Source of the DNA: Candidatus Omnitrophota bacterium
GTDB taxonomy: Bacteria; Omnitrophota; Gorgyraeia; Zapsychrales; Zapsychraceae
Length of the DNA: 64,000 bases
Assembly (NCBI GenBank): GCA_029261055.1
Contig: JAJDCA010000068.1
Location: 133,275-197,274 of the forward strand
Direction: 5' to 3'
Part shown: in pieces, positions 1-64,000 of the stretch
Numbering within the stretch: the stretch's first letter is position 1
Layout of the letters: the number at the start of each line of letters is the position of its first letter
Position numbers and translations under genes: made by a program
The notes under the pieces: generated by a model
Database searches by the model: none
What the model saw: the letters and a program-made list of their open reading frames with translations, nothing else
What the model was told of the DNA's origin: nothing

Positions 1-691
1 CTGCTTGTACAAATGCTTCGGCGATATCCGTCACATAAGTAAAATCACGCGATTGCTCGCCAGTTCCCACAACTGTGAAAGGTTTGCCCTTTAATTTTTG
101 AGCTAAAAAAACACCAAACACAGCGCCATACGTCCCCGATGTTCGAGAACGCGGACCATATACATTAAAAAGACGCAAAGAAACAACTGGCAAATTATAA
201 ACCTTACTCCAATGCAAAGCTGTTTGTTCGCCCAAATATTTTGTTAAAGCATATGGATATTCCGGATCAGTCGGAGTTGTTTCCTCTGTAGGATAATGCC
301 CCTCAGGAGGAATTCCATAACAGGAGGATGATGCCGTATACATCACTTTTTTAACCTTTGCAAGACGTGCCGCCTCGACAACATTCATGGTGCCCATGAC
401 ATTGGATGCATAATAATTACGTGGATTAACAATGGAAGGAACAATATCTGCCAAAGCCGCCATATGAAAAACTATATCTATCCCTTCAAAGTGGGAAGCA
501 ATACTGTCAAAATTAACAATATCCGCCTCTACCAGCTGAATCTTATCTTTACAATGCTTCAAATTATCAGGTCTTCCTGTCGAAAAATTATCAATCACCG
601 TAACCTTATGATTGTCTGCTAAAAGACGATCCACCAAATGACTGCCAATAAAACCAGCCCCTCCCGTAACAAGAACATTTTTTTGAGTCAT
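1..691 (-). CDS. NAD-dependent epimerase/dehydratase (UDP-glucuronate decarboxylase/UDP-sugar 4-epimerase-like). Partial: the C-terminal part runs off the window.
   Basis: Reverse translation from 691 gives MTQKNVLVTGGAGFIGSHLVDRLL..., a Rossmann GxxGxxG extended-SDR start. The gene runs past position 1. The ATG overlaps the TGA of the upstream gene (ATGA). Confidence 0.7.
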   Translation of the reverse strand, partial: MTQKNVLVTGGAGFIGSHLVDRLLADNHKVTVIDNFSTGRPDNLKHCKDKIQLVEADIVNFDSIASHFEGIDIVFHMAALADIVPSIVNPRNYYASNVMGTMNVVEAARLAKVKKVMYTASSSCYGIPPEGHYPTEETTPTDPEYPYALTKYLGEQTALHWSKVYNLPVVSLRLFNVYGPRSRTSGTYGAVFGVFLAQKLKGKPFTVVGTGEQSRDFTYVTDIAEAFVQA

Positions 692-1287
692 ACTAACATC
701 TCCTCACTCTCTTTTACCTTTCCTGCAAAAAGATCAATCCAACAATGACAAATGGCATGATGCAAAACTTCCACATAACCATATTCTGATGCAGGAAGAT
801 AAAAATTAATATCCCCTAATTGACGAAGAGGATTATCTTCCTTAAACCCAGATAGGGTAATTATTTTTATATTCTTACGTTGCGCAGCTTGTGCCCCACG
901 AAGAATATTCTCTGATTGACCGGAACTGCTAATAGCTACCAGGATATCCCCTTCATCCGCAAACATTTCAATCGGCTTTTCAAAAACATGCTTATACCCA
1001 AAATCATTTGAAATGCATGTTAGCCCTGATGAGTCATTAAATGCCATCGCGCGCACCTCGTTTGTTTTCCAAAAATCTGTAGCCATATGACTAGCAATGG
1101 AAGCACTGGCACCGTTCCCAATAAACATTAACTTGTGGTTATTTTGTTTAACATCCTTAATCACATCCAAAGTCTTAGATACTCCGTCGTCGAATGAACA
1201 AGGCGTCCCATCACAAAGACCCACCCTAATAGAATCCATTAAACTCTTTAAGGTACTCACATATTGATCAACTGAAGATTTCATCAT
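688..1287 (-). CDS. SIS-domain sugar-phosphate isomerase (phosphoheptose isomerase GmhA-like)
   Basis: ORF-track protein has a GmhA/SIS-like layout (FIGNGASASIASHMATDF..., ...LVAISSSGQSENIL). Start placed at the internal Met (1287) because a GGAGGAG RBS precedes it and it avoids overlap with the upstream gene. Confidence 0.6.
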   Translation of the reverse strand: MMKSSVDQYVSTLKSLMDSIRVGLCDGTPCSFDDGVSKTLDVIKDVKQNNHKLMFIGNGASASIASHMATDFWKTNEVRAMAFNDSSGLTCISNDFGYKHVFEKPIEMFADEGDILVAISSSGQSENILRGAQAAQRKNIKIITLSGFKEDNPLRQLGDINFYLPASEYGYVEVLHHAICHCWIDLFAGKVKESEEMLV

Positions 1288-1301
1288 ATTCTCCTCCCAC
1301 T

Positions 1302-2345
1302 CTACTCCGGTACATCCTCCATAGACCACCGGGATTCCTCAATAGAATAATCATCCGATATTTTATCAACTAAATTTTTTAAATCCTTCACCGTCATCCA
1401 GTCTGCATTACTGTCTGATGTATATCTAAAGCCTTCCGAGCATATATGCCCCTTTTCTCCAATCAGAGCTTCCTGAAGTTTTTTTCTTAACGGCCCATCT
1501 TGCTGAACAATAAAACATTCTTTAAATTCAATAGCATTACGCGCTTCATCTTCACTTATCAAAACCTCGTTTACCTTTTCTCCCGGACGAACACCAACAA
1601 CCTCTCGCTTGCATTCAGGTGCGATGGCCTGGGCTAAATCTGTAATTTTCATCGAAGGAATTCGCGGAACAAAAATTTCTCCCCCCTTGGATCTCGATAA
1701 AGAAATAAGAACAAAATGAACAGCTTGATCCAATGTAATCCAAAAACGCGTCATACTATCATCAGTTATGGGCAATACTCCTGTTTTGGCTCTTTCCTTA
1801 AAAAACGGAATGACTGAACCACGACTGCCTAAAACATTACCATAACGAACAACGGCAAATTTTGTCGTGTTATGCCTCCCAACCTGATTCTCAGCGACAA
1901 AAAGCTTATCAGAACATAATTTTGTGGCTCCATAAAGATTAATAGGATTACACGCCTTATCTGTTGACAACGCAATCACCTTCTTAACATCATTTTCAAT
2001 GGCCGCATCAATAATATTCACAGCACCCAAAACATTTGTTTTGATGTATTCTTCCGGATTACGCTCAGCCGCCGGAACCTGTTTCAATGCCGCAGCATGG
2101 ATAATGTAATCAACCCCTTTGAAAACACGCATGAGCCGATCTTTATCCCGCACATCACCCAAAACATACTCTAAACAAGGATATTTAGCAGGGCTCCACT
2201 TCTGCGTCATCTCAAATTGCTTCAATTCATCCCGACTAAATATAATAAGCCGTTTTGGCTTATATTCCGCTAATACAATCTGAATCATTTTCTTTCCAAA
2301 AGAACCTGTCCCACCTGTAATCAAAATAGATTTATTATTTAACAT
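1302..2345 (-). CDS. UDP-N-acetylglucosamine 4,6-dehydratase (PseB/CapD/FlaA1 family)
   Basis: N-terminus ILITGGTGSFGKK plus ~340 aa length are typical of the PseB/CapD polysaccharide-biosynthesis dehydratases. Confidence 0.7.
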   Translation of the reverse strand: MLNNKSILITGGTGSFGKKMIQIVLAEYKPKRLIIFSRDELKQFEMTQKWSPAKYPCLEYVLGDVRDKDRLMRVFKGVDYIIHAAALKQVPAAERNPEEYIKTNVLGAVNIIDAAIENDVKKVIALSTDKACNPINLYGATKLCSDKLFVAENQVGRHNTTKFAVVRYGNVLGSRGSVIPFFKERAKTGVLPITDDSMTRFWITLDQAVHFVLISLSRSKGGEIFVPRIPSMKITDLAQAIAPECKREVVGVRPGEKVNEVLISEDEARNAIEFKECFIVQQDGPLRKKLQEALIGEKGHICSEGFRYTSDSNADWMTVKDLKNLVDKISDDYSIEESRWSMEDVPE

Positions 2346-2373
2346 AATTACTCCAGCTAAAGATTTGTCTCAA

Positions 2374-2970
2374 TTATTTCTGGGCAAATCCACATTGAAC
2401 TTCTCGTGAGTTCCCTACATGATTCATAAAAACATCATCCTGGGCCAATGCTTCAATAAGGTTAATTGTCTGCTGAGCCTCTGGAACAGGCTTTATATTT
2501 TCTTTACATATCATTAAAACCCCATTCATCTTTTGAGAAGGAGGTTTATCAATATAGGTAATATGACAATCGCTGATGCCATTTTCTTTAAGAACCATTT
2601 CAATAAGCATGGCAAAATCCGACTTTCCAAAAATAATAAAAATCCTTTCCCCTTCTTCATAAAATTTCAGCACTATTTTTTTAATTCTTTCTTTAATAAG
2701 ACTAATGGAATTAATAGTGTTCAGGGTATACTTAACCGATTTACGCATTTTTTCCATAATTCCTTTTGGGGTAAGGAGATATTTAGCCTTTTTCTTATTA
2801 AGTTGGGTGATACGGATGAATCCTTTGGAAATAAGCCTACGAATAAGCATGTTCGTTTGACCTAAGGAAAGGTCCATCTGGAGGGATAGGTCTCGCTGAT
2901 TGGAACCCAAATGGGCACCAATAATATTGATGAGTTCAAATTCTCTTTCGTCTAAAACGTCTTTAGGCAT
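2374..2970 (-). CDS. winged-helix transcriptional regulator (MarR/Lrp-like N-terminal HTH) with a C-terminal domain of unknown function
   Basis: N-terminal SNQRDLSLQMDLSLGQTNMLIRRLISKGFI is wHTH-like. Sits inside the glycan locus. Confidence 0.4.
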   Translation of the reverse strand: MPKDVLDEREFELINIIGAHLGSNQRDLSLQMDLSLGQTNMLIRRLISKGFIRITQLNKKKAKYLLTPKGIMEKMRKSVKYTLNTINSISLIKERIKKIVLKFYEEGERIFIIFGKSDFAMLIEMVLKENGISDCHITYIDKPPSQKMNGVLMICKENIKPVPEAQQTINLIEALAQDDVFMNHVGNSREVQCGFAQK

Positions 2971-3053
2971 AAGAAGTTATCACTAAATAACACGTAATTT
3001 GTTCAATAATTGAACGTATTATAAATCCTTAATGCCTTCTGTCAAGCACAAAC

Positions 3054-4808
3054 TTAAAACACCCGTAAATTCCTCAAATGATCCGCCTTCTCTTTTGGAC
3101 GTCCCTGCAAATATTGCTGACTCAATATAAGCATCACCGCACAATCCTGATACCCCTGCTTAAGCTGATCTTGTAATACTTTCCCATCATCAATCTGTCC
3201 GGAAAGCAAAGGAAGGTAAATAATCTTGGATGAGCTAATATACTTTATAGCATGTTCTGGTTTCTGCTTTAAAGCCTTGGTAAGCACATCGACCGCCTTC
3301 GCATATTCCTTTTGTTTAAAATAAATTGTTCCCAAATTATGATAAAACCAAAAAAATCTCGGCTCCATCTCAATAGCTTTACGATAAGCCACCACAGAAC
3401 CCTCCACCTTGCCTAAATGATACAAACAAAACCCTAATACCCCATGAGCATCCGGCCGATTAGGAATATATTGAATAATTTTTTGATAATAACGTTCATA
3501 TTTTTCTAGTTTACTTTTATTTATTTCTCCTGCCATTTTCGAAATTTGAAATAAATATTCATAAGATGCCGGCTGAAGACGATTTAATGTTTGATTCCGA
3601 GCTCGTTTTTTGAAATCACCGTAATTAATTATAAAATTTCCTATTAAAAAGAAACTCATTAAAATAATGCTGCTCAACCGAATCCAGTTCCACCATGGCA
3701 TAGACTTCAGACGAAACTGCTTTATTCTTTCCCAATAAAATGGGACAGCTACTGCTAAAGAAATCATAAAAACAGGAAAAATCAATTCATAATACCGATA
3801 CTGTCGATGCGTAAAATAAACCCCCCGAGATATCGTGATATAATTAATTATCGGCGATATAAAGTATAAAATAAATATCGTTAAAAATATGACGGTATGA
3901 CTGCGCAACTTCTGATAAGAGACCGTCATAAGGATTCCTAAAAATGATAAAATTGGCACCATGCGCATTGCTTTCCAAAATTGGAAAAAATTAGCTAAAT
4001 ACTGATCAAAGCTTTCCTGTCCGGAAACATGACTATATGTTCCTACTTTTCCTAAAATGTAATACAAACAAATAATCCCCGGAAAAATAAAAATTTTTAA
4101 AATCTTTTTTACTACGTCCCAAAAATTCTCTTTATACATCAATTCGACGACCATAAAACTCAATGCAAAACTAAACATCTGAAATATTGAAACAGTTGCT
4201 GTTAAAGCCAAAAAGCTAAACAATATAATTAAAACACGATGGGCTTTTGGATAACATACATACCAGACCATCGTCAAAAACCACAATCCATTCCAAAGCG
4301 CATAAACTCTCATTTCTATAGAAAAAAAGAAATTATGTAATCGAAAATAATAATCTCCCAAAGCACACAAAAGAAGCCCTGCTTGTAAACACTTCAAGAA
4401 AAAATTCACCTTTCCCTGGCCCGGTTTAAAATATATAAGAAAAATAACAATTAATCCTGATAGTAAACTGGAAAAGATAGGGTGCAGGCGATAATACACA
4501 TTAAACGGCAAACCAAAAGAGTGCAGAGGTCCTCTTAATTGATCCCAAACCTTTAAAAAAACATAATCCAACGGTGCTGGACTTAGCTGTCCACTAGCCC
4601 CATTGACCAAAATATCCCAATAAGCAGATTTCTGAACACTATACTCCAGGCTCCAGCTTTCATCCAACCACAAATCCTTTTTCTCAGCTGAATCAAAAGC
4701 TTGCATAGCAAAAGTAACGGCTATCCAAATTGAAAAAACAAGAAACAGGCTGCCAATGTATTTACAATGGCCACCCTTCAATACTAATTTATGGTTAACT
4801 TCAGACAT
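3054..4808 (-). CDS. polytopic membrane protein (about 12 TM) with C-terminal TPR repeats; GT-C/TMTC-like glycosyltransferase candidate
   Basis: Long hydrophobic N-terminal ~430 aa with DE..Y / PLDYVFLKVW-like loop motifs seen in PMT/ArnT GT-C enzymes. C-terminal ~150 aa TPR module is paralogous to those of ORFs 12092..13099 and 38876..42103. Confidence 0.45.
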   Translation of the reverse strand: MSEVNHKLVLKGGHCKYIGSLFLVFSIWIAVTFAMQAFDSAEKKDLWLDESWSLEYSVQKSAYWDILVNGASGQLSPAPLDYVFLKVWDQLRGPLHSFGLPFNVYYRLHPIFSSLLSGLIVIFLIYFKPGQGKVNFFLKCLQAGLLLCALGDYYFRLHNFFFSIEMRVYALWNGLWFLTMVWYVCYPKAHRVLIILFSFLALTATVSIFQMFSFALSFMVVELMYKENFWDVVKKILKIFIFPGIICLYYILGKVGTYSHVSGQESFDQYLANFFQFWKAMRMVPILSFLGILMTVSYQKLRSHTVIFLTIFILYFISPIINYITISRGVYFTHRQYRYYELIFPVFMISLAVAVPFYWERIKQFRLKSMPWWNWIRLSSIILMSFFLIGNFIINYGDFKKRARNQTLNRLQPASYEYLFQISKMAGEINKSKLEKYERYYQKIIQYIPNRPDAHGVLGFCLYHLGKVEGSVVAYRKAIEMEPRFFWFYHNLGTIYFKQKEYAKAVDVLTKALKQKPEHAIKYISSSKIIYLPLLSGQIDDGKVLQDQLKQGYQDCAVMLILSQQYLQGRPKEKADHLRNLRVF

Positions 4809-5928
4809 TTAAAAAGGCAGCTTCAAAACATTCCAATGCCGCTAAAATTATTTTATCCATATCATAATAAGCATAATCGCCCAAACGACCGCCAAAAATA
4901 ACATTACCCTCTGCTTTAGCAAGCGACTTGTATTTTTTTAAATTTGATTTATCTTCCTGAGTATGAACAGGATAATAAGGTTCCATGGGATTATTACAAG
5001 ATGTTTCGAAAAAAATTAATGATTGTTTTTTTGCATAATTTCTTTCTAGATGAAGATGCTGAGGTTCGTGAATACGCGTATATGGCACATCTAAATCCGC
5101 ATAATTCATTACAGAGGTTCCTTGATAATCTTCCACATCAACAACTTTTTTCTCAAGGGATATAGATCGCCATGCCAATTTACCATATCTATAATCAAAA
5201 TAGCGATCAATCGGCCCTGTATAAATGATTTTCTTTTTCACCTTAAACTCATCACGACATTCAAAATAATCACAATTTAACCTAATACGAATGCCCGATG
5301 AATTTAACATATTCTCAAAAATCATTGTGTACCCTCCTGAAGGTACCCCCTGCCACACGGCATCATGAAAATAATCTTCGCAATAATTAAACCTGACAGG
5401 AAGACGGGCAATAATACTGGCAGGCAAATCCTGAGGATTCTTATCCCATTGCTTAATCGTATAAGATTTAATAAAAGCTTCGTAAAGAGGCCGGCCAATC
5501 AAACTGATGGCTTTTTCTTCAAAGTTCTTTGGTTCTACGATATTCTCTTTTTCAATTTCTTTCTCTATAAACCTTCTAGCTTCTGTCGGTGTAAAATTTT
5601 TTTCATAAAAAGTATTTATCGTTTCCAAATTAACAGGCATTTGGTAAACGACGCCTTTATATTTTGTTAAAACTTGGTGGTGGTACCCATTAAAAGAAGT
5701 GAACTGTGTAATGTAGTCCCAAACTTTCTGAGAAGATGTATGAAAAATATGCGTTCCATATAGATGATGTTCAATTCCTGTTTCTTGATCTTCTGCTGAA
5801 TAACAATTACCTCCAATATGATCCCGTTTATCAATAACAACAACATTAGCCCCTAATTCATTGGCAATACGTTCAGCCAAAACGCTTCCAAAAAAACCTG
5901 CCCCGACTACAAGGTAATCACATTCCAT
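4801..5928 (-). CDS. glf: UDP-galactopyranose mutase
   Basis: N-terminal FAD fold YLVVGAGFFGSVLAERIA, ~375 aa, and overall motif layout match Glf. Confidence 0.8.
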   Translation of the reverse strand: MECDYLVVGAGFFGSVLAERIANELGANVVVIDKRDHIGGNCYSAEDQETGIEHHLYGTHIFHTSSQKVWDYITQFTSFNGYHHQVLTKYKGVVYQMPVNLETINTFYEKNFTPTEARRFIEKEIEKENIVEPKNFEEKAISLIGRPLYEAFIKSYTIKQWDKNPQDLPASIIARLPVRFNYCEDYFHDAVWQGVPSGGYTMIFENMLNSSGIRIRLNCDYFECRDEFKVKKKIIYTGPIDRYFDYRYGKLAWRSISLEKKVVDVEDYQGTSVMNYADLDVPYTRIHEPQHLHLERNYAKKQSLIFFETSCNNPMEPYYPVHTQEDKSNLKKYKSLAKAEGNVIFGGRLGDYAYYDMDKIILAALECFEAAFLNV

Positions 5929-6637
5929 GCTTCAACCCCAATTTCGGACGGCACCACAATACCTGCCAGAAAGATTTTATCGCCACTCTAAAGAGCTTCC
6001 ATTTCACAATAGACACCTCACCTGTCTTCCTCCCCTCATGAAGCACAGGATATTCATAAATACGCACTCTCTCCCTAGATAATACTCCGGAAATAATGAC
6101 ATTAGGGGCAAAGATATGCGAAGGAATTTGAACAATAATTGGGTTTAAAATACTGCTTCGCATCAAACGATAAGGAACATTCACATCTGTTACACCTCGA
6201 CCAAATAATATCCGTACGCTCAATCGAGAAAAAATACTAATACACCATCGCGACACATTTTGGTCTCTCCCCTGCCTTACACCAAACAATACATCGAAAT
6301 CTTTACGTTTATGCCACAAATAAGGAAAATAATCTGGTTTGATTTCATCATCACCATCACACTGAAAAACCCATTGTGCTGTCTCTACAGCTTTTTGATA
6401 ACCTAATAATATCGTCGGCCCATGCCCACTATTTTCTTTATGAATAACCACAACATGCGAATCTCCTTTAAATGCCTCCAACGTTTCCCGCGTCCCGTCT
6501 GTTGACCCATCATTTAAAATGATAATTCGGAATTTTATTTGAAGGCAGGATAGCACGGCCTGCCAGGATTTAACAACCCTTACAACACAAGCTTCTTCGT
6601 TATAAACAGGAATAAGAACCGCAAGATCAAGGGACAT
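5918..6637 (-). CDS. family 2 glycosyltransferase
   Basis: LAVLIPVYNEE ... LNDGSTDGT ... GT-A fold signature (DxD region). Confidence 0.7.
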   Translation of the reverse strand: MSLDLAVLIPVYNEEACVVRVVKSWQAVLSCLQIKFRIIILNDGSTDGTRETLEAFKGDSHVVVIHKENSGHGPTILLGYQKAVETAQWVFQCDGDDEIKPDYFPYLWHKRKDFDVLFGVRQGRDQNVSRWCISIFSRLSVRILFGRGVTDVNVPYRLMRSSILNPIIVQIPSHIFAPNVIISGVLSRERVRIYEYPVLHEGRKTGEVSIVKWKLFRVAIKSFWQVLWCRPKLGLKHGM

Positions 6638-6646
6638 ATGATAAAT

Positions 6647-6995
6647 TCACCACTTAAATTCAACACCTTCTCGATAACATTGGGCGCACATGGGGTTGGC
6701 GGCACGGCCTTTGGTAGTCATCATTTGCCTCATGGCGATGGCGTTGGGGCCGTTCCAGACATCCATCACGTTTGTTTTTCCTACTTCAAATGTTTTATAA
6801 GGTTTACTATCACTCCAAACAACAGCATCACAACAAGGCAGAACATCGCCGTTAAAATTAACTTGCATGCCTTTCCACAACCAGTCACACGATATCTGTA
6901 AAGGAAGTGGATGGCGGCTCCTTGTCTTCCAAACCGCATTTCGGATTCCCAGGACGTATATTCATCATAAGCCCCAAATCATTACAAAATTTACC
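6647..6995 (-). pseudogene. truncated duplicate of the C-terminal SPASM region of the radical SAM gene at 7898..8926
   Basis: 77-aa ORF MWKGMQVNFNGDVLPCCDAVVWSDSKPYKTFEVGKTNVMDVWNGPNAIAMRQMMTTKGRAANPMCAQCYREGVEFKW is ~85% identical to the last 77 aa of the 342-aa rSAM. Nucleotide similarity continues upstream to ~6995 but the frame is broken by an indel (6900-6925 vs 8150-8185). Confidence 0.6.
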
Positions 6996-7016
6996 CACCT
7001 TTAAAAGGCAGATTCT

Positions 7017-7904
7017 TCACTTTTTTCTGGCAACAGAAATCATATTTTCAACGCTTAATTTAAGAGACACATTTGATAACTTTGTCAATTTTAAAAACGT
7101 CCGTAGGAGTTTCTTAAAAAATATTGGTAAGGGTAACATTCGCATAACATGATCTAACTGATACCTGTTTGCAATATTTTTTATACAGCACACTTCAAAA
7201 CCATTCTTTTCTAAAATCTTACGCATAGTTTTTTTATCCCATAAATGAATATGGGAAATATCATATGTTGATGCTTTATCCCTCAGTACCATTGGAAGAA
7301 AAGATTTAATATCATGATGAATGGCTAAAAGAATTCCGCCTTTCTTTAAATATTGATAAACTATCTGAAGAAATTGATTCGGCTTTACTATATGATCAAA
7401 AACTTGAAAAAAACAAACAGCATCAAAATATTCCCCTGGGAATATACCTTCCTTAAGCTCTGTATTCTTAATTCGATTTTGCAAAAACGAAGGTGCATTA
7501 TTATAAGCCCCCCTGCTTGGTTCAATTCCCCAAACTTCCTTGAACCCATATTTTTTTATTTTATTAAGAAAAAAGCCATCAGCACAACCGATTTCTAACA
7601 AACGCCCTTTTTCATGAATAAAATGCTGCATCTTCTCAAACTGCCCTAAATAATCGGCTACCATGTTTTTTAACTGAGGTTCTTCAATAAATTGACTTTG
7701 ACGATACAACTGCATAATTTTATTTTCCGGAATAATCGGATTAGAATAAACTAATCCGCAATCTACGCATTGAACAACACGAAAATGCATATGGTCAGGA
7801 GTCTTTCGTCCCACAAATTCTAATGATTCAATTTCAAACTTCTCTGAAAAACGCACTTTAAATTTATTTTTCTCACCACAAATAGGACAATGAATGTTTA
7901 CCAT
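7017..7904 (-). CDS. class I SAM-dependent methyltransferase with N-terminal CxxC...CxxC zinc ribbon (sugar C-methyltransferase-like family)
   Basis: HCPICGEK...CVDCGL zinc ribbon, then LLEIGCADGFF (SAM motif I) and LKKGGILLA (motif II-like). Architecture resembles TylCIII/NovU-type C-methyltransferases. Confidence 0.6.
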   Translation of the reverse strand: MVNIHCPICGEKNKFKVRFSEKFEIESLEFVGRKTPDHMHFRVVQCVDCGLVYSNPIIPENKIMQLYRQSQFIEEPQLKNMVADYLGQFEKMQHFIHEKGRLLEIGCADGFFLNKIKKYGFKEVWGIEPSRGAYNNAPSFLQNRIKNTELKEGIFPGEYFDAVCFFQVFDHIVKPNQFLQIVYQYLKKGGILLAIHHDIKSFLPMVLRDKASTYDISHIHLWDKKTMRKILEKNGFEVCCIKNIANRYQLDHVMRMLPLPIFFKKLLRTFLKLTKLSNVSLKLSVENMISVARKK

Positions 7905-8926
7905 TTAAATTCTACCCCCCGCCTATAACATTGCGCACACATGGGGTGGGCGGCACGGCCTTGGGTAGTCATCATCTTTCTCATCGCAATGGAGTTGGGA
8001 CCGTTCCACACATCCATCACGTTTGTTTTCCCCACTTCAAATATCTCATAAGGTTTACTACCGCTCCAAATAACGGTTTCACAGCAAGGAAGAATATCCC
8101 CATTAAAGTTGACTTGCATACCCTTCCACAACCAGTCACAGGATATCTGCAAAGGAAGCGGCTCCAACGATAACGGAGGCTCTTTATCTTCTAATCCACA
8201 TTTCGGATTTCCAGGGCGTATATTCATCATAAGCCCTAAATCATCACAAAACTTACGGACATCGTCTACCTGATGTTTGTTATATTGATACAGAATAAAA
8301 TCAATCAAAATAAGCATATTGTATTTTCCTTTTCTGTTAGCCCTGGCCAGCATACGAATATTTTCTTTAAGCTTCTCTACATGACCATAACGAATTTGGA
8401 TACTATAAACATCCTGCGTGAATCCGCCGAGTTGAATTTTAATAAAATCTATCCCCGCTGTTAAAATTTGGGTAATGTTTTCTTGAGTAAATTTCAATCC
8501 ATTAGTCGAAATCATCGTAGCAACCCCGCGGTCTGTCGCAAAACGGATAACCTTATGCAAGTCTTTATACAGCAATGGCTCCCCATTGGTATATAAGACA
8601 GCAATTAACACACGACTTTTGACCTGATCGATAATTTCCTGAGCCATTTCTAATGGCATCTTTCCCTTTTTAATAGCCCCTTTTGACCCTTCGGGATTTA
8701 TATCATGAATAACACCCTTAGCATCCCGACAAAACAAACAGCCGGCATTACATTCATTCCATAATTCTAAACTTAAAATAAAAGGAGACTTGGCAGATTT
8801 TTTAGATTTTAATACATAGGCGAGACTGCAAACAAAAACATTAAAAACTTTCTTTATAGTAATTTTTTTCTGCTTCAAAACCCTAAGCAATAAATTCCAT
8901 TTCAAATAATTATATCGATTACGCAT
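7898..8926 (-). CDS. radical SAM enzyme with C-terminal SPASM domain
   Basis: CNAGCLFCR (CxxxCxxC) near the N-terminus. C-terminal Cys-rich CxxxxCxxxC...C..C (..LPCCETVIW...HPMCAQCY) typical of SPASM/twitch auxiliary clusters. Confidence 0.75.
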   Translation of the reverse strand: MRNRYNYLKWNLLLRVLKQKKITIKKVFNVFVCSLAYVLKSKKSAKSPFILSLELWNECNAGCLFCRDAKGVIHDINPEGSKGAIKKGKMPLEMAQEIIDQVKSRVLIAVLYTNGEPLLYKDLHKVIRFATDRGVATMISTNGLKFTQENITQILTAGIDFIKIQLGGFTQDVYSIQIRYGHVEKLKENIRMLARANRKGKYNMLILIDFILYQYNKHQVDDVRKFCDDLGLMMNIRPGNPKCGLEDKEPPLSLEPLPLQISCDWLWKGMQVNFNGDILPCCETVIWSGSKPYEIFEVGKTNVMDVWNGPNSIAMRKMMTTQGRAAHPMCAQCYRRGVEFKW

Positions 8927-8937
8927 AGTATAATTAA

Positions 8938-9942
8938 TTACCTTTCTGCAAAATCTTCTCGCTGTATAGAAGAAGAGCTCTGCGGAAAACCAAAAGTATT
9001 TTTGATAATATAATTTGGCCGTCCCTTACTCTGTTCATAAATAGAATTTAAATATACCCCCATGATACCAATACAAAACAATTGCACCCCACCCATAAAT
9101 AACACTACAATCATCAATGGCGTCCATCTTGGGATAGAATTCCCTTGAATATAGTTAATAAATACATAACCCATAAGGACAAAATCAATGATGAGTGCCA
9201 AAAAACCCAAAAAAGAAGCTATTTTTAGTGGCGCTGAAGAAAATGAAATTAACGCCGAACCAAAAAAGTTATTCAGAACTTTCGGGCTTAAGACATGAAA
9301 TTTAGATCGGCCTGAAAAACGCGCATCCCTATCGTACTTAACATATTTCTGTTTAAATCCCAACCAACATACTAATCCGCGCATGAAAGGATGGATCTCT
9401 CGCATTTTAACAAGGTGCTCAACAGCTCGACTGGAAAGCAATTTAAAATCACCTGCTTCTACAGGGAGATATAACGATGAAAATTTATTGAGAATAAGAT
9501 AACCAATACGCGTAATAAAAAGCTTAAATCTTGATTCGCCTTTACGAGAACGCCGTACCGTATGGACAATGTCTACATCCTCTTCACTTTGCCATTCACG
9601 CAATAAATCTGAAATAACCTCAGGTGGATCCTGTAAATCCGTATCCATATAAACAACGGCATCTCCCGAAGCATACTTCATGCCAGCTAAAACACACGGT
9701 GACACGCCAAAACATCGAGACATATTAATAATACGGATATCTTCTTGTTCTTTGGAGTGTTCAATAAGAATATTTTTGGAATTATCCGTAGAATCGTCGT
9801 TAACAAAAATTAATTCATGCGATGTAATAACGCCCTTGCTCTGCTCCTGAGTAAGGACAGCGCGGACACGTTTAATTAATTCCGGAAGGACGTCTTCTTC
9901 ATTACGAAATGAAAAGACAACGGAAAGTATTTTAGAATTCAA
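8938..9942 (-). CDS. polyprenyl-phosphate glycosyltransferase (GT2, GtrB/ArnC/DPM1-like) with C-terminal TM helices
   Basis: LSVVFSFRNEE...VNDDSTDNS GT2 N-terminus, plus two C-terminal hydrophobic helices as in GtrB/ArnC. Confidence 0.7.
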   Translation of the reverse strand: MNSKILSVVFSFRNEEDVLPELIKRVRAVLTQEQSKGVITSHELIFVNDDSTDNSKNILIEHSKEQEDIRIINMSRCFGVSPCVLAGMKYASGDAVVYMDTDLQDPPEVISDLLREWQSEEDVDIVHTVRRSRKGESRFKLFITRIGYLILNKFSSLYLPVEAGDFKLLSSRAVEHLVKMREIHPFMRGLVCWLGFKQKYVKYDRDARFSGRSKFHVLSPKVLNNFFGSALISFSSAPLKIASFLGFLALIIDFVLMGYVFINYIQGNSIPRWTPLMIVVLFMGGVQLFCIGIMGVYLNSIYEQSKGRPNYIIKNTFGFPQSSSSIQREDFAER

Positions 9943-10428
9943 ATTAAATTATCCCTTTGATTCAACTCATTTCTCTCTTTATAATTATCTATTTTTTACA
10001 AAGCGTAGCATATAATACATTCAAACCAAAAGCAACGTCAAATTTCCATATATACGACTTAAAAATCATTCCTATACAAATCAAAAATAACCGGTACAAA
10101 AGCTCATGTCTACTTTGATGACCATCTCATCTCTGAGATATGAAAAAACTTAAATTTAGTCGTGTTGTTTAGGCGTCAGGGTTATTCCCATAATTTGTTT
10201 TATTTTTTTATTTATATGTTACTATGGATACACTTATACAAGTGGGGTTAGATACATTATGCATCCAATTTTAGCCCTATTTTATTTAGGATCACTAGGA
10301 TTTAACAAATTAATAACGCAAATAGAAAAACAAAAGTGGCATACCAATATCAAATGCTTAATTGTTTTTTCCCTATATATTACTTATCTCAATAAAAATA
10401 TTTTAATTATATTCAAAGGAGTCTAAAA
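9943..10428. promoter_or_regulatory. AT-rich divergent promoter region between the glycan operon (minus) and the B12-rSAM gene (plus); AAAGGAG RBS before 10429
   Basis: 486-bp non-coding, very AT-rich, flanked by divergent starts. Shine-Dalgarno aaaggagtctaaaaATG. Confidence 0.5.
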
Positions 10429-11937
10429 ATGAATATTCTCTATGTCGTTGACACATTTTCCGTTATTGAACCCATGGGTGTCTTGCATCTTTCGGCAATT
10501 TCTAAAGCCCAGGGCCATAAAAGTTTTATTGCTGCTATTGAAAAAAATAATGTCGAAGAAAAAATTGGACAACACAATATCGATTGTGTTGCCTTCAGTT
10601 TCATGTCTACCGAAGCACGAGGATTCCATCAACTAGCTGAACGCCTGCGCGCACTTCATCCTAATCTTCCCATAATCGCCGGAGGTCCTCACCCAACCTA
10701 TTACCCTCAAATCATTGATTCCTGGCCTATTGATGCTGTTATTGTTGGAGAAGGCGAAGCCGTTTATCCTGAAATAATTAAAAATTTATCTGAAGGCAAA
10801 GATATCTCCCACATTTCCAGCGTTCAAACAAAACACCATAAAAACTCTCAAAAGCTCCTTGTCGAAAATCTAGACGACATCCCTTTTGCAGACCGAGAGC
10901 TATTAAAGGATGTTGCTCCTTACAAATATGTACGCATGAAAACATTTTTTGGAACACGTGGTTGCCCATATAGCTGTAGTTATTGCTTTAACAGTGCATA
11001 TAATAAACTCTACAAAGGGAAAGGCTTAATTATCCGACGGCGATCTGTAGAGAATTTAGTAAGTGAGATTGAACAGGTCGTTCAAAAATATCCTACCGAT
11101 TTTGTCCGTTTCGGTGATGACACCTTTGTTATGAAATACGATGAATGGGTAGAAGAATTTGTAGAGAAATATAAAAAACGTGTCGGACTTCCTTTTTATT
11201 TCCTTATCCACCCAAACCTTGTTACTAAAAAACTCATCGGGGCTATGCGTGAAGCAGGCGCTCATTCTGTAATGATGGGGGTTGAATCTGGTGTGGAACG
11301 TCTTCGTCGTAAAGTCTTAGACCGATATGTCTCAGATGATACGATGGTGGAAGCTTTTAATATCCTCAGAGATAACAAAATTAAAGTTTTCAGCAACACA
11401 ATTCTGGGACTACCAGCTTCAACCTTAAAGGATGACCTTACCTCTTTAGAATTTACCTTAAAATGTAATCCAACTTATTCCGGATTTACAGTTTTCACAC
11501 CATTTCCCGGTACCGGCCTTTATAAATACAGCATTGAAAATGGTTACTTGGATGATGTTGATTCTTTCGAAGATTCTATCCCCAACAGCATGCAGCAAGG
11601 GTCTTGTTTAAAACACATTACTGACAAACAAAAAGACATCCACAAGAACATCTTAGTTCTAGCTCCCGTTGCTAACTTCATGCCATTTCTAAAAAACCTT
11701 ATTGTCAAACACCTCATTTATTGGAAACCTAATAAACTTTTTGATACTATTGGTTTTTTTGTCCGCAACTATTGCAACACACTTATTTTTCCGTTTGGAA
11801 AATCTTTATCAACATTTATCCTTCTCTTTTACAAAGTTCTTCGCATTGATAAAAAGAACTATACGACCCAAACATCTAAAAAACCTTCCGTAGAGACTTC
11901 CTCTTCTACGGCTAGTAGTCAAGAAAATCGCCTTTGA
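10429..11937 (+). CDS. cobalamin (B12)-binding domain radical SAM enzyme (class B radical SAM methyltransferase-like)
   Basis: N-terminal B12-binding Rossmann-like region (LYVVDTF...CVAFSFMSTE...PIIAGGPHPT), then the radical SAM CPYSCSYC motif. ~500 aa, as in class B rSAMs. Confidence 0.75.
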   Translation: MNILYVVDTFSVIEPMGVLHLSAISKAQGHKSFIAAIEKNNVEEKIGQHNIDCVAFSFMSTEARGFHQLAERLRALHPNLPIIAGGPHPTYYPQIIDSWPIDAVIVGEGEAVYPEIIKNLSEGKDISHISSVQTKHHKNSQKLLVENLDDIPFADRELLKDVAPYKYVRMKTFFGTRGCPYSCSYCFNSAYNKLYKGKGLIIRRRSVENLVSEIEQVVQKYPTDFVRFGDDTFVMKYDEWVEEFVEKYKKRVGLPFYFLIHPNLVTKKLIGAMREAGAHSVMMGVESGVERLRRKVLDRYVSDDTMVEAFNILRDNKIKVFSNTILGLPASTLKDDLTSLEFTLKCNPTYSGFTVFTPFPGTGLYKYSIENGYLDDVDSFEDSIPNSMQQGSCLKHITDKQKDIHKNILVLAPVANFMPFLKNLIVKHLIYWKPNKLFDTIGFFVRNYCNTLIFPFGKSLSTFILLFYKVLRIDKKNYTTQTSKKPSVETSSSTASSQENRL

Positions 11938-12002
11938 TGATAACCTAAAGGCGCATTTTCGGTGCCGATAGGAAAGTTTTACACTTTCCTAATATAGTAA
12001 AA

Positions 12003-12065
12003 AAATAAAGCCTTTCCCGGATGCCTCGCGTCTTGACGCTGAACATCCAGGAAAGGCTTTATTAT
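12003..12065. terminator. bidirectional rho-independent terminator between convergent genes
   Basis: aaaaaaataaagcctttcccggatg ... catccaggaaaggctttatt: 17-bp perfect stem flanked by A-run/T-run. Confidence 0.7.
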
Positions 12066-12091
12066 AACCTAACCATCCGCTGGATCTTTTA

Positions 12092-13099
12092 CTAAAATAT
12101 CTTGGTACCGATCTCTTCCCCTTTTGAAACTGCCGATTGCTTTGCCTTTTGCAAAAATGTTGCTTGTGATAAAAAACGTTTTGAATTTTCTTCCATTCCC
12201 ATAGCCTTAAGACTCATACCCAAATAATAAAATGGCTCATACTGACCTTTATTACTCTCAATATATTTCTGAAAGAAAACTACCGATTTTTCATGCTCCT
12301 CAAGTAAAAAAGCTGCTAACCCTGCATAATAATAAAAGAAACCCTGATCTTCTAACCCTGATGAAATCGCATAATTCGCCATTTGTACCATAACAGAAAA
12401 ATTTTTCAAATAGTACTGACTCAACAACATCAATTTAAAAGCATCTGTATAACTTGTTTTTAAACCCTGATTCATCCATCCTTCCACGTTTTCGCCTTCA
12501 CCCCATATCTGACGATAAATGCCTACTGTATTAATAATTTTTAATGTAATCGCCGGCTTTAATTGAAAAGCCTTTTGAAGTATTGCGTAGGCTTTTTCAT
12601 ACTCTTTTCCATGAAAATAAATAACGCCAAGATTATAAAATGGCCAAAAATTATGAGAGTTTAGCCTAATTGATTCTTGATAAGACTTAACCGCTTTCTC
12701 ATCCTGGCTATTATGGTAATAACAAAATCCTAAAATGTCATGAATACCTGACACGTCAGGATAAAATACAGATGCTTTTTCATAATAATCTATCCTGCTG
12801 CAAGGGCCTGTCCCGCGTAGAAAACCATGCCCTACTTTAGAATTATTGGCTATTTGTTGCACCATATGCGCAAAATTTGGTTTGGAATAGCTTAAAGTAA
12901 CAACCTTAGATTTTTCTTTAACATCATCATGCTGCTTTATAAGCCTCGAAAAACTAAAATTATTTGGAAATAATTCCTGACCTCTACTATAATGAATCAA
13001 TACATAAACAATGTAGGCCGATAAAATAAATAAAAAACAACCTATCGTGGCCCATCTGACTATATACACAATGGTTTTTAATTTTTCTTTAATTGCCAT
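12092..13099 (-). CDS. membrane-anchored TPR-repeat protein (paralogue of the C-terminal modules of 3054..4808 and 38876..42103)
   Basis: N-terminal TM helix. TPR segments YYEKASVFYPDVSGIHDILGFCYYH... closely parallel YYQKIIQYIPNRPDAHGVLGFCLYH... and YYEKINQYMPSRSAAYGLLGFCHYH... Confidence 0.6.
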   Translation of the reverse strand: MAIKEKLKTIVYIVRWATIGCFLFILSAYIVYVLIHYSRGQELFPNNFSFSRLIKQHDDVKEKSKVVTLSYSKPNFAHMVQQIANNSKVGHGFLRGTGPCSRIDYYEKASVFYPDVSGIHDILGFCYYHNSQDEKAVKSYQESIRLNSHNFWPFYNLGVIYFHGKEYEKAYAILQKAFQLKPAITLKIINTVGIYRQIWGEGENVEGWMNQGLKTSYTDAFKLMLLSQYYLKNFSVMVQMANYAISSGLEDQGFFYYYAGLAAFLLEEHEKSVVFFQKYIESNKGQYEPFYYLGMSLKAMGMEENSKRFLSQATFLQKAKQSAVSKGEEIGTKIF

Positions 13100-13115
13100 G
13101 CCCTCATTTTAAATT

Positions 13116-14558
13116 ATGCTAAAAATTTCCCGCAGCATTATCCTGGCCTTCACTTTTTCAATCTTATACTGGATTTACGTGGGGTACGTTTCCCAAATTG
13201 CGTTAGCTAATGATGCGATTGCTTACGACAACCTTGGCTCATTAATCTACAATAATGGTTGGGGCGATTTTTTTAGAACCGGCCCTCATCGGGAACCATT
13301 TTATCCTTTTCTGATATCTGTCACCATGAGCTTGGGGAAACTTTTTTCTATTTCCTATCACATTCCCCAAAAAATCATTCAGTTTTCTTTTTTACTTTTA
13401 ACACAAATTCTTTCCTTAATCATCCTTAAAAAATTAAAAATAAATAATTTTTTATGCGCCTGCATCATTTTGTACATTGGATTTTCTCCGGCTTTCGTTA
13501 ATTCATCCCTAAGTCTATTTTCTGAAATCGCTGCCTACCCTTTTATTCTACTTACCGTCATCTTTGCCAGCACAAGTTACAAAAACATCTTAATTACAAA
13601 AAAAGGTCGTTCCACCCAAAAATTATCACTGCTTTTAGCCTTCTTGTTAGGAACAAGCATCTTAATGATCACTTTTGTGAAAGGTATTTTTGAATTATTC
13701 ATCCCTTTTTTATTGATCCCTTTTTGCATTATGCTTATAAAAACATACCGGCTGAAACAAAAAGAAGCATCTAATAATATCCTTGCCTTTATTATCATTG
13801 CAGCTCTAAGCTTTTATTTACCGTTTAATGCATATAAACTAGCCAATAAAAAATATAATGGTAATTTCACATTTACAACACGCGGAAGTGAAGTTCTTTA
13901 TGCGGAAACCAAACGACGCATGGACAATTTTTCCGCAAAAAACTGGTTAACAGCCCTTGTGTACGTTCCTGGGCACAGATACTGTGAACCTCTTTTTGGT
14001 AATGCCGCTTGTGCGTACTGGACGCCTCTTATCGACATCAATAAGCTACTCTACAATCATAAAGATGAAATTTCAGACGCCCCTACCACAAGCAATGCGT
14101 TTAAAAAAATACTCCTAATGAAAACATTCAAAAGAATCTTTAAAAACCCTTTTGCCTATACCTTAATGACGGCTACGGTGGGACTAAAACTATTTTTTTG
14201 GGAATCGTCCAAACTAGGACATGTGGCTTACCCGGACTGGATGGATAAAATTTTCTGGAACCCCGGACTTGAAAATATTCTCAACTTCAGCGTTGCCTTA
14301 CTTTCTTTTCTTGCTTTTCTCTATCTAATAAAATTTATTTGGCAGCATCGCAAAAATATTTTTGCTTTCAAAACACAAAACAACGAAGTCACTTGTTACC
14401 TTTTATTTGTTTTTCTCATTCTTTCTGTATTTATGACAATCTCATCTCTCTTCATTATCCTCACCAGGTACATGCTCCCCATCGCCCCGCTTTATCTCAT
14501 CATCATTGCTTTTACTATCCAACAAATTGTAAATCGCATCAAATCCCGTCACTCCTGA
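13116..14558 (+). CDS. GT-C family glycosyltransferase (PMT_2/ArnT-like, GT39/GT83-type), 480 aa polytopic membrane protein
   Basis: Loop motif NDAIAYDNLG...GPHREPFYPFLIS resembles the DE..Y....PPLYYW first-loop signature of ArnT/PMT enzymes. At least 11 TM segments. Confidence 0.55.
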   Translation: MLKISRSIILAFTFSILYWIYVGYVSQIALANDAIAYDNLGSLIYNNGWGDFFRTGPHREPFYPFLISVTMSLGKLFSISYHIPQKIIQFSFLLLTQILSLIILKKLKINNFLCACIILYIGFSPAFVNSSLSLFSEIAAYPFILLTVIFASTSYKNILITKKGRSTQKLSLLLAFLLGTSILMITFVKGIFELFIPFLLIPFCIMLIKTYRLKQKEASNNILAFIIIAALSFYLPFNAYKLANKKYNGNFTFTTRGSEVLYAETKRRMDNFSAKNWLTALVYVPGHRYCEPLFGNAACAYWTPLIDINKLLYNHKDEISDAPTTSNAFKKILLMKTFKRIFKNPFAYTLMTATVGLKLFFWESSKLGHVAYPDWMDKIFWNPGLENILNFSVALLSFLAFLYLIKFIWQHRKNIFAFKTQNNEVTCYLLFVFLILSVFMTISSLFIILTRYMLPIAPLYLIIIAFTIQQIVNRIKSRHS

Positions 14559-14917
14559 TAATACGCACTATTACCCATTACAAGAGCCAATTCTGCTTTC
14601 TTCAATTCTTTACCTAAATAGGCTATGTGTGTTTTTTCTTCAAACCAGCCCTGTTTATGTTCTTTTTCGTATTTAAATATTTCACTGTAAATATCTTGAG
14701 CCTTTCGCCCTCGAAACACTTTAACAATATTTTGAGTTTTATTACATATGGCAACCTCAATACGAATAAGCGCAAAGTCTACTCTAATTAAAACATAATG
14801 CCCGGTTGGCTCCATGCGAAAGTCTTTATAGGGATCATACTCAGGGCAATCAATGGTTTCACAGCCCTTTACTTTCTTAGGTAATTTTGACTTTGACACA
14901 GAAAAATTCTTTTTCAT
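14549..14917 (-). CDS. small conserved hypothetical protein (122 aa)
   Basis: Uninterrupted ORF, no recognisable motif beyond a CxxxxC pair. Position between the GT-C gene and cobO. Confidence 0.35.
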   Translation of the reverse strand: MKKNFSVSKSKLPKKVKGCETIDCPEYDPYKDFRMEPTGHYVLIRVDFALIRIEVAICNKTQNIVKVFRGRKAQDIYSEIFKYEKEHKQGWFEEKTHIAYLGKELKKAELALVMGNSAYYQE

Positions 14918-14946
14918 TTATTTCCCCTCTGGTGTAATGATTGAAT

Positions 14947-15540
14947 CTAATATTCAATCCCTGGCTGAGCTTTGATGCCTTGTTGGTAAGGATGTTTAAT
15001 ACTTTGCATTTCTGTGACTAAATCAGCAATATTGATTAATTTCTTTGGCGCGCCGCCTCCGGTGAGAATAACATGCTTAAGCGGTGGCTTATTTTTTAAG
15101 GCTTCAATAATTTCATCGGGATCCAGAAAATTAAATTTCATCACATAATTAATCTCATCAAAAATTACAAGAAAATGCTCATCATCCTGCAACACCTCTT
15201 TACATTTGGCCCAAGCCTTCTTTGCCGTTTTGACATCTGCATCAAAATTTTGAGTATCCCACGTAAAACCATCACCAATGGCATGCATCTGACAAAGATC
15301 GGGAAACTTCTTAAAAAACTTGGATTCCCCTGTTTGCCACTTCCCCTTAATAAATTGAACAATCGCCACTTTCTTTCCGCGTCCCATCGCGCGTAAGGCC
15401 GTACCAAAGGCAGCTGTAGATTTCCCCTTACCGTTCCCCGTATGCACCATAATCAATCCTTTTCGAATCGACTTCTTAATGTCTTTATGTTTTCGAGGAG
15501 ATTTATCTTGAACTTTATTTTTGTTTATTTTTTGTGTCAT
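14947..15540 (-). CDS. cobO: cob(I)yrinic acid a,c-diamide / cob(I)alamin adenosyltransferase (CobA/CobO/BtuR family)
   Basis: GLIMVHTGNGKGKSTAAFGTALRAMGRGKKVAIVQFIKG is nearly the BtuR/CobA P-loop signature. Confidence 0.85.
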   Translation of the reverse strand: MTQKINKNKVQDKSPRKHKDIKKSIRKGLIMVHTGNGKGKSTAAFGTALRAMGRGKKVAIVQFIKGKWQTGESKFFKKFPDLCQMHAIGDGFTWDTQNFDADVKTAKKAWAKCKEVLQDDEHFLVIFDEINYVMKFNFLDPDEIIEALKNKPPLKHVILTGGGAPKKLINIADLVTEMQSIKHPYQQGIKAQPGIEY

Positions 15541-15543
15541 TGG

Positions 15544-16479
15544 CTACCTCCATACAACCATCATAAAACAAAATATCACTGTGACCCACGCAGAAGCCAT
15601 CATCAATCGTATGCTTTTGTTTATGTGTTCTTTACGTAAAACCTGAATATTTGAACCCAAATATGTTTTCTTTAATTCTTTTCCTTCGTAATTATTAGCG
15701 CCTCCTAATTGCACATCCAGAGCGCCGGCAAAGGCTGCTTCCGGGATATCACTAATATGCTTAATCTTAATAAACTCCTTAACTCCTTCTTTCATAGCCC
15801 CTTTAACATTATTCTTTGTCATCCATGCCGCTGCTGCAATAAAGAAATACGACAATCTCGACGGAATCCAATTAACAACATCATCGATCTTGGCGGAAAA
15901 ATAACCAAATTTGGCATAACGTTTGTTAAGATGTCCAACCATAGAGTCCAGCGTATTAACGGCTTTATACGCTAAGGCCAACGGAGCTCCGCCAATCGCC
16001 GCGTAAAATAAAGGCGCAATGATACCGTCCACGGTGCTTTCCGCTACAGTCTCAACCGTGGCTCGCACCACTTCCCTTTCATCCAAAGTCTTCGTATCCC
16101 GCCCCACGATTCTGGCAACATCCAGCCGCGCTTTTATTAAATCATTATTTTGCAAATCATTATGTATCTGAACCGCCTCTTTTCGCAAATCATGCACAGA
16201 AATAGCGGTATAAATTCCCAACATATTGACAACCCAAGCCACCGTAGGATGAATCATTGTGCCAATATGCAGAAAATAAAAAACCAACACATACACAAAA
16301 ACGGGCAAACTTATGGCTAATACACCCCCGGCTAAATATTCATTCTTTATCGCCTTCCGATAAAAATCTTCCAACTTTTCAATCGCTTGTCCAATTAGAC
16401 GCGCAGGATGAAATGCGTAAACAGGATCACCAATCCATAAATCTGTTACAAATGCAAAAAATATTCCGGATGCCATCAT
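15544..16479 (-). CDS. cbiB: adenosylcobinamide-phosphate synthase (CbiB/CobD)
   Basis: WIGDPVYAFHPARLIGQ N-terminal signature; ~310 aa membrane protein. Confidence 0.85.
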   Translation of the reverse strand: MMASGIFFAFVTDLWIGDPVYAFHPARLIGQAIEKLEDFYRKAIKNEYLAGGVLAISLPVFVYVLVFYFLHIGTMIHPTVAWVVNMLGIYTAISVHDLRKEAVQIHNDLQNNDLIKARLDVARIVGRDTKTLDEREVVRATVETVAESTVDGIIAPLFYAAIGGAPLALAYKAVNTLDSMVGHLNKRYAKFGYFSAKIDDVVNWIPSRLSYFFIAAAAWMTKNNVKGAMKEGVKEFIKIKHISDIPEAAFAGALDVQLGGANNYEGKELKKTYLGSNIQVLRKEHINKSIRLMMASAWVTVIFCFMMVVWR

Positions 16480-16481
16480 CG

Positions 16482-17573
16482 TTAAACCATCGCCTTTTCT
16501 AAAGTTTCAATCTTTTTTAATTGATCAAGAAAATACTGATTCTCTGGCCTTAACTTCAAAGCAATACGAAAATAACATGAATCTAATCCTTGAAAACCAT
16601 GAACTTCCCTTACATAAAGCCGCGCTTGTTCTAACCCCTGCATAACACACCTTTGATCCTTAACATCACTAATTTTGCATAAAAAAAAGTTAGCTAGACT
16701 TGCAAATACTTTAATAGTCGGGACAGATGACAAAACTCTCAGAAAATAAGAATGCTCTTCCTTAAACCATTGATGGGTTTCTATTTTAAAAGCTGTGTCT
16801 TCAAGCGCCACCAACCCAAGCTTTTGCGCCACCCCATTACATGACCACGTATCTTGAAAGGGGCGCATGCGATCCATAATCTCTTTATCCGCACATGCAT
16901 AGCCAATACGAATCCCAGCAAGTGCGTAAAATTTTGTTAATGATCGAATCACAATCGTCGTCCGATATTTCTGAATTAACTCAATAACAGAATACTCCGG
17001 ACACCAATCCACAAAAGCCTCATCAATAACCAAATAAACATTTTGCTTTTCGGCGCGCTGCATAAGATACTCTAATGCATTAAATGAAAGAGCTGTTCCC
17101 GTTGGATTATTCGGATGCCCCAGCACAATCATATCTATATCTTCCAGATGTGAAATAATACTCTCTATGGAAAATTGAAACTCATCTTCTGCCTTTAAAA
17201 AAATATCAATAATTTCTGCGCCCTGCAACTCTAATAAACGTCGATACTCATTAAAACAAGGTTCAATCAACAAAGCCTTTTTAGGGCGCAAAGCACGAAT
17301 TACCAACTCAATCAATGAAATAGATCCATTTCCAACCATCACATTTTCCAAATCAAGATGATGCATTGCAGAAATCTTCGCACATAATTTCTCCGCACAA
17401 GGATCAGGATAAACAGCAACTTCATTGATCGACCCAACATAAGCCTGCTTAATCGCCGCAGAAATACCCAAAGGATTAATATTGCTCGAAAAATCAATCA
17501 CCGATTCCAAAGGCACCCCAACCCTCTGCGCAAACCCTTTAATATTCCCCCCATGTATAATTTTCTTTGGCAT
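16482..17573 (-). CDS. cobD: L-threonine-O-3-phosphate decarboxylase (CobD/CobC; class I/II aminotransferase fold)
   Basis: 363-aa PLP aminotransferase-like protein (IDFSSNINPLG..., LTKFYALAGIRIGY) inside the cob cluster; typical of threonine-phosphate decarboxylase. Confidence 0.7.
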   Translation of the reverse strand: MPKKIIHGGNIKGFAQRVGVPLESVIDFSSNINPLGISAAIKQAYVGSINEVAVYPDPCAEKLCAKISAMHHLDLENVMVGNGSISLIELVIRALRPKKALLIEPCFNEYRRLLELQGAEIIDIFLKAEDEFQFSIESIISHLEDIDMIVLGHPNNPTGTALSFNALEYLMQRAEKQNVYLVIDEAFVDWCPEYSVIELIQKYRTTIVIRSLTKFYALAGIRIGYACADKEIMDRMRPFQDTWSCNGVAQKLGLVALEDTAFKIETHQWFKEEHSYFLRVLSSVPTIKVFASLANFFLCKISDVKDQRCVMQGLEQARLYVREVHGFQGLDSCYFRIALKLRPENQYFLDQLKKIETLEKAMV

Positions 17574-17594
17574 AAATTTATTACCCCTAGTGAC

Positions 17595-17709
17595 GCGAAA
17601 TCGCTTTTAAGCATAGATTAACACATTCCGCTCAGAGGAGATCTCGTTCTGCTCGATCTCCAATTCGCTGCATGCATTAATCTATGCTTGGAGCGATTAC
17701 GAATTAAGC
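17595..17709. repeat. multi-stem palindromic element A (13-bp perfect inverted repeat aagcatagattaa/ttaatctatgctt plus nested ggagatc/gatctcc hairpin)
   Basis: Read directly from sequence; lies in the 319-bp gap between cobS and cobD. Confidence 0.6.
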
Positions 17710-17744
17710 AGCAATAATTCCCTTATTTACTATGACTCTTAATC

Positions 17745-17883
17745 GGTAACCTTTCAATAAACTCGTCTTAACAAGAGTTTCTGTTAAAGCCTGTAGGCGA
17801 ATTGGACGCAACAAAAATACTGCGTCCTCTGAGCCGAAAGGTTTTAACAGAAACTCCAATAGACGAGTTTATTGAAAGGTTAC
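17745..17883. repeat. 139-bp near-perfect long hairpin element B (23-bp and 14-bp perfect stems plus inner ggacgca/tgcgtcc hairpin)
   Basis: ggtaacctttcaataaactcgtct ... agacgagtttattgaaaggttac, and gagtttctgttaaa ... tttaacagaaactc. Candidate structured RNA, attenuator or MITE-like insertion. Confidence 0.6.
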
Positions 17884-17892
17884 TTGAATAGA

Positions 17893-18648
17893 CTAGTTAG
17901 AATTTACAATCAAAACTAAATAAACAAAGACTTCTGTTAATTCTCCTGTGGCGCCGATCACATCGCCGGTGATTCCACCGATTCGTTTTTTGTAGAACTT
18001 ACTTAACAAATAAATAAAAATCCCGCTTAACAATACGGCAACAATGCCGGTGATCCCTAAAAATAAACTCACAATTAAAACAAACACTGTGCTTAGAAAA
18101 ATCTGCACTTCGGAAACAGCTCCCGCCACCTCTTGACCCAAGCCTTTTTCAGTACGCGCATACGGCAATAAAAAACAAATGAAACCATGGGCCCACCGTG
18201 ATAAGCCTATAGCCAAAATAAAACCGGCATTCTGTTGCGGCAACATGACAAGACATTCCCATTTCATCAGCAGCAAGAATACAACACTCAATGTGCCCCA
18301 CACCCCAATACGCGAATCCTTCATAACATGGAGAATATCGTGTTTATCTTTTCCCTGAAAAAAGGCATCAAAAGAATCGGCCAAACCGTCAATATGTAAT
18401 CCACCGCTTATGATGATAGGCAATAAAACTAAAAATAAACTCAATAACCGCGGTGAAAAATAATGAGAAAAAATTCCAACAATAAAAAGTGAAATTACCG
18501 CAATAAAAAAACCTACTAAAGGAAAATAGGCCATTGCTTGAGATAAAGAAATTCTTTCTTCCTTATTAGTGACAGCTAAAGGAATGATTGTTAGAAAAGA
18601 AAACGCAAGTCGTAAATTACTAAACCAATTAAAAGATTTTCCGAGCAT
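17893..18648 (-). CDS. cobS: adenosylcobinamide-GDP ribazoletransferase (cobalamin synthase CobS)
   Basis: FLTIIPLAV and multi-TM CobS architecture. Start moved to the internal ATG (MLGKS...) to avoid overlap with cobT. Confidence 0.8.
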   Translation of the reverse strand: MLGKSFNWFSNLRLAFSFLTIIPLAVTNKEERISLSQAMAYFPLVGFFIAVISLFIVGIFSHYFSPRLLSLFLVLLPIIISGGLHIDGLADSFDAFFQGKDKHDILHVMKDSRIGVWGTLSVVFLLLMKWECLVMLPQQNAGFILAIGLSRWAHGFICFLLPYARTEKGLGQEVAGAVSEVQIFLSTVFVLIVSLFLGITGIVAVLLSGIFIYLLSKFYKKRIGGITGDVIGATGELTEVFVYLVLIVNSN

Positions 18649-18667
18649 CGCATCCTCGGACAACTTC

Positions 18668-19738
18668 CTAGATGGTTTCTTTTTTATTGGCAACTTCGGC
18701 CTCCTTAAATGTGGCGACTTCATTATAAATGCGCGCGCCGGCTTCTAAAATATTAAGGGCCAAAGCAGCCCCGCTGGCTTCCCCTAATCGCATGGATAAA
18801 TTAAGTAAAGGCCGCTGCTTGAATTCTTCAAAAACGTAACGATGGCCACCTTCTTGAGATTCATGCGCTAAGAATACATAATCTAGAATTGCTGGATTTA
18901 ATCGAAAAGCAATAAGTGTCGCGGCGGCCACAATCAACCCATCCACCACAACAGGAATAGATTTATGTGCACCCGCTAAAATAGCCCCTGTCATCGCAGC
19001 AATTTCTAAACCACCTAATCTTTGTAAAACATCAAGGGGAGCATTCAATTCAGCTCTATACTTTTTTATCGCCTCATCAATAACCTTTATCTTTAATTTA
19101 AGCCCATCATCATCAACACCCGTTCCGCGCCCCGTGACTTTAGCGGCAGGAAGATTTAAAATGGCGGCAATCACCGCTGCCGCTGAGGTTGTATTGCCGA
19201 TCCCCATTTCACCTAACGCTAAAATTTTAATACTGTCTTTTTCAGCCGCCTCAACCATATCCCACCCCACCTGCAGGGCCTGATCTAATTCATCCGCAGA
19301 CATCGCCGACTCTATTTTTAAATTCCCTGTCCCTTTTCTCACTTTAGCTTTTATTAAATCCGAATGATCGTTCAAATCCCCGTCAACGCCGACATCAATT
19401 ACTTTCACATCGGCTCCGAGTTGCCGAGCCAAAGCATTAATAGTCGCGCCGCCATTAATAAAATTCAAAACCATCGCCTGAGTTACTTCACGTGGATATA
19501 AACTGACGCCCTCTTGTTCCACCCCATGATCTGCCGCAAAGACAAGAATACGTTTTTTGCTTACATCCAATCGCTCTGCTTTCTGAATAGAGACCAACTT
19601 ACAAATCATTTCTTCAAGCTGCCCCAAACTTCCTTGTGGCCGCGTTTGTTCATCTAGACGTGCTTGTCCTTTTTTTAACCAAGCGGCATCAACACGTTTA
19701 ATACACTTTGATTTCTCTATCCACTTATCACTCATCAC
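18668..19738 (-). CDS. cobT: nicotinate-nucleotide--dimethylbenzimidazole phosphoribosyltransferase
   Basis: LGEMGIGNTTSAAAV and LAHESQEGGH match CobT motifs. Confidence 0.85.
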   Translation of the reverse strand: MMSDKWIEKSKCIKRVDAAWLKKGQARLDEQTRPQGSLGQLEEMICKLVSIQKAERLDVSKKRILVFAADHGVEQEGVSLYPREVTQAMVLNFINGGATINALARQLGADVKVIDVGVDGDLNDHSDLIKAKVRKGTGNLKIESAMSADELDQALQVGWDMVEAAEKDSIKILALGEMGIGNTTSAAAVIAAILNLPAAKVTGRGTGVDDDGLKLKIKVIDEAIKKYRAELNAPLDVLQRLGGLEIAAMTGAILAGAHKSIPVVVDGLIVAAATLIAFRLNPAILDYVFLAHESQEGGHRYVFEEFKQRPLLNLSMRLGEASGAALALNILEAGARIYNEVATFKEAEVANKKETI

Positions 19739-20280
19739 TTATCACTTACCCCTTTCACCCATTGAGGAATTCCTGAAATTAACATCACCACCTCATCGCT
19801 AACAACCGCCATTCGCTGATTCACTCGCCCAAGTCTATCAGCATAACGCCGCGCTAATGTATTATCCGGCATAATACCTAAACCAACCTCATTGGTCACA
19901 ATTATGATATTGGCTCTTGGCTGCGACAAAATTTTAATAAATGCCTCTATTTGACTTTCAATAGCTGACTCATCATCCGAAAATTGATGAAAAAGATTAT
20001 TGATCCACATCGTCGCGCAATCCACTAAAATAACTTCTGTATCGGTTTGCACATTTTTTATAGCTTGCGCTAAATGCACCGATTCTTCCACTGTTTTAAA
20101 ATCCTGCCCTCGCTCTTCTTGATGCTTTCTTATTTTTATCCGCATGTGCTCGTCAAAAGCCGTTGCTGTCGCAATCATCAGCCGGCCCTCATTAAATTTA
20201 TTTGCCAAATCAAGCGCAAAACGACTCTTCCCGCTTTTAATACCACCGGTAACCAATATTACTTTCTTAGACGCATCCAT
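19735..20280 (-). CDS. cobU: adenosylcobinamide kinase / adenosylcobinamide-phosphate guanylyltransferase
   Basis: ILVTGGIKSGKSRFA P-loop; 181 aa; cob cluster context. Confidence 0.85.
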   Translation of the reverse strand: MDASKKVILVTGGIKSGKSRFALDLANKFNEGRLMIATATAFDEHMRIKIRKHQEERGQDFKTVEESVHLAQAIKNVQTDTEVILVDCATMWINNLFHQFSDDESAIESQIEAFIKILSQPRANIIIVTNEVGLGIMPDNTLARRYADRLGRVNQRMAVVSDEVVMLISGIPQWVKGVSDK

Positions 20281-20893
20281 GGGGAACGATTCCTTTTAGA
20301 GGAGTAGGGCTATTTAACAAAACAAGCTGTGTGGAATATTGATATTTACCAATCACCGTCATGGATCCCGGATCAATCCGAAATTGTGACAAATGCTGTT
20401 CACTCAGCTTTAATAATTCAAGTAAAAATATGCGGATGGGACCACCGTGGGTGACAATAATAATTTTCTTATTGTCATAATGGGATTGGCAGTACCGAAT
20501 AAAAGATTTGATACGCTTTTTAAGAGATGCAATAGATTCGCCGCCCTTCGGCGTTAGGATTTTTCCTTTAGACCATTTCTCATACGAAGCATCTTTTTCT
20601 TCTAACAATTCATTGGCTGTTTTCCCTTCCCAAACACCAAATCCCAACTCATCTAAACGCGCATCAACTTTAGGTTTTTTATTTAAAGGGGAACAAAAAA
20701 TTTTGGCGGATTCCTTACAACGATCTAACTGTGATGAAAAAATAACATCTGGCTGAAACTTAGATATTTCAGATACAAAACGACGAACCTGCCCTCGCCC
20801 CTTAGCTGTTAGTGGAGTGTTGGTCTTACCTTGATATCGCCGTTCCTTCGTCCAAAGCGTTTCCCCGTGACGAATAAGAACAAAATGAATCAT
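20267..20893 (-). CDS. cobC: alpha-ribazole-5'-phosphate phosphatase (histidine phosphatase family)
   Basis: LIRHGETLWT (RHG motif) N-terminus; 208 aa; cob cluster context. Confidence 0.75.
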   Translation of the reverse strand: MIHFVLIRHGETLWTKERRYQGKTNTPLTAKGRGQVRRFVSEISKFQPDVIFSSQLDRCKESAKIFCSPLNKKPKVDARLDELGFGVWEGKTANELLEEKDASYEKWSKGKILTPKGGESIASLKKRIKSFIRYCQSHYDNKKIIIVTHGGPIRIFLLELLKLSEQHLSQFRIDPGSMTVIGKYQYSTQLVLLNSPTPLKGIVPHGCV

Positions 20894-21588
20894 ATTTCTT
20901 TAAGCCCCATATTGTCCCAGCTGTCCCATGAAATTAATTCATCAAGAGGCATTCTCTTACGCCAACCAGATGTTTCTAACAAAGGCTTTTTATCAAATTT
21001 CGAAACATAACCTAAACATAAATACGCAATAGGTTTAATATGTTTTGGCATATTAAGAACTTTTTTAAGAAGCCCATTATTAATAATACTCACCCATCCA
21101 ACACCAATACCTTCGGCACGCGCCGCCAACCATAAATTTTGAACTGCACAACACGTACTGAACATATCCGTTTCCTTGATAGTATTCCGTCCCAAAACAT
21201 GCTTTCCGCCACGACTAGAATCACACGTAATACAAATATTCACCGGTGATTCTTCTATGCCTTCCAATTTAAACGAACCGTACATTTCCTTTGCCTTACC
21301 GCTGTAATTAGATTTTGCTTTTTCATTTTCTTTAACAAAAACACCCTTAATTTTTTTCTTAATCTTCACATCCTCAATCACAATAAAATTCCATGGCTGC
21401 ATAAAACCAACCGAGCCGGCATGATGCGCTGCATTAAGAAGCTTCAGAAGAATTTTTCTAGAAATTTTCCGCGGTAAGAATTCCTTACGAACATCCCGTC
21501 GTTCATGAATAGCGCGATACACCCCTTTTTTTTCTGCATCATCAAAAGCGTGTTCATTTACATTTTCATTCATAATCTTTATCTCCAC
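20890..21588 (-). CDS. bluB: 5,6-dimethylbenzimidazole synthase (BluB, flavin-destructase nitroreductase family)
   Basis: YRAIHERRDVRKEFLPRKI...AAHHAGSVGFMQPWNFIVIED closely parallels the BluB signature (RRDVRDEF...APSVGFMQPWNF). Confidence 0.8.
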   Translation of the reverse strand: MEIKIMNENVNEHAFDDAEKKGVYRAIHERRDVRKEFLPRKISRKILLKLLNAAHHAGSVGFMQPWNFIVIEDVKIKKKIKGVFVKENEKAKSNYSGKAKEMYGSFKLEGIEESPVNICITCDSSRGGKHVLGRNTIKETDMFSTCCAVQNLWLAARAEGIGVGWVSIINNGLLKKVLNMPKHIKPIAYLCLGYVSKFDKKPLLETSGWRKRMPLDELISWDSWDNMGLKEI

Positions 21589-21608
21589 GCACTGATTTCT
21601 TCAAAAAT

Positions 21609-22289
21609 TTACGCCCCATTGCTTTTCTTCCATCGTTCAACACCCTGATGAATAACCTCATAAACAACCGCCCCTATGAGATACCCTACATCTGTATGTT
21701 TCCCCGCATACTTTCTTTGACTTTCTAAATCTGTAATCGGCGCAGCAATTCCAATGCAATCTGTTCCTGTTCCGGTAGCAGGCAAACCACTATGACTACT
21801 TGGATATTGAGAATCTAATATGGCCGCAGTTCTTGCTTCGGCGGCTATAGAAATAGCCTCAACCATAGCCTCATCGGATAAGGCCGTTGACAACTGGACA
21901 ATAAGATTAATCGTCCCGATATGATCTGCAGAACCTGGTAAATCCCCGACACGTAATGCATTTGTCATGCCTACTGTCGCAATGCAACGCGCTAAATTTT
22001 GGCAAAAATCCTTTTCGATGTCAATAAAAGTTTCCAGCTCAGCACTGGTTAATAACCCGACAGCCTCTTCCAGCCCCTTTTGTTTTAGCTTTTCTTGTAA
22101 AAATAAGCCCGGGTTAACATCCCGACCGATCTCTTGATCCTCAACTCTGTACCAAGCAAATTGACGTGACTGCCGCATCCCCCCATTTAAAACCGCCCAA
22201 CTTAACACTTTATGCGGCTGTTCAAACGCCACTGTAAGCCAATTTCCTTCTTGAATAATTTCAGTTTGCATAGGTTTTTTCCAAATCAA
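21609..22289 (-). CDS. cbiZ: adenosylcobinamide amidohydrolase
   Basis: ~225 aa with the GLPATGTGTDCIG segment characteristic of CbiZ; cob salvage context. Confidence 0.6.
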   Translation of the reverse strand: MIWKKPMQTEIIQEGNWLTVAFEQPHKVLSWAVLNGGMRQSRQFAWYRVEDQEIGRDVNPGLFLQEKLKQKGLEEAVGLLTSAELETFIDIEKDFCQNLARCIATVGMTNALRVGDLPGSADHIGTINLIVQLSTALSDEAMVEAISIAAEARTAAILDSQYPSSHSGLPATGTGTDCIGIAAPITDLESQRKYAGKHTDVGYLIGAVVYEVIHQGVERWKKSNGA

Positions 22290-23883
22290 GTATTTCCTCT
22301 AACACCTTCATATCCATATGCTTTTCAAATTCATTGGCTAATCGATCATAAGGCGAAGCCTCATTTAATTCTGTATTTTCAAACGACTCAATAGGGAATA
22401 GACTGGCTGAAACACGAATTTTATTAATAAAATACCGCCGAAAATCATCCTTTTCAAACAATCCATGAATGTATGTTCCCCATATGCAATCTCTATGATA
22501 TCCTTCGCCCCCTTCAGCAGGTTTACCCTCACGCTCTATAATTTGAAAAAACGGCTCTGCCTTGTTTAGATAATGCGTCTGCCCCATATGAATTTCATAC
22601 CCTTCCACAGGCAATTGACTTTCCACATGAACACCCTTAACTTGCACCGTTATTTTTTCTTTAGAAAAAGCTGTCGTCATAGGAATCAATTGCAGCCCCT
22701 CTGTAACCTTTGTATTTGATTCAACCGCATACGGATCTTCAATAGCTTGCCCCAACATTTGATAACCGCCACATATACCCAATACAGATGATCCTGCACG
22801 TAAACAGCGTTGAATATGTTCACCAAATCCTGTTCGTTTTAAGAAATCTAAATCACTAATCGTATTTTTTGTCCCCGGAATAATCAAAAGGTCAGGAATA
22901 ATATTACGATCGGGCCTTTCGATAAAATCCAACATAATATCTTGCTCTTTATTTAAATGATCAAAATCTGTAAAGTTAGATATGCGCGGCAAACGGATGA
23001 CATGAACTAATAAATTGGTCCGCGGGTCCTGCCGCATCCAATCGTTCGCGGGCCCCTCCGCCCGGTGTGGATCCTCCCGCTCACTGGATTGGCCGCGCCA
23101 CCCGCTAGATGCAATCGAAGTTTTGGGATAGCTTCTATGCTGAAATCCTTTTTTCTTCTCAAGAACAACCGCATCCTCTTGTTCAATATCTAAATTTGGA
23201 AACATCGGAAGGACCCCCAGAGACTTTCTTTGTATTTTATTTTCTATCCATTCTAAACCAGATATAAAAAGATCTTTATCTCCACGAAATTTATTAATAA
23301 TAAATGTTTTGACCAAATTTTTTTCTTCTTCATCAAAAAGATCAAACGTCCCCACGATTTGCGCAAATACCCCGCCTTTATCAATATCCCCGACTAAAAT
23401 CACAGGCGACTTAACCGCCTTAGCCACCGACATATTCACAATATCTTTATCTTTAATATTCACTTCCGCCGGGCTTCCCGCACCTTCAATCACCACAATA
23501 TCATAATCCTGCCGTAATTGATTCAAGGCCTCATGAGCCCGTTCCATCAAAATCTGCCGTCTTTGATAATAATCCTTAGCCTCAAGCGTATCAAAAACCT
23601 TACCCATCACAATCACCTGTGACGTCTTGTCTGTATTAGGTTTTAACAAAATAGGATTCATAAACACGGTAGGTTCAATCCCGCAAGCCTCAGCCTGCAC
23701 AGCCTGCGCCCGTCCAATCTCACCACCGCCTGCCGTGACATAAGAATTATTAGACATATTCTGCGCCTTAAACGGCGCCACCCGAAACCCCCGCCGTTTT
23801 AACAAACGACAAATAGCGGTAGCCACAACACTCTTCCCCACATCCGACCCCGTCCCCTGAACCATGATTGTTTTAGCTAACAT
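22261..23883 (-). CDS. cobQ: cobyric acid synthase (CobQ/CbiP), carrying an extra ~40-aa hydrophilic insert in the inter-domain linker
   Basis: TIMVQGTGSDVGKSV N-terminus; C-terminal glutamine amidotransferase domain (LGICGGYQMLG, IHGLFE). Confidence 0.85.
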   Translation of the reverse strand: MLAKTIMVQGTGSDVGKSVVATAICRLLKRRGFRVAPFKAQNMSNNSYVTAGGGEIGRAQAVQAEACGIEPTVFMNPILLKPNTDKTSQVIVMGKVFDTLEAKDYYQRRQILMERAHEALNQLRQDYDIVVIEGAGSPAEVNIKDKDIVNMSVAKAVKSPVILVGDIDKGGVFAQIVGTFDLFDEEEKNLVKTFIINKFRGDKDLFISGLEWIENKIQRKSLGVLPMFPNLDIEQEDAVVLEKKKGFQHRSYPKTSIASSGWRGQSSEREDPHRAEGPANDWMRQDPRTNLLVHVIRLPRISNFTDFDHLNKEQDIMLDFIERPDRNIIPDLLIIPGTKNTISDLDFLKRTGFGEHIQRCLRAGSSVLGICGGYQMLGQAIEDPYAVESNTKVTEGLQLIPMTTAFSKEKITVQVKGVHVESQLPVEGYEIHMGQTHYLNKAEPFFQIIEREGKPAEGGEGYHRDCIWGTYIHGLFEKDDFRRYFINKIRVSASLFPIESFENTELNEASPYDRLANEFEKHMDMKVLEEILDLEKTYAN

Positions 23884-24244
23884 TTTTTTTAAACCCAACT
23901 TTTAATCCTAGAGATGTTCCATTTAACTTCTTGTCCAGGGACCAAAGCACTGCATTTGAAAGAAAGGTTGCAGCAAGCAGGTGCACATCAATATAACCTA
24001 AACCTTTTCCCATCAATTTCTTATTTTCAATAAATTCTAAAACTTCTTGATGATTGGCCTGAATGGCTTTTGGAAGTGCCAGCAACAAAGAAAGTATTTC
24101 TTTTCTATTCTTAATATTTCCACAAGCAAGTTCACCGATAATATAATGATGACATATAACATCACCCTCATTGAGCAACTTGACAAGTTGGGCATTTCCG
24201 GTCCGGAAATGATCAATCCATACGGATGTATCTACAAGAACCAT
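23873..24244 (-). CDS. vapC: PIN-domain toxin (VapC family)
   Basis: MVLVDTSVWIDHFR... with conserved acidic residues; 123 aa; paired with the upstream VapB. Confidence 0.75.
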   Translation of the reverse strand: MVLVDTSVWIDHFRTGNAQLVKLLNEGDVICHHYIIGELACGNIKNRKEILSLLLALPKAIQANHQEVLEFIENKKLMGKGLGYIDVHLLAATFLSNAVLWSLDKKLNGTSLGLKVGFKKNVS

Positions 24245-24256
24245 TTATTAATCCCT

Positions 24257-24442
24257 TCATTTTCTTCTTGGAATTGATTGTAGTTTCTTTTCGGACCCCC
24301 CTAATTTTGCCAATCTATGACCGCTTTCCAATGATATCAAAGCTTCTAAACCACGCTTAATAAGATAAGTTTTTTCCTTAATTCCTGTTAACTGCGAAGC
24401 TCTCTTGAGCAATGCGTCTTCAATATTCAATGTAGTTCTCAT
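24257..24442 (-). CDS. vapB: VapB-family antitoxin (PSK/Rv0623-like)
   Basis: MRTTLNIEDALLKRASQLTGIKEKTYLIKRGLEALISLESGHRLAKLGGSE matches the type II VapB (PSK trans-factor) consensus. Confidence 0.7.
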   Translation of the reverse strand: MRTTLNIEDALLKRASQLTGIKEKTYLIKRGLEALISLESGHRLAKLGGSEKKLQSIPRRK

Positions 24443-24454
24443 ATCACCCCTCCT

Positions 24455-24500
24455 TTCAAATATGCAATATTATATGCATAAGTATGCATTATTAATGCAT
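24455..24500. promoter_or_regulatory. putative vapBC operator: three TATGCAT/ATGCATA half-sites (atatgcataagtatgcattattaatgcatacatg)
   Basis: Repeated palindromic hexamers immediately upstream of vapB, consistent with TA autoregulation. Confidence 0.35.
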
Positions 24501-24525
24501 ACATGTCAAAGAGTATTTCTCATAA

Positions 24526-25938
24526 TTATTTTTTGTTAGCCCTTTTCATATAATCCCGTGCTCGCTGAATAAGCATGTGCGCCCTTTTGGGATATGATAA
24601 AAAATGACAGTGGACGTAGCTCGCCAAAACATTATTCGAGCAATATCCTTCCAGCCGCTGGGACCGTCTTCTTTTCTTCTTAACTTCATGAATTGAATGC
24701 GTGCCTTCATCCGACCAACGTGAATAGTGAAATTCATGCCCTCGAAAGGAATCTCCCGCATCGCCTAAAAAACACTTTTTTAAAATTTGATTTTCACAAT
24801 AACCAAAATGGACAAGCTTTTCTGTCATTTCGATTTGGCCGGAAATAATACCTGCCATATTGTAAACTTCACCGCTTAACACCTTCACAGATTCTGCCAA
24901 ATAAATAAGCCCTCCACATTCTGCATAAGTCGGTATTCCTTGTTTAATCAAATTTTGTACAGACTCTCGCATAGACACATTTTCTTCAATCTCTTTTGCA
25001 TAAACTTCCGGAAAGCCTCCCCCAAAATAAAGCGCACCAATATCCTCAGGAAGCTGCGTGTCGTTTAAAGGACTAAAAGGTATCAATGTTGCGCCACATG
25101 ATTCCAGAAAATCTAAATTGGCCTGATAATAAAACTGAAAGGCCTTATCCTTGGCATACGCAATACGCACAGATTTTTTTAATGTTCTCTGAGGAGAAAT
25201 CGCGTCTGACTTAAAAAAAAAATTATTCTTACTTTCTTGCGCAATTTTAAGAATCTTATTTAAATTGATCTGCGTTGAATCATTATCGTCTTCTGTGGTT
25301 GTATATTTCTTAAGTTCATTCAAACATGTTTTCAAATCATCATTTTCCGATGCCGTCGTTAAACCTAAATGCCGTTCCGGAATAAAAATTGTTTCATCTT
25401 TAAAAATAACTCCGAGCACGGGGATCTGATTATAAAACTGAACCGACTCTTTGAGCATATCTAAATGCCCTTGGCTAGCCACACGATTTAAAATAACGCC
25501 GCAAATATGAATATCGGAATCTAATGTTTGATATCCTTTAATAACAGCTGCCACCGACCGCGCCATTCTTCCGGCATCCACAACTAAAATGACAGGGGCT
25601 TGAAGAATCTTCGCAATATTTGCCGTGCCTCCTTCATCGCTTGTGTTAGAGAAACCATCAAACAATCCCATCACCCCCTCGATAACGGCAATATCACATC
25701 CAACTGTTTCTTTCTGAAATAATGCACAGACTTGTTCTTTTCCCATCATCCAATCATCTAAATTATGTGACGGCAACCCCGTTGCGACAGCATGATAGCT
25801 TGGATCAATGTAGTCAGGGCCAACTTTGAAAGCCCGAACCTTAATCCCCATACCCCGAAATCCCTGCATAATACTTAATGCAACCGATGTTTTTCCTACA
25901 CCGCTATGAGTTCCGGCAATAATAATTTTAGTCTGCAT
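24526..25938 (-). CDS. cbiA: cobyrinic acid a,c-diamide synthase (CbiA/CobB)
   Basis: IIIAGTHSGVGKTSVALSIM N-terminus; C-terminal GATase domain; 470 aa. Confidence 0.85.
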   Translation of the reverse strand: MQTKIIIAGTHSGVGKTSVALSIMQGFRGMGIKVRAFKVGPDYIDPSYHAVATGLPSHNLDDWMMGKEQVCALFQKETVGCDIAVIEGVMGLFDGFSNTSDEGGTANIAKILQAPVILVVDAGRMARSVAAVIKGYQTLDSDIHICGVILNRVASQGHLDMLKESVQFYNQIPVLGVIFKDETIFIPERHLGLTTASENDDLKTCLNELKKYTTTEDDNDSTQINLNKILKIAQESKNNFFFKSDAISPQRTLKKSVRIAYAKDKAFQFYYQANLDFLESCGATLIPFSPLNDTQLPEDIGALYFGGGFPEVYAKEIEENVSMRESVQNLIKQGIPTYAECGGLIYLAESVKVLSGEVYNMAGIISGQIEMTEKLVHFGYCENQILKKCFLGDAGDSFRGHEFHYSRWSDEGTHSIHEVKKKRRRSQRLEGYCSNNVLASYVHCHFLSYPKRAHMLIQRARDYMKRANKK

Positions 25939-25942
25939 AATT

Positions 25943-26728
25943 CTAAACGGTTGTTTCTGTAGGATGATACTCAGGATACCTCTCCTGAATCACTTTACGC
26001 GAATACGAATAATGATGAACAATCTGTTCTGTGGTGTATTTATGTTCACGGGCATACGGGCAGGCTAATCGGGCAAGACAACGATCTTGGCAAATCGAGT
26101 TTTCTTCTAGGCGAAATGGCAGGCATGTCTTTTTGTTAAAATCACCTAATGTTTCCGCAATTTCGGATACAGCCCCGGACGGACAGGCCTTTATGCAAGG
26201 TTTATCTTCACACGTCGCACACGGTGAGTTGAAAATTTGACGTGATGTTTCCGGCAAATTGAGTGTGGCTAAGAAAACAGATCGATACGCATGCCACACT
26301 CCAAATTCTTTATGAATATTTTTACCTAAAGGGGTCGGATGTGTCCATCCAAGCCAATGCGTAAATGTTTGAATAGGAAAACGTGGCAATCTTTTAGGAA
26401 ATAAAGGAACAATTTCACTTCCTTTTAAATACGTTTTAATAAACTCAGGCACAATCCTTTCTGTAAAACAATTAACCGGATCAATAGGGTCTCGATTTTC
26501 ATTATCTAAAGCCTTCCAAAGCTGCCTTCCACCGCTGCCAATGGTAATAAGCGAAGAGAATTTCCCAAAATCGATATTCTGTGCGGCTAAATCATCTAGA
26601 ATATCTTGCGGAAGTGATGAGCTAGCTGTAATAGAAAATAAATTGTATCCGTTTTGTGATAAAAATTGAACTCCTTGAGATAGATGCTCTTTCATCACAC
26701 CTTTTCCTTTTTTTGAACCCGACCCCAT
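25943..26728 (-). CDS. Cys-rich ferredoxin-like Fe-S protein of unknown function embedded in the corrinoid cluster
   Basis: C-terminal CATCEDKPCIKACP and CQDRCLARLACP motifs (Cys spacings not canonical CxxCxxCxxxCP); 261 aa. Confidence 0.4.
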   Translation of the reverse strand: MGSGSKKGKGVMKEHLSQGVQFLSQNGYNLFSITASSSLPQDILDDLAAQNIDFGKFSSLITIGSGGRQLWKALDNENRDPIDPVNCFTERIVPEFIKTYLKGSEIVPLFPKRLPRFPIQTFTHWLGWTHPTPLGKNIHKEFGVWHAYRSVFLATLNLPETSRQIFNSPCATCEDKPCIKACPSGAVSEIAETLGDFNKKTCLPFRLEENSICQDRCLARLACPYAREHKYTTEQIVHHYSYSRKVIQERYPEYHPTETTV

Positions 26729-27486
26729 GGCACGACATAAAATCCTTCTTTACCCTGACCATACTTGGCTGTAATCCCATAAGCGGTTTCCAAATTCTTA
26801 GATGTTAAAACTTCTTTGGGCGTCCCCGAAACGAGAATTTTACCTTCATTCAACAAATACAATTTGTGACAATACCGTGCCGCTAAGGATAGATCATGCA
26901 AAACAACCGCAACGCCCCGGCCATCCTCAGCCATTTTACGTAATAATTGCATCACCTGAATTTGGTGATTTGGATCTAATCCGGAAACAGGCTCATCTGC
27001 CAAAAGAATATTTGACTGAACAGCAATAGCCCGCGCCAACATCACAAGTCGCTTTTCTCCGCCGGATAATTTTGTTACCGTTCGTCCACTCAGATGATCT
27101 ATTTCTGCTAATGCCATAGATTGTTGAATAGCCGCAGCATCTTGCTGAGATAATTGTTGCCATGCCGAAAGATGCGGTAGGCGACCAAGCGCCACCACTT
27201 TTTCTACTTTTAATGGCCAATGAATAGTATCTCCTTGCGCCATGTAACTTAAAGACTGACTTAATGCCTTGTGCGTAATATCCTTTAATGGATGTCCTGA
27301 CAATTCAATATCTCCACTCTTAAAAGGAAGCAACCTGGCCAAACTTTTTAACAATGTTGTTTTCCCCGTTCCGTTTGAACCAATGATTCCGATTAATTCA
27401 CCTTTTTGAATTTTGAGACTTACATCTTTGACAATCAAATGATCGCCCAAATAAACAGAAATATTTTTGGCTTCTAATAAAGTCAT
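26695..27486 (-). CDS. ABC transporter ATP-binding protein (BtuD/FecE-type, corrinoid/iron-chelate importer)
   Basis: Walker A GSNGTGKTT, signature LSGGEKRLV, Walker B LLADEP. Confidence 0.8.
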   Translation of the reverse strand: MTLLEAKNISVYLGDHLIVKDVSLKIQKGELIGIIGSNGTGKTTLLKSLARLLPFKSGDIELSGHPLKDITHKALSQSLSYMAQGDTIHWPLKVEKVVALGRLPHLSAWQQLSQQDAAAIQQSMALAEIDHLSGRTVTKLSGGEKRLVMLARAIAVQSNILLADEPVSGLDPNHQIQVMQLLRKMAEDGRGVAVVLHDLSLAARYCHKLYLLNEGKILVSGTPKEVLTSKNLETAYGITAKYGQGKEGFYVVPWGRVQKKEKV

Positions 27487-28502
27487 ACCATATCTTTTTT
27501 CATTTTGTAAATCAGCATTAAGAAAAAGGGTGCCCCGATCATGGATGTTAAAACCCCAATTTTCAATTCAACCCCTGTCGACAATAAACGCACTGCCAAA
27601 TCGGCCCACAAAAGAAGAATAGCGCCTGCAATAGCACTGACCCCCAATAATTTTGAAGGATCATTCCCTACAAAAGGACGTAAAATGTGTGGCACCACCA
27701 ATCCAATAAAACCAATACTACCTGTAACAGATACGGCAGCACCAACAGAAAGCATCGTGCCTAAAACAAGCCGCAGCTTAACCATCTTCATATGAAAACC
27801 CAACGTGGAGGCGGTTTCTTCGCCTAAGGTTAAAGCACGCAAGGCGCGCGCATCCCAAAAAATAAGCACCCAACCCGTCAACATAATCGGTAAAGCCATC
27901 ATCACATGATCAAAACTGCGATTAGCCAAAGAACCCATTTGCCAAAAAATAATTTCAATGGCCGCATGCGGATCCGCCGAGAGATTAAGAGCTAATGATG
28001 TCGCTGCCACAGAAAAACTATTAACCGCAACCCCGGCTAGAATTAAAGTTTGCACACTACTATTCATACCGGCAAATATGTAAATTAAAATAATCGCTAA
28101 CAATGCACCCATCATACCTCCCAAAGGCAAAGCCAGTGGAAAGGCTTTCGCCAATCCAGTGTACATAACCAAAACAGCGCCAAAAGAAGCCCCTCCGGAA
28201 ACGCCTAAAACACCTGGTGAGGCCAATGGGTTACGTAGCAAACCCTGCATCGCTGCGCCAGCCAAACCAAGCGTAGCACCTACTAAAATACCGAGTAATG
28301 TTCGCGGAAATCGAATTTCCCAAAGAATTAAAACAGCTTGTGAAAAATTTCTTTTAAATAGCTGATCTAGCGTTTCAAACAAAGGAAACTTTGCACTGCC
28401 GATTGCCAAAGAGCACAAACAGGTTATACCGAGGACAAAAAGTAAAACAGGAATAAGAGCTCTTTCTTTTTTCTGAGGAGTTTGTTTTAATAATTGAGTC
28501 AT
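27483..28502 (-). CDS. ABC transporter permease, FecCD/BtuC family
   Basis: 339 aa with ~9-10 TM segments; family-typical length and hydrophobic pattern; operon position. Confidence 0.75.
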   Translation of the reverse strand: MTQLLKQTPQKKERALIPVLLFVLGITCLCSLAIGSAKFPLFETLDQLFKRNFSQAVLILWEIRFPRTLLGILVGATLGLAGAAMQGLLRNPLASPGVLGVSGGASFGAVLVMYTGLAKAFPLALPLGGMMGALLAIILIYIFAGMNSSVQTLILAGVAVNSFSVAATSLALNLSADPHAAIEIIFWQMGSLANRSFDHVMMALPIMLTGWVLIFWDARALRALTLGEETASTLGFHMKMVKLRLVLGTMLSVGAAVSVTGSIGFIGLVVPHILRPFVGNDPSKLLGVSAIAGAILLLWADLAVRLLSTGVELKIGVLTSMIGAPFFLMLIYKMKKDMV

Positions 28503-28512
28503 ATTTTCATTG

Positions 28513-29460
28513 TCATTCCCGCGAAAGCGGGAATCCAGTTGAAGAATATGTATCCCCGGCTAAAATATTCGGGGATGACAATTCCGTAAGATTATCCTGA
28601 ACGTATTGAGATAAAATTTCCGCAGCCTCAATGGTAGCCGGAGAAGGACATATCAAAAGCCCTGATGGAAGATAGACTGTCTGAAGCCCAGGGAATCCTT
28701 TTTTAATCGCTGGATGAGATAAAACATCCCGACGAACCGTTGGCGTATCCACTCTGTAATCAGAAAAGATAATAAGCTCCGGATCCCGCATAATAAGATT
28801 TTCTAATTCCAAATAACGATTACTTCTGGCATGCGATTGCAGCGCAATATTCTCAACACCGGCAGCTTCCATCATAGAATTAATAATGGAATTTGGCCCT
28901 GCTGTCAGCCCACCTGGCCTGTAAAAAACAGATTTAACAGGATTGGACTTTTGGGCATAGAGCCTCTTCAGTCGATCTTCCATATCTTTAATCAAGATTT
29001 CTCCCCGATCATTTTCGTTAATAGCCTCTGCCACACCCCGAATTTGATCTTTAAGTTCACTAAAATTCTTAGCCGTATTAATAACATGCACCTTAATGCC
29101 AAGCTTTTTAAGCATATTTATTTTTTGACGATCATATCTTCCCGTGATGACAATGTCAGGATCGAGAATTAAAACTTCTTCGATTGTACCTGCGGTGGTT
29201 TTAATCCCTTCAGCCAAATCAGCGACACTTGATATGTAAGGAAGCAGTGCTCCTTTCGTAACCGCGGCTATCCTTTTCCGATCAGCTAATCGAAGAACCA
29301 ATTCATCACTGCAAAGATTCATGGAGACAATTCGAGCAGGTTTGGCGAACACCTCATTAACGAGGCTTAATAAAAAAAGAAAACATATCGCAATAAAAAC
29401 AATCCTCGGGGGTTTGGCTTTTTCAATCCCCCGAGGTTTGTTTGCGGTTGATTTAACCAT
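28513..29460 (-). CDS. periplasmic substrate-binding protein, BtuF/FhuD class III SBP
   Basis: Signal peptide then class III SBP-like body. Start chosen at MVKSTANKPRGIEKAKPPRIVFIAIC...; the basic n-region is encoded by a REP hairpin, so the start is uncertain. Confidence 0.6.
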   Translation of the reverse strand: MVKSTANKPRGIEKAKPPRIVFIAICFLFLLSLVNEVFAKPARIVSMNLCSDELVLRLADRKRIAAVTKGALLPYISSVADLAEGIKTTAGTIEEVLILDPDIVITGRYDRQKINMLKKLGIKVHVINTAKNFSELKDQIRGVAEAINENDRGEILIKDMEDRLKRLYAQKSNPVKSVFYRPGGLTAGPNSIINSMMEAAGVENIALQSHARSNRYLELENLIMRDPELIIFSDYRVDTPTVRRDVLSHPAIKKGFPGLQTVYLPSGLLICPSPATIEAAEILSQYVQDNLTELSSPNILAGDTYSSTGFPLSRE

Positions 29461-29520
29461 GAACAAACCTCGGGGGATTGCTTGTTTTCTTGAATGCAAA
29501 CCCCCGAGGTTTATTTTTAT
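29401..29520. repeat. two tandem REP-family palindromes (cctcgggggtttg / caaacccccgagg cores) between tonB and the btuF-like gene
   Basis: Same core as the REPs flanking the RAYT gene at 52.6-53.5 kb. Confidence 0.7.
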
Positions 29521-29527
29521 TTTCATC

Positions 29528-30163
29528 TCACACACCATCCAACCTAAAAACAAACGGCATCTTCACAACACTCTGAACAGATACACCAAAACGCTGTGCC
29601 GGCTGAAACCGCCACTTCTTTGCGGCCTTGACGGCACTTTGATCAAGAATATCGTATCCAGAAAATTGAACAATAACAACCTTATCTACAAAACCTGTTT
29701 TCGTAATCGAAATATTTAAAATCACCTTACCTTCATAACCTTGCTTCCGTGCTGCACGAGGATATGTCGGCGGTTTATTGTAATATTCATTTACTTTTGC
29801 TTCAACAAATGCACCACTCTTAGAATTTTGTAATGCATTTATATCTACTTTTTCTTTTTTCTTTTTCACTTCACCCTTAATAACCTCATCATTCTTAGGC
29901 TTCGCAGGCTGATCACCTTTCTTCTTTTCTATTTGAATCTGACCTGTCTTGGAAATTGCTACCTTGGGCGTCTCAATTTTTGAAACTTCGATCTTAGCAG
30001 GTTTAACCTTGGGAGCTTTAACAGAAACAAGCGAAATTTCCAAACTCGATGGGGCGGCAATCACATTAAAATCATGCGGTTTAACCCACTGAGCTAAATT
30101 CACCAAAAGCGCAGCATGAATACCCACGGCCCCCACTAATCCCGCCTTTAACTCATTGGTCAT
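29528..30163 (-). CDS. tonB: TonB energy transducer (C-terminal TonB domain; Lys/Pro/Glu-rich spacer)
   Basis: N-terminal anchor, KPAKIEVSKIETPKV... spacer, C-terminal PPTYPRAARKQGYEGKVIL... TonB-C signature. Confidence 0.8.
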   Translation of the reverse strand: MTNELKAGLVGAVGIHAALLVNLAQWVKPHDFNVIAAPSSLEISLVSVKAPKVKPAKIEVSKIETPKVAISKTGQIQIEKKKGDQPAKPKNDEVIKGEVKKKKEKVDINALQNSKSGAFVEAKVNEYYNKPPTYPRAARKQGYEGKVILNISITKTGFVDKVVIVQFSGYDILDQSAVKAAKKWRFQPAQRFGVSVQSVVKMPFVFRLDGV

Positions 30164-30572
30164 CGTCTTTCTTTTCCGTTTCGATAAATACTTTTTCTAT
30201 GCCAGCTTTACGCACCAAATCAAATACTTCAATAACACGCCCATGCGAAGCCGCCTTGTCACCATAAATGTACAAATGATTTTTTTGAGCTTCAAAAGAA
30301 GGCTTTAGCAGCTTAAGACGTGCACTTAATTCTTTTTTTGTAATTTTTTGTTTATCTAAGAATATGTCGCCTTCTTTGGTAATACTTATCCCGACATGTT
30401 CCTTTTTTTGTTCAACAGCGGTTGTGGCTTGTGGTAAAGATAAAGGCACTCCTTTATGAACCGACATGGATAAAAAGGCATAGATAAAATACACAAGAAT
30501 AAGAAAAAATGAATCAATCAAAGGCATCATTTCAATCCTGGCTTTTTTGATCGATACCTCGCGTATTTTCAT
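30153..30572 (-). CDS. exbD: ExbD/TolR biopolymer transport protein
   Basis: 139 aa, single N-terminal TM (MMPLIDSFFLILVYF), ExbD-like periplasmic domain. Confidence 0.8.
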   Translation of the reverse strand: MKIREVSIKKARIEMMPLIDSFFLILVYFIYAFLSMSVHKGVPLSLPQATTAVEQKKEHVGISITKEGDIFLDKQKITKKELSARLKLLKPSFEAQKNHLYIYGDKAASHGRVIEVFDLVRKAGIEKVFIETEKKDDDQ

Positions 30573-30573
30573 A

Positions 30574-31203
30574 TCAACGCTTTCCCTTTACCCCATGCAT
30601 TTGCGGCAGCTTTTCCATAATGATTTCAAAAACAGAACACACACTTTCCAATTCTTCAACAGCCCTTTGATAACATGTTTGGAAAATGTTGTACGGAATG
30701 AGCGTCATCAAAGCGATGGTTAACCCAAAAGCCGTCGTAATCAATGCCTCTGAAATCCCCCTGGTTACCGCCATAGGATCATTAATCCCTTGATTACCTA
30801 AAATATCAAAAGAAGAAATAATCCCGATAACAGTTCCTAATATGCCCAAAAGAGGGGCTGCCGTAATAACCGTATCGAGAACGGGCAAGTATTTCTTCAT
30901 CCGACGCAACTCAATTAGAGCCTGCGTTTCCAATGCTCTCGATAAAGAATATTCTCTGTGCACCAGGCCATTAAGGAGGGTGCGCGCGATGAAATCCTTA
31001 TTAGAACGCTTAGCCATATCTGTTGCCTCTTCTAATTTTCCTTTTTCTGCAAAAGACAATATACGTTGCGTATCACGCGGCTTTCTTTTTTGTGATTCCC
31101 GCCAAAAGAAAACACTTCTCTCAATGATAAATGTGACAGATACAAAAGACAGCAAAATCAACGGTCCCATCACAATGCCGCCTTTTTCAAATAAGGTTAT
31201 CAT
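30574..31203 (-). CDS. exbB: ExbB/TolQ/MotA-family proton channel
   Basis: Three TM helices plus conserved ...AAPLLGILGTVIGI... / ...ALITTAFGLTIAL... segments. Confidence 0.8.
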   Translation of the reverse strand: MITLFEKGGIVMGPLILLSFVSVTFIIERSVFFWRESQKRKPRDTQRILSFAEKGKLEEATDMAKRSNKDFIARTLLNGLVHREYSLSRALETQALIELRRMKKYLPVLDTVITAAPLLGILGTVIGIISSFDILGNQGINDPMAVTRGISEALITTAFGLTIALMTLIPYNIFQTCYQRAVEELESVCSVFEIIMEKLPQMHGVKGKR

Positions 31204-31215
31204 TTTATTTCCCCT

Positions 31216-33111
31216 TTAATATGTAATATCCGCCCCTACACGAAACAAGCGAGGTGCATTAGAAAAACCTCTAAGTTCCTGATAAGTTTCATTAAACATA
31301 TTTTCTATTTTCAAAAATGTTTTAACATTCTTATTATGCGCATAGTTAAGCGCCATATCAACCACCGTGTAATCTTTTAACCTGGTCAGTGCAGGATCAT
31401 ACGTCTTAAGATTACGCGTAACATTGACATTCCAATTAAATTTTTCCCAAAAAGAAAAATCAAAATTTATGTTATGTTTCAAGTTAGGACGTCGTCTAAG
31501 GTAGACATCGTTCTGTAAATCCCTAGCCTCCAAATATGTAAAACCATAACTTAAATACAAATTATCCATGGGAGAATATTTGATTTCAGATTCAACCCCG
31601 CTTGTCCTTGCGGATCCAATATTCATATACTTAAACGCCCCTAAATCAAATTCAATCAAATCTTTGAACCTTTGTAAAAAGAATACAGAACTCAACGTTA
31701 ATTTTTGGTCAAATAATTCTTGTTCCAATCCAACATCATAACTCCATGATTTTTCTGCATTTAAAGTACTATCCCCAAAGGATGAAAATAACTGAAACAA
31801 GGAAGGTGCATTAAACCCCGTACCATAACTTCCCTTTAGCCGCGTTTGCGTATCAAACAAATACGAAACCGTTGTCCGCCCTGTTGTATTAACTCCAAAT
31901 CGGGAATGGTCATCGGCACGAAAAGCTAATGTCCAAAACAATTTATCATCCAGCCCTATTTTGTTCTGAACATAATATCCTAAATTTTCCGTACTTACCC
32001 TTGGCGTATTGCTTCCCCGGCTTGAACTTGATTTTCCGGATTCATGGTCGTACTGAAAACCAAAAAGTAATATGTCCTCAATATTGTCATTGAGAGAAAG
32101 TAATTCTCCCACATTCACATCATGCTGCCAATCCGCTTCCTGTAACCACCCTTTAAAGACCGCACGATGGGCCTCGGTTGTGTCTACCGCATCCGCATCA
32201 TCCGAATCCTGACGGACATTCCTGAACCAGGAATAGTTCAATTTTTGATTCCATACATCATTAACATCGTGCTTGGCTGATAAAGCAACAAGACTTTGTT
32301 CAGCTTCAAACAATCGGTTGGGATCATCTTGAAAGGCCCCATCATCACCTTCTGTTCTAGCCGAAAGATACATACCTTGTAGACCAAGTTCTAAATTATC
32401 GGTCGCCTGATAATTCATTCTGGAATTCACTGAACTCCTTGCGTAAGAATCCTCTTCCTGACCATCCCGTGCTTTTGAAATACCATCGCTGTCCTGCCGT
32501 GACATAGCAAAAGAATAGTTCAGCTTACCTGCACTACCTCGCCCTCCCAGAGATTCGGTGTATGTATCCTTGGTGGCCACTTCTGCAGAAGCAAAAAAGC
32601 TCGGTTTCCCTTCCCCCTTTTTTGTAATAATATTGATCACCCCGCCCATCGCATCTGATCCGTAAAGAGAACTTTGCGGTCCTTTAATAATTTCAATACG
32701 CTCCACATTATCCAAAGGCAAATGGGCTAAATCATAATTAGCATCCGCTGTGATCGCGTCATAGATTTTAACCCCGTCGATCATCACAAGTGTATGCGCA
32801 GCATTAGCCCCCCGGATAAAAATGTCATTACCGCCTCCGAACGGACCGTTTGAAAAAGAACCTATCCCAACCTGTCTCTTGACAGCCTCTAAAACCGATC
32901 CGTATTGTCGTTTTTCCATCTCTTCACTTGTAATAACAATAACCGAACTCCCTGTTTGAGACACAGGTTCTTCCAACTTTGAGGCTGTAATAATAACTTC
33001 CTTAGACAAAGAAGGCTGATCATCCTGAGCAAGCCCCAAGTCCGCACCTAACCAAAAAACACTCATGCCTAAAAATAATTTTACCCAAGAATTTCTTTCC
33101 ATCTTTTTCAT
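31216..33111 (-). CDS. TonB-dependent outer-membrane receptor (BtuB-like cobalamin receptor candidate)
   Basis: Signal peptide, TonB box/plug (VIITASKLEEPVSQTGSSVIVITSEEMEKRQYGSVLEAV), C-terminal beta-barrel. Lies downstream of a cobalamin riboswitch. Start set at the ATG preceded by GAAAGGAAAG (the track's 33126 start is a TTG). Confidence 0.8.
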   Translation of the reverse strand: MKKMERNSWVKLFLGMSVFWLGADLGLAQDDQPSLSKEVIITASKLEEPVSQTGSSVIVITSEEMEKRQYGSVLEAVKRQVGIGSFSNGPFGGGNDIFIRGANAAHTLVMIDGVKIYDAITADANYDLAHLPLDNVERIEIIKGPQSSLYGSDAMGGVINIITKKGEGKPSFFASAEVATKDTYTESLGGRGSAGKLNYSFAMSRQDSDGISKARDGQEEDSYARSSVNSRMNYQATDNLELGLQGMYLSARTEGDDGAFQDDPNRLFEAEQSLVALSAKHDVNDVWNQKLNYSWFRNVRQDSDDADAVDTTEAHRAVFKGWLQEADWQHDVNVGELLSLNDNIEDILLFGFQYDHESGKSSSSRGSNTPRVSTENLGYYVQNKIGLDDKLFWTLAFRADDHSRFGVNTTGRTTVSYLFDTQTRLKGSYGTGFNAPSLFQLFSSFGDSTLNAEKSWSYDVGLEQELFDQKLTLSSVFFLQRFKDLIEFDLGAFKYMNIGSARTSGVESEIKYSPMDNLYLSYGFTYLEARDLQNDVYLRRRPNLKHNINFDFSFWEKFNWNVNVTRNLKTYDPALTRLKDYTVVDMALNYAHNKNVKTFLKIENMFNETYQELRGFSNAPRLFRVGADITY

Positions 33112-33130
33112 ATTCTTTCCTTTCAATAAA

Positions 33131-33345
33131 AAAACCCTTTTTCGTCTTCCGAACCTACAGGAAAGAAAAAGGGCACATACAACACATCATAACTTTTTAC
33201 CTCTGCTCGGAGATTTTATTCATAAACAGGTTGTGTTCTGACTATGCAAGTTATGGAACATAACTTGCTTACAGTGGCGGCACCGTGGAGTTCTCCGCTT
33301 AATGCAAATAGCGAATCCTCACTTTCCAACCTGTTCCCTAAAACT
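33131..33345 (-). ncRNA. cobalamin (B12) riboswitch with intrinsic-terminator expression platform
   Basis: Minus strand reads ...AGGGAACAGGTTGGAAAGTGAGGATTCGC...GGTGCCGCCACTGTAAGC... (B12 box GCCACTG). Then GCCCTTTTTC...GAAAAAGGGTTTTTTT terminator just 5' of the btuB-like RBS. Confidence 0.7.
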
Positions 33346-33428
33346 TTAAAGATCAATAAACCCAACGCGCGCTAATATATCATGATTTTTAAAATAGTCA
33401 AATTTTAAAATGCCCAACAATAAACGCA

Positions 33429-35084
33429 CTATCGCCGAAGGCTTCCCCCATATGGGGTTTTAATTTTAAATTTTTTACTCAGACCTATGATTTCCTGAAT
33501 AAGCGCCTCATTATTTTCATCGGATTCTAAAAGGCTAATCAAGTGGTAAATTTTATTAAAGGCCCAATTACGGGCAATGGATTCGTCTCCGCCCATAGAC
33601 TCTTCAAAGCTACCTTTAATAATAAATTCATTGACCTTATTATCTCCCTCACCCAAAATCTGCCAGGCAAAATCTTGTTCATCGGTGTACTTGCCGTACA
33701 ATGTAAATTCTGTATTACGGAAAAGATCTGGTAATATTTTTGGAAAAATATTGTCGTCATTCAATCCACTTACATGATATTTCAATTTTAACAATAAAGG
33801 ATCTTTGATCTTTTCGTACATGCTGGACAAATTTCTTCCGATAAAATGTGATCGATAGGAATATTCAGACCAACCTCGATTCTTGTAGGCAATAAAATCT
33901 AAAAGATACCGGTTAACACTCAACCCGCCACTAAAAGTAAAAATAGAAACCTGCCCATTATTCAACGCGGAAATATCATTAATAAGTTTGCGCGAATCGG
34001 TTACACCCCGCGTCGGGTGTCCATCACTGAGAAGAATAATGTAACTCGGCGACTTTATTTCTTCATCCGCAATACTCTTGTAAAGAGCATTGTACGTGTC
34101 TGTTTTTTCACCGGACGTAAGATTCTCAACAAACTTTAAAGCTTCCTGCACATTTTCATCGGTCGGCTCGACCGATGAAGATCGAAATTTATCAGTCGTT
34201 TTCTTAAAGGCTAATATGTTAAATGTATCTTGTGGATTCAGACGATTTAAACTGTATTTAATCCCTTTTTTAAATTCATCCAAACGCTCTCGCTGCGTAC
34301 TCAATGAACAATCGACCAAGAAAATAATTTCTTTCGGTATGGTTGCAAGACGCACACCATCGTCACCGACTTTAATACTGATTTTGTAATACTTTTGCCC
34401 ATCCTCAAGATCTTCATACGTAAACAAAACACTATCGAAAAACCTTTTGAGATTCCCAAGGCGTCTTTTTCGTTTAATAGTTCCTTTGCCTTTTGCCGTT
34501 TCATCCCCTTTTGAAACAGATTCGGAAATAGCCGTCTTTAACTGTGGTGTAAACCCCGGCATTTTGTCAAAGAAATCACCCTCTTCATCCCCGGCATCAA
34601 AAACTTCGTCTGAACCAGCCGTAATATCCATATCCGGTTGTTCGGCAATCTTAACAAGCGCTTCTCTCGTTTTTCGCTTGGCTTTTGGCATCAAATCCTT
34701 GTAATTTTTTCGATCCTCTTCAATCAAGTCAATCTCTTTACGTTTAGAAATAACAGCAGGTTCTTTGACCTTTGCCACTGGTTTATGCAGTTCTGTTTTC
34801 TGTTCAACGTCTATCTGCGCATCAATGGAGGCAATGGTCAACCCTGAATTGGAAAGTGGGCTCTGAAATCTGAGCATCTCTACATACGTCTCTTTTTCTT
34901 TAGCTTGAACTTTGCGGGCAGGCAATGTTGTTTTAAGACTTTTAATCCGAAATAATTTCTTAGATTGAACAACCGGCGTGTAAATAGCTTTAATATCCAT
35001 ATGCGTTGAGGATACAAAAAAAAGCCCGTGGAGCAACAAAGAAATACCGATAGAAAAAAATATTGTTTTTTGATTTCGATTCAT
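33429..35084 (-). CDS. membrane-anchored von Willebrand factor A (vWA) domain protein (551 aa; N-terminal TM, Lys/Glu-rich spacer, vWA, C-terminal domain)
   Basis: MIDAS motif IIFLVDCSLST...; later ...ILLSDGHPT...; N-terminal hydrophobic anchor. BatA/BatB-like architecture. Confidence 0.6.
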   Translation of the reverse strand: MNRNQKTIFFSIGISLLLHGLFFVSSTHMDIKAIYTPVVQSKKLFRIKSLKTTLPARKVQAKEKETYVEMLRFQSPLSNSGLTIASIDAQIDVEQKTELHKPVAKVKEPAVISKRKEIDLIEEDRKNYKDLMPKAKRKTREALVKIAEQPDMDITAGSDEVFDAGDEEGDFFDKMPGFTPQLKTAISESVSKGDETAKGKGTIKRKRRLGNLKRFFDSVLFTYEDLEDGQKYYKISIKVGDDGVRLATIPKEIIFLVDCSLSTQRERLDEFKKGIKYSLNRLNPQDTFNILAFKKTTDKFRSSSVEPTDENVQEALKFVENLTSGEKTDTYNALYKSIADEEIKSPSYIILLSDGHPTRGVTDSRKLINDISALNNGQVSIFTFSGGLSVNRYLLDFIAYKNRGWSEYSYRSHFIGRNLSSMYEKIKDPLLLKLKYHVSGLNDDNIFPKILPDLFRNTEFTLYGKYTDEQDFAWQILGEGDNKVNEFIIKGSFEESMGGDESIARNWAFNKIYHLISLLESDENNEALIQEIIGLSKKFKIKTPYGGSLRR

Positions 35085-35189
35085 TTTAATTAAACCTCGC
35101 TATCGCTCAGCGACTCTTAGTCATCAGTATTTTTTACTGATGTCTGAAGACTGATAGCTGATGACTAACATTTAAATTCCTAAACATTC

Positions 35190-37589
35190 TTACTCTTCAC
35201 TTAAACTCTTAACTTTTCCCTTCGCCTGTTCTGCAACATGGCTTTTTTCATACATACTAAGAATTTCGGTAAAAACTTTTAAAGCTTCATCATTCTTTTG
35301 TAATTGTTCAAAAATTTCCCCAGCCCTAAAAAGCGACTCTGGACAATAATACTCATCACCGTACAATACGGCGACCAACATGTAATATTTTGTGGCCTCC
35401 TCAGGATTTCCCTTCATATGCTCGACGTTGGCAATCTCAAATCTGGCCCGCATAGCAATAGTTGTATCCTCAGCATAATCAAGTAAGGCTGCGTCAAATT
35501 CCTGCCGCGCTTTGTCCAGCTCATTCATCTTAATCAAACTTTCCCCTTTACCAATATGTGCCGCTCCGCCTTTGATCCCGACCTCAGAACTAGAAAGAAC
35601 AATATCGTAGTATTCCACAGCGTCTGCATACTGCATCAACCCCTTGTAAGCCTCTGCCCTTAAATAAGCTATTTGCATTATCACATCTTCGCTCTGTTCC
35701 CCCTGGTTCACCTTCCCTAAAATACGCAAGACATCATCAAATTGTTTTTCCCCTAAATACACATCCGTAATCCAAAGATATGTATTGATATCTAAATCTG
35801 CTTTATCAAAATCTGTAATAATCTTGTCAAAGATTTTAATCGCTTCATCATCTTTTTTTTGATTCAAATAAATCAACCCTCTATTCTTAAGAGAAGAATA
35901 ATATCTCTTCGTATCATTTTCTTGAGGCGTAATTTTTTCATAATAGGTTAATGCCTCATCGGGTTGCTCTGCTAACTGTAGATTGTACGCGAGAAGAAAA
36001 TAAACATCTTCAATACGCTTACTATTTGAATGCTCCTTCTCGTACCGTTTTAAAATATCAACCGCCATGCCATGCCTCTTTGCTGCCGAATAAAGACCCC
36101 CCAAATGAAATAACACCTTCTCCGTACGCTTATCTTTCGGGAATGTCAGCAAATACATTTCGCTATGCGCAACCGCTGTTTGAAGATTACCCAGCTCTTT
36201 ATGGATTAAAATTTCATTAAAAAGAGCTTCTTTTTGCTTATCCTCATCCTCACCTTTTTCAAAATATTGATAAAACAAATCGCCAGCTTCTTTTACTTTG
36301 CCTAAAGAATTTTGGGCATGCGCCATTCCATAAATAGCATCCTGCGCATATTTTGACTCCGGAAATTCTGTAGCTAATTTTTGATATGCTACAAAAGCAG
36401 AATCAAAGGCTTTCATCCCATAATGGGCTTCGCCTTCAAGAAAAATAAGCTGTGCTTTATCCACGGTAGCATCCAGACTATTCGATTTTATGAGCGTAAG
36501 GGCTTCTTCAAATTGCGCTGCACGCACTTTAACCTCAGCCTTTTTGAGAAGAATCTTTTGTTGGTCTTCAGCCGGCAACGAAGGCATGGCGGATATTTTT
36601 TCCAGAAGCGCCAACGCCTCATCAGAACGTTTAAGTTCGGCATAAGCACTCGCCACAGTAAAACGAAGACTAAAAAACTTTTGATCCTCCGATACAATAC
36701 CTTGATACCCCTGGTAACTTTCAATCAAGGCCTCATATTTAGCCAAATTAAATTGCGCTAAAATAAGATTAGTGAAAGCATCCTTAGCCATAGCAAGATC
36801 AGCATACTTCTCTAAGAATTCCTGAAACGTCTTCACCGCATAGGTGTAGTTCTTTGTTAAAAACTGTGCCTCACCTTTTTTGTACAAAACCAAACTTTTT
36901 AAGTCAACCGTCTCAGCAACTTCATAGGCCCTGTCATAATAGTCTATCGCCTTGAAATTTTTTCCTTCATGTGCAAACATATCTCCCAGCTCAAGCAAGG
37001 CATGGATGGTCCGCTTACTGGTCTTTAACACACTTTCCGTTTTTTCAAAATACTCCATCGCCTTGGCAATTTCCCCCTGAGCCTTGTATGTCTTACCTTT
37101 GTAAAAATACAATATTTGGATAAAATCTTTATCGAGACCATCGATAGTAACAGCCTCAAAGGAAGATAAAGCTTGCGAATATTGACCCGTAAAAAAATAA
37201 CACTGCCCCAGGCGTAACATTGTTAAAATCTTTTTAGAAGATTCAGGAAACAATATTTTGTATTTCATGTAAGCCTTAATGGCCTCAGCGTAGGTCTTAG
37301 AAAAAAATAAACTTTCTCCAATCGCAAAATAGGCCTCATGCAAATCCGGACTATCTGAGAAAAGCTTAATAAATTTCTCATACTCCGCAATCGCCATCGG
37401 ATAAAGTTCACGTTGAAAAAGTCCATGTGCAAAGTCAAGCTGCTCAATATCCTTAGCCACTTCTTTAACCTCGCCGGCACTAACATTTTCATTTGCAAAA
37501 ATCGGAGATACTCCAAAAGAAACCATACCCACAACAAATAGCCCCGTCGCCAGTATCATCAAATATTGCTGTCTTATTTTCTCTTTCAT
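35190..37589 (-). CDS. large TPR-repeat protein (799 aa) with N-terminal signal/anchor
   Basis: About 15 recognisable TPR-like 34-residue repeats (AxxYxxxG/A..A...F pattern) throughout. Confidence 0.65.
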   Translation of the reverse strand: MKEKIRQQYLMILATGLFVVGMVSFGVSPIFANENVSAGEVKEVAKDIEQLDFAHGLFQRELYPMAIAEYEKFIKLFSDSPDLHEAYFAIGESLFFSKTYAEAIKAYMKYKILFPESSKKILTMLRLGQCYFFTGQYSQALSSFEAVTIDGLDKDFIQILYFYKGKTYKAQGEIAKAMEYFEKTESVLKTSKRTIHALLELGDMFAHEGKNFKAIDYYDRAYEVAETVDLKSLVLYKKGEAQFLTKNYTYAVKTFQEFLEKYADLAMAKDAFTNLILAQFNLAKYEALIESYQGYQGIVSEDQKFFSLRFTVASAYAELKRSDEALALLEKISAMPSLPAEDQQKILLKKAEVKVRAAQFEEALTLIKSNSLDATVDKAQLIFLEGEAHYGMKAFDSAFVAYQKLATEFPESKYAQDAIYGMAHAQNSLGKVKEAGDLFYQYFEKGEDEDKQKEALFNEILIHKELGNLQTAVAHSEMYLLTFPKDKRTEKVLFHLGGLYSAAKRHGMAVDILKRYEKEHSNSKRIEDVYFLLAYNLQLAEQPDEALTYYEKITPQENDTKRYYSSLKNRGLIYLNQKKDDEAIKIFDKIITDFDKADLDINTYLWITDVYLGEKQFDDVLRILGKVNQGEQSEDVIMQIAYLRAEAYKGLMQYADAVEYYDIVLSSSEVGIKGGAAHIGKGESLIKMNELDKARQEFDAALLDYAEDTTIAMRARFEIANVEHMKGNPEEATKYYMLVAVLYGDEYYCPESLFRAGEIFEQLQKNDEALKVFTEILSMYEKSHVAEQAKGKVKSLSEE

Positions 37590-38005
37590 TCATCCTTCCT
37601 TGTCGCAAACGAAATATTCCAAATGTTCGCTTTCGCGCAAGCGTCTAAAACGTTCACTACGGATTCATGGTATGTTTTTTCATCCGCGCGAATAATCACC
37701 GGCTGACTCGGAAATAAAGATGCAATTTTCTGCAACATTGCTTCTAATTCCACAATGGCTAACTTTTTTTGATTAACGATCACAGCACCATCTTTGGCCA
37801 CATTAATAATAATTTCGCCAGGACTTCTAACCGCTTCTTTAGCTTCTTGCGCCTTGGGTACGCTGATACTGATTTCTGTTTCCTGTTGATTAAAGATCGA
37901 AAGCGTCATAAAAAAAACTAATGTCAAAAACACAATATCGATCAACGGTGCCATTTGAATTAAAGGTCTTTGTTTTTGATATTCGGATATGGTAAATCGC
38001 GCCAT
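37586..38005 (-). CDS. ExbD/TolR-family protein (second copy)
   Basis: 139 aa, N-terminal TM (PLIDIVFLTLVFFM), ExbD-like domain. 4-nt overlap with the downstream TPR gene. Confidence 0.75.
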   Translation of the reverse strand: MARFTISEYQKQRPLIQMAPLIDIVFLTLVFFMTLSIFNQQETEISISVPKAQEAKEAVRSPGEIIINVAKDGAVIVNQKKLAIVELEAMLQKIASLFPSQPVIIRADEKTYHESVVNVLDACAKANIWNISFATRKDE

Positions 38006-38763
38006 TATTTTTCTCCTAATTCTTCGACAAGCTTAACAATATCACCGCTGTAAGTTTCGACAGCATCAGAAATTTCCTGAACCCTTCCTCTAAAATATGT
38101 GTAAAACAACATGACTGGAATCGCAACAATTAAACCAGCGGCGGTTGTGACCATAGCTTTAGAAACACCCCCAGCCAACAAAATAGGTTTAACTACCGCG
38201 GACTGAAAAGCAATCACATTAAACGCCTGAATCATGCCCAAAACCGTTCCTAAAAGACCGATCAATGGGGCTACAGCGGCGATGTCAGCCAAATAACTAA
38301 TATTTTGCCAAAGACGTGCCACTTCTTTTTGCGCACAATTTTCCATGGCCTCACGCGCGAAAACCTTACCTCTTCCCTTCTTTTCTATTCCAGCAATAAC
38401 AATTCGGCTAATCAAATTATGTTTACTGGAATAACACTGCCCCTTTACGCTACGCTCTTCGTTATCTTCTAATTTCTGAATAATTTCTTCCGTAAATTTT
38501 TGTGGAAGGATTTTACTCATTTTCAATGTCATAAAATTATAAACAATAAAAGATAAAGACACAAAAGAAAGAACCCCCAAAACAATCATGATGAAACCGC
38601 CGGTTTTAATTGTCTCCCACAGAGTCATCCCTTCTTTAGTCTGCTCTAAAGATTCAATGTACGGCTGCACATCTCCCGTCGCGCTAAAGACCTCTTGCCC
38701 TCCGACAAAAAATAGCAATCCCCCTAAAACTAAAACCATTAAATTTTTAAAACTCATCCTCAA
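38005..38763 (-). CDS. ExbB/TolQ/MotA-family proton channel (second copy, with N-terminal periplasmic extension)
   Basis: Signal/anchor, then three TM helices with ...APLIGLLGTVLGMI... and ...AMVTTAAGLIVAIP... conserved stretches. Confidence 0.75.
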   Translation of the reverse strand: MRMSFKNLMVLVLGGLLFFVGGQEVFSATGDVQPYIESLEQTKEGMTLWETIKTGGFIMIVLGVLSFVSLSFIVYNFMTLKMSKILPQKFTEEIIQKLEDNEERSVKGQCYSSKHNLISRIVIAGIEKKGRGKVFAREAMENCAQKEVARLWQNISYLADIAAVAPLIGLLGTVLGMIQAFNVIAFQSAVVKPILLAGGVSKAMVTTAAGLIVAIPVMLFYTYFRGRVQEISDAVETYSGDIVKLVEELGEK

Positions 38764-38875
38764 GCTCCTTTCAAGTTCCGCTATTTTAAACGGAAAATTT
38801 TAGTCATCAGACTTCAGACACCAGTCGTCAGTATTTTGTTTTCACTGATGCCTGATGGCTGACGACTTAAAGTTC

Positions 38876-41800
38876 CTAATAAATATTCAACCTAATTTCT
38901 TCTTTCACAGATGGTGTAGGGCCATTAATCTTATGAACATGCGTGGCTCTTTCCAAAAATATTACCGATTGTTTCTCATGCCCCAGCGCCTTCAGACTTA
39001 ATCCCAAATGATAATACGCTTCCGCATGATGTGAATTCTTATTAAGACATTCTTGAAAATAAAAAACAGCTTTCTTAAATTGTTTAAGCTTGAATGCCGT
39101 AATACCTAAATAATAATAGAAAAAATCTTCTTCACTAAACCCTGACGATGTAGCATACTCCGCAATACGCACGACTTCCGCATAATTTTTAAGTTGAAGT
39201 TGGCTTAAAATAAGCATCTTGTAACAGTCTCGATAACCTTCTTTTAGTTGATTTTTTAATTGTTCCCTATCCGTTATTCTTTGCGCCGATAAAATAGGCC
39301 GATACACCTTAGACTCCTGAACAAACTGCGAAGTTTTTCCTACATCGCTCGTCACAGCTTTACCAAGAGAAACGGCAGCTTCTTGATATTGATCATTTTT
39401 AAAATACACAACGCCTAAATTGTACCAGAACCAAAAGAAATCAGGATTTAAATAAATAGCCTTATTGTAATAATCTATCGCTTTATCATAATTCCCTAAA
39501 TGGTAATGACAAAAACCGAGAAGGCCGTAAGCTGCAGACCGTGAAGGCATGTATTGATTAATTTTTTCATAATATTTAACCTGCTTTTTTAACTCTTCCT
39601 TATCAAAGTTTTTTTGATTCTTAAAAACATAAGCTAAGTAATCAGGATTAACATAGAATTCATTTAATTCTTTTACTTTATTCTGCGCCTTTACCTTTTT
39701 TTTGTCAAATACAGCATACGCTATCAAAAACATCACCACATACAATATCACCACACGCTTGCCAATACAGGCAACCGCACGAATAACCTTATTATTTCTC
39801 CATTTCGATGATCCTATTTTTCCCGCCACACCCTCTGATTCCAATAAAACGTCTTCACTCTCTTCTTCCACTAAAGCTGCAGACTTTTTCCGCATAACAT
39901 AACTCTTCCCCGCAAGAAAAAATAGAGCTAAACAAACGCCAAGAGACACAAAGATATTAACATAATTCAAAGTATGCCGCCAAATCGATCCAAAACGCAA
40001 ATGCACGACATTTTTACCAGCGGGAACCCATACCCCTTTAAACGCAATATTGGCCCGCCAGATAGAAGTTTTTTCCCCGTTAACAAAAGCATTCCACCCT
40101 CTATGGTAAACATCATTGTAAACAAGAAATTTTCGCGTATCAAAATCAGTTTCAAATTTAATAAAATTTACACCGTAACTCACAAGAGCTTCGTCTGACA
40201 AAAACTGTGGATGGGGATCAACAGGGGCCACATCTTTATTCAGATAGTGTTCCTGATGGTCGTCAAAAACAAAAGCTACATTTTCATATTGTTCAAAAGC
40301 CCGTTCAATCCGTTTATGGTCTAATTGCTTCTCATTGACAACTTCGACACGATCATAAACCCGTAACTTTGCTCTTTTAAGCGCCTCGATAGATTTAGAA
40401 TTAAAATCTCTGTGTAACGAATCCCACCATCTCATCCCAAAATAAATAGGAAAAGTTTTTTTAATCTTAGGCTCTAAAGGGTCGATCTTAAGATTTTTTA
40501 TTTTTTCCTCTACGGAGAATAGATACTCTTTACTTTCAAAAGGATTTTCTAAATATGGCATTAAATAAGGACCATATCGAAAATTTTGTCGGTCAATTTT
40601 AGTCGCATTGTCCTGGTAGTAATGAAAAACTTGCAAAGGTTGCATCACAATAAGAATAAATAAAGGAAAAATAAAGAAAAATACGCCTTTTTTACCACTC
40701 CAGACGTAATACATAAAATACAAACAACTTAAAAAAAGTACGCCATATGTCGTGACAATAGCATTTTTCTGAGCGTAAACCATAAAGGCAACTAAGACGT
40801 GCAGAAAAATAAGCACAGCTAAACAACCATATTTGGCCTTTTTAGTCTGAGGACGATAGTGGATAAGTAAACGAAATTGTTCGACCAAAAATAATATGGT
40901 CACAGGCAACATCAATAACCACAAAAAATTGGTTAAATTACGAAAATATCTAAAAAAGAAAACATGTTTATGTAAAAAAGCAAAAAAAGGTGCTTCAGTA
41001 GAACTTATTAAAAAAGTTCCAAACCCTAAAAGAGCAAAGAAAATAAGCCTTCGATTTACAGAAAGACCCAGACCAAATACAAAAATCAGCAAAGCAAATA
41101 ACGGGACATACAACATTTCAAGGTTTGCTTTATGTAAATCAGGAAAAATTTTCTCAAATTGAAGCTTCGTAATAATCCCCGGTTCTGTGACCCTACGCGT
41201 TGACACCTCCAAAACATTCATATCCAACAGCCCAACCTTGCCAATAAAATCAGCCGCCTGTCGACCCGCGAGGACAAAATCGCCCTTTCCTCCATCCAAA
41301 TAAAAAAGAACCCCTGGAAGAAGAGACAAAATAAAAGCCACCAAACAACAACAAACAAAAATTTTATTACTCTTCAAAAACTGAAAACACCGCAGAATAA
41401 ATTCCTTTAAATACCGAAAATACACAAGCGCAAAAACAATCAAAAACGACAAAAAAATCGTCAAAAAGTAAAAAGGAATGTATGTCGAGATGATGAGCAT
41501 TGAACAAAACGTCAACCCGAGAAAATTCTGTTTCTCCTGTTTTTCAAAAAATGCCATCAGAAAATAAAAAAACCACACAAAGGGAACGAACAAAAGAATA
41601 ATGTAGTTAAAAAAAAGTAAGGTTCCTAAACTAGAAAATAATAAAAGTAAAAAAGCTGTTATGGCTGCATAGGTATCACGAAAAATACGCCTTGCTAAAA
41701 GGTAAAAACCTATCATTCCGATAAAAAAATAAATCGCTAAAAACCAAAGGTATCCATAAGTGTACGGGATATCAGCGCTATTGTTCGCTGCCCTATCCAC

Positions 41801-42103
41801 AAAACAGTCAAAGAATGCCTCTAAAGGAATGATTAAAAAAAAGAAAGGATTCGGGGCTCCGATCCTACGCATAAAAAATTCGGCAGGGACGCCTCCTTGC
41901 CGAGTAGATTCCCACATAGGATAAATACCTCGACGGATATTTTCTATGTAAAAATCAATATGTTCGTAATAAGAAATGGCATCTGCAACAAGAGGAGATT
42001 TATTGAAGAAATAATTGCGGAACGAAAATGCCCACAAAACAAAAGAAAAAACGATCAAAACCCAAATGGCTTTGGAATGATTGGAATGGAAAGACAACTT
42101 CAT
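38876..42103 (-). CDS. 1075-aa polytopic membrane protein (~700 aa, at least 14 TM) fused to C-terminal TPR module; GT-C/TMTC-like glycosyltransferase candidate
   Basis: Hydrophobic N-terminal two thirds. C-terminal TPR block paralogous to 3054..4808 and 12092..13099. 4-nt ATGA overlap with the upstream PKD gene. Confidence 0.5.
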   Translation of the reverse strand: MKLSFHSNHSKAIWVLIVFSFVLWAFSFRNYFFNKSPLVADAISYYEHIDFYIENIRRGIYPMWESTRQGGVPAEFFMRRIGAPNPFFFLIIPLEAFFDCFVDRAANNSADIPYTYGYLWFLAIYFFIGMIGFYLLARRIFRDTYAAITAFLLLLFSSLGTLLFFNYIILLFVPFVWFFYFLMAFFEKQEKQNFLGLTFCSMLIISTYIPFYFLTIFLSFLIVFALVYFRYLKEFILRCFQFLKSNKIFVCCCLVAFILSLLPGVLFYLDGGKGDFVLAGRQAADFIGKVGLLDMNVLEVSTRRVTEPGIITKLQFEKIFPDLHKANLEMLYVPLFALLIFVFGLGLSVNRRLIFFALLGFGTFLISSTEAPFFAFLHKHVFFFRYFRNLTNFLWLLMLPVTILFLVEQFRLLIHYRPQTKKAKYGCLAVLIFLHVLVAFMVYAQKNAIVTTYGVLFLSCLYFMYYVWSGKKGVFFFIFPLFILIVMQPLQVFHYYQDNATKIDRQNFRYGPYLMPYLENPFESKEYLFSVEEKIKNLKIDPLEPKIKKTFPIYFGMRWWDSLHRDFNSKSIEALKRAKLRVYDRVEVVNEKQLDHKRIERAFEQYENVAFVFDDHQEHYLNKDVAPVDPHPQFLSDEALVSYGVNFIKFETDFDTRKFLVYNDVYHRGWNAFVNGEKTSIWRANIAFKGVWVPAGKNVVHLRFGSIWRHTLNYVNIFVSLGVCLALFFLAGKSYVMRKKSAALVEEESEDVLLESEGVAGKIGSSKWRNNKVIRAVACIGKRVVILYVVMFLIAYAVFDKKKVKAQNKVKELNEFYVNPDYLAYVFKNQKNFDKEELKKQVKYYEKINQYMPSRSAAYGLLGFCHYHLGNYDKAIDYYNKAIYLNPDFFWFWYNLGVVYFKNDQYQEAAVSLGKAVTSDVGKTSQFVQESKVYRPILSAQRITDREQLKNQLKEGYRDCYKMLILSQLQLKNYAEVVRIAEYATSSGFSEEDFFYYYLGITAFKLKQFKKAVFYFQECLNKNSHHAEAYYHLGLSLKALGHEKQSVIFLERATHVHKINGPTPSVKEEIRLNIY

Positions 42104-43842
42104 CGAATGGTAAATACCGGTACTGGTGTTGTGTTCACCTCAGCCACAAAACTTGATGAAGACTGGCTACAAGAGGTGCCTGAATTATCATCTACGGTTA
42201 ATGTAATATTGTACGTCCCACTTTTCACATACGTATGCCCAACGGCAACACCGTTGGTTTTGGCACCATCGCCAAAATCCCAAGAATATGTCAAGTGGTC
42301 TCCATCGGGGTCACTTGATGCAGAAGCGTTAAACCGGGTCGCAACTCCGACACAACAGGCTAGATTTGGACCGATGTCTGCCACAGGGGGTGTATTAACT
42401 TTAATCGTAGCCGCAGCAGTAGCCGTAGAACAAGCTGAACCTCTTCCATCATCCACAATCACGCTAACCCGGTAATTACCGCCCTGCTTGTAATCATGGG
42501 CCACTTTCGCACCCCCATGTAAAATGGTGCCGTCGCCAAAGCTCCAATAATACTCTAAAGCATCGCCATCCGGATCAGAGGCTGAGGTTGCATCAAAGAA
42601 AACCTGATTCCCCAAACACACCGACTCAACTGTTTTAATGGAAACCGAAGGGGCTGCATTTACCGTTACCGTCCGGGTATCTCTTGATGGCGGACACATG
42701 GTATTCAATTCATTAGCTATTGAAACGCTGGCCTGATATTGACCGGGTTTCTTGTATCGGTAGCTCACTTTTAATCCTTCTGCTGACTTTCCATCTCCAA
42801 AAAACCACTTCGCTGACAGGGTTCCTTTTTTGTAAGCATACGAGCTCGTCCCATCAAAAAGAACATCTTCACCGCTACAAACCGTCACATCATCACCGGC
42901 ATGGGCTTCCGGAGCTTTATTTAATTTAACAGTCACAAAATCTACGCCTGTGCCACATTCCAAATTTGTATTATCTTTTACAATAAGCTTTGCATCGTAA
43001 TTGCCTAACTGAGAATATTTATGTGTTACCTTAACCCCTGTGTCTTTATGCCCATCTCCAAAATCCCACAAATAAATTAATGTGTCATTATTCGCATCAC
43101 GCGTCCCGGAAGCATCAAAGGATACCGTCATATCTTTTTCAGCACTAACACATTTAAAAACTTGTTCTTCACCCGCTTCGGCAACCGGAGGCTCATTCAC
43201 ATTAATAACCTTCTCTACCGTGTGACGGCTGCAGTCGGTATTTGCTTTATCATCTACAGTTAAAGTCACCTTGTATTTACCGCCCCGCACAAAAGATTTT
43301 GTTACACGTTTTTTTCCTTTTAATAGAGTGCCATCTCCTAAATCCCATTCATAAGCTAATTTTCTACGCCCATCATCGTAACTATCCCCGGCATCTAAAA
43401 CAATAGATTGATTAACACAAGCAAATTCATCCGCAGAAAAAGCCGCAAAAGGAGGAATATTCGCCCTTACTGTTTGAGTACTTTTAGCTACACTACATTC
43501 CAACCCGGAGTTATCTGCAATACTTAACACCACTTTGTAATCTCCTGATTTTTCGTAGACATGTGTAGCAACGGGTTGTGTACTTGTGTTGCCGTCTCCA
43601 AAATTCCAGAAAAAAGAAATCTCCTCTTTATCCGGGTCATACGAACTGCTGGCATCAAACGTAAATTCATTACATTTTAAAGAAGTGATGGGTTGACTGG
43701 AGACCCCTTGATTCCGCTTGCTTACTTGCGCAAAGGCTGCAGTGTGAAGAGTTAAAAATGTACTGCTTAAAAATAAAATTACTAAAAAATTATTAAATAA
43801 ATTTAAATTGCGTTTCATAAAAACCTCTCTGCTATTTTTCAT
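42100..43842 (-). CDS. secreted protein with six tandem PKD domains
   Basis: Signal peptide. Six repeats of W(x)FGDG...H.Y...G.Y.V.L.V.D (e.g. FWNFGDGNTSTQPVATHVYEKSGDYKVVLSIADNSG). Confidence 0.75.
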   Translation of the reverse strand: MKNSREVFMKRNLNLFNNFLVILFLSSTFLTLHTAAFAQVSKRNQGVSSQPITSLKCNEFTFDASSSYDPDKEEISFFWNFGDGNTSTQPVATHVYEKSGDYKVVLSIADNSGLECSVAKSTQTVRANIPPFAAFSADEFACVNQSIVLDAGDSYDDGRRKLAYEWDLGDGTLLKGKKRVTKSFVRGGKYKVTLTVDDKANTDCSRHTVEKVINVNEPPVAEAGEEQVFKCVSAEKDMTVSFDASGTRDANNDTLIYLWDFGDGHKDTGVKVTHKYSQLGNYDAKLIVKDNTNLECGTGVDFVTVKLNKAPEAHAGDDVTVCSGEDVLFDGTSSYAYKKGTLSAKWFFGDGKSAEGLKVSYRYKKPGQYQASVSIANELNTMCPPSRDTRTVTVNAAPSVSIKTVESVCLGNQVFFDATSASDPDGDALEYYWSFGDGTILHGGAKVAHDYKQGGNYRVSVIVDDGRGSACSTATAAATIKVNTPPVADIGPNLACCVGVATRFNASASSDPDGDHLTYSWDFGDGAKTNGVAVGHTYVKSGTYNITLTVDDNSGTSCSQSSSSFVAEVNTTPVPVFTIR

Positions 43843-43900
43843 AAAATCCCTTCATAATCTTGCCCCAGTATACCATAAAATTTTTAAAGTCTACTTAAAA

Positions 43901-45184
43901 TTATTTTAAAATTCCTTCAACATTATCGTCTAAAATTTTTTGAAATTCAACGGGGCACACTTTATTTGTTAGGTCTTGTGCGGCAAGGACATTGACGCGT
44001 ACATAATTATCCGTCAACCCTGTCCAGGCGCCTTTTTTCTGCTGTTCAAAGAGTACATTTTGTGTTGTGCCGCATAAAGAGGAATAAAAAAGATGACGTT
44101 TGCGCTGACTTAATGTACGTAAAATTTTACTGCGCTGACTAATTAGAGAAGAAGGAACTTCTCCTGCCAGCTTTCTTCCCTTAGCCATATTCCGCTTTGA
44201 ATAGCTGAAAACGTGAAAATACTGCATCGGTAAATCTTTGATCTGCCTAACGGCCCCCTCAAAAAGAGACTCTGTTTCCCCTGGAAAACCGACAATAATG
44301 TCCGTACCTAAACAAATTTGGGGAATAGCCGCATGAGCGGCCGTAATCCAATCCTTAAATTGGTCAAATGTGTAATTGCGTTTCATGGACTTTAGAATAA
44401 CATCCTGACTACTCTGTAAAGGAATATGCAAATGCCGACACAACTTGGTTCTCCCGGCCATTTTGGCAATCAATTTCTCAGGAATCGTTGTGGGTTCAAT
44501 TGATGAAATACGGATCCTTTCGACACCTGAAATCTGCTCTAAAGATTCAATGACATCCATCAAAGTAAACCCCTTGTAGCCGTACGTGCCCACATTAATA
44601 CCTGTAATGACCAATTCTTTGTGCCCGGCTGCTGCTAAGATCGTCGCTTCTTTAGAAATATCCTCAAACACGCGACTTCGTGCTCGACCACGCGCATAGG
44701 GAATCTCACAAAATGAACAAAAAAAGTCGCACCCATCCTGAATTTTAATATTAACCCGCGTATGTTTACGATCAATACCTGCCATTGGAATCGTAAAACT
44801 GTCTTTCCCTATTGGAGGCGTAATGACTTCCGGCGGAGCGTCTAAGTCTGCATCTTTGAGAATATGGACAATGTCCATTTTGCGGGCATTGCCCACCACC
44901 CAACGGACATTCGGTAACTTGGTCAATTGTTCGCGTTGAACCTGAGCCTGACATCCCACAAGCGCAATACGGGCTTTGGGATTAATACGGTTCACTTTGT
45001 TCACAAGACGTCGCGTGTCGGCGTCGCCATTTTCCGTGACTGTGCAGGTATTAATCACCACCACATCGGCTGGCTCCTGAAAATCTACAATACGATATCC
45101 CACCGACTCAAACGTCCGCTCAATCACCGCCGTCTCACTCTGATTCAAACGACAGCCTAATGTGTAAAAAGATATTTTATTCAT
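43901..45184 (-). CDS. MiaB-like tRNA methylthiotransferase (MtaB/RimO family radical SAM)
   Basis: N-terminal MTTase domain (FYTLGCRLNQSE), radical SAM CDFFCSFC, C-terminal TRAM-like region; 427 aa fits MtaB. Confidence 0.7.
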   Translation of the reverse strand: MNKISFYTLGCRLNQSETAVIERTFESVGYRIVDFQEPADVVVINTCTVTENGDADTRRLVNKVNRINPKARIALVGCQAQVQREQLTKLPNVRWVVGNARKMDIVHILKDADLDAPPEVITPPIGKDSFTIPMAGIDRKHTRVNIKIQDGCDFFCSFCEIPYARGRARSRVFEDISKEATILAAAGHKELVITGINVGTYGYKGFTLMDVIESLEQISGVERIRISSIEPTTIPEKLIAKMAGRTKLCRHLHIPLQSSQDVILKSMKRNYTFDQFKDWITAAHAAIPQICLGTDIIVGFPGETESLFEGAVRQIKDLPMQYFHVFSYSKRNMAKGRKLAGEVPSSLISQRSKILRTLSQRKRHLFYSSLCGTTQNVLFEQQKKGAWTGLTDNYVRVNVLAAQDLTNKVCPVEFQKILDDNVEGILK

Positions 45185-45191
45185 AAATTAA

Positions 45192-45260
45192 TGGGCATGA
45201 TGACTCCTGCCCCTACGAACGACTCGCCCCACCCTGCGTACGGGCATGATTCATCATGCC
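45192..45260. repeat. 65-69 bp palindromic element (gggcatgatga.tc.tgcccctac ... gtacgg.catgattcatcatgccc), copy 1
   Basis: Near-identical copy at 46589..46651 in the same orientation; the two copies bracket gene 45263..46549. Confidence 0.7.
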
Positions 45261-45262
45261 CA

Positions 45263-46549
45263 TTATTGATTAATTATTCCTCTAATCCACTCAATCCCCT
45301 TTGTAATCCCCGCACACGTCGCCTTCACACAAGAATCAAATGGCGCATAGGACGTCTTACCTTTAGTGTGGTACTCTTCTATTAAGTGGATATTTTCTTC
45401 CATTGAAGGGTTTTCTAATCTTTCCTCAATGGCAGCTTCTTTCCCTAAATATTCTTCCCCATAAAATTTTATTTCTTCCCGCACGTACGTCCCATCTTTC
45501 TGTTTTACAGAACACAAGATTTTCACGGCCCGTTGAATCGGAAAGGCCAACGTCCCCTCTAACCCATTGCGAATAATGATGATACCAGGGAAACCTGCTC
45601 GTTCGGCAATAGTCAACATTTTTTCACCATATGGAGGATGAAAGGCCGAGGCAATAACAATTTGGGCATTCACAGGATTCACAAACCGTTCCAATGTAGA
45701 CATAAACGGACGTTTGACAGTTTGCCGCCGTAGATCCACCCACCGGTCCATGGCCTGGGACATGTCCAATTGATGAAGATACCAACCAAAGGATGGTTTA
45801 GCTTTTGCCAACCCCTTCCTACTCTTTAATCTCAATGTCGCATCCAGATCCTGTTGCGCATCTACAAAACCCGACAAATTATTTCCAAACTTTGGCCCGC
45901 TATTGCGCCCCATCAAATTCACCACGCGGTAACCCAAACCTTGCACATGACGTGCCAATAGCGGCGTGACAAAATACGAACGTTTCACACCATCAAAAGG
46001 TTCTGCAATCTGAACAATCGGTTCGCCGTCTGGAATTTCTTCCTGAAAAGGTAATTCAATCGTTGTCTGCAAACTCGCTAAAAGCCCTTCAAATTCATCC
46101 GGCGTTTCGTAACGGACACGCAAAACACTTGCCGCCAATCCTCTCAATCCATCACCAGGCAATGCGGAAAAAAGAAAATCCCCCAATTGTTGAGATGTAT
46201 CCTTGTCTAAAGTTTCTTTTTTTAAAATACGCGCACACAAAGCTTGGATATTAGCCGGGGCATCCGATGCAAGAGCTTTGACAAAAATAGAGTAATCTTC
46301 AAACGCTCCCGCAGGAAAAGCATCAGCCAAAAATTTTTCCTCTTCGGTAACACCCTTAATAAATAAAGCCCCAAAAAAAGCTCCCTTAGCTGCGGCCAGC
46401 ACATGCCCCTCTCTAAACTCACCCAAAATACGCTGAACAAGTTCCGCCGAAAGCGATTTACTCCCGCGCTTGCCCACACCAATTGTCTTTATCCCTTCGA
46501 CGACGGCTGATTGTAAATTTTCTTGAAACATGGGGCCTATTTTACGCAT
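45263..46549 (-). CDS. TrpD-like (glycosyl transferase family 3 fold) protein lacking the canonical GTGGD motif; function unknown
   Basis: N-terminal helical domain LSAELVQRILGEFREGHVLAAAKGAFFGALFIKGVTEEE resembles the TrpD/YbiB N-domain. No obvious catalytic GTGGD. Confidence 0.35.
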   Translation of the reverse strand: MRKIGPMFQENLQSAVVEGIKTIGVGKRGSKSLSAELVQRILGEFREGHVLAAAKGAFFGALFIKGVTEEEKFLADAFPAGAFEDYSIFVKALASDAPANIQALCARILKKETLDKDTSQQLGDFLFSALPGDGLRGLAASVLRVRYETPDEFEGLLASLQTTIELPFQEEIPDGEPIVQIAEPFDGVKRSYFVTPLLARHVQGLGYRVVNLMGRNSGPKFGNNLSGFVDAQQDLDATLRLKSRKGLAKAKPSFGWYLHQLDMSQAMDRWVDLRRQTVKRPFMSTLERFVNPVNAQIVIASAFHPPYGEKMLTIAERAGFPGIIIIRNGLEGTLAFPIQRAVKILCSVKQKDGTYVREEIKFYGEEYLGKEAAIEERLENPSMEENIHLIEEYHTKGKTSYAPFDSCVKATCAGITKGIEWIRGIINQ

Positions 46550-46588
46550 ATTAATGGATAAAGCAAATAATTTAATAAAGACCTTTAA

Positions 46589-46651
46589 AGGGCATGATGA
46601 ATCATGCCCCTACAAGCGACATTCCCCGTACGGTCATGATTCATCATGCCC
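46589..46651. repeat. 65-bp palindromic element, copy 2
   Basis: See 45192..45260. Confidence 0.7.
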
Positions 46652-46671
46652 TAATATTGACACCTACCCAT

Positions 46672-46828
46672 GAAATTGCCCCGTGGGGCAAAAACACAAC
46701 TTAGACAAACATCTACATCTAAGAAATACAGATGCGCGTACGAACTTTCTAAAAAACTAAAGCTCCGTCGCTATTACTGTAAGTTATTACTACGAATACA
46801 TTCCTTAGTTGTGAAATTGCCCCGCGGG
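46672..46828. repeat. two copies of a 20-bp palindrome gaaattgccccg(t/c)ggggcaa, 135 bp apart, upstream of dusB
   Basis: 46672-46695 and 46806-46828. A third partial gaattgcccc lies at 46951 just before the dusB ATG. Confidence 0.6.
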
Positions 46829-46961
46829 GCAACTTCATATCTACATAAAATAAATAAATATTTGTAAATATTTAGCAGATAGCGTGAAAAATGGCTTAGA
46901 CAATCCTCCGAGAATTTGTTTACGGTTGCAATTCTCTACACATTCCATTAGAATTGCCCCC

Positions 46962-47921
46962 ATGAAAATCGGTAATATTGATATTCAAAATCCCCTTGCC
47001 CTGGCCCCCATGGAAGACGTGTCAGATACGGCTTTCCGATTAACGTGTAAACGTTTTGGCGCTGACCTGCTGTACACGGAATTTACCAGTAGCGACGCCT
47101 TGATCCGCGACATCCCTAAGGCCATTGACAAAATCAAAGTCACCGCGGAAGAACGACCTGTTGGCATTCAAATATTTGGAGCCAATGAAGACACCATGAA
47201 AGAAGCGGCTCAAAAAGCCGAAAATTTTCATCCTGATTTTATTGACATCAACTGCGGATGTTGGGTACGCAACCACGTGGCCCGTGGACAAGGCGCAGCC
47301 CTTCTCAAAAATTTGCCTAAAATGGAAAGAATCGTTAAAGCTACGGTCGATGCCACATTTTTGCCTGTCACCGTAAAAACCCGCCTGGGGTGGGATCACG
47401 ACAATATTGTCATCTGCGATGTTGCCAAAATGGTTGAACAAGCCGGCGCCAAGGCTCTTACGGTGCACTGTCGCACACGAAACCAAGCCTACAAAGGAGA
47501 CGCCGATTGGAGTTGGCTGGAAAAAATTAAAAAGGCAACGAACATCCCTGTCATTGGTAATGGAGATGTCACATCTGCGGAAGATGCGAAAAAAATGTTG
47601 GCAACCGGCTGCGATGGGGTTATGATTGGACGCGGTGCCATTGGGAATCCATGGATTTTTAAACACATTAAACATTACCTCGCAACGGGTAAACACCTTC
47701 CGGAGCCTACATTAAGAGAAAGAATTGAGGCGTGCATTACACATTTAAAATTAAGTGTTCAATACAAAGGGACTAAAAACGGAATCATTCCATTCCGAAA
47801 ATATTACGCAGGTTATTTTAAAGGTATTCCGAACTCAGCAAAACTAAGGGCTGACCTGATGCAGCTGGTAGATTTGGAAAAAATTACTGAACGCCTTAAT
47901 CAATTTTTAGAAAAACCTTAA
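46962..47921 (+). CDS. tRNA-dihydrouridine synthase (DusB-like)
   Basis: MKIGNIDIQNPLALAPMEDVSDTAFR matches the Dus N-terminus; FMN/TIM-barrel motifs (INCGC, GNGD) present. The track's earlier start is likely spurious. Confidence 0.8.
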   Translation: MKIGNIDIQNPLALAPMEDVSDTAFRLTCKRFGADLLYTEFTSSDALIRDIPKAIDKIKVTAEERPVGIQIFGANEDTMKEAAQKAENFHPDFIDINCGCWVRNHVARGQGAALLKNLPKMERIVKATVDATFLPVTVKTRLGWDHDNIVICDVAKMVEQAGAKALTVHCRTRNQAYKGDADWSWLEKIKKATNIPVIGNGDVTSAEDAKKMLATGCDGVMIGRGAIGNPWIFKHIKHYLATGKHLPEPTLRERIEACITHLKLSVQYKGTKNGIIPFRKYYAGYFKGIPNSAKLRADLMQLVDLEKITERLNQFLEKP

Positions 47922-47946
47922 ACAGACCTCGTAGGTCTGTTTAAGG
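47916..47946. terminator. REP-variant hairpin aaacagacctcgtaggtctgttt between dusB and the lpd-like gene
   Basis: 11-bp stem with a cgta loop; same cctcg.agg core as the REP family. Confidence 0.5.
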
Positions 47947-47949
47947 TTC

Positions 47950-49374
47950 ATGCATATGAAAAAATACGACGTTATTGTCATTGGTTCTGGAGGCGGGTCA
48001 AAAATTACATCGCCGGCAGCACGACTTGGATTAAAGGTCGCCTGTATTGAACGTTCTGCTCTCGGTGGTACTTGCCTTAACCGCGGATGTATCCCCTCGA
48101 AAATGCTCATCCATCCGGCGGATGTGGCCACGGCCATTAAAGATGCCGGTAAATTCGACATTGCGGTGAATCCATTTTTTGAAGTTAACTTCCCTAATCT
48201 TGTCCAACGCATTTCCCAAACAGTAGACAAAGATTCCTCCAGCATTGCGGCCGGTTATGCACGTAATCCGAATATTGATTTCTATCCTCATGAAGCCAAA
48301 TTTGTTGCTAACAAAATCATTGAAGTCAACGGGGAACAACTCACGTCAGATAAAATTTTTATTGCCGTTGGCGCCCGACCACATATTCCGTCTATTGAAG
48401 GCTTAGCGAATACACCTTACATGACAAGTACTGAAGCTTTGCGCAACACAGATTTGCCTCAAAAAATGATTGTCATCGGCGCAGGTTACATTGCCGTGGA
48501 ACTCGGACATGCTTACGGAGCACTCGGTACCGAAGTGCACTTTCTCGTGCGCAGCCGATTCTTACGTCATGAAGACAGTGAAGTCGCGGCAGAATTTACC
48601 AAGGCCTTTTCCGAACGTTATAATGTTCATATGCAGGCTGTGCCCCAACGCGTTCAATATGCTAATGGTCAATTTTCACTTATTTACCAAAATCAAGACG
48701 GACAGCCTCACAACATTACGGCCGATGCTCTTTTAGTGGCTACTAGCATCACATCTAATACAGACAGTTTAAATTTAGAAAGTACCGACATTGCCGTCGA
48801 TGACAAAGGTCTCATCCAAGTCAATGACCGTTTAGAAACGAATGTTGCAGGTGTTTACGCCATGGGGGACTGTGTCGGTAATTATTATTTTCGACATACG
48901 GTTAATTTCGAAGGCGAATACCTTTTCCATCGTGTTTTTGGCAACGCGCCTGATGAAGCAATCCAATACCCTCCCGTACCTCATGCCGTTTTTTCGTACC
49001 CACAAATTGCTGGCGTTGGAAAAACCGAAGACGAACTCAAACAAGAAGGCATCGACTACGTCGTAGGCCTCAACCACTACCGCCAAAGTGGCATGGGTAT
49101 GGCCCTGCTCTCTGATTACGGATTTTGCAAAATCCTGATTGAACGCAACACTCGAAAAATTCTTGGCGCACACATCGTTGGCGACGAAGCCTCAAATATG
49201 ATTCACATGCTCATTGCCTTTATGAACAAAGAAGGAACACTAGACGATCTCTTAAACATGATTTACATCCACCCCGCGCTACCGGAAATTGTACGTAATG
49301 CAGCACGGAAAGCGGAAATAAACTGGTTAGAAGTAGAGAAACAAGAAACAAAGAAGCAAGAAGTAAAGAAATAA
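47950..49374 (+). CDS. pyridine nucleotide-disulfide oxidoreductase (dihydrolipoyl dehydrogenase family)
   Basis: YDVIVIGSGGGS FAD motif; redox-active GGTCLNRGCIPSK; central NAD motif MIVIGAGYIAVELG; 474 aa. Confidence 0.75.
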   Translation: MHMKKYDVIVIGSGGGSKITSPAARLGLKVACIERSALGGTCLNRGCIPSKMLIHPADVATAIKDAGKFDIAVNPFFEVNFPNLVQRISQTVDKDSSSIAAGYARNPNIDFYPHEAKFVANKIIEVNGEQLTSDKIFIAVGARPHIPSIEGLANTPYMTSTEALRNTDLPQKMIVIGAGYIAVELGHAYGALGTEVHFLVRSRFLRHEDSEVAAEFTKAFSERYNVHMQAVPQRVQYANGQFSLIYQNQDGQPHNITADALLVATSITSNTDSLNLESTDIAVDDKGLIQVNDRLETNVAGVYAMGDCVGNYYFRHTVNFEGEYLFHRVFGNAPDEAIQYPPVPHAVFSYPQIAGVGKTEDELKQEGIDYVVGLNHYRQSGMGMALLSDYGFCKILIERNTRKILGAHIVGDEASNMIHMLIAFMNKEGTLDDLLNMIYIHPALPEIVRNAARKAEINWLEVEKQETKKQEVKK

Positions 49375-49379
49375 AAGGC

Positions 49380-49475
49380 AAAAAAATAAGAAGCACAGGA
49401 ATAAGAAGCAAAGATTAAAAACAAAAATTACTTTTTTACATCTTGCATCTCTACACCTCTGCTTCTTGCCTCTTA
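49380..49475. repeat. imperfect inverted-repeat element (gaagcacaggaataagaagcaaaga ... tctctacacctctgcttcttgcctctta); related copy at 63775..63865
   Basis: Direct sequence comparison of the two loci. Confidence 0.5.
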
Positions 49476-49509
49476 CTTTTCTAGCTCTTTAACTTTAATT
49501 CTAAAAACT

Positions 49510-50238
49510 ATGCGTAATTCTGAAACAGCCATCTCGATTAAAGGCCTCACAAAATTTTACGGTAAATTCCGAGCCTTAAACAATGTTGCTTTTGAAGTCA
49601 AACGTGGCGATTTCTTTGCATTCTTAGGCCCCAACGGTGCAGGCAAGACCACGACCATCAATGTGCTTACAGGTCTTTCGAATTACCAATCTGGTAAAGT
49701 CAACATATTTGGATACGATACCAGCTCCGAATATCTGTTATCCCGTCGACTTATTGGTCTATGCGCCCAGGAATTTAACTTTGACCCGTTTCTAACGATT
49801 CACCAACTCCTTGTGTACCAGGCTGGCTATTTTGGTATTCCACCGAAAAAAGCCACCCGTAATGCGGAAGCCCTTTTAGAACGTTTTCAATTGATTGAGA
49901 AACGCCACGTTAAACATCGCGCCTTATCCGGCGGAATGAAAAAACGCCTGCTACTCTGCCGCGCCCTTATCCACGACCCGGAAATTCTCATCCTGGACGA
50001 ACCTACGGCCGGCTGCGATTTGGAATTAAAATTTCTCATTTGGGATTACCTCACCCAATTAAATAAAGAAGGTAAAACTATTTTTCTTACAACCCATTAC
50101 ATGGAAGAAGCCGAAAAACTCTGCAAAACCATCGGCATCATCAATCAGGGACACATCGTACGTATTGGCGAAAAGAAAAACATATTACAAGACAAGTCTT
50201 TAGAAACCGTATTTTTAGAAGTCACAGGACCAGAGTAG
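49510..50238 (+). CDS. ABC transporter ATP-binding protein (ABC-2/DrrA-type)
   Basis: Walker A GPNGAGKTT, signature LSGGMKKRL, Walker B ILILDEPT. Confidence 0.8.
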   Translation: MRNSETAISIKGLTKFYGKFRALNNVAFEVKRGDFFAFLGPNGAGKTTTINVLTGLSNYQSGKVNIFGYDTSSEYLLSRRLIGLCAQEFNFDPFLTIHQLLVYQAGYFGIPPKKATRNAEALLERFQLIEKRHVKHRALSGGMKKRLLLCRALIHDPEILILDEPTAGCDLELKFLIWDYLTQLNKEGKTIFLTTHYMEEAEKLCKTIGIINQGHIVRIGEKKNILQDKSLETVFLEVTGPE

Positions 50239-50308
50239 TCGCTCGTCGCCAGTGGCTCGTGACTCGTTTTTTTTTTACGAGCGACGCATCACTAGCGACG
50301 AGCCACGT
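50238..50308. terminator. palindromic element with T-run (gtcgctcgtcgccagtggctcgtgactcgTTTTTTTTTTacgagcgacg...cgacgagccacg); family shared with 53800..53893
   Basis: Inverted repeats around a T10 tract directly after the ABC ATPase stop. Confidence 0.55.
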
Positions 50309-50313
50309 TAATT

Positions 50314-51084
50314 ATGATTACAAACCCAATCGGTGTCTTATCTTTATCTAAACGTGAAATTCTGCGATTTTTGTCTGTATCGACACAGACAATTTTCCCT
50401 CCATTGATTACGTCCACCCTCTTTATGTTTATCTTTGGCGTGGCTATTGGGAGCCGTATTGACTTTAGCTCGACCGGCCTGTCTTATTTAGGATTTATTG
50501 TGCCTGGATTAATGACCATGCATTTAATTTCAAGTTCCTATGAAAACACCAGTGCCTCTCTTTTTATTGCCCGCTGGCATAACCACATCCAGGAGGTTCT
50601 CCTTGCGCCGCTTTCTTATTTTGAAATGGTCCTTGGGCTTTTAGCCGGTGGCGTGGTGCGCGGTACCATCGTCTGCTTGGGCGTTTACTTGGTTTCTCTT
50701 TTCTTTGGCCCAACATCCATTCAGCATCCGCTGCTTCTGGCCTATTTTATTGTGACGATATCTGTTATTTTTTCGTGTGCCGGCATGCTGGGCGCGCTGT
50801 GGGCAGAAGATTTTGGCATGTTAAATATGTGGAACATTTATGGCATTGTTCCGTTGGTGTTTATGGGCGGCGTCTTTCATCCGGTCTCTATGTTGCCGCA
50901 AATCGTACAAACAATTTCGAAATTTAACCCGATGTTTTATTTAGTACAAGGCATTCGTTTTAGCGTTACGGGCATAAGCGACGTACCCGTCATCATTGCG
51001 GCTAGCGCTTCTTTTGTTCTTTCTACTGGGGTCTTTTTCCTTACCGTTCATTTATTCAAAATCGGATACAAGCTACGAACCTAA
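50314..51084 (+). CDS. ABC-2 family transporter permease
   Basis: 256 aa, six TM segments, follows the ABC ATPase. Confidence 0.7.
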   Translation: MITNPIGVLSLSKREILRFLSVSTQTIFPPLITSTLFMFIFGVAIGSRIDFSSTGLSYLGFIVPGLMTMHLISSSYENTSASLFIARWHNHIQEVLLAPLSYFEMVLGLLAGGVVRGTIVCLGVYLVSLFFGPTSIQHPLLLAYFIVTISVIFSCAGMLGALWAEDFGMLNMWNIYGIVPLVFMGGVFHPVSMLPQIVQTISKFNPMFYLVQGIRFSVTGISDVPVIIAASASFVLSTGVFFLTVHLFKIGYKLRT

Positions 51085-52619
51085 GCTTTAAAAATCCTTC
51101 GCCAACGAATTCCAAACAACAGCAAAATGACGATGTAATATCCCAGTACCCACCTCGTAGAAATATTGGGAACATTTACATTCGCGTACGGCACCTTACT
51201 AAATACATAAATAACCCCGACCATTACATTAAGCAAAAACTTAAGGCAGGCCGCGCATACCCACAGACCAAACGGCCAAAACCCCCCGACGGACAGCAAC
51301 CCCAACCCCAAAACAACCACGCCGGAAATAAGAGGCACAACGATCAGGTTAGCGACAATGGCAATAGGCGCAACCACATCAAAGTGATAAGCAATCAGCC
51401 CTGTTGAGCCGATCCAGACGGACAAAGATACACTTAATGAATCAATAAATACTTTTGTCAATTTCAACGTTTTATTAGACTCAATCTTAAAACATTTCTG
51501 CAAAATAATTTTTATTTTTGCGCTAAACATGATGATCGACACAACACAAGCAAAAGACAACTGAAAGCCAATATCAAAAAGATTAAATGGATTGAACAAT
51601 AAAATAACCAAAGCTGCAAAACTGAGTGTATTAATAGAGTCTGATTCTTTTTCCAAAATAAAACTCATCAAAAACACACAAATCATCACCGAGGCACGTA
51701 CAACCGAAGGGCGTCCACCTGTTAAAAAAGAATACCCGATTAATAATAAAATTGTCATGCCTAATTGCCACCGACGTCCGATCGGAAACATTTTCAGAAA
51801 AATAAAAAATAACCCAGACACGGCCCCCACATGCAAACCACTAATGGCTAAAATGTGTGCCGTCCCTGTCTGTACAAATAATGTGCGAACATGCTTAGGA
51901 ATTTGTGAACGATCGCCGAGCAAAACGGCCTGCATAATCCCGGATTCATTTTTCGAAAGCGCTTGGTGTAAAATTGCCTTCAACTTATTTCTTAATATTA
52001 ACGAAACACTCCTGAAATAATTTCCTTTCCCTTTTGCAACCACCGTCATTGGAGAATCCTTTTTTACACTTAAAATCAAATGTATGCCGCGCCTCTTGAG
52101 ATACTCTCGATAGGAAAACCGTTCTTCTGGTGCAAAATTGTAAGGATAGTGCAACTTGCCTTCCAACAAAAGATAATCCCCATAAACCACATTAGCCTCA
52201 CAAAAAATATTCACCAAAACCTTCCCTGATTTTTTCCTCCACCCCCACGGTGAACGAACTCGCTTAACCTGTAACGTAAACATAGTCTTTTTACCTTTAA
52301 AAAAATTCCGTTTTTCAACATCCGACACCACAACACCTTCAAGACGAACAGGATTTTTTCGATGATATCTAGCCACATGCACAATATCCCCGGAAGCTAA
52401 TGTTTGATAATTCCTCACAAAAACCATTCCAAGAAGAACAAACACCATCAAAAGCACAATCGACGATAAAAAAGGCTTTCGAAAAACAACAGCATAGATC
52501 ATCATCAAAACAAAAACCGTAAACACGACCAACGTGAACGGCACAACAACATACACCCCACCCCCAATCCCAACCCCAAAAGCCAAAACAATCCACAAAA
52601 ATGGTCGATACGTATGCAT
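51081..52619 (-). CDS. ComEC/Rec2-family competence protein (DUF4131 + competence domain; no metallo-beta-lactamase domain)
   Basis: VQTGTAHILAISGLHVGAV competence-domain signature; polytopic. Start set at MHTYRPF...; the track's longer N-terminus reads through a REP. Confidence 0.65.
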   Translation of the reverse strand: MHTYRPFLWIVLAFGVGIGGGVYVVVPFTLVVFTVFVLMMIYAVVFRKPFLSSIVLLMVFVLLGMVFVRNYQTLASGDIVHVARYHRKNPVRLEGVVVSDVEKRNFFKGKKTMFTLQVKRVRSPWGWRKKSGKVLVNIFCEANVVYGDYLLLEGKLHYPYNFAPEERFSYREYLKRRGIHLILSVKKDSPMTVVAKGKGNYFRSVSLILRNKLKAILHQALSKNESGIMQAVLLGDRSQIPKHVRTLFVQTGTAHILAISGLHVGAVSGLFFIFLKMFPIGRRWQLGMTILLLIGYSFLTGGRPSVVRASVMICVFLMSFILEKESDSINTLSFAALVILLFNPFNLFDIGFQLSFACVVSIIMFSAKIKIILQKCFKIESNKTLKLTKVFIDSLSVSLSVWIGSTGLIAYHFDVVAPIAIVANLIVVPLISGVVVLGLGLLSVGGFWPFGLWVCAACLKFLLNVMVGVIYVFSKVPYANVNVPNISTRWVLGYYIVILLLFGIRWRRIFKA

Positions 52620-52633
52620 GATTTTTTCTCTAA

Positions 52634-52702
52634 CCGTACACAAACCTCGGGGGTTTGTATTGGTTAACCCGTACAAACCCCCGAGGCTTGTTTACGGTTA
52701 AT
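52634..52702. repeat. REP doublet (gtacacaaacctcgggggtttgta ... gtacaaacccccgaggcttgtttac) flanking the 3' side of the RAYT gene
   Basis: Inverted pair of 24-nt REPs. Confidence 0.75.
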
Positions 52703-53378
52703 CTTCTAATGTTAAATGTTTAATTTCCTCTAATTCCCTTTGATACCCAACCCTGTCTTCCACAAACTTCTTGTACTCCCTTGGCAAAATATCCAAAATA
52801 TTATCCCAATACGCAATCGATTTCTTTCGATCATTTATTTTCAAATATTCTAAATAAGAAGAATACGCCCAATCTTCCGGTTTTTCGACTAAGATTGCTG
52901 TCGTTGGATTCAAATGTACATACCGCGTCAAATGCAAAAGCTGCTCATAGGACTCAACCAAAACATTTTTAAATCGTCCAGCCCAAAGAGGCCCCAGCCT
53001 TTTGTATTTCTTGTTAAAAAATCGGGCGTAGCTGTTCAAAACATTTCCCATAAAAATAGATATTCCATCATCAATCAACTGCTTGAGAACAAAGTGAACA
53101 TGTGTAGGCATGAGGCAATAAGAAATAATTTCTACCAATTTGTCTTTTGGATCCGCTACAGAAGAAAGACAACAATCAAAACCTATCTTCTCTACTTGAG
53201 GTAAACGAATAAATTGAGAAAAAGCATAGGGCATATTCTTAAATTGGTAATAACGAATAACATTTAGCATTCTCATAAATTCTGCATTTCCATTAAAAAT
53301 TTTAAACCTTGCAATGCTCTTATTAAACACGTGGTAGCATTCATCTGTAACTAACGGATCTTTCCTTATTATTGCCAT
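52698..53378 (-). mobile_element. REP-associated tyrosine transposase (RAYT; IS200/IS605-like Y1 HuH transposase)
   Basis: YHVFNKSIARFKIF, HuH motif LMPTHVHFVL, catalytic Tyr motif YVHLNPTTAILVEKPEDWAYSSY. Flanked on both sides by REP doublets. Confidence 0.75.
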
Positions 53379-53791
53379 TTGCTTTTCTCCTGTGGAACCG
53401 TAAACAAACCTCGGGGGTTTGTATTTGAACCCCATACAAACCACCGAGGTTTGTTTACGGTTAAGTACCTGTAAAATTTTTCGTAATTTTTGTCGCGGAT
53501 GCCTTTTACAGATTTAATTTGTTCGATTTTTGTAAAGGGTCCATTTATTTGGCGGTATTGTACGATGTTTTTGGCTGTGTATTCGCCGATGTACGGGACT
53601 GTCACTAATTCTTCGGCAGAGGCGGCATTAATGTCGACTTTGGGATAAATGCGGTCGCTGTCAATGAGATTGACAATATCGCGTAGCTGTGGATATTTTT
53701 TAAGGGCATACTGCAGCACTGACCCCGTGAGAATAATCACGGCTAACATTAATAAAACAATTTTTTCTTGTTTTGTAAAATGCATCATCAA
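53369..53791 (-). CDS. ComEA-like helix-hairpin-helix DNA-binding competence protein
   Basis: N-terminal TM, then VDINAASAEELVTVPYIGEYTAKNIVQYRQINGPFTKIEQIKSVKGI (HhH ComEA signature). The last ~20 codons are encoded by the REP. Confidence 0.65.
   Translation of the reverse strand: MMMHFTKQEKIVLLMLAVIILTGSVLQYALKKYPQLRDIVNLIDSDRIYPKVDINAASAEELVTVPYIGEYTAKNIVQYRQINGPFTKIEQIKSVKGIRDKNYEKFYRYLTVNKPRWFVWGSNTNPRGLFTVPQEKSKWQ
53398..53466. repeat. REP doublet (ccgtaaacaaacctcgggggtttgta ... atacaaaccaccgaggtttgtttacgg) on the 5' side of the RAYT gene
   Basis: Same family as 52634..52702, 29401..29520 and 62994..63052. Confidence 0.75.
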
Positions 53792-53799
53792 ATTAGGCC

Positions 53800-53893
53800 T
53801 CGCTTCGCTCGGCGACTTTTAGTGGCTCGTGACACGTGGCGCATCGTTCATAAAAACCGAATCACGAGCCACGCGTCACAAGCGACGAGTCAC
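53800..53893. repeat. palindromic element of the gtggctcgtgac/gtcacgagccac family
   Basis: Shares arms with 50238..50308. Confidence 0.5.
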
Positions 53894-54035
53894 TTTAAAA
53901 TTTTTAAACTAATGGGGAAATCGGGTATTTGGGGAAATACTTCTCTACGGGGATAAAATCCTTCAACGCGCTCGCTCTCGTTCGCTTGCTCAGGATATGG
54001 TGAGCAAGGCCACCGTAGGTGGCTGCGTCGAACCA

Positions 54036-56516
54036 CTAAATAACAATATTCGCCAATTTTCCGGGAATGAAAATAAATCGGCGTAACGGTTTACCGTCAA
54101 CAAAACTTTGAATTTTGGCATCAGCCAAAACTAATTCTTTTACTTCAGCCTCAGTAATGGATGCGGCCACCTGAAATTTAGCCCGCAACTTACCATTCAC
54201 CTGCGCAATAATTTGAACTGTCTCCTGCTTTAAAGCACCTTCATCACATATTGGCCACGGAGACGCAATAATACTCTTTTCTTTATTTCCAAATTTCTGC
54301 CACAACTCTTCACTCATATGCGGCGTAAAGGGCGACAATAAAATAACCAAAGTCTTAATCACTCTGTTTAAAATACCTTGCTTAATCGCACTACCTTCTG
54401 CAAATTTGTACTTATCCACGCTGTTCATCAAAATCATCATACTGCTAATGGCCGTATTAAATTTGTACTTCTCAATATCTTCTGTCACTTTTTTAATCGT
54501 AACATTTCTTTCACGCTCAAGATCCGCATCCGCTTGATCCATCTGATCTTTCGTAATATTGTCATCAACACCATCGACATATCGATTATGCACAAGGTTC
54601 CAAATACGACTTAAGAATTTCCATGAACCGTCGACCGCATTGTCATTCCATTCCAACTGATCTTCGGGTGGCGCCGCAAACAGAATACACAAACGCAAAG
54701 AATCAGCTCCATATCGTGCAATAATACTGTCTGGGTCTACCGTATTACCTCTGGATTTCGACATCACTTCCCCGTCTTTAAGCACCATGCCTTGCGTTAA
54801 CAAACGTACAAACGGTTCATCAAAATCCACCAGACCTAAATCTTTAAAAAACTTTGTAAAAAATCGTGAATACAATAAATGTAAAATCGCATGCTCAATC
54901 CCGCCAATGTATTGATCCACCGGCATCCAATACGCCGCCTCTTTTTTGTCAAAAACCTCTTTGTCATTCTTCGCCGAACAATATCGCAAATAATACCAAG
55001 ACGAATCAAAAAATGTCGCCATCGTATCTGTTTCCCGTCGGGCATCGGCCTGACATTTGGGACACTGCACATTCACAAACTCTGGACATTGCGCCAAAGG
55101 ACTACCACCTTCACCGGTAATTTTAATATCCTGCGGCAACTCAACCGGTAGCTGATCTTCCGGCACAGGCACCACCCCGCAAGCTTCACAATAAATCACA
55201 GGAATAGGCGTGCCCCAATATCTCTGACGAGAAATCAACCAATCCCGCAAACGCCAATGAACGGTCATCTTACCGGCTCCTTCTTGCTCCATCCACTCAC
55301 CAATCGACTTAATCGCGGCACGACTATTAACCCCATCAAACTGCCCTGAATTCACCAGAGCCCCTTCTTCCTCAAATGCACACGTCATATCCTTCTCGGT
55401 CAAATCCGAATTCTTCGCATCCTGAATCACAATCCGCTTAGCCAAACCATGCTCCGTGGCAAACAAAAAATCTCTCTGATCATGCGTCGGCACCGCCATA
55501 ATCGCGCCCGTCCCATAATCCATCAATACATAATCCGCAATCCAAATCGGAACCGCTTCATTGTTCACTGGATTAATCGCGTAACGTCCGGTAAAAGTCC
55601 CTTCCTTTTTCTGATCCCCGGACATACGCAAACTTTTACTTTCCTTGCCAACCTTTTCAATAAACGCTCGAATCTTATCCTCATCTGCCGATCCCTGAAT
55701 CAATCCATCCACCAACGGATGTTCCGGTGCTAGCACCACATACGTCGCCCCAAAAATCGTATCCGGCCGCGTCGTAAACACCGTAATCGTTTCCTCCGCA
55801 TCCTTCACATTAAAATACATATCCACCCCGTAACTTTTGCCAATCCAGTTTTCCTGCATCGCAATCACACGGCTAGGCCAATGTTCAAGTGTCTTTAAAT
55901 CTTCCAGCAGCTTTTCATTGTATTCGGTAATCTTCAAATACCATTGATTCAAATCCTTCTGGGTCACCTCTGTCTTACATCGCCAACACTGATCCTGAAT
56001 CACCTCTTCATTAGCTAACGTCGTCTCACATTGCGGGCACCAATTAACAGACGAGGTCTTTTTGTATGCCAACCCACGCTCCATCATCTTGGTAAAAATC
56101 CACTGATTCCACCGGTAATACTCCTTGTCACACGTCGCCAACTCCCGATTCCAATCATACGAAAACCCCATGCGTTTTAATTCTACCCGCATCTGATCCA
56201 TACACGCATACGTCCACTTCGCCGGATCCGTATTATGTTTAATCGCCGCATTCTCTGCCGGCTGCCCAAACGCATCATAGCCCATCGGATGTAGCACATT
56301 AAACCCCTGCGCCATCTTAAACCGCGCCATACAATCCGCAATCGTGTAATTACGCACATGTCCCATATGAATCTTACCGGAAGGATACGGAAACATCTCC
56401 AGACAGTAATATTTCGGTTTGGATGCATCTTGGTCCGCCTTAAAAATCTTTTGCGCATCCCAAAACTTCTGCCATTTCTCTTCGAGTTCTTTAATTGTGT
56501 GTGTGTTGTAAGTCAT
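54036..56516 (-). CDS. leuS: leucine--tRNA ligase
   Basis: HMGHVRNY (HIGH), KMSKSRGN (KMSKS), 826 aa, CP1 editing domain present. Confidence 0.9.
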   Translation of the reverse strand: MTYNTHTIKELEEKWQKFWDAQKIFKADQDASKPKYYCLEMFPYPSGKIHMGHVRNYTIADCMARFKMAQGFNVLHPMGYDAFGQPAENAAIKHNTDPAKWTYACMDQMRVELKRMGFSYDWNRELATCDKEYYRWNQWIFTKMMERGLAYKKTSSVNWCPQCETTLANEEVIQDQCWRCKTEVTQKDLNQWYLKITEYNEKLLEDLKTLEHWPSRVIAMQENWIGKSYGVDMYFNVKDAEETITVFTTRPDTIFGATYVVLAPEHPLVDGLIQGSADEDKIRAFIEKVGKESKSLRMSGDQKKEGTFTGRYAINPVNNEAVPIWIADYVLMDYGTGAIMAVPTHDQRDFLFATEHGLAKRIVIQDAKNSDLTEKDMTCAFEEEGALVNSGQFDGVNSRAAIKSIGEWMEQEGAGKMTVHWRLRDWLISRQRYWGTPIPVIYCEACGVVPVPEDQLPVELPQDIKITGEGGSPLAQCPEFVNVQCPKCQADARRETDTMATFFDSSWYYLRYCSAKNDKEVFDKKEAAYWMPVDQYIGGIEHAILHLLYSRFFTKFFKDLGLVDFDEPFVRLLTQGMVLKDGEVMSKSRGNTVDPDSIIARYGADSLRLCILFAAPPEDQLEWNDNAVDGSWKFLSRIWNLVHNRYVDGVDDNITKDQMDQADADLERERNVTIKKVTEDIEKYKFNTAISSMMILMNSVDKYKFAEGSAIKQGILNRVIKTLVILLSPFTPHMSEELWQKFGNKEKSIIASPWPICDEGALKQETVQIIAQVNGKLRAKFQVAASITEAEVKELVLADAKIQSFVDGKPLRRFIFIPGKLANIVI

Positions 56517-56522
56517 TTTTTT

Positions 56523-56768
56523 CTACACTTCTTTTGCACATTTGTAACCGTCTATGGCAAATGCAACTATGTAAAAAACACCCGATAGAATTACCCATGG
56601 ATTTTCTAAAATCAAGGATGCTTCAGAATCAGTAAAAAGCCAAACATAAGAAAGCACCTCACCAATAATTAATAATGCTCCGAATAAAATTCGTTTGCCA
56701 ACATAAATATATCCTAATCCAACCAGCAAAATGTTTAATACTGCAGCAAGCCACGGCTTTTTTTTCAT
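56523..56768 (-). CDS. small membrane protein (81 aa, 2-3 TM)
   Basis: Hydrophobic ORF with no recognisable motif. Confidence 0.3.
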   Translation of the reverse strand: MKKKPWLAAVLNILLVGLGYIYVGKRILFGALLIIGEVLSYVWLFTDSEASLILENPWVILSGVFYIVAFAIDGYKCAKEV

Positions 56769-56816
56769 ATTATCTTATCTCCTGCTTTATTTCAGATATC
56801 TAATGAAGAATCGTTC

Positions 56817-57014
56817 CTATTGCACAAATAACAAAATAAACGCCAATAATACAATTAAAACCAAAACAATCCAAATAATTTTCGGACTTGGATACCGAAT
56901 TTTCCCAATCGGCCCTTTACTCGACCGCCGCAAACTCCCCCCACAAAAATGACACAACAACGCATCATCGTCATAAATAGGATTTTTGCAGTTTGGACAA
57001 ATAAATTCGCTCAT
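56817..57014 (-). CDS. zinc-ribbon small membrane protein (65 aa; CPNC...CHFC + C-terminal TM)
   Basis: Two CxxC pairs followed by a hydrophobic tail. Confidence 0.35.
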   Translation of the reverse strand: MSEFICPNCKNPIYDDDALLCHFCGGSLRRSSKGPIGKIRYPSPKIIWIVLVLIVLLAFILLFVQ

Positions 57015-57160
57015 CGCAGGCGCACATTATGCCATCAGAATAATTGAGAGTCAAAGATATTTATCGAGTGGAATAAATGCTGTTTTTGATTCAGATAACG
57101 CTTGAGTTCACCAATGTAAACCGCAAACAAACGTCCAGTGAAGTGATTGGATACGTATAC

Positions 57161-57814
57161 TTATGGAATCTTCGACGGTTTCACTTCCCCCCGCAAAGCT
57201 TTCTGACTAACTTCTTTAATTTGCTTCTCCATTTTCAACAATTTGTCATGCTGATATTCATCAGAATTAAAATAACTATTAAGGCTTCTACGAAGAACAA
57301 TACTAATCGCTATTGCTGCAGCACAGTTATTCCGAACAGTACTAACAAACTCATCATTTTGCGAATCTCTCTTGAAATGAACACTAAATAAATAATCACT
57401 GTAAGTATCTAGCGATTGGTTAAGCGTATCCATACTTTCAATGTAGGACTTAATCAGCGACACTTTATGGAATGGAAGCAATTTGAACAAATTACCATCC
57501 TCGAAGGCTATTCTTGCTGCCGTACTATCGACACGCTTTATACTAAAACACATTGAATTGATGTTAGAATATACCTTCAATACTTCGTGTGCTATAGAAC
57601 CATTGTATTGTGACTCTAGTACAACAAGATGCAGCCTGTGTTTTGTAATTTTATCCTGATAATTTTGATGCCAAAAATCATTTAGCCAAAAGGCAACAAG
57701 GACTCCCAGCATTGTTGCAACAAATGAAATAAGAAAATCCCGGTTACTAATAAATCTCCATAATAGTTTACACTTTTTAATAACAGTCGATATTCTCATT
57801 GTCATTCTTTTCAT
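57161..57814 (-). CDS. hypothetical membrane-anchored protein (217 aa)
   Basis: N-terminal TM (FLISFVATMLGVLVAFWL), soluble remainder without recognisable motifs. Confidence 0.35.
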   Translation of the reverse strand: MKRMTMRISTVIKKCKLLWRFISNRDFLISFVATMLGVLVAFWLNDFWHQNYQDKITKHRLHLVVLESQYNGSIAHEVLKVYSNINSMCFSIKRVDSTAARIAFEDGNLFKLLPFHKVSLIKSYIESMDTLNQSLDTYSDYLFSVHFKRDSQNDEFVSTVRNNCAAAIAISIVLRRSLNSYFNSDEYQHDKLLKMEKQIKEVSQKALRGEVKPSKIP

Positions 57815-58163
57815 TTAATAATTACTCTGTGTCTGCCCCGTTTTTTTTCCACTTAGGACACCTCTGGATAAAACCACTTAATTTCCCCATCATTCTACTC
57901 ATTAATACATTATGCAACAACAAATAACTTCAGTCTATCCTGGTGATCTTCCGAATCATAACTATGCCTAATTTGTATGCTTTCCTCGAATTCTCAAACG
58001 ACAATAGCAAAATTCCATGATTACCCCATTCATTACCCTATTACAAGAATTATTACCCCATTAACCCATCCCGAACTTCGTCACCCACATTTTTTGGCAA
58101 GACATTAAAAAAAATGTTATCCTTTATGTATCTTTCTTTAATATTAGTAAGAATTTATTTTTT

Positions 58164-60551
58164 ATGAAAAATGCACCTCACAATTTATCCAGCCGGTTTG
58201 TGGCTGTAATTACGGTAATTAGCTTTCTATTTAGCATGTTACTACCGTCTCATTCCTCCTACGCCCAAACATCACCGGCTAAATTTAATTTGCCGGCGTC
58301 CGGAACGCTTGTTTCTCTAAGCCAAGACTTCAATCCTGCTGTTATTAAAGGGCTTAAGGTTTTTCCGGACAATCCGTTTCGATTCGATTTTGTGATGGAT
58401 ACGGCAGATTCTGCTTTGGAAGGAGACCATCTTAAGCAAGAATCCGAACGGCTCATCAAATACTTCCTAGCCGCGCTTACAGTGCCGGAAGACGACCTTT
58501 GGGTCAATCTCAGCCCTTATGAGGCTGACCGCATTATCCCCGAAGCCTTTGGCCAAACTGAAATGGGCCGAGACCTCCTGGCACAAGACTTTATCCTCAA
58601 ACAGCTCACCGCCAGCTTGATGTACCCTGAAGATGAATTAGGTGAAAAATTCTGGGACCGCGTGTATGAAAAAGCCCATGCAGAATACGGCCATACGGAT
58701 ATCCCGGTCAACACCTTCAACAAAGTCTGGATTGTCCCGGAAAAGGCGGTGGTGTATGAAAATGCAAAAACTAATACCGCGTTTGTGATGGAAAGCAGAC
58801 TTAAGGTGATGTTGGAAGAGGACTACGAAGCGTTGAACAAAAATAAAATCAACGCTGAGTCCCGAGCAACCTCTGGTGAAGACCAGTTGCGAGGGATCTC
58901 CACGAATATTATCCGCGAAGTGATCATCCCCGCCATAGAACACGAAGTCAACGAAGGGACTCATTTTGCCAAACTCCGCCAAATCTACCATTCCATGATC
59001 CTCGCGACGTGGTTTAAGCGTAACCTAAAACAAAATCTACTCAACAAAATGTATGTCGACCAAAATAAAATCCCCGGTGTTGACATCGAAGACACACAGG
59101 CCAAACAAAAAATCTACAATAAGTACCTCCAAGCCTTCAAAACAGGCGCCTACGATTACATCAAAGAAGAATACGACCCCGCAACGCAGCAAATCATCCC
59201 TAAAAAATATTTCTCAGGAGGAATTCAAGGGCTTAAATTTTCCGATGATGCTATGATTGAAACAGCTCAAAATAATATTTTTGATAAAGATACTTTAACC
59301 CATACGAAATATGTGCACATTAAAGGCGGCTTACTAAGCATTACTCCCAATAAATCAAAAGACAAAGCAACCCTGAGTTCTACCGTTAATAAAACCAATC
59401 ACAATCAACCAAAAATCAGCGTTATTATTCCTAGTTACAATATGGGGAAGACCTTAGAAAAAGCAATAAATAGCGTTTTAAGGCAGACAAACAAAAATAC
59501 TGAAATCATTATTGTGGATGACGGATCGAAAGACAATACAGCAGACGTGATGAGTAGAATTATTCAAGCACACCCCAATATCATTTACATAAAAATGAAA
59601 AAAAACGGAGGCAGATCAGTTGCTTTAAACCATGCTCTAAATCTATTTACCGGTGAATACGTAGCATTCCTTGATGCCGATGATACATTTCCTGACGATA
59701 GTTTAGAGGTACGCTTAAAAGATTTCCAAGATAATCCTGATGTAGATTTTATTTACACGTCTTCCGTTAATCAAACAAACGGTGTAACACGGAGCGTTAA
59801 AAAAGTCAGGTCCATGGAAAGTTCAAGACAACTAGCCATCGCAGCATTGACAGAACTAACAACTCCAACGGCCGTGCCTACATTGATGTATAAAAGAGCC
59901 ATCTTTGATAAAACTAACCCACAACACATTCGATTTGACCCTACAGTGAGGAGATCTCAAGATTACGAATTATTATTTCAGCTTGCTGAAAAAGGATACA
60001 AATCAAAATCTCTTGATAAAATTACGTACAACTATTCACAAGATTATCACGATTTAAAAACAAGACTTAAAAATAGATTATTGACTGTAAAACCGCATAT
60101 AAAAATAACATTACGCTATGAAAAAAACTTTTTTCGTAGAATTTATTATTTTTTACTCATCTTTCGAGAAACTGCACTTAAACTTATCTGGGAGGCTATT
60201 TTCGAAAATAATGATTTTGGGCTTGATAAAAATGCAAAGAATTTAGATAAGTCTGCTCTGACCAAAAAAACCGGCGCCGATCTTGCATTATTAACGACCC
60301 CTGGAGGGATTGACCTTACACCCAATAACCTCGACCTTCAGACCCAAGGCCAAGGCGGGGATTTTGACTTTCCGTTTGCCGAGATTCCCTGTCTAGATGA
60401 TGATACGAAAGGGGCTTGCGAACGAATTAATATTGAAGAACTTGAAAACATGGACATTAACGGTCTGTCTCCTGTGATCTTCCAAATCATACCTATGCCC
60501 AATTTGCATGATTTTCTCGGCCTTGCGAATGATAATGACACAGTTTCCTGA
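58164..60551 (+). CDS. 795-aa multidomain protein: N-terminal signal/anchor plus ~400-aa unknown domain, central GT2 glycosyltransferase domain, acidic C-terminal tail
   Basis: GT-A signature ISVIIPSYNMGKTLEKAI...IIVDDGSKDNT...AFLDADD in the middle. N-terminal hydrophobic FVAVITVISFLFSMLLPSHSSYAQ. Confidence 0.55.
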   Translation: MKNAPHNLSSRFVAVITVISFLFSMLLPSHSSYAQTSPAKFNLPASGTLVSLSQDFNPAVIKGLKVFPDNPFRFDFVMDTADSALEGDHLKQESERLIKYFLAALTVPEDDLWVNLSPYEADRIIPEAFGQTEMGRDLLAQDFILKQLTASLMYPEDELGEKFWDRVYEKAHAEYGHTDIPVNTFNKVWIVPEKAVVYENAKTNTAFVMESRLKVMLEEDYEALNKNKINAESRATSGEDQLRGISTNIIREVIIPAIEHEVNEGTHFAKLRQIYHSMILATWFKRNLKQNLLNKMYVDQNKIPGVDIEDTQAKQKIYNKYLQAFKTGAYDYIKEEYDPATQQIIPKKYFSGGIQGLKFSDDAMIETAQNNIFDKDTLTHTKYVHIKGGLLSITPNKSKDKATLSSTVNKTNHNQPKISVIIPSYNMGKTLEKAINSVLRQTNKNTEIIIVDDGSKDNTADVMSRIIQAHPNIIYIKMKKNGGRSVALNHALNLFTGEYVAFLDADDTFPDDSLEVRLKDFQDNPDVDFIYTSSVNQTNGVTRSVKKVRSMESSRQLAIAALTELTTPTAVPTLMYKRAIFDKTNPQHIRFDPTVRRSQDYELLFQLAEKGYKSKSLDKITYNYSQDYHDLKTRLKNRLLTVKPHIKITLRYEKNFFRRIYYFLLIFRETALKLIWEAIFENNDFGLDKNAKNLDKSALTKKTGADLALLTTPGGIDLTPNNLDLQTQGQGGDFDFPFAEIPCLDDDTKGACERINIEELENMDINGLSPVIFQIIPMPNLHDFLGLANDNDTVS

Positions 60552-60625
60552 GAATATTTAAATTATTCCCCTCCCTCATTATTTTCATTTGCATTTTGAA
60601 AACAACTGGTCTAATATTATCCATC

Positions 60626-61600
60626 ATGAAAATACAGCTAAATGGAACAAATAAAGAGTACGTCGCCTCCCAGAATTTGAAACAATTGATTACCCAAAAT
60701 TGCAAAACGCCTACCGGGATTATTGCGGAAATTAATGGTGACATTGTCAAAGCCCCTCAATGGGAAGAAACGGTGATCAAAGACGGGGATACTGTGGAAC
60801 TGATTGCTTTTGTTGGGGGCGGATGTGGACCTGATATACCTTTAACTATTGCGGATAAAACCTTTACCAGTCGATTTTTTCTCGGTACTGGGAAGTTTAA
60901 AAATAAAACGGATCTCAGCGAAAGTATTACGGCTTCCGGCACAGAAATCGTGACCGTTGCCCTTCGCCGTATTGACTTGGAACGTCACGAAGAAAATATT
61001 CTGGAATACATTCCTAAAAATGTCACTTTATTAACCAATACCTCTGGTGCCCGTACCGCAGACGAAGCGATTCGCCTGGCCCGCCTGGCTCGTGAATCTG
61101 GTTATGGTAACTGGGTTAAAATTGAAGTCATCAATGACTCTAAATATCTATTGCCGGACAATCAAGAAACAATCAAGGCTACCGCAATTCTAGCTAAAGA
61201 AGGATTTGTAGTATTACCGTATGTAACGGCGGATCTGTATGTCGCTCGGGAGTTGGTCAAAGTTGGTGCAGCCACCATCATGCCATTAGGTTCACTCATC
61301 GGCAGCAATCAAGGATTAAAGGCTAAGGAATTTATTAAAGTCCTCATTCAAGAAATTGATATCCCTATCGTTGTGGATGCCGGCATAGGGGCTCCATCGC
61401 AGGCGGCGGAAGCTATGGAACTGGGCGCTGATGCTGTATTAGTTAATACAGCCGTGGCCACGGCAGAACATCCTGCCTTACTCGCCGAAGCCTTTGCCAT
61501 GGCCGTTAAAGCAGGACGTAAAGGTTTCTTAAGTAATCTTCCCGCACAAAAAGACATGGCTAATGCTTCGTCTCCTTTGACGGGATTTCTTTATGAATAA
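60626..61600 (+). CDS. thiG: ThiS-ThiG fusion (sulfur carrier + thiazole synthase)
   Basis: N-terminal ~66 aa ThiS ending ...VELIAFVGGG, then ThiG TIM barrel (KIEVINDSKYLLPD..., IMPLGSLIGS, VDAGIGAPSQAA). Confidence 0.75.
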   Translation: MKIQLNGTNKEYVASQNLKQLITQNCKTPTGIIAEINGDIVKAPQWEETVIKDGDTVELIAFVGGGCGPDIPLTIADKTFTSRFFLGTGKFKNKTDLSESITASGTEIVTVALRRIDLERHEENILEYIPKNVTLLTNTSGARTADEAIRLARLARESGYGNWVKIEVINDSKYLLPDNQETIKATAILAKEGFVVLPYVTADLYVARELVKVGAATIMPLGSLIGSNQGLKAKEFIKVLIQEIDIPIVVDAGIGAPSQAAEAMELGADAVLVNTAVATAEHPALLAEAFAMAVKAGRKGFLSNLPAQKDMANASSPLTGFLYE

Positions 61601-61603
61601 ACT

Positions 61604-62626
61604 ATGATCACCCTTTCTGAAATCCAAAATACTCTTGATAACTCCGACCCGGCGTTTACCGAACAATTAGCCCAAAAAGCCCAGAGCCTTACAGAACAAT
61701 ATTTTGGCCGGACCATTTCTCTTTACGCTCCCATCTACCTTTCCAATTATTGCAGCAGCCATTGCACTTACTGCGGATTCAATAGTCACAATCGTATTGA
61801 ACGCATGAAACTTACCGCTGAGCAAATGCATAAAGAAATGGCGCATGTCGCGCAAACCGGCATTGAAAATATTTTATTGCTTACTGGAGAATCTTACAAA
61901 GCAACCCCACCTTCTTATCTAAAAGAAGCCGTCTACATTGCCAAACAATATTTTACAAGCATAAGCCTGGAAGTTCATCCGATGGATACCGATGAATATC
62001 ACGAACTGTTTCTTTCCGGCGTGGACGGCATTGCGATTTATCAAGAAACATACGATCGTAACCGTTATGCCGAAGTTCACCTGAGCGGAAAAAAGAAAGA
62101 TTATGATTATCGCTGCACAACCCCGCAACGTATTGCACAATCAGGGATACGGCAAATCTCCATGGGCATTCTCCTCGGCCTCAGCACGCCTGCCGAAGAT
62201 CTCTTAGCGTTGTACACGCATTTACGCACAATGGAAAAAGACTATCCTGGCGTCGAATACAGCCTCTCTTTCCCACGCTTACGTAAAATCAAAGGCGAGG
62301 CGTATGCCTTAAGCCCTATTGACGACATCACCTTAATCAAAATAATTTGCCTCACCCGAACACTTTTTCCACGCGTCGGAATCAACTTATCCACACGGGA
62401 AAATGCTGCTCTACGTGATCATGCGATTAAACTTGGTATTACGCGCATCTCCGCCGGATCCAACACATCTGTTGGCGGTTATGATTTAAAAGATTCTAAA
62501 GATCAAGATCCTCAATTTGATATTGCCGATACCCGTTCCGTTGAAGATATGATTCAATATTTAAAACATGAAAACTTTGATCCTATTCTCACAGACTGGC
62601 GACCTGTAGAAACCGAAAACGTTTAA
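61604..62626 (+). CDS. thiH: 2-iminoacetate synthase (tyrosine lyase) ThiH, radical SAM
   Basis: YLSNYCSSHCTYCGF radical SAM motif in ThiH-specific context, downstream of thiSG. Confidence 0.75.
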   Translation: MITLSEIQNTLDNSDPAFTEQLAQKAQSLTEQYFGRTISLYAPIYLSNYCSSHCTYCGFNSHNRIERMKLTAEQMHKEMAHVAQTGIENILLLTGESYKATPPSYLKEAVYIAKQYFTSISLEVHPMDTDEYHELFLSGVDGIAIYQETYDRNRYAEVHLSGKKKDYDYRCTTPQRIAQSGIRQISMGILLGLSTPAEDLLALYTHLRTMEKDYPGVEYSLSFPRLRKIKGEAYALSPIDDITLIKIICLTRTLFPRVGINLSTRENAALRDHAIKLGITRISAGSNTSVGGYDLKDSKDQDPQFDIADTRSVEDMIQYLKHENFDPILTDWRPVETENV

Positions 62627-62642
62627 TGACCCCATACAAAAA

Positions 62643-62987
62643 ATGACTCTACTAAAAAATATTCTTAATTGGATTCTTCCAAACACACAAAACAAAACTT
62701 CTACTCGATCAAAAGAAGAACAAGACCTTATGGACCAAAAAACAGCCTCTCTGGCCCTTTATCATTTCGCCACCTGCCCTTATTGCCTCAAAGTCCGGCA
62801 TGCAATAAAACAATTGAATCTTAATATTGAATTACGTGATACCAGACAAAACAAAACATTTGCCGAAGAATTAATTCAAAGCGGAGGGAAACGACAAGTC
62901 CCCTGCTTAAGAATCACCAAAGACGATGAAAGCGTGCAGTGGATGTATGAGTCGTCGGATATTATCGACTATCTTCAAAAACAATAA
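62643..62987 (+). CDS. glutaredoxin-family protein
   Basis: CPYC active site (YHFATCPYCLKV) and ...QVPCLRI...; 114 aa. Confidence 0.65.
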   Translation: MTLLKNILNWILPNTQNKTSTRSKEEQDLMDQKTASLALYHFATCPYCLKVRHAIKQLNLNIELRDTRQNKTFAEELIQSGGKRQVPCLRITKDDESVQWMYESSDIIDYLQKQ

Positions 62988-62993
62988 TCTCAA

Positions 62994-63052
62994 CCGTAAA
63001 CGAACCTCGTAGGTTCGGGAATCCGAACCTACGAGGTTCGTTTACGGTTAAA
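62994..63052. repeat. REP-variant doublet (ccgtaaacgaacctcgtaggttcg ... cgaacctacgaggttcgtttacgg) between glutaredoxin and radC
   Basis: Same ccgtaaac...gtttacgg frame as the other REPs, with a variant core. Confidence 0.65.
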
Positions 63053-63749
63053 GCAGTCCTTCATCTAAAAAGCTGTAATATTTATTATCCCCAATAATCA
63101 CATGATCCAACAACGGAACTTGCATTATTTTTCCGGCTTTGTGGAGCTCTTCGGTGAAGTATTTATCCTGCGGACTTGGAGTTACACTCCCGGAGGGGTG
63201 GTTATGGACACAAATCAAAGCAATAGCAAAATGCTGCAAAGCTTTTTGGAAAATTTCACGGATAAAAGGATTAACCTGATCAACGGTGCCTTCGGCCTCA
63301 TCAATAATCGTGATGATTTCATGTTGCCTGTTCAGAAATACTAGTTTAAAAACTTCTCGTTTCAAATCCCGCATACGCGGCATGAGAATTTCAACAATTT
63401 CTGTAGCAGATTCAATCTTACGCGGTTTTTCCCGAATTTCATTTTCCCGGAACCGACGTCCGATTTCAATGGCTGCCTTAATCTGTGCAATTTTAGCGGC
63501 CCCCAACCCTTTAAACCGCCGCCACTGCGCTACATCCACATCACTCATATTCCGAAATGTCTTAAATTCATGAAGCATGCTACGCGCCAAATCAATAGCA
63601 CTGTTACCTTTTGTCCCGGTCCTCAACAAAATTGCTAAAAGCTCCGAATTACTTAATGTATGCTCCCCATCCCTTAATAACTTCTCTCGCGGCCTATCCT
63701 CGACCGGCCATTCATTAATCGCACTAACATAATGCCCTATTTTTTCCAT
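63048..63749 (-). CDS. radC: RadC-family JAB/MPN-domain protein (UPF0758)
   Basis: HhH region ...LLAILLRTGTKGNSAIDLA...; JAMM motif HNHPSGSVTPSPQD. Start set at MEKIGHY. Confidence 0.75.
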   Translation of the reverse strand: MEKIGHYVSAINEWPVEDRPREKLLRDGEHTLSNSELLAILLRTGTKGNSAIDLARSMLHEFKTFRNMSDVDVAQWRRFKGLGAAKIAQIKAAIEIGRRFRENEIREKPRKIESATEIVEILMPRMRDLKREVFKLVFLNRQHEIITIIDEAEGTVDQVNPFIREIFQKALQHFAIALICVHNHPSGSVTPSPQDKYFTEELHKAGKIMQVPLLDHVIIGDNKYYSFLDEGLL

Positions 63750-63774
63750 AGCTTCCCCTCTTTTAAAGATGCAG

Positions 63775-63865
63775 AGAAGCATAGGAATAAGATGCAAAGA
63801 AAAAAATAAATTAATTACTTTTTATCTCTCTACTTCTTACTTCTATGCTTCTTTCTTCTTCATAG
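63775..63865. repeat. second copy of the gaagcataggaataagatgcaaaga ... tctctacttcttacttctatgcttc inverted-repeat element
   Basis: Compare with 49380..49475. Confidence 0.45.
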
Positions 63866-64000
63866 TGAGACTTCTAAAGGGATGAGAACCGGGTGGGGAA
63901 AAATTATCTTACACAAACATGCGGAAGTAGTAAATAATTTTTTTACCTCTTACCACTTAACAAGCATTTTCCGAATTTCCTGCTGACAATTTTTTGTCTT

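Follow-up and report, generated by a model that had tools for sequence, protein, structure and literature searches.

Several described enzymes resemble the gene analyzed here. The YfhO enzymes of Firmicutes (B. subtilis and S. aureus YfhO, L. monocytogenes Lmo1079 and the streptococcal PgtC2, PgfM1 and PgfM2) are GT-C proteins that act outside the membrane with undecaprenyl-phosphate sugars provided by GT2 enzymes of the CsbB/GtrB/PgfS type. That of B. subtilis has 13 helices and a large extracytoplasmic domain between the final two (PMC5836110). Among the targets of YfhO enzymes are teichoic acids (PMC5836110, PMC8035078), the polymers modified by the characterized Bacillus, Staphylococcus and Listeria enzymes (PMC8035078). 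YfhO-type enzymes also O-glycosylate Ser/Thr-rich regions of proteins, and in the case of the streptococcal PgtC2/Pgf the acceptors are extracytoplasmic disordered regions of this kind (PMC12041528). TMTC1-4 (GT105) and TMEM260 combine a GT-C membrane domain with non-cytoplasmic TPRs behind it, and these TPRs are believed to choose the substrates, folded beta-sandwiches of the cadherin and IPT type (PMC7801869, PMC10214176). TMTC proteins have an 11-helix ArnT-like core in which the loop joining helices 7 and 8 is DUF1736 (PMC7801869). Finally, Pseudomonas aeruginosa TfpW is a GT-C plus TPR enzyme whose gene comes after that of its substrate, pilA (bioRxiv 10.1101/2020.04.19.049825).

We have analyzed a window of 64 kb, by which we mean the whole stretch of DNA under study. 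A preliminary description had singled out two minus strand ORFs in it, of 580 aa (PKD6) and 1075 aa, joined by an ATGA in which the stop codon of the first shares bases with the start codon of the second. Both ORFs and the overlap are present in the sequence, as follows.

42100..43842, minus strand: PKD6, predicted secreted protein with six PKD domains, 580 aa (ORF list, PKD_4 profile)
42100..42103, minus strand: ATGA overlap, PKD6 stop and start of the YfhO-like-TPR gene (sequence reading)
38876..42103, minus strand: 1075-aa ORF, probable fusion of a YfhO-like GT-C enzyme and a membrane-anchored TPR partner (ORF list, homologues, split form in relatives)
40607..42103, minus strand: predicted GT-C transmembrane core, aa 1-499, ~13 helices (AF2 model, Foldseek, invariant columns)
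39989..40606, minus strand: predicted periplasmic domain, aa 500-705, with a beta-sandwich at its end, strands 640-704 (secondary structure of the model)
39707..39988, minus strand: probable fusion junction, with the last enzyme helix (~707-735), a charged cytoplasmic linker (~736-775) and the TPR anchor helix (~776-797) (hydropathy, comparison with loci L001 and L013)
38876..39706, minus strand: predicted periplasmic TPR domain, aa 800-1075 and the stop codon (TPR_1, phmmer)

Fold and family of the enzyme part

The membrane domain had been described as GT-C-like, and the structural comparison bears this out. The AF2 model of aa 1-740 had a pLDDT of 90.6 and a pTM of 0.92, and the best 31 matches found by Foldseek in the PDB were all GT-C enzymes (best E 9.4e-4, most of the top ones having a probability of 1.00, TM-scores only ~0.3); a non-glycosyltransferase fold was not met among them. 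They included AglB, STT3, PglB, AftD, Emb (EmbA/B/C), DPY19 and Pmt4, while ArnT was absent from the 50 matches listed. The best were the oligosaccharyltransferases AglB, STT3 and PglB (TM-scores ~0.3, sequence identity of 11-14% in the alignments), which have in common with the predicted topology of our protein 13 helices, a cytoplasmic N-terminus and a C-terminal extracytoplasmic domain. Searches by sequence gave no match between the 1075-aa protein and any solved chain. By the model, aa 1-740 belong to the GT-C fold class.

Among 65 aligned sequences of the family 17 columns were invariant, including D41, W64, N85, R281 and R388. GT-C enzymes have a polytopic core of 8-13 helices and carry an acidic residue or motif (DxD, DE, DDx) in their first extracytoplasmic loop. 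Here the first loop on the periplasmic side spans aa 33-113, and D41 stands at the start of its first helix, as a single invariant Asp inside the motif S-D-A-x-S-Y-Y. An acidic pair, DxD or DE, was looked for and not found. D41 and the modelled fold point to catalysis. Hydropathy, the number of helices and the positive-inside charges of the loops indicate that the domain at aa 500-705 is probably located outside the membrane and the TPR part in the periplasm.

According to hydropathy and the model, the enzyme part has the topology of B. subtilis YfhO, in which a large outside domain (here aa 500-705) precedes the last of the 13 helices (here ~707-735). The Pfam YfhO profile (PF09586) matched the 1075-aa protein weakly, only at aa 655-704, over the terminal beta-sandwich (E 2.4e-4). 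Since its 20.1 bits are under the Pfam gathering cut-off of 28.5 bits, we file the protein as YfhO-like and not as a formal member. Of the 65 sequences in the family alignment, 45 were matched by this profile at E <= 0.01, the best of them at 3.5e-8. We found 158 homologues, nearly all of 660-770 aa, and 524 cluster representatives scored E <= 1e-30. The organism names shown for the 158 were all Candidatus Omnitrophica/Omnitrophota or metagenome, and some TPA assemblies carrying the two-gene module described below are labelled 'uncultured Planctomycetales'. By these sequence comparisons, the enzyme part belongs not to TMTC but to a YfhO-like family of distant relationship, which we met here only in metagenome-assembled genomes of Omnitrophota (with some under the label just mentioned).

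Similarity to the Firmicute enzymes comprises the GT-C fold, the 13 helices, the outside domain and the existence of a GT2 gene of the donor type in the window. However, the sequence relation is very distant, the protein comes from a diderm candidate phylum without teichoic acids, a GT2 gene usually does not adjoin the members of the Omnitrophota family, and their obligate TPR partner gene is no described feature of the Firmicute systems. The TMTC-like architecture proposed before holds as far as the combination of GT-C and TPR is concerned, but not in its details. Pfam gave no match to PF08409 (DUF1736), PMT or PMT_2 at E <= 0.01, so that the DUF1736 and DUF2723/PMT_2 signatures of TMTC and TMEM260 are lacking. 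Besides, there are 13 helices and a beta-sandwich in place of an 11-helix ArnT-like core, the best structural matches are of the OST type, enzyme and TPR are set apart by a cytoplasmic linker and two additional helices, and in the relatives the TPR is a separate polypeptide. TfpW, the pilin arabinofuranosyl transferase, is likewise a bacterial GT-C protein with a periplasmic C-terminal TPR, encoded directly downstream of the gene of a protein substrate, which overturns the earlier view that such a pairing was undescribed in bacteria. It differs in belonging to the ArnT-like enzymes (11 helices, DDX motif). Its gene also keeps its place next to pilA in different species, a conservation that the 1075-aa gene and PKD6 do not show. 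Its donor is a polyprenyl-phosphate furanose, and a Glf/GT2 cluster is found beside the fused homologue of our gene in L013.

The TPR part and its separate counterparts

The TPR repeats of the 1075-aa protein start at ~835 (TPR_1, E 1.5e-22) and the conserved core of the TPR family corresponds to aa 844-909. The AF2 model of this part was of low confidence (pLDDT 26-85). We surveyed 83 YfhO-like genes in 79 loci, of which 81 were informative (two genes at a contig end were left out). In 79 of the 81 a TPR homologue of 210-340 aa was found directly downstream as a separate gene, on the same strand and within 320 bp; one of the remaining two was fused (L013) and the other had no partner. Phmmer comparison of our TPR part with these partner ORFs gave E values down to 9e-65. 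The pairwise distances of enzymes and partners were correlated (r = 0.75), a value reached in none of 2000 permutations, and the fused form was found in only 3 of 222 family proteins. Enzyme and TPR genes are thus paired in a near-obligate way and their fusion is rare. The split junction of L001 maps onto the linker of the 1075-aa protein, and the fused gene of L013 was also compared. Because the TPR part is a separate downstream gene in 79 of 81 relatives, we consider the 1075-aa gene a fusion of a conserved two-gene module. While the GT-C plus TPR design was already known, what is new here is the TPR part as a conserved separate partner gene. This separate gene of the relatives did not appear in the preliminary description.

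The reading that we favor, and hold to be rather probable, is that in the 1075-aa gene an in-frame fusion has joined a YfhO-like GT-C transferase (aa 1-735) to a single-helix-anchored periplasmic TPR protein (aa 776-1075), and that the product uses a lipid-linked sugar. A cytoplasmic GT2 would load the sugar onto polyprenyl phosphate, the lipid-linked sugar would be flipped across the membrane, and the GT-C part would then move it to a periplasmic acceptor, either a protein or an envelope glycan. The TPR part would serve as an acceptor-binding or complex-forming subunit, as is thought for the TPRs of TMTC, TMEM260 and TfpW. Donor type, TPR role and acceptor are all proposals in this scheme. 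If the module works in this way, GT-C enzymes can gain acceptor selectivity from a separate TPR subunit that is occasionally fused to them, and the module would offer a natural split-versus-fused system to probe the roles of the TPRs in TMTC, TMEM260 and TfpW. It would also represent a multi-copy envelope glycosylation machinery in the Omnitrophota, which in this analysis are represented by metagenome-assembled genomes alone. For annotation, a TPR gene of 210-340 aa behind a YfhO-like gene of 700 aa should be treated as one unit with it.

The genomes carry several YfhO-like paralogues, and tandem enzyme-TPR-enzyme-TPR arrays were found in six loci (L003, L005, L015, L020, L047 and L051). The neighbors of the modules vary, among them GpsA, a TonB-dependent receptor, AsmA and PMT_2-like genes. 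Such multiplicity would fit a module that builds or decorates an envelope glycan, with paralogous GT-Cs working in series like the mycobacterial Emb/Aft and the TPR as a scaffold for polysaccharide handling or export. AftD and EmbA/B/C are among the structural matches, L013 has an operon-like run with a GT2 and Glf (supply of UDP-galactofuranose), and the characterized Firmicute YfhO enzymes act on teichoic acids (PMC8035078). However, no polysaccharide export or polymerase genes consistently adjoin the modules, and the data fit a glycan or a protein acceptor equally well. This explanation, which departs from the fusion reading only by naming the acceptor and by giving the TPR a scaffold instead of a recognition role, seems to us rather unlikely in this specific form.

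Candidate sugar donor genes and other membrane proteins with the same TPR family

The window contains four more genes that are relevant to the favored reading of a fused transferase and TPR partner.

8938..9942, minus strand: GT2 enzyme with two C-terminal helices, PgfS/ArnC/GtrB type (NCBIfam profiles)
3054..4808, minus strand: second TPR fusion, 584-aa protein with a ~400-aa membrane domain and then TPR (homology of the N-terminal part)
12092..13099, minus strand: stand-alone TPR-family gene, 335 aa, one N-terminal anchor helix (aligns with the partner family)
13116..14558, plus strand: 480-aa polytopic membrane protein, no Pfam match (divergent pair with the stand-alone TPR gene)

Over its whole length the GT2 matched the NCBIfam profiles PgfS (E 2e-65, below the cut-off) and ArnC (E 2e-33). 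It is located 29 kb from the 1075-aa gene and is the nearest GT2 of the donor type, a candidate polyprenyl-phosphate-sugar synthase that could supply the donor. In three-component transmembrane glycosylation systems a GT-A synthase (a GT2 of the CsbB/GtrB type) and a GtrA flippase are encoded together with the GT-C transferase. No GtrA-type flippase was recognized among the scanned ORFs of the window (mainly >=150 aa). Over the survey, GT2 genes adjoined the YfhO-TPR modules only in L042, L036, L047 and L012, and were present within 10 kb in only ~8 of the 79 loci. In L013 the gene run is formed by a GT2, Glf, a fusion like the 584-aa one and then the YfhO-TPR fusion.

In the window too, the 584-aa gene adjoins Glf and a GT2 gene. 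The membrane domain of its product has 8-10 helices and an invariant W-x-D-E after helix 1, and hhalign shows the homology of this N-terminal part (probability 100%, E 2e-51) with a family of 400-aa proteins whose genes elsewhere stand upstream of separate TPR genes. The divergent pairing of a 480-aa gene and a TPR gene recurs in L048, L021, L040 and L045. The TPR family stands beside two polytopic families besides the YfhO-like one, and both are present in the window. We suggest, very tentatively, that it may be a dedicated and exchangeable acceptor-recognition subunit for at least three polytopic enzyme families (YfhO-like, 400-aa W-x-D-E and 480-aa). If true, this would be a bacterial and mostly split version of the TMTC/TMEM260 design and the Omnitrophota would possess a large unseen system of periplasmic or surface glycosylation, in which every genome encodes several enzyme-adaptor pairs that serve separate sets of acceptors.

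PKD6 and the other neighbors

PKD6 conforms to its earlier description as a Ser/Thr-rich protein with a signal peptide and six PKD repeats. Its N-terminus forms a hydrophobic signal segment, Pfam PKD_4 matches it in six stretches (E 1e-125), and the motif W-x-F-G-D-G occurs six times with a spacing of ~87 aa. Its Ser+Thr content of 18.1% is the highest of the 51 tabulated ORFs of >=122 aa in the window (mean 10.9%, sd 2.6). These residues are distributed across the six folded PKD domains, which follow one another directly. A long disordered stretch rich in Ser/Thr is absent from the protein, and the richest segment of 30 residues (13 Ser/Thr) is at the very C-terminus.

The preliminary description had taken the two for a candidate O-glycosylation pair. 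In this view, in favor of which are the secretion signal and the high Ser+Thr content of PKD6, the 1075-aa enzyme could be a dedicated O-glycosyltransferase of PKD6, synthesized in coupling with it through the ATGA and recognizing the folded beta-sandwich domains by its TPR. GT-C plus TPR enzymes do modify folded beta-sandwich or pilin substrates (TMTC and TMEM260, PMC7801869, PMC10214176; TfpW), protein O-glycosylation by YfhO-type enzymes is known (PMC12041528), and the sequence before the 1075-aa start has no evident Shine-Dalgarno-like stretch, which fits coupled translation. Nevertheless, the comparison with the relatives argues against it. In the 79 loci, none of the 83 YfhO-like genes is preceded by a PKD gene of the same strand. 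PKD-containing genes appeared near them only in L004 and L009, on the opposite strand and coding for a subtilase and a PA14 protein. The orthologues of PKD6 in Omnitrophota (~560 aa, 55-65% identity) are the last gene of a block with the order Dus, MtaB, PKD6 in 7 of 7 loci, and the genes downstream vary and are unrelated to YfhO in all seven. The genome GCA_964541845.1 has a PKD6 orthologue (L082) and the fused YfhO-TPR gene (L013) on separate contigs. Actually, 15 of the 42 same-strand junctions of the window overlap, exactly 4 nt being shared at 5 of these, and because start/stop overlaps are so ordinary here the overlap alone is weak evidence of a functional pair. Besides, PKD6 does not have the Ser/Thr-rich disordered regions targeted by the known protein glycosylation of the YfhO type. 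The linkage of PKD6 to YfhO-like genes is not conserved, and PKD6 is most likely the end gene of an unrelated conserved block and a chance neighbor of the 1075-aa gene. We regard its role as the dedicated substrate as improbable and have removed from the annotation this tempting but unsupported enzyme-substrate call.

On the other side, the 1075-aa gene is followed on the same strand by ExbB/ExbD, a 799-aa TPR protein and a VWA protein, a cluster rich in TPR and Tol-like parts, with ExbB after a gap of 112 bp. A structural or energy-coupled envelope component without enzymatic function, working with these products, could be imagined. Such a role is hardly credible, as ExbB/ExbD homologues were found beside none of the 83 relatives, co-directionality is the rule in the window, whose minus strand carries 42 of the 51 ORFs, and both the modelled GT-C fold and D41 speak for catalysis. 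In L008 homologues of the 799-aa TPR and VWA proteins were located 7 kb from the module. As to PKD6 itself, its true start may be the second ATG, at 43818, which is preceded by a better purine-rich stretch.

A distant YfhO-like enzyme joined to a TPR part

ORF calling placed the two genes under study exactly where the preliminary description had them:

42100..43842, minus strand: 580-aa ORF, PKD6 (secreted protein of six PKD domains)
38876..42103, minus strand: 1075-aa ORF, YfhO-like membrane part followed by a TPR part

The reported overlap is also there, the 580-aa ORF ending in ...CGATGA and the ATG of that ATGA being the start of the 1075-aa ORF. It is no sign of partnership. Overlap and a common strand are the local norm, since 15 of the 42 same-strand gene junctions of the window overlap (5 of these by exactly 4 nt) and 42 of its 51 ORFs are on the minus strand. 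The GC skew was negative in all 2-kb bins of positions 1-64000 (-0.06 to -0.33), and the window seems to lie wholly inside one replichore, with a strong strand bias. Promoter and terminator scans gave no more sites than in shuffled sequence, and scanning the window for Rfam families and for tRNAs gave no match.

In the 1075-aa protein, residues 1-499 form about 13 hydrophobic helices and residues 500-705 a soluble domain; two further helices and then TPR repeats come next. These repeats were the only matches of the full protein in Pfam and NCBIfam. Residues 1-740 have 158 homologues, nearly all of 660-770 aa, and the organism names shown for them were all Candidatus Omnitrophica/Omnitrophota or metagenome. 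Many carry a precomputed match to Pfam YfhO (PF09586), found at E <= 0.01 in 45 of 65 aligned family members when these were scanned one by one. The window protein scored 20.1 bits against this model, under the 28.5-bit cut-off and over residues 655-704 only. Run against 1.84 billion proteins, a family profile recovered 524 cluster representatives at E <= 1e-30; against the sequences of solved structures it gave nothing meaningful. An AlphaFold2 model of residues 1-740 was built from the family alignment (mean pLDDT 90.6, pTM 0.92) and compared with the PDB by Foldseek. The first 31 places were all occupied by GT-C glycosyltransferases (AglB, STT3, PglB, AftD, EmbA/B/C, DPY19, Pmt4), with a best E of 9.4e-4, a probability of 1.00 for most leading matches, TM-scores of only about 0.3 and identities of 9-19%. 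The GT-C-like membrane domain proposed from the sequence is thus borne out by the predicted model.

Among the 17 invariant alignment columns is D41, which opens the first helix of the loop between helices 1 and 2, a position that in GT-C enzymes such as PglB, ArnT, PMT1 and TMEM260 (PMC10214176) holds the catalytic Asp. The preliminary description had asked for an acidic pair in the first loop; the alignment shows a single invariant Asp there and no pair. Loop charges obey the positive-inside rule throughout, indicating that the N-terminus is probably cytoplasmic and that residues 500-705 and the TPR part would be periplasmic, with a predicted cytoplasmic linker at 736-775. B. subtilis YfhO has the same layout, 13 helices of which the last two flank a large outside domain (PMC5836110). 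We class the enzyme part as a distant YfhO-like GT-C enzyme and not as a formal member of PF09586. Beyond the bare order of GT-C and TPR parts, the likeness to TMTC O-mannosyltransferases claimed before does not hold: DUF1736, PMT and PMT_2 matches are all absent from the 1075-aa protein, the invariant Asp is single, and TMTC is defined by an 11-helix ArnT-like core (PMC7801869) that the protein does not have.

The TPR partner and its other associations

Relatives were collected by scanning one genome per species, giving 79 loci, often several per MAG, labelled Candidatus Omnitrophota/Omnitrophica, 'uncultured Planctomycetales' (TPA assemblies) and, once, 'bacterium'. ORFs called in these loci were searched with the window proteins, which identified 83 YfhO-like genes of at least 600 aa. 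Downstream of 79 of the 83, on the same strand and within 320 bp, lies a gene for a 210-340 aa homologue of window residues 796-1075, mostly overlapping or abutting the enzyme gene. The rest comprise one fusion like that of the window (L013, 1137 aa), two that run into a contig end and one without a partner (L014). Enzyme-TPR-enzyme-TPR tandem arrays occur in six loci (L003, L005, L015, L020, L047, L051). Fusion to this TPR was found in only 3 of 222 retrieved family proteins. The closest homologue, P0002 (43% identity, same sample), is split into enzyme and TPR genes, its stop overlapping the partner start in a different frame at the site of the charged linker of the window protein. The fused 1075-aa gene is a useful pointer to a two-gene module of enzyme and TPR protein.

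The pairwise distances of the 79 enzymes were correlated with those of their 79 partners (r = 0.75, reached by none of 2000 permutations), and the nearest neighbour was the same pair for enzyme and partner in 32 of 79 cases. This fits enzyme-TPR pairs that duplicate and diverge as units, with shared species history also feeding the correlation. The partner family has a single N-terminal anchor helix and a conserved TPR core (Y844, G863, G870, A875, F890, N895, G897 and A909 in window numbering). A word-indexed search with the TPR part had given four specific matches only; the 79 loci served in its place to delimit the family. Full-length MAFFT alignments misplaced the short TPR rows onto the N-terminus or, with anchor fragments, misplaced the enzyme rows. 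The full-length model, made with enzyme rows only, had pLDDT 26-85 in the TPR part and pTM 0.74, values at which the enzyme-TPR geometry is not readable.

The same TPR family was found beside other membrane proteins, in the window at:

3054..4808: 584-aa fusion of a membrane domain of about 400 aa with a TPR of the same family
12092..13099: stand-alone 335-aa TPR gene, divergent to the 480-aa gene
13116..14558: 480-aa polytopic protein, divergent to the 335-aa TPR gene

The membrane domain of the 584-aa fusion has homologues in a 400-aa family (5-9 predicted helices; hhalign probability 100%, E 2e-51). In eight loci, genes of this family lie directly 5' of TPR genes that would otherwise be orphans, and W-x-D-E after helix 1 is invariant in both groups. 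The divergent 335-aa/480-aa pair recurs in at least four other MAGs (L048, L021, L040, L045); in the 480-aa family an Asp just past the first helix (D33, in L-A-N-D-A-I-A-Y) is invariant. Neither membrane family has a Pfam match, and hhalign indicated no relation of the YfhO-like profile to the 584-aa and 480-aa membrane domains. Against PMT_2-like neighbours, the 480-aa family gave nothing and the 400-aa family a weak match (probability 25%). From the loop motif and this weak match, our guess is that both families might be GT-C as well.

Some relatives showed further arrangements. In L071 (12791-16153) a YfhO-like/TPR pair is directly followed by a 1120-aa protein that exceeds the Pfam YfhO cut-off (50 bits, E 2e-13), so that more canonical YfhO types occur together with distant ones. 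A 612-aa protein with PMT/PMT_2 and TPR matches, about 5.6 kb downstream of the PKD6 orthologue (L085 13204-13572, L086 11917-12285), is another kind of GT-C and TPR fusion in Omnitrophota. An open frame of 3225 codons (L019 66-9743) lies directly 5' of one YfhO-like gene and includes domains of phosphoglucomutase, histidine phosphatase and Glu/Leu dehydrogenase; it represents either one very long protein of several enzymes or separate genes read through as one frame.

PKD6 and its conserved neighbourhood

PKD6 has a hydrophobic signal-like N-terminus and six PKD domains (Pfam PKD_4, E 1e-125, six stretches), with the motif W-x-F-G-D-G repeated at a period of about 87 residues. Its Ser+Thr content of 18.1% is the highest of the 51 tabulated window ORFs (mean 10.9%, sd 2.6), and a long disordered Ser/Thr tract is absent from it. 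The preliminary description had paired this protein with the enzyme as its possible substrate. None of the loci of YfhO-like relatives has a PKD gene ahead of the enzyme gene on its strand, and what lies upstream differs from locus to locus: GpsA (8 loci), a TonB-dependent receptor (7), PMT_2-like proteins, AsmA. The PKD-containing genes near the module in L004 and L009 are on the opposite strand and code for a subtilase and a PA14 protein. When beta-sandwich surface proteins were sought among the large neighbours of related modules, sugar-nucleotide enzymes, another YfhO, the subtilase and the PA14 protein were found instead.

The view from the PKD side was the same. PKD6 orthologues (about 560 aa) show 55-65% identity, a higher conservation than that of the enzyme, for which the best relative reaches 44%. 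In seven orthologue loci a divergent Dus is followed by MtaB, at times by an extra small gene, and by PKD6; the genes 3' of PKD6 are mutually unrelated (ThiS/ThiF, DMT, Band_7, SSB, radical-SAM). In MAG GCA_964541845.1 the PKD6 orthologue (L082) and the fused YfhO-TPR gene (L013) are on separate contigs. Since L088 is syntenic with window 43842-49374, the PKD6 gene of the window is the last of a conserved block and most likely abuts the YfhO-TPR gene by chance. Adjacency not being conserved from either side, the proposed pairing is not supported, and we regard an enzyme specific for PKD6 as improbable.

The block itself (window 43842-51084; L082-L088) comprises ABC-2 transporter genes, a lipoamide-dehydrogenase-like gene, the divergent Dus, a 410-430 aa protein with weak family matches only, MtaB and PKD6. 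MtaB, a tRNA methylthiotransferase, is directly or nearly directly 5' of PKD6 in all seven orthologue loci examined. Small variable genes lie between the two in some MAGs (L082 7937-8809, L085 5178-5735, L088 5488-5877); the kinds inserted are a CAP12/PCTIR TIR-domain protein, a prepilin-type N-methyl protein and a CheR gene (in L087).

Candidate donor genes and proposed mechanism

The YfhO-type enzymes that have been characterised work on the outer side of the membrane, with undecaprenyl-phosphate sugars that a GT2 of the CsbB/GtrB/PgfS type makes, and their acceptors are teichoic acids (PMC5836110, PMC8035078) or protein regions rich in Ser/Thr (PMC12041528). A GT2 of this type is encoded in the window:

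8938..9942: GT2 of CsbB/GtrB/PgfS type, with PgfS and ArnC matches and two C-terminal helices

Both matches are full-length (PgfS, E 2e-65, under that model's cut-off; ArnC, E 2e-33), and the gene is 29 kb from the YfhO-TPR gene. GT2 genes adjoin the module in L042, L036, L047 and L012, and a GT2 within 10 kb was found in only about 8 of the 79 loci. An overlapping run at window 3054-6637 codes for another GT2 (239 aa, without membrane helices and similar to ArnC and polyprenyl-phospho-sugar synthases), Glf (UDP-galactopyranose mutase) and the 584-aa fusion. The same run at L013 6409-9990 directly precedes the fused YfhO-TPR gene, all four in one gene run. This hints at a lipid-linked galactofuranose donor.

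We consider a two-part periplasmic transferase (GT-C plus TPR) the best account, and a reasonably probable one. The GT-C part would move the sugar from a lipid carrier to a periplasmic acceptor, and the TPR part would bind the acceptor or keep the complex together, a role that has been proposed for the TPRs in TMTC, in TMEM260 (PMC10214176) and in TfpW, an enzyme of bacterial pilin modification (bioRxiv 10.1101/2020.04.19.049825). The fold class, the invariant Asp and the enzyme-TPR pairing with its rare fusion are observed here; topology, activity, donor, acceptor and TPR function are inferred. A glycan-building module, with the same mechanism and a polysaccharide as acceptor, overlaps this account in part; we hold it to be possible and rather doubtful. 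A non-enzymatic, Tol-like role for the 1075-aa protein would link it to the downstream unit at window 33429-38763 (ExbB/TolQ-like, ExbD/TolR-like, 799-aa YbgF-like TPR and 551-aa VWA proteins). We rejected this link because ExbB/ExbD, the 799-aa TPR and the VWA genes were not found beside relatives of the module, and such a role is very improbable. The TPR and VWA pair of that unit recurs at L008 90-2854.

The combination of GT-C and TPR in eukaryotes and, via TfpW, in bacteria is already known, as are YfhO enzymes as extracytoplasmic transferases. In the papers searched we found no description of a near-obligate split enzyme and TPR pair, spread over several membrane-protein families and multi-copy in Omnitrophota, and no paper naming both Omnitrophota and YfhO.

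Other gene groups of the window include a further ExbB/ExbD/TonB set (about 26700-33126), accompanied by genes for a TonB-dependent receptor and for B12-type ABC uptake. A long run for cobalamin salvage and the lower ligand lies at 14947-25938 (BtuR/CobO, CbiB/CobD, an aminotransferase, CobS, CobT, CobU, a CobC-like phosphatase, a BluB-like nitroreductase, CbiZ, CobQ, CbiA), and no cobalamin riboswitch was detected in the window at Rfam gathering thresholds. Between ComEC and leucyl-tRNA synthetase, a 248-aa ORF (52698-53444) carries an IS200-like Y1 transposase domain.

Follow-up and report, generated by a model that had tools for sequence, protein, structure and literature searches.

RAYTs and their REPINs are the textbook case of a transposase that has been domesticated and of repeats that persist for long as a population within the genome; to our knowledge, nearly all work on them has been confined to Proteobacteria and Cyanobacteria. 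The RAYT of Escherichia coli, TnpA_REP (YafM), belongs to Quentin subclass 2.2 and Bertels group 2 and has REP and BIME sequences as its partners, and PDB entry 4ER8 is this RAYT crystallised on its own REP hairpin. For the TnpA proteins of the IS200/IS605 family, the structures are those of IS608 and ISDra2 (PDB 2VJV, 2XM3). A further group, TnpA_Y1 subclass 2.1, corresponds to the Bertels group 1 RAYTs, also called 'TIRYT'. Members of subclass 2.1 were reported without flanking REPs (PMC6006769), and their C-terminal domain as HTH-like (Bac_DnaA_C, HTH_23 or HTH_28; PMC6006769 Table 1).

In the window (the whole 64-kb stretch of Candidatus Omnitrophota DNA that was analysed), a RAYT-like gene with REP hairpins on both sides lies between comEA and comEC. 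With high probability the element is a REPtron, formed by a class-2 Y1/HuH tyrosine transposase (RAYT, TnpA_REP-like) that is immobile and passed on vertically, and by the REP hairpins cognate to it. This reading is strengthened because the fold matches TnpA_REP, the homologues are flanked by hairpins, the gene occurs as a single copy or as divergent paralogues, and its position is conserved. As in the E. coli REPtron, inverted REP pairs flank a gene that is present in few copies and follows vertical descent; within the window, the same REP also lies at other intergenic sites.

The transposase gene and its product

52698..53378, minus strand: RAYT-like Y1/HuH tyrosine transposase gene, 226 aa (profile, fold and alignment evidence)

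The reading frame was taken from the ATG at 53378, its best start, which is preceded by a GGAG Shine-Dalgarno sequence, to the stop at 52698-52700. The first-pass annotation had described an ORF of 227 aa; the ORF stands, on the minus strand, and its length is corrected to 226 aa. The full Y1/HuH motif set that it had listed was recovered (YHV, THVH, RYVHLNP, W..YSSY), with YHV forming strand beta1, THVH providing the HuH residues H93 and H95, RYVHLNP holding the catalytic Tyr (Y153), and W132, W170 and S174-Y175 as the other key residues. THVH and RYVHLNP were also found by motif scan. The HuH, Y-x3-NP, W and SSY motifs were invariant in an alignment of 30 homologues, and both catalytic motifs (HuH, Tyr) were retained at 79 of 80 homologue genome loci.

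A search with the Pfam profile Y1_Tnp, which had been proposed as a check on the annotation, placed the domain above threshold (29.6 bits, gathering score 23) as a partial match covering profile positions 38-119. The NCBIfam equivalog REP_Tyr_transpos (NF047646) scored 50.5 bits, under its curated cut-off of 80, and was the sole NCBIfam match for 30/30 aligned family members. When the protein was used as a query against PDB sequences, 4ER8 came out on top, and a Foldseek search with its AlphaFold2 model (pLDDT 86, pTM 0.84) returned the same entry as the top PDB match (E 2e-7, TMt 0.71).

E. coli TnpA_REP was therefore the best match in both sequence and fold, and shares the core of HuH and single-Tyr (Y-x3-NP) motifs as well as the W and SS motifs, whereas identity between the two proteins is only about 14-25%. 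The E. coli protein has 165 aa and the present one 226 aa, with ~35 aa inserted after helix alphaA and ahead of strand beta2 (about aa 45-80). A helical tail of ~50 aa extends the C-terminus (aa 176-226); a Pfam search gave no match for it.

Of all subclasses, the core sequence and motifs are closest to subclass 2.1 (PMC6006769 Table 1), exemplified by a plasmid protein of Iodobacter fluviatilis (WP_130108377.1; 45% identity over aa 82-175). Both have the motifs LWEGRFK, Y[IV](H/E)LNP and SSY, a length of about 230 aa and a C-terminal extension (PMC6006769 Table 1). Unlike subclass 2.1, the present genes are REP-flanked, the tail is without a Pfam match, HuH is preceded by T instead of N, and, because of the extra insertion, HuH sits 33 residues later than in the subclass 2.1 protein. 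Judged by its sequence, the protein is not a canonical RAYT and belongs to a separate family, marked by the additional insertion and by the C-terminal extension.

REP doublets flanking the gene

53396..53462, unstranded: upstream REP doublet (REPIN-like), between comEA and the RAYT start, 29-nt arms, 97% complementary

52631..52700, unstranded: downstream REP doublet, between the RAYT stop and the comEC start, 35-nt arms, 89% complementary

The gene had been annotated as bracketed by inverted pairs of a 24-nt REP, and these pairs were confirmed as the two doublets of ~70 nt each listed above. The 24-nt unit, GTAAACAAACCTCGGGGGTTTGTA, has an exact copy at 53400-53423, and copies with one mismatch at 52636-52659 (+), 52672-52695 (-) and 53435-53458 (-). 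The upstream doublet consists of the inverted units 53400-53423 (+) and 53435-53458 (-), with outer feet AACC...GGTT. In single-stranded form, the folding energy of the two flanking doublets lies between -27 and -32 kcal/mol (z-scores between -8.5 and -10.5); for the upstream doublet it is -30 to -32 kcal/mol, at a z of about -9 to -10. Within the window, the 24-mer was matched 5 times against 0.00 expected from dinucleotide-preserving shuffles, the degenerate REP core was matched 16 times against 0.08 expected, and the REP core was the commonest 16-mer. An independent Logan assembly of run SRR15505515 was identical over the whole element, which is therefore not an assembly artefact.

The RAYT gene ends within the downstream doublet, whose TTAACC foot supplies its TAA stop codon (52698-52700), and the same stop-in-foot arrangement was seen in loci L007, L015 and L089. 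The REPs of the window carry GTAA or GTAC at the foot of a 7-bp hairpin, and the canonical GT[AG]G was not found there. The foot reads AACC-GTAAAC here, against GTAG in E. coli. GT[AG]G is also missing in subclasses 2.6 and 3 (PMC6006769). The RAYTs of subclass 2.4 (Cyanobacteria, Bacteroidetes) resemble the present family in two respects (PMC6006769): the palindromes are double-foot, bearing the foot at one end and its complement at the other, and REPs are inserted in frame into the transposase gene, at a variable surface loop of the protein. In the present family, such insertions were seen in homologues P0023, P0034 and P0068. They differ in having a GT[AG]G foot and the motifs NH[IFV]H / WQ / YIxNNP, where THVH / W[AE] / Y[IV]HLNP are found here.

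REP copies elsewhere in the window

29397..29515, unstranded: two degenerate REP doublets of the same family in tandem, in the intergenic stretch that separates a Peripla_BP_2 gene from a TonB_C gene

47914..47948, unstranded: single 'double-foot' hairpin variant, between dus and a pyridine-nucleotide-disulphide oxidoreductase gene

62992..63049, unstranded: perfect variant REP doublet, 27-nt arms, 100% complementary

Further REP copies named in the first-pass annotation were located at these three places, all intergenic with a chance expectation of none, so REPs do occur at other sites of the 64-kb window. With the Y1_Tnp match above threshold, neither of the two outcomes that the first-pass annotation had named as refuting it was observed. 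The single hairpin reads AACC-TTAAAC-AGACC-TCGTA-GGTCT-GTTTAA-GGTT, and its foot supplies the stop codon of dus. The doublet at 62992..63049 (CCGTAAAC-GAACC-TCGTA-GGTTC) has compensatory changes in its stem, sits between a convergent glutaredoxin-like gene and radC, and supplies the radC stop codon with its foot.

REP density is low, at about 6 sites in the 64 kb of the window, and in the flanks of relatives 24 solo hairpin copies were counted in 756 kb (0.3 per 10 kb). By the standard of Pseudomonas or E. coli, then, the REPs have proliferated only modestly, and their copy density here is much lower than in E. coli. A metagenome scan with the REP pattern gave one solo match, in one JGI contig of which the first 240 bases were read. 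An Rfam scan of the whole window gave no family at gathering score, and no tRNA genes were found in it. A gene at 45263..46549, between two GTAG-type REP doublets, was considered as a second transposase and rejected, being YbiB/TrpD2-like.

Homologous genes and their hairpins

The protein family comprises 667 clusters at 50% identity, from Omnitrophota, Patescibacteria and others, and its members are 55-60% identical across phyla. A palindrome of at least 10 bp was present within 60 nt of the gene at 63 of 76 evaluable homologue loci, and on both sides at 41 of these 76. Hairpins of at least 10 bp were found in 72% of the 120-nt windows flanking the gene, compared with 10% of control windows, and AACC stood at the 5' foot of 61 of 113 hairpins of the family (background 3.6%). 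Because the hairpin test by its design picks out palindromes, the covariation seen between genomes counts as independent evidence only in part. The flanking palindromes are species-specific and keep the AACC foot across phyla; the hairpin foot conserved in the family is typically AACC (with GTAA/GTAC in the present genome) and not the canonical GT[AG]G.

These counts bear on whether the palindromes might simply be regulatory hairpins or terminators that serve the comE operon and other genes, with the Y1 protein adjacent but functionally unlinked. The palindromes do occur at the ends of genes, where many overlap a stop codon, and the single hairpin at 47914 resembles a terminator stem. We regard this explanation as very improbable: no terminator-like T-run follows the REP stems, and a promoter/terminator scan of 50900-56800 gave counts no higher than in shuffles and did not call the REPs terminators. 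Also against it, the same species-specific palindrome stands on both sides of the gene in unrelated contexts and across phyla (the 41/76 loci above), flanking windows hold an excess of hairpins over control windows, the AACC foot is conserved across phyla, and the top structural match of the protein is a RAYT crystallised on its REP hairpin.

In the window, one RAYT copy was found by motif scan. Some family genomes hold two copies, and such paralogues inside one genome are 53-65% identical. Searches of plasmid and phage collections gave only distant matches to the core domain and no full-length relatives. In the literature, no paper was found that links RAYTs with Omnitrophota or Patescibacteria, and the present RAYT belongs to a large branch without description in the literature searched.

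The comEA-RAYT-comEC locus and its age

53369..53791, minus strand: comEA (HHH_3 domain), from profile match and ORF call

51081..52622, minus strand: comEC (DUF4131 + Competence), 513 aa

The neighbours were identified by their domains, as comEA (HHH_3, E 1.6e-21) and comEC (Competence, E 1.1e-63, plus DUF4131), both on the strand of the RAYT gene; no metallo-beta-lactamase domain was found in the 513 aa of comEC. The HHH_3 domain of comEA ends near 53459, and the ORF continues for 29 codons through the upstream REP doublet to a stop at 53369 that overlaps the RAYT start, an overlap also present in the independent gene call in L001 (comEA, 139 aa). The start of comEC lies 8 nt downstream of the other doublet. 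With three genes on one strand and no terminator-like T-run after the hairpins, RAYT is probably co-transcribed with comEA and comEC.

The first-pass annotation had described the element as inserted precisely between comEA and comEC. The position was borne out, but a recent insertion was not, since the order leuS-comEA-RAYT-comEC recurs in three other Omnitrophota lineages (L007; L015/L087/L088; L089/L090). LeuRS identity among the lineages with the comEA-RAYT-comEC order is 69-76%, the four com-locus RAYTs form an exclusive clade by neighbour-joining, and the REPs of these lineages are homologous, with compensatory stem changes. Because the order is shared at this LeuRS divergence and the RAYTs form an exclusive clade, the gene is old and vertically inherited, and the arrangement is ancient and not the product of a recent event.

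The same observations weigh on an autonomous IS200/IS605-type insertion sequence, with the hairpin regions as its left and right termini and with transposition of the entire unit into the spacer between comEA and comEC. IS200/IS605 TnpA has its Y1 HuH fold and its Pfam family in common with the present protein and recognises subterminal hairpins in single-stranded DNA, as the present protein would; here hairpins stand at both gene ends, 76 of 80 family loci have unrelated contexts, and some genomes carry two copies. However, IS200/IS605 TnpA has a Y-x3-Q motif in a protein of about 150 aa that is core only, where the present protein has Y-x3-NP, the class 2 (RAYT) motif, in 226 aa (PMC6006769 Table 1). 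IS200/IS605 elements are multi-copy, near-identical mobile units, often with tnpB, and neither feature was seen: no tnpB partner adjoins the gene, and same-genome copies of this family are 53-65% identical, against about 99% for IS200 copies within a genome (PMC6006769). The hairpins also exist solo, without the gene, full-length relatives are missing from plasmids and phages, and the position is kept across lineages with a congruent RAYT clade. Since the position is conserved and the paralogues are divergent, the insertion-sequence explanation is largely refuted, and we consider it unlikely.

HuH enzymes act on single-stranded DNA, the form in which ComEC imports DNA. It is conceivable, though we give it very little credence, that the RAYT, fixed in the comEA-comEC operon before these lineages diverged, was co-opted into DNA uptake in the present Omnitrophota clade, where it would be co-expressed with ComEA and ComEC and would cut or edit incoming single-stranded DNA at REP-like hairpins, or where the REP hairpins would tune comEC expression or set the ComEA:ComEC expression ratio. 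In keeping with such a role, strand and position between comEA and comEC are the same in four diverged lineages, little space separates the genes, and the comEA reading frame runs past the start of the RAYT gene. A conserved position is, however, expected of any immobile RAYT, and one lineage, L091, has adjacent comEA and comEC without the gene. Because 76 of the 80 sampled family loci lie in unrelated contexts, any link to uptake would be clade-specific; a general link of the RAYT family to competence genes was rejected, as comEA/comEC adjoin the gene in only 4 sampled lineages. In the 386-nt comEA-comEC spacer of L091, no REP-like palindrome was seen by eye, and L091 was discarded as a clean empty site, its ComEA being only 36% identical. 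If true, co-option for uptake would give a RAYT an assigned role in the host for the first time.

Proposed activity of the REPtron

For the preferred reading as a REPtron, E. coli TnpA_REP and IS608 TnpA serve as models from which an activity can be proposed. The enzyme would bind single-stranded DNA at the REP hairpin, as on the template of the lagging strand, and would read the conserved foot, here AACC-GTAAAC. Cleavage would proceed via Y153, with a metal ion held by H93, H95 and N157, and the strands would be rejoined; the RAYT-like protein would in this way cut and reseal single-stranded REP DNA in a sequence-specific manner. Such reactions could spread or excise REP doublets while the gene itself stays in place. 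In the probable comEA-RAYT-comEC transcript, we infer a likely role for the REP hairpins as RNA structures.

Some features set the element apart from a standard REPtron and count against that assignment, namely the score below the NCBI RAYT cut-off, the lack of a GT[AG]G foot and the low REP density. The nearest described subclass (2.1) being reported as not REP-associated (PMC6006769) points the same way.

Significance

A REP-flanked RAYT is a known kind of element, but the large, well-conserved branch to which this one belongs is absent from the searchable literature. The family extends REPtrons to ultra-small, streamlined genomes, and it ties REP association to the branch nearest subclass 2.1, previously thought to be REP-free. 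The AACC foot, as a different conserved hairpin foot, provides a concrete candidate variant of DNA recognition, and the conserved position between comEA and comEC provides a dated, orthologous locus for the co-evolution of RAYT and REP.

RAYT gene and REP copies in the window

The gene for the REP-associated Y1/HuH tyrosine transposase (RAYT) is real, as the first-pass annotation had it, and lies on the minus strand; from the best start, an ATG at 53378 with GGAG eight bases upstream, the product is 226 aa, one fewer than the 227 aa proposed. A window search with the 24-nt REP gave an exact match at 53400-53423, one-mismatch matches at 52636-52659, 52672-52695 and 53435-53458, and a three-mismatch match at 29422-29445 (0.00 expected from shuffles). 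A degenerate REP core pattern matched 16 times (0.08 expected), and the core AAACCTCGGGGGTTTG was the commonest 16-mer of the window. An inverted-repeat search confirmed that inverted REP pairs bracket the ORF, and recovered the copies previously noted elsewhere in the window.

Transposase gene and REP copies in the window
52698-53378, minus strand, RAYT gene (stop codon at 52698-52700)
52631-52700, downstream flanking doublet, one of the two top inverted-repeat pairs
53396-53462, upstream flanking doublet, one of the two top inverted-repeat pairs
62992-63049, variant doublet, third-ranked
29397-29515, two doublets
47914-47948, single hairpin (variant)

All of these REP sites lie between ORFs; their folds as single-stranded DNA range from -16 down to -35 kcal/mol (z-scores -8.5 to -12.5). 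A protein identical to the RAYT (P0001) is on record from the NCBI contig (202,522 bp) and from the Logan assembly of run SRR15505515. Logan contig L001 is identical base for base to the window over the whole element, so the structure of the element is not an assembly artefact. Boundaries of the Logan contigs L001 (46586-58853) and L095 (58838-63051) coincide exactly with REP doublets, at 46586 and 63051, as expected of repeats that have several genomic copies or that lower the coverage.

In the REP unit of this genome, a 10-nt foot (AACC-GTAAAC) leads into a 7-bp hairpin (ACAAACC / TCGGG / GGTTTGT). Since the two units of each doublet are inverted, the outer feet pair, and the entire doublet folds as a 29-35-bp stem. 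A simpler 'double-foot' single hairpin, which can derive from a dimer via central deletion (Quentin et al., PMC6006769), is found at 47914 and in the relatives. The TAA of the foot TTAACC (or TTAAAC) provides the stop codon of RAYT (52698-52700), dus (47919-47921) and radC (63048-63050), and a TAA within a REP foot is the comEA stop codon in relatives L007 and L015. The downstream hairpin overlaps the RAYT stop codon in many family members too (distances -1 to -12). The comEA ORF of the window has no stop ahead of the REP doublet and runs for 29 further codons through it (53369-53458, TVNKPRWFVWGSNTNPRGLFTVPQEKSKWQ), its end overlapping the RAYT start; the comEA frame is offset from the REP foot in this genome, so that neither TAA is in frame.

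Other repeats were also seen in the window. A second REP-doublet family, unrelated to the first, has doublets at 45189-45265 and 46589-46652, on either side of a YbiB/TrpD2-like gene (45263..46549); its foot is the canonical GTAG (reverse strand GTAGGGGCATGATTCATCATGCCC), and its core ties as commonest 16-mer. As the window has no cognate RAYT for this family, the genome may encode a second, canonical RAYT elsewhere. Two further long, imperfect palindromes, related to neither REP family, are a GTCGCTCGTCGCCAGTGGCTCGTGACTCGT repeat with 30-nt arms at 50238-50306, lying between two ABC-transporter genes, and a palindrome with 29-nt arms at 12004-12063.

Domains, fold and conserved residues

The profile check proposed in the first-pass annotation was run, giving a Pfam Y1_Tnp match of 29.6 bits against a gathering score of 23, over profile positions 38-119 only. 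The sole NCBIfam match was REP_Tyr_transpos (50.5 bits, under the curated cut-off of 80), which was also the only NCBIfam match for 30 of 30 aligned homologues. The best sequence match among solved structures was E. coli TnpA_REP (4ER8), the alignment pairing HVH with HMH, YVHLNP with YIYINP, and DWAYSS with DWPFST. AlphaFold2, given 30 homologues, produced a confident model (pLDDT 86, pTM 0.84); in the PDB this matched 4ER8 best (E 2e-7, TMt 0.71) and the IS608 and ISDra2 transposases next. The family motifs are THVH, W[AE], Y[IV]HLNP, then SS, and residues H93, H95, Y153, N157, W132, W170, S174 and Y175 are invariant in the family alignment. An extra segment of ~35 aa between helix alphaA and strand beta2 is absent from both the Pfam profile and 4ER8, and the family alignment and model both give a conserved helical tail (aa 176-226).

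Homologues and their hairpins

A word-based search gave 1,685 clusters at 90% identity, mostly of ~223 aa with 55-60% identity to the query, the named ones being Omnitrophota, Berkelbacteria or Kazan. An exhaustive profile search gave 667 clusters at 50% identity (E <= 1e-30); at E <= 1e-3 the enclosing superfamily numbered 35,533. Scanning GTDB species representatives produced at least 589 confirmed encoding loci, the best 80 of which comprised, by record title, 39 Omnitrophota, 15 'Planctomycetia' or 'Planctomycetales' MAGs, 16 Patescibacteria (Berkelbacteria, Saccharibacteria, Yanofskybacteria, Kazan, unnamed) and 10 others; these labels are not fully reliable, since one and the same protein sequence is encoded at L010 ('Kazan') and at L011 ('Planctomycetia').

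Manual inspection of three homologue loci showed the same palindrome on either side of the gene each time. Of 76 evaluable loci, 63 had a palindrome (>= 10 bp) no more than 60 nt from the gene, with both sides occupied in 41. Hairpins of this size were present in 72% of the 120-nt windows next to the gene; for control windows drawn from these loci the figure was 10%. Stems were species-specific within a common frame, with an AACC foot in 61 of 113 family hairpins (3.6% background), and a G+C-rich apex of the form ACC-YC..GR-GGT. The 10-kb flanks of homologue loci held 24 solo hairpin copies in 756 kb, paralogues in two-member genomes were divergent (53-65% identical), and the plasmid and phage collections searched held no full-length family relative. 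In these respects the family behaves as RAYTs, not as insertion sequences.

Homologues P0023, P0034 and P0068 carry an in-frame REP inside the transposase gene, encoding HFPPRRW in the variable loop. At locus L003 (5382-5409), as in P0034 and P0068, the flanking REP recurs in this way for a third time, ahead of the HuH motif, and P0068 apparently has two in-frame units.

Position between comEA and comEC

The RAYT gene lies between comEA (HHH_3) and comEC (DUF4131 and Competence), both on its strand and downstream of leuS, and the three genes are probably co-transcribed, given the shared strand, tight spacing, and lack of T-runs after the hairpins. The first-pass annotation had the element inserted here; the location holds, and a recent insertion does not. 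Most homologues are found in unrelated genomic contexts. The order leuS-comEA-Y1_Tnp-comEC is found in the closest ComEC relatives, at L087/L088 (same contig as L015), L089/L090, and L007 (contig ending within the region), with identities among these lineages of 69-76% for LeuRS, 66-70% for ComEA, 51-55% for ComEC and 56-60% for RAYT. Neighbour joining on 83 family members puts the four RAYTs of this arrangement in a clade of their own. The hairpins beside them share homology (TTAACC-NTAAAC-[stem]-loop-[stem]-GTTTAN-GGTT), and compensatory changes are seen in the stems: AAACC/GGTTT (window), AAACACC/GGTGTTT (L015), TGACCCC/GGGGTCA (L007) and GGACTCC/GGATCC (L089). The element therefore came into the spacer in a common ancestor, with vertical inheritance since then, and is not a recent insertion. 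At L091/L092, from a distant lineage (ComEA 36% identical), comEA adjoins comEC and the gene is absent; a REP remnant was looked for in this spacer and none was seen.

In the same-order lineage L089/L090, ~670 nt were gained between RAYT and comEC (L089 5333-6000, L090 5584-5991), including an RHH_1-like ORF and an apparent short duplication of the 5' end of comEC, and L089 has a DDE_Tnp_1 transposase downstream of comEC. ComEC of the window (51081-52622) and of related Omnitrophota is short (~510-530 aa) and lacks a metallo-beta-lactamase domain, its domains being DUF4131 and Competence alone; that of several relatives is ~835-840 aa, with added YfiO (PF13525) and TPR domains (P0154, P0180, P0187, P0200 and P0239 examined).

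Proposed mechanism and comparison with known classes

The RAYT motifs, fold, flanking REP doublets and solo copies bear out the earlier call of a REPtron (a RAYT with cognate REPs), a known kind of system. The catalytic motif set and the fold are present, the gene is associated with hairpins, solo copies are dispersed, and the gene itself is immobile. On the model of E. coli TnpA_REP (4ER8; PMC3479197) and IS608 TnpA, the RAYT would bind the REP hairpin in single-stranded DNA, read the conserved foot, cleave via Y153, with a metal ion held by H93, H95 and N157, and rejoin the strands, so that REP doublets would be spread or removed.

Classes were compared by the motifs listed in Quentin et al. 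2018 (PMC6006769, Table 1), among which subclass 2.1 (Bertels group 1) is nearest; over aa 82-175, and only there, the RAYT shares 45% identity with a subclass 2.1-type protein encoded on an Iodobacter plasmid. Members of subclass 2.1 reportedly have no REPs and an HTH-like tail (PMC6006769), whereas the present family is REP-flanked, with a tail that has no Pfam match, and its alphaA-beta2 insertion is at a position listed for no subclass (PMC6006769, Table 1). Double-foot REPs and in-frame REP insertions in the transposase gene, both found here, are known from subclass 2.4, and non-GT[AG]G feet from subclasses 2.6 and 3. No papers tying RAYTs to Omnitrophota or Patescibacteria were found in the searched literature. 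The locus appears to belong to a distinct branch, undescribed in that literature, and holds an old, conserved position within the competence operon.
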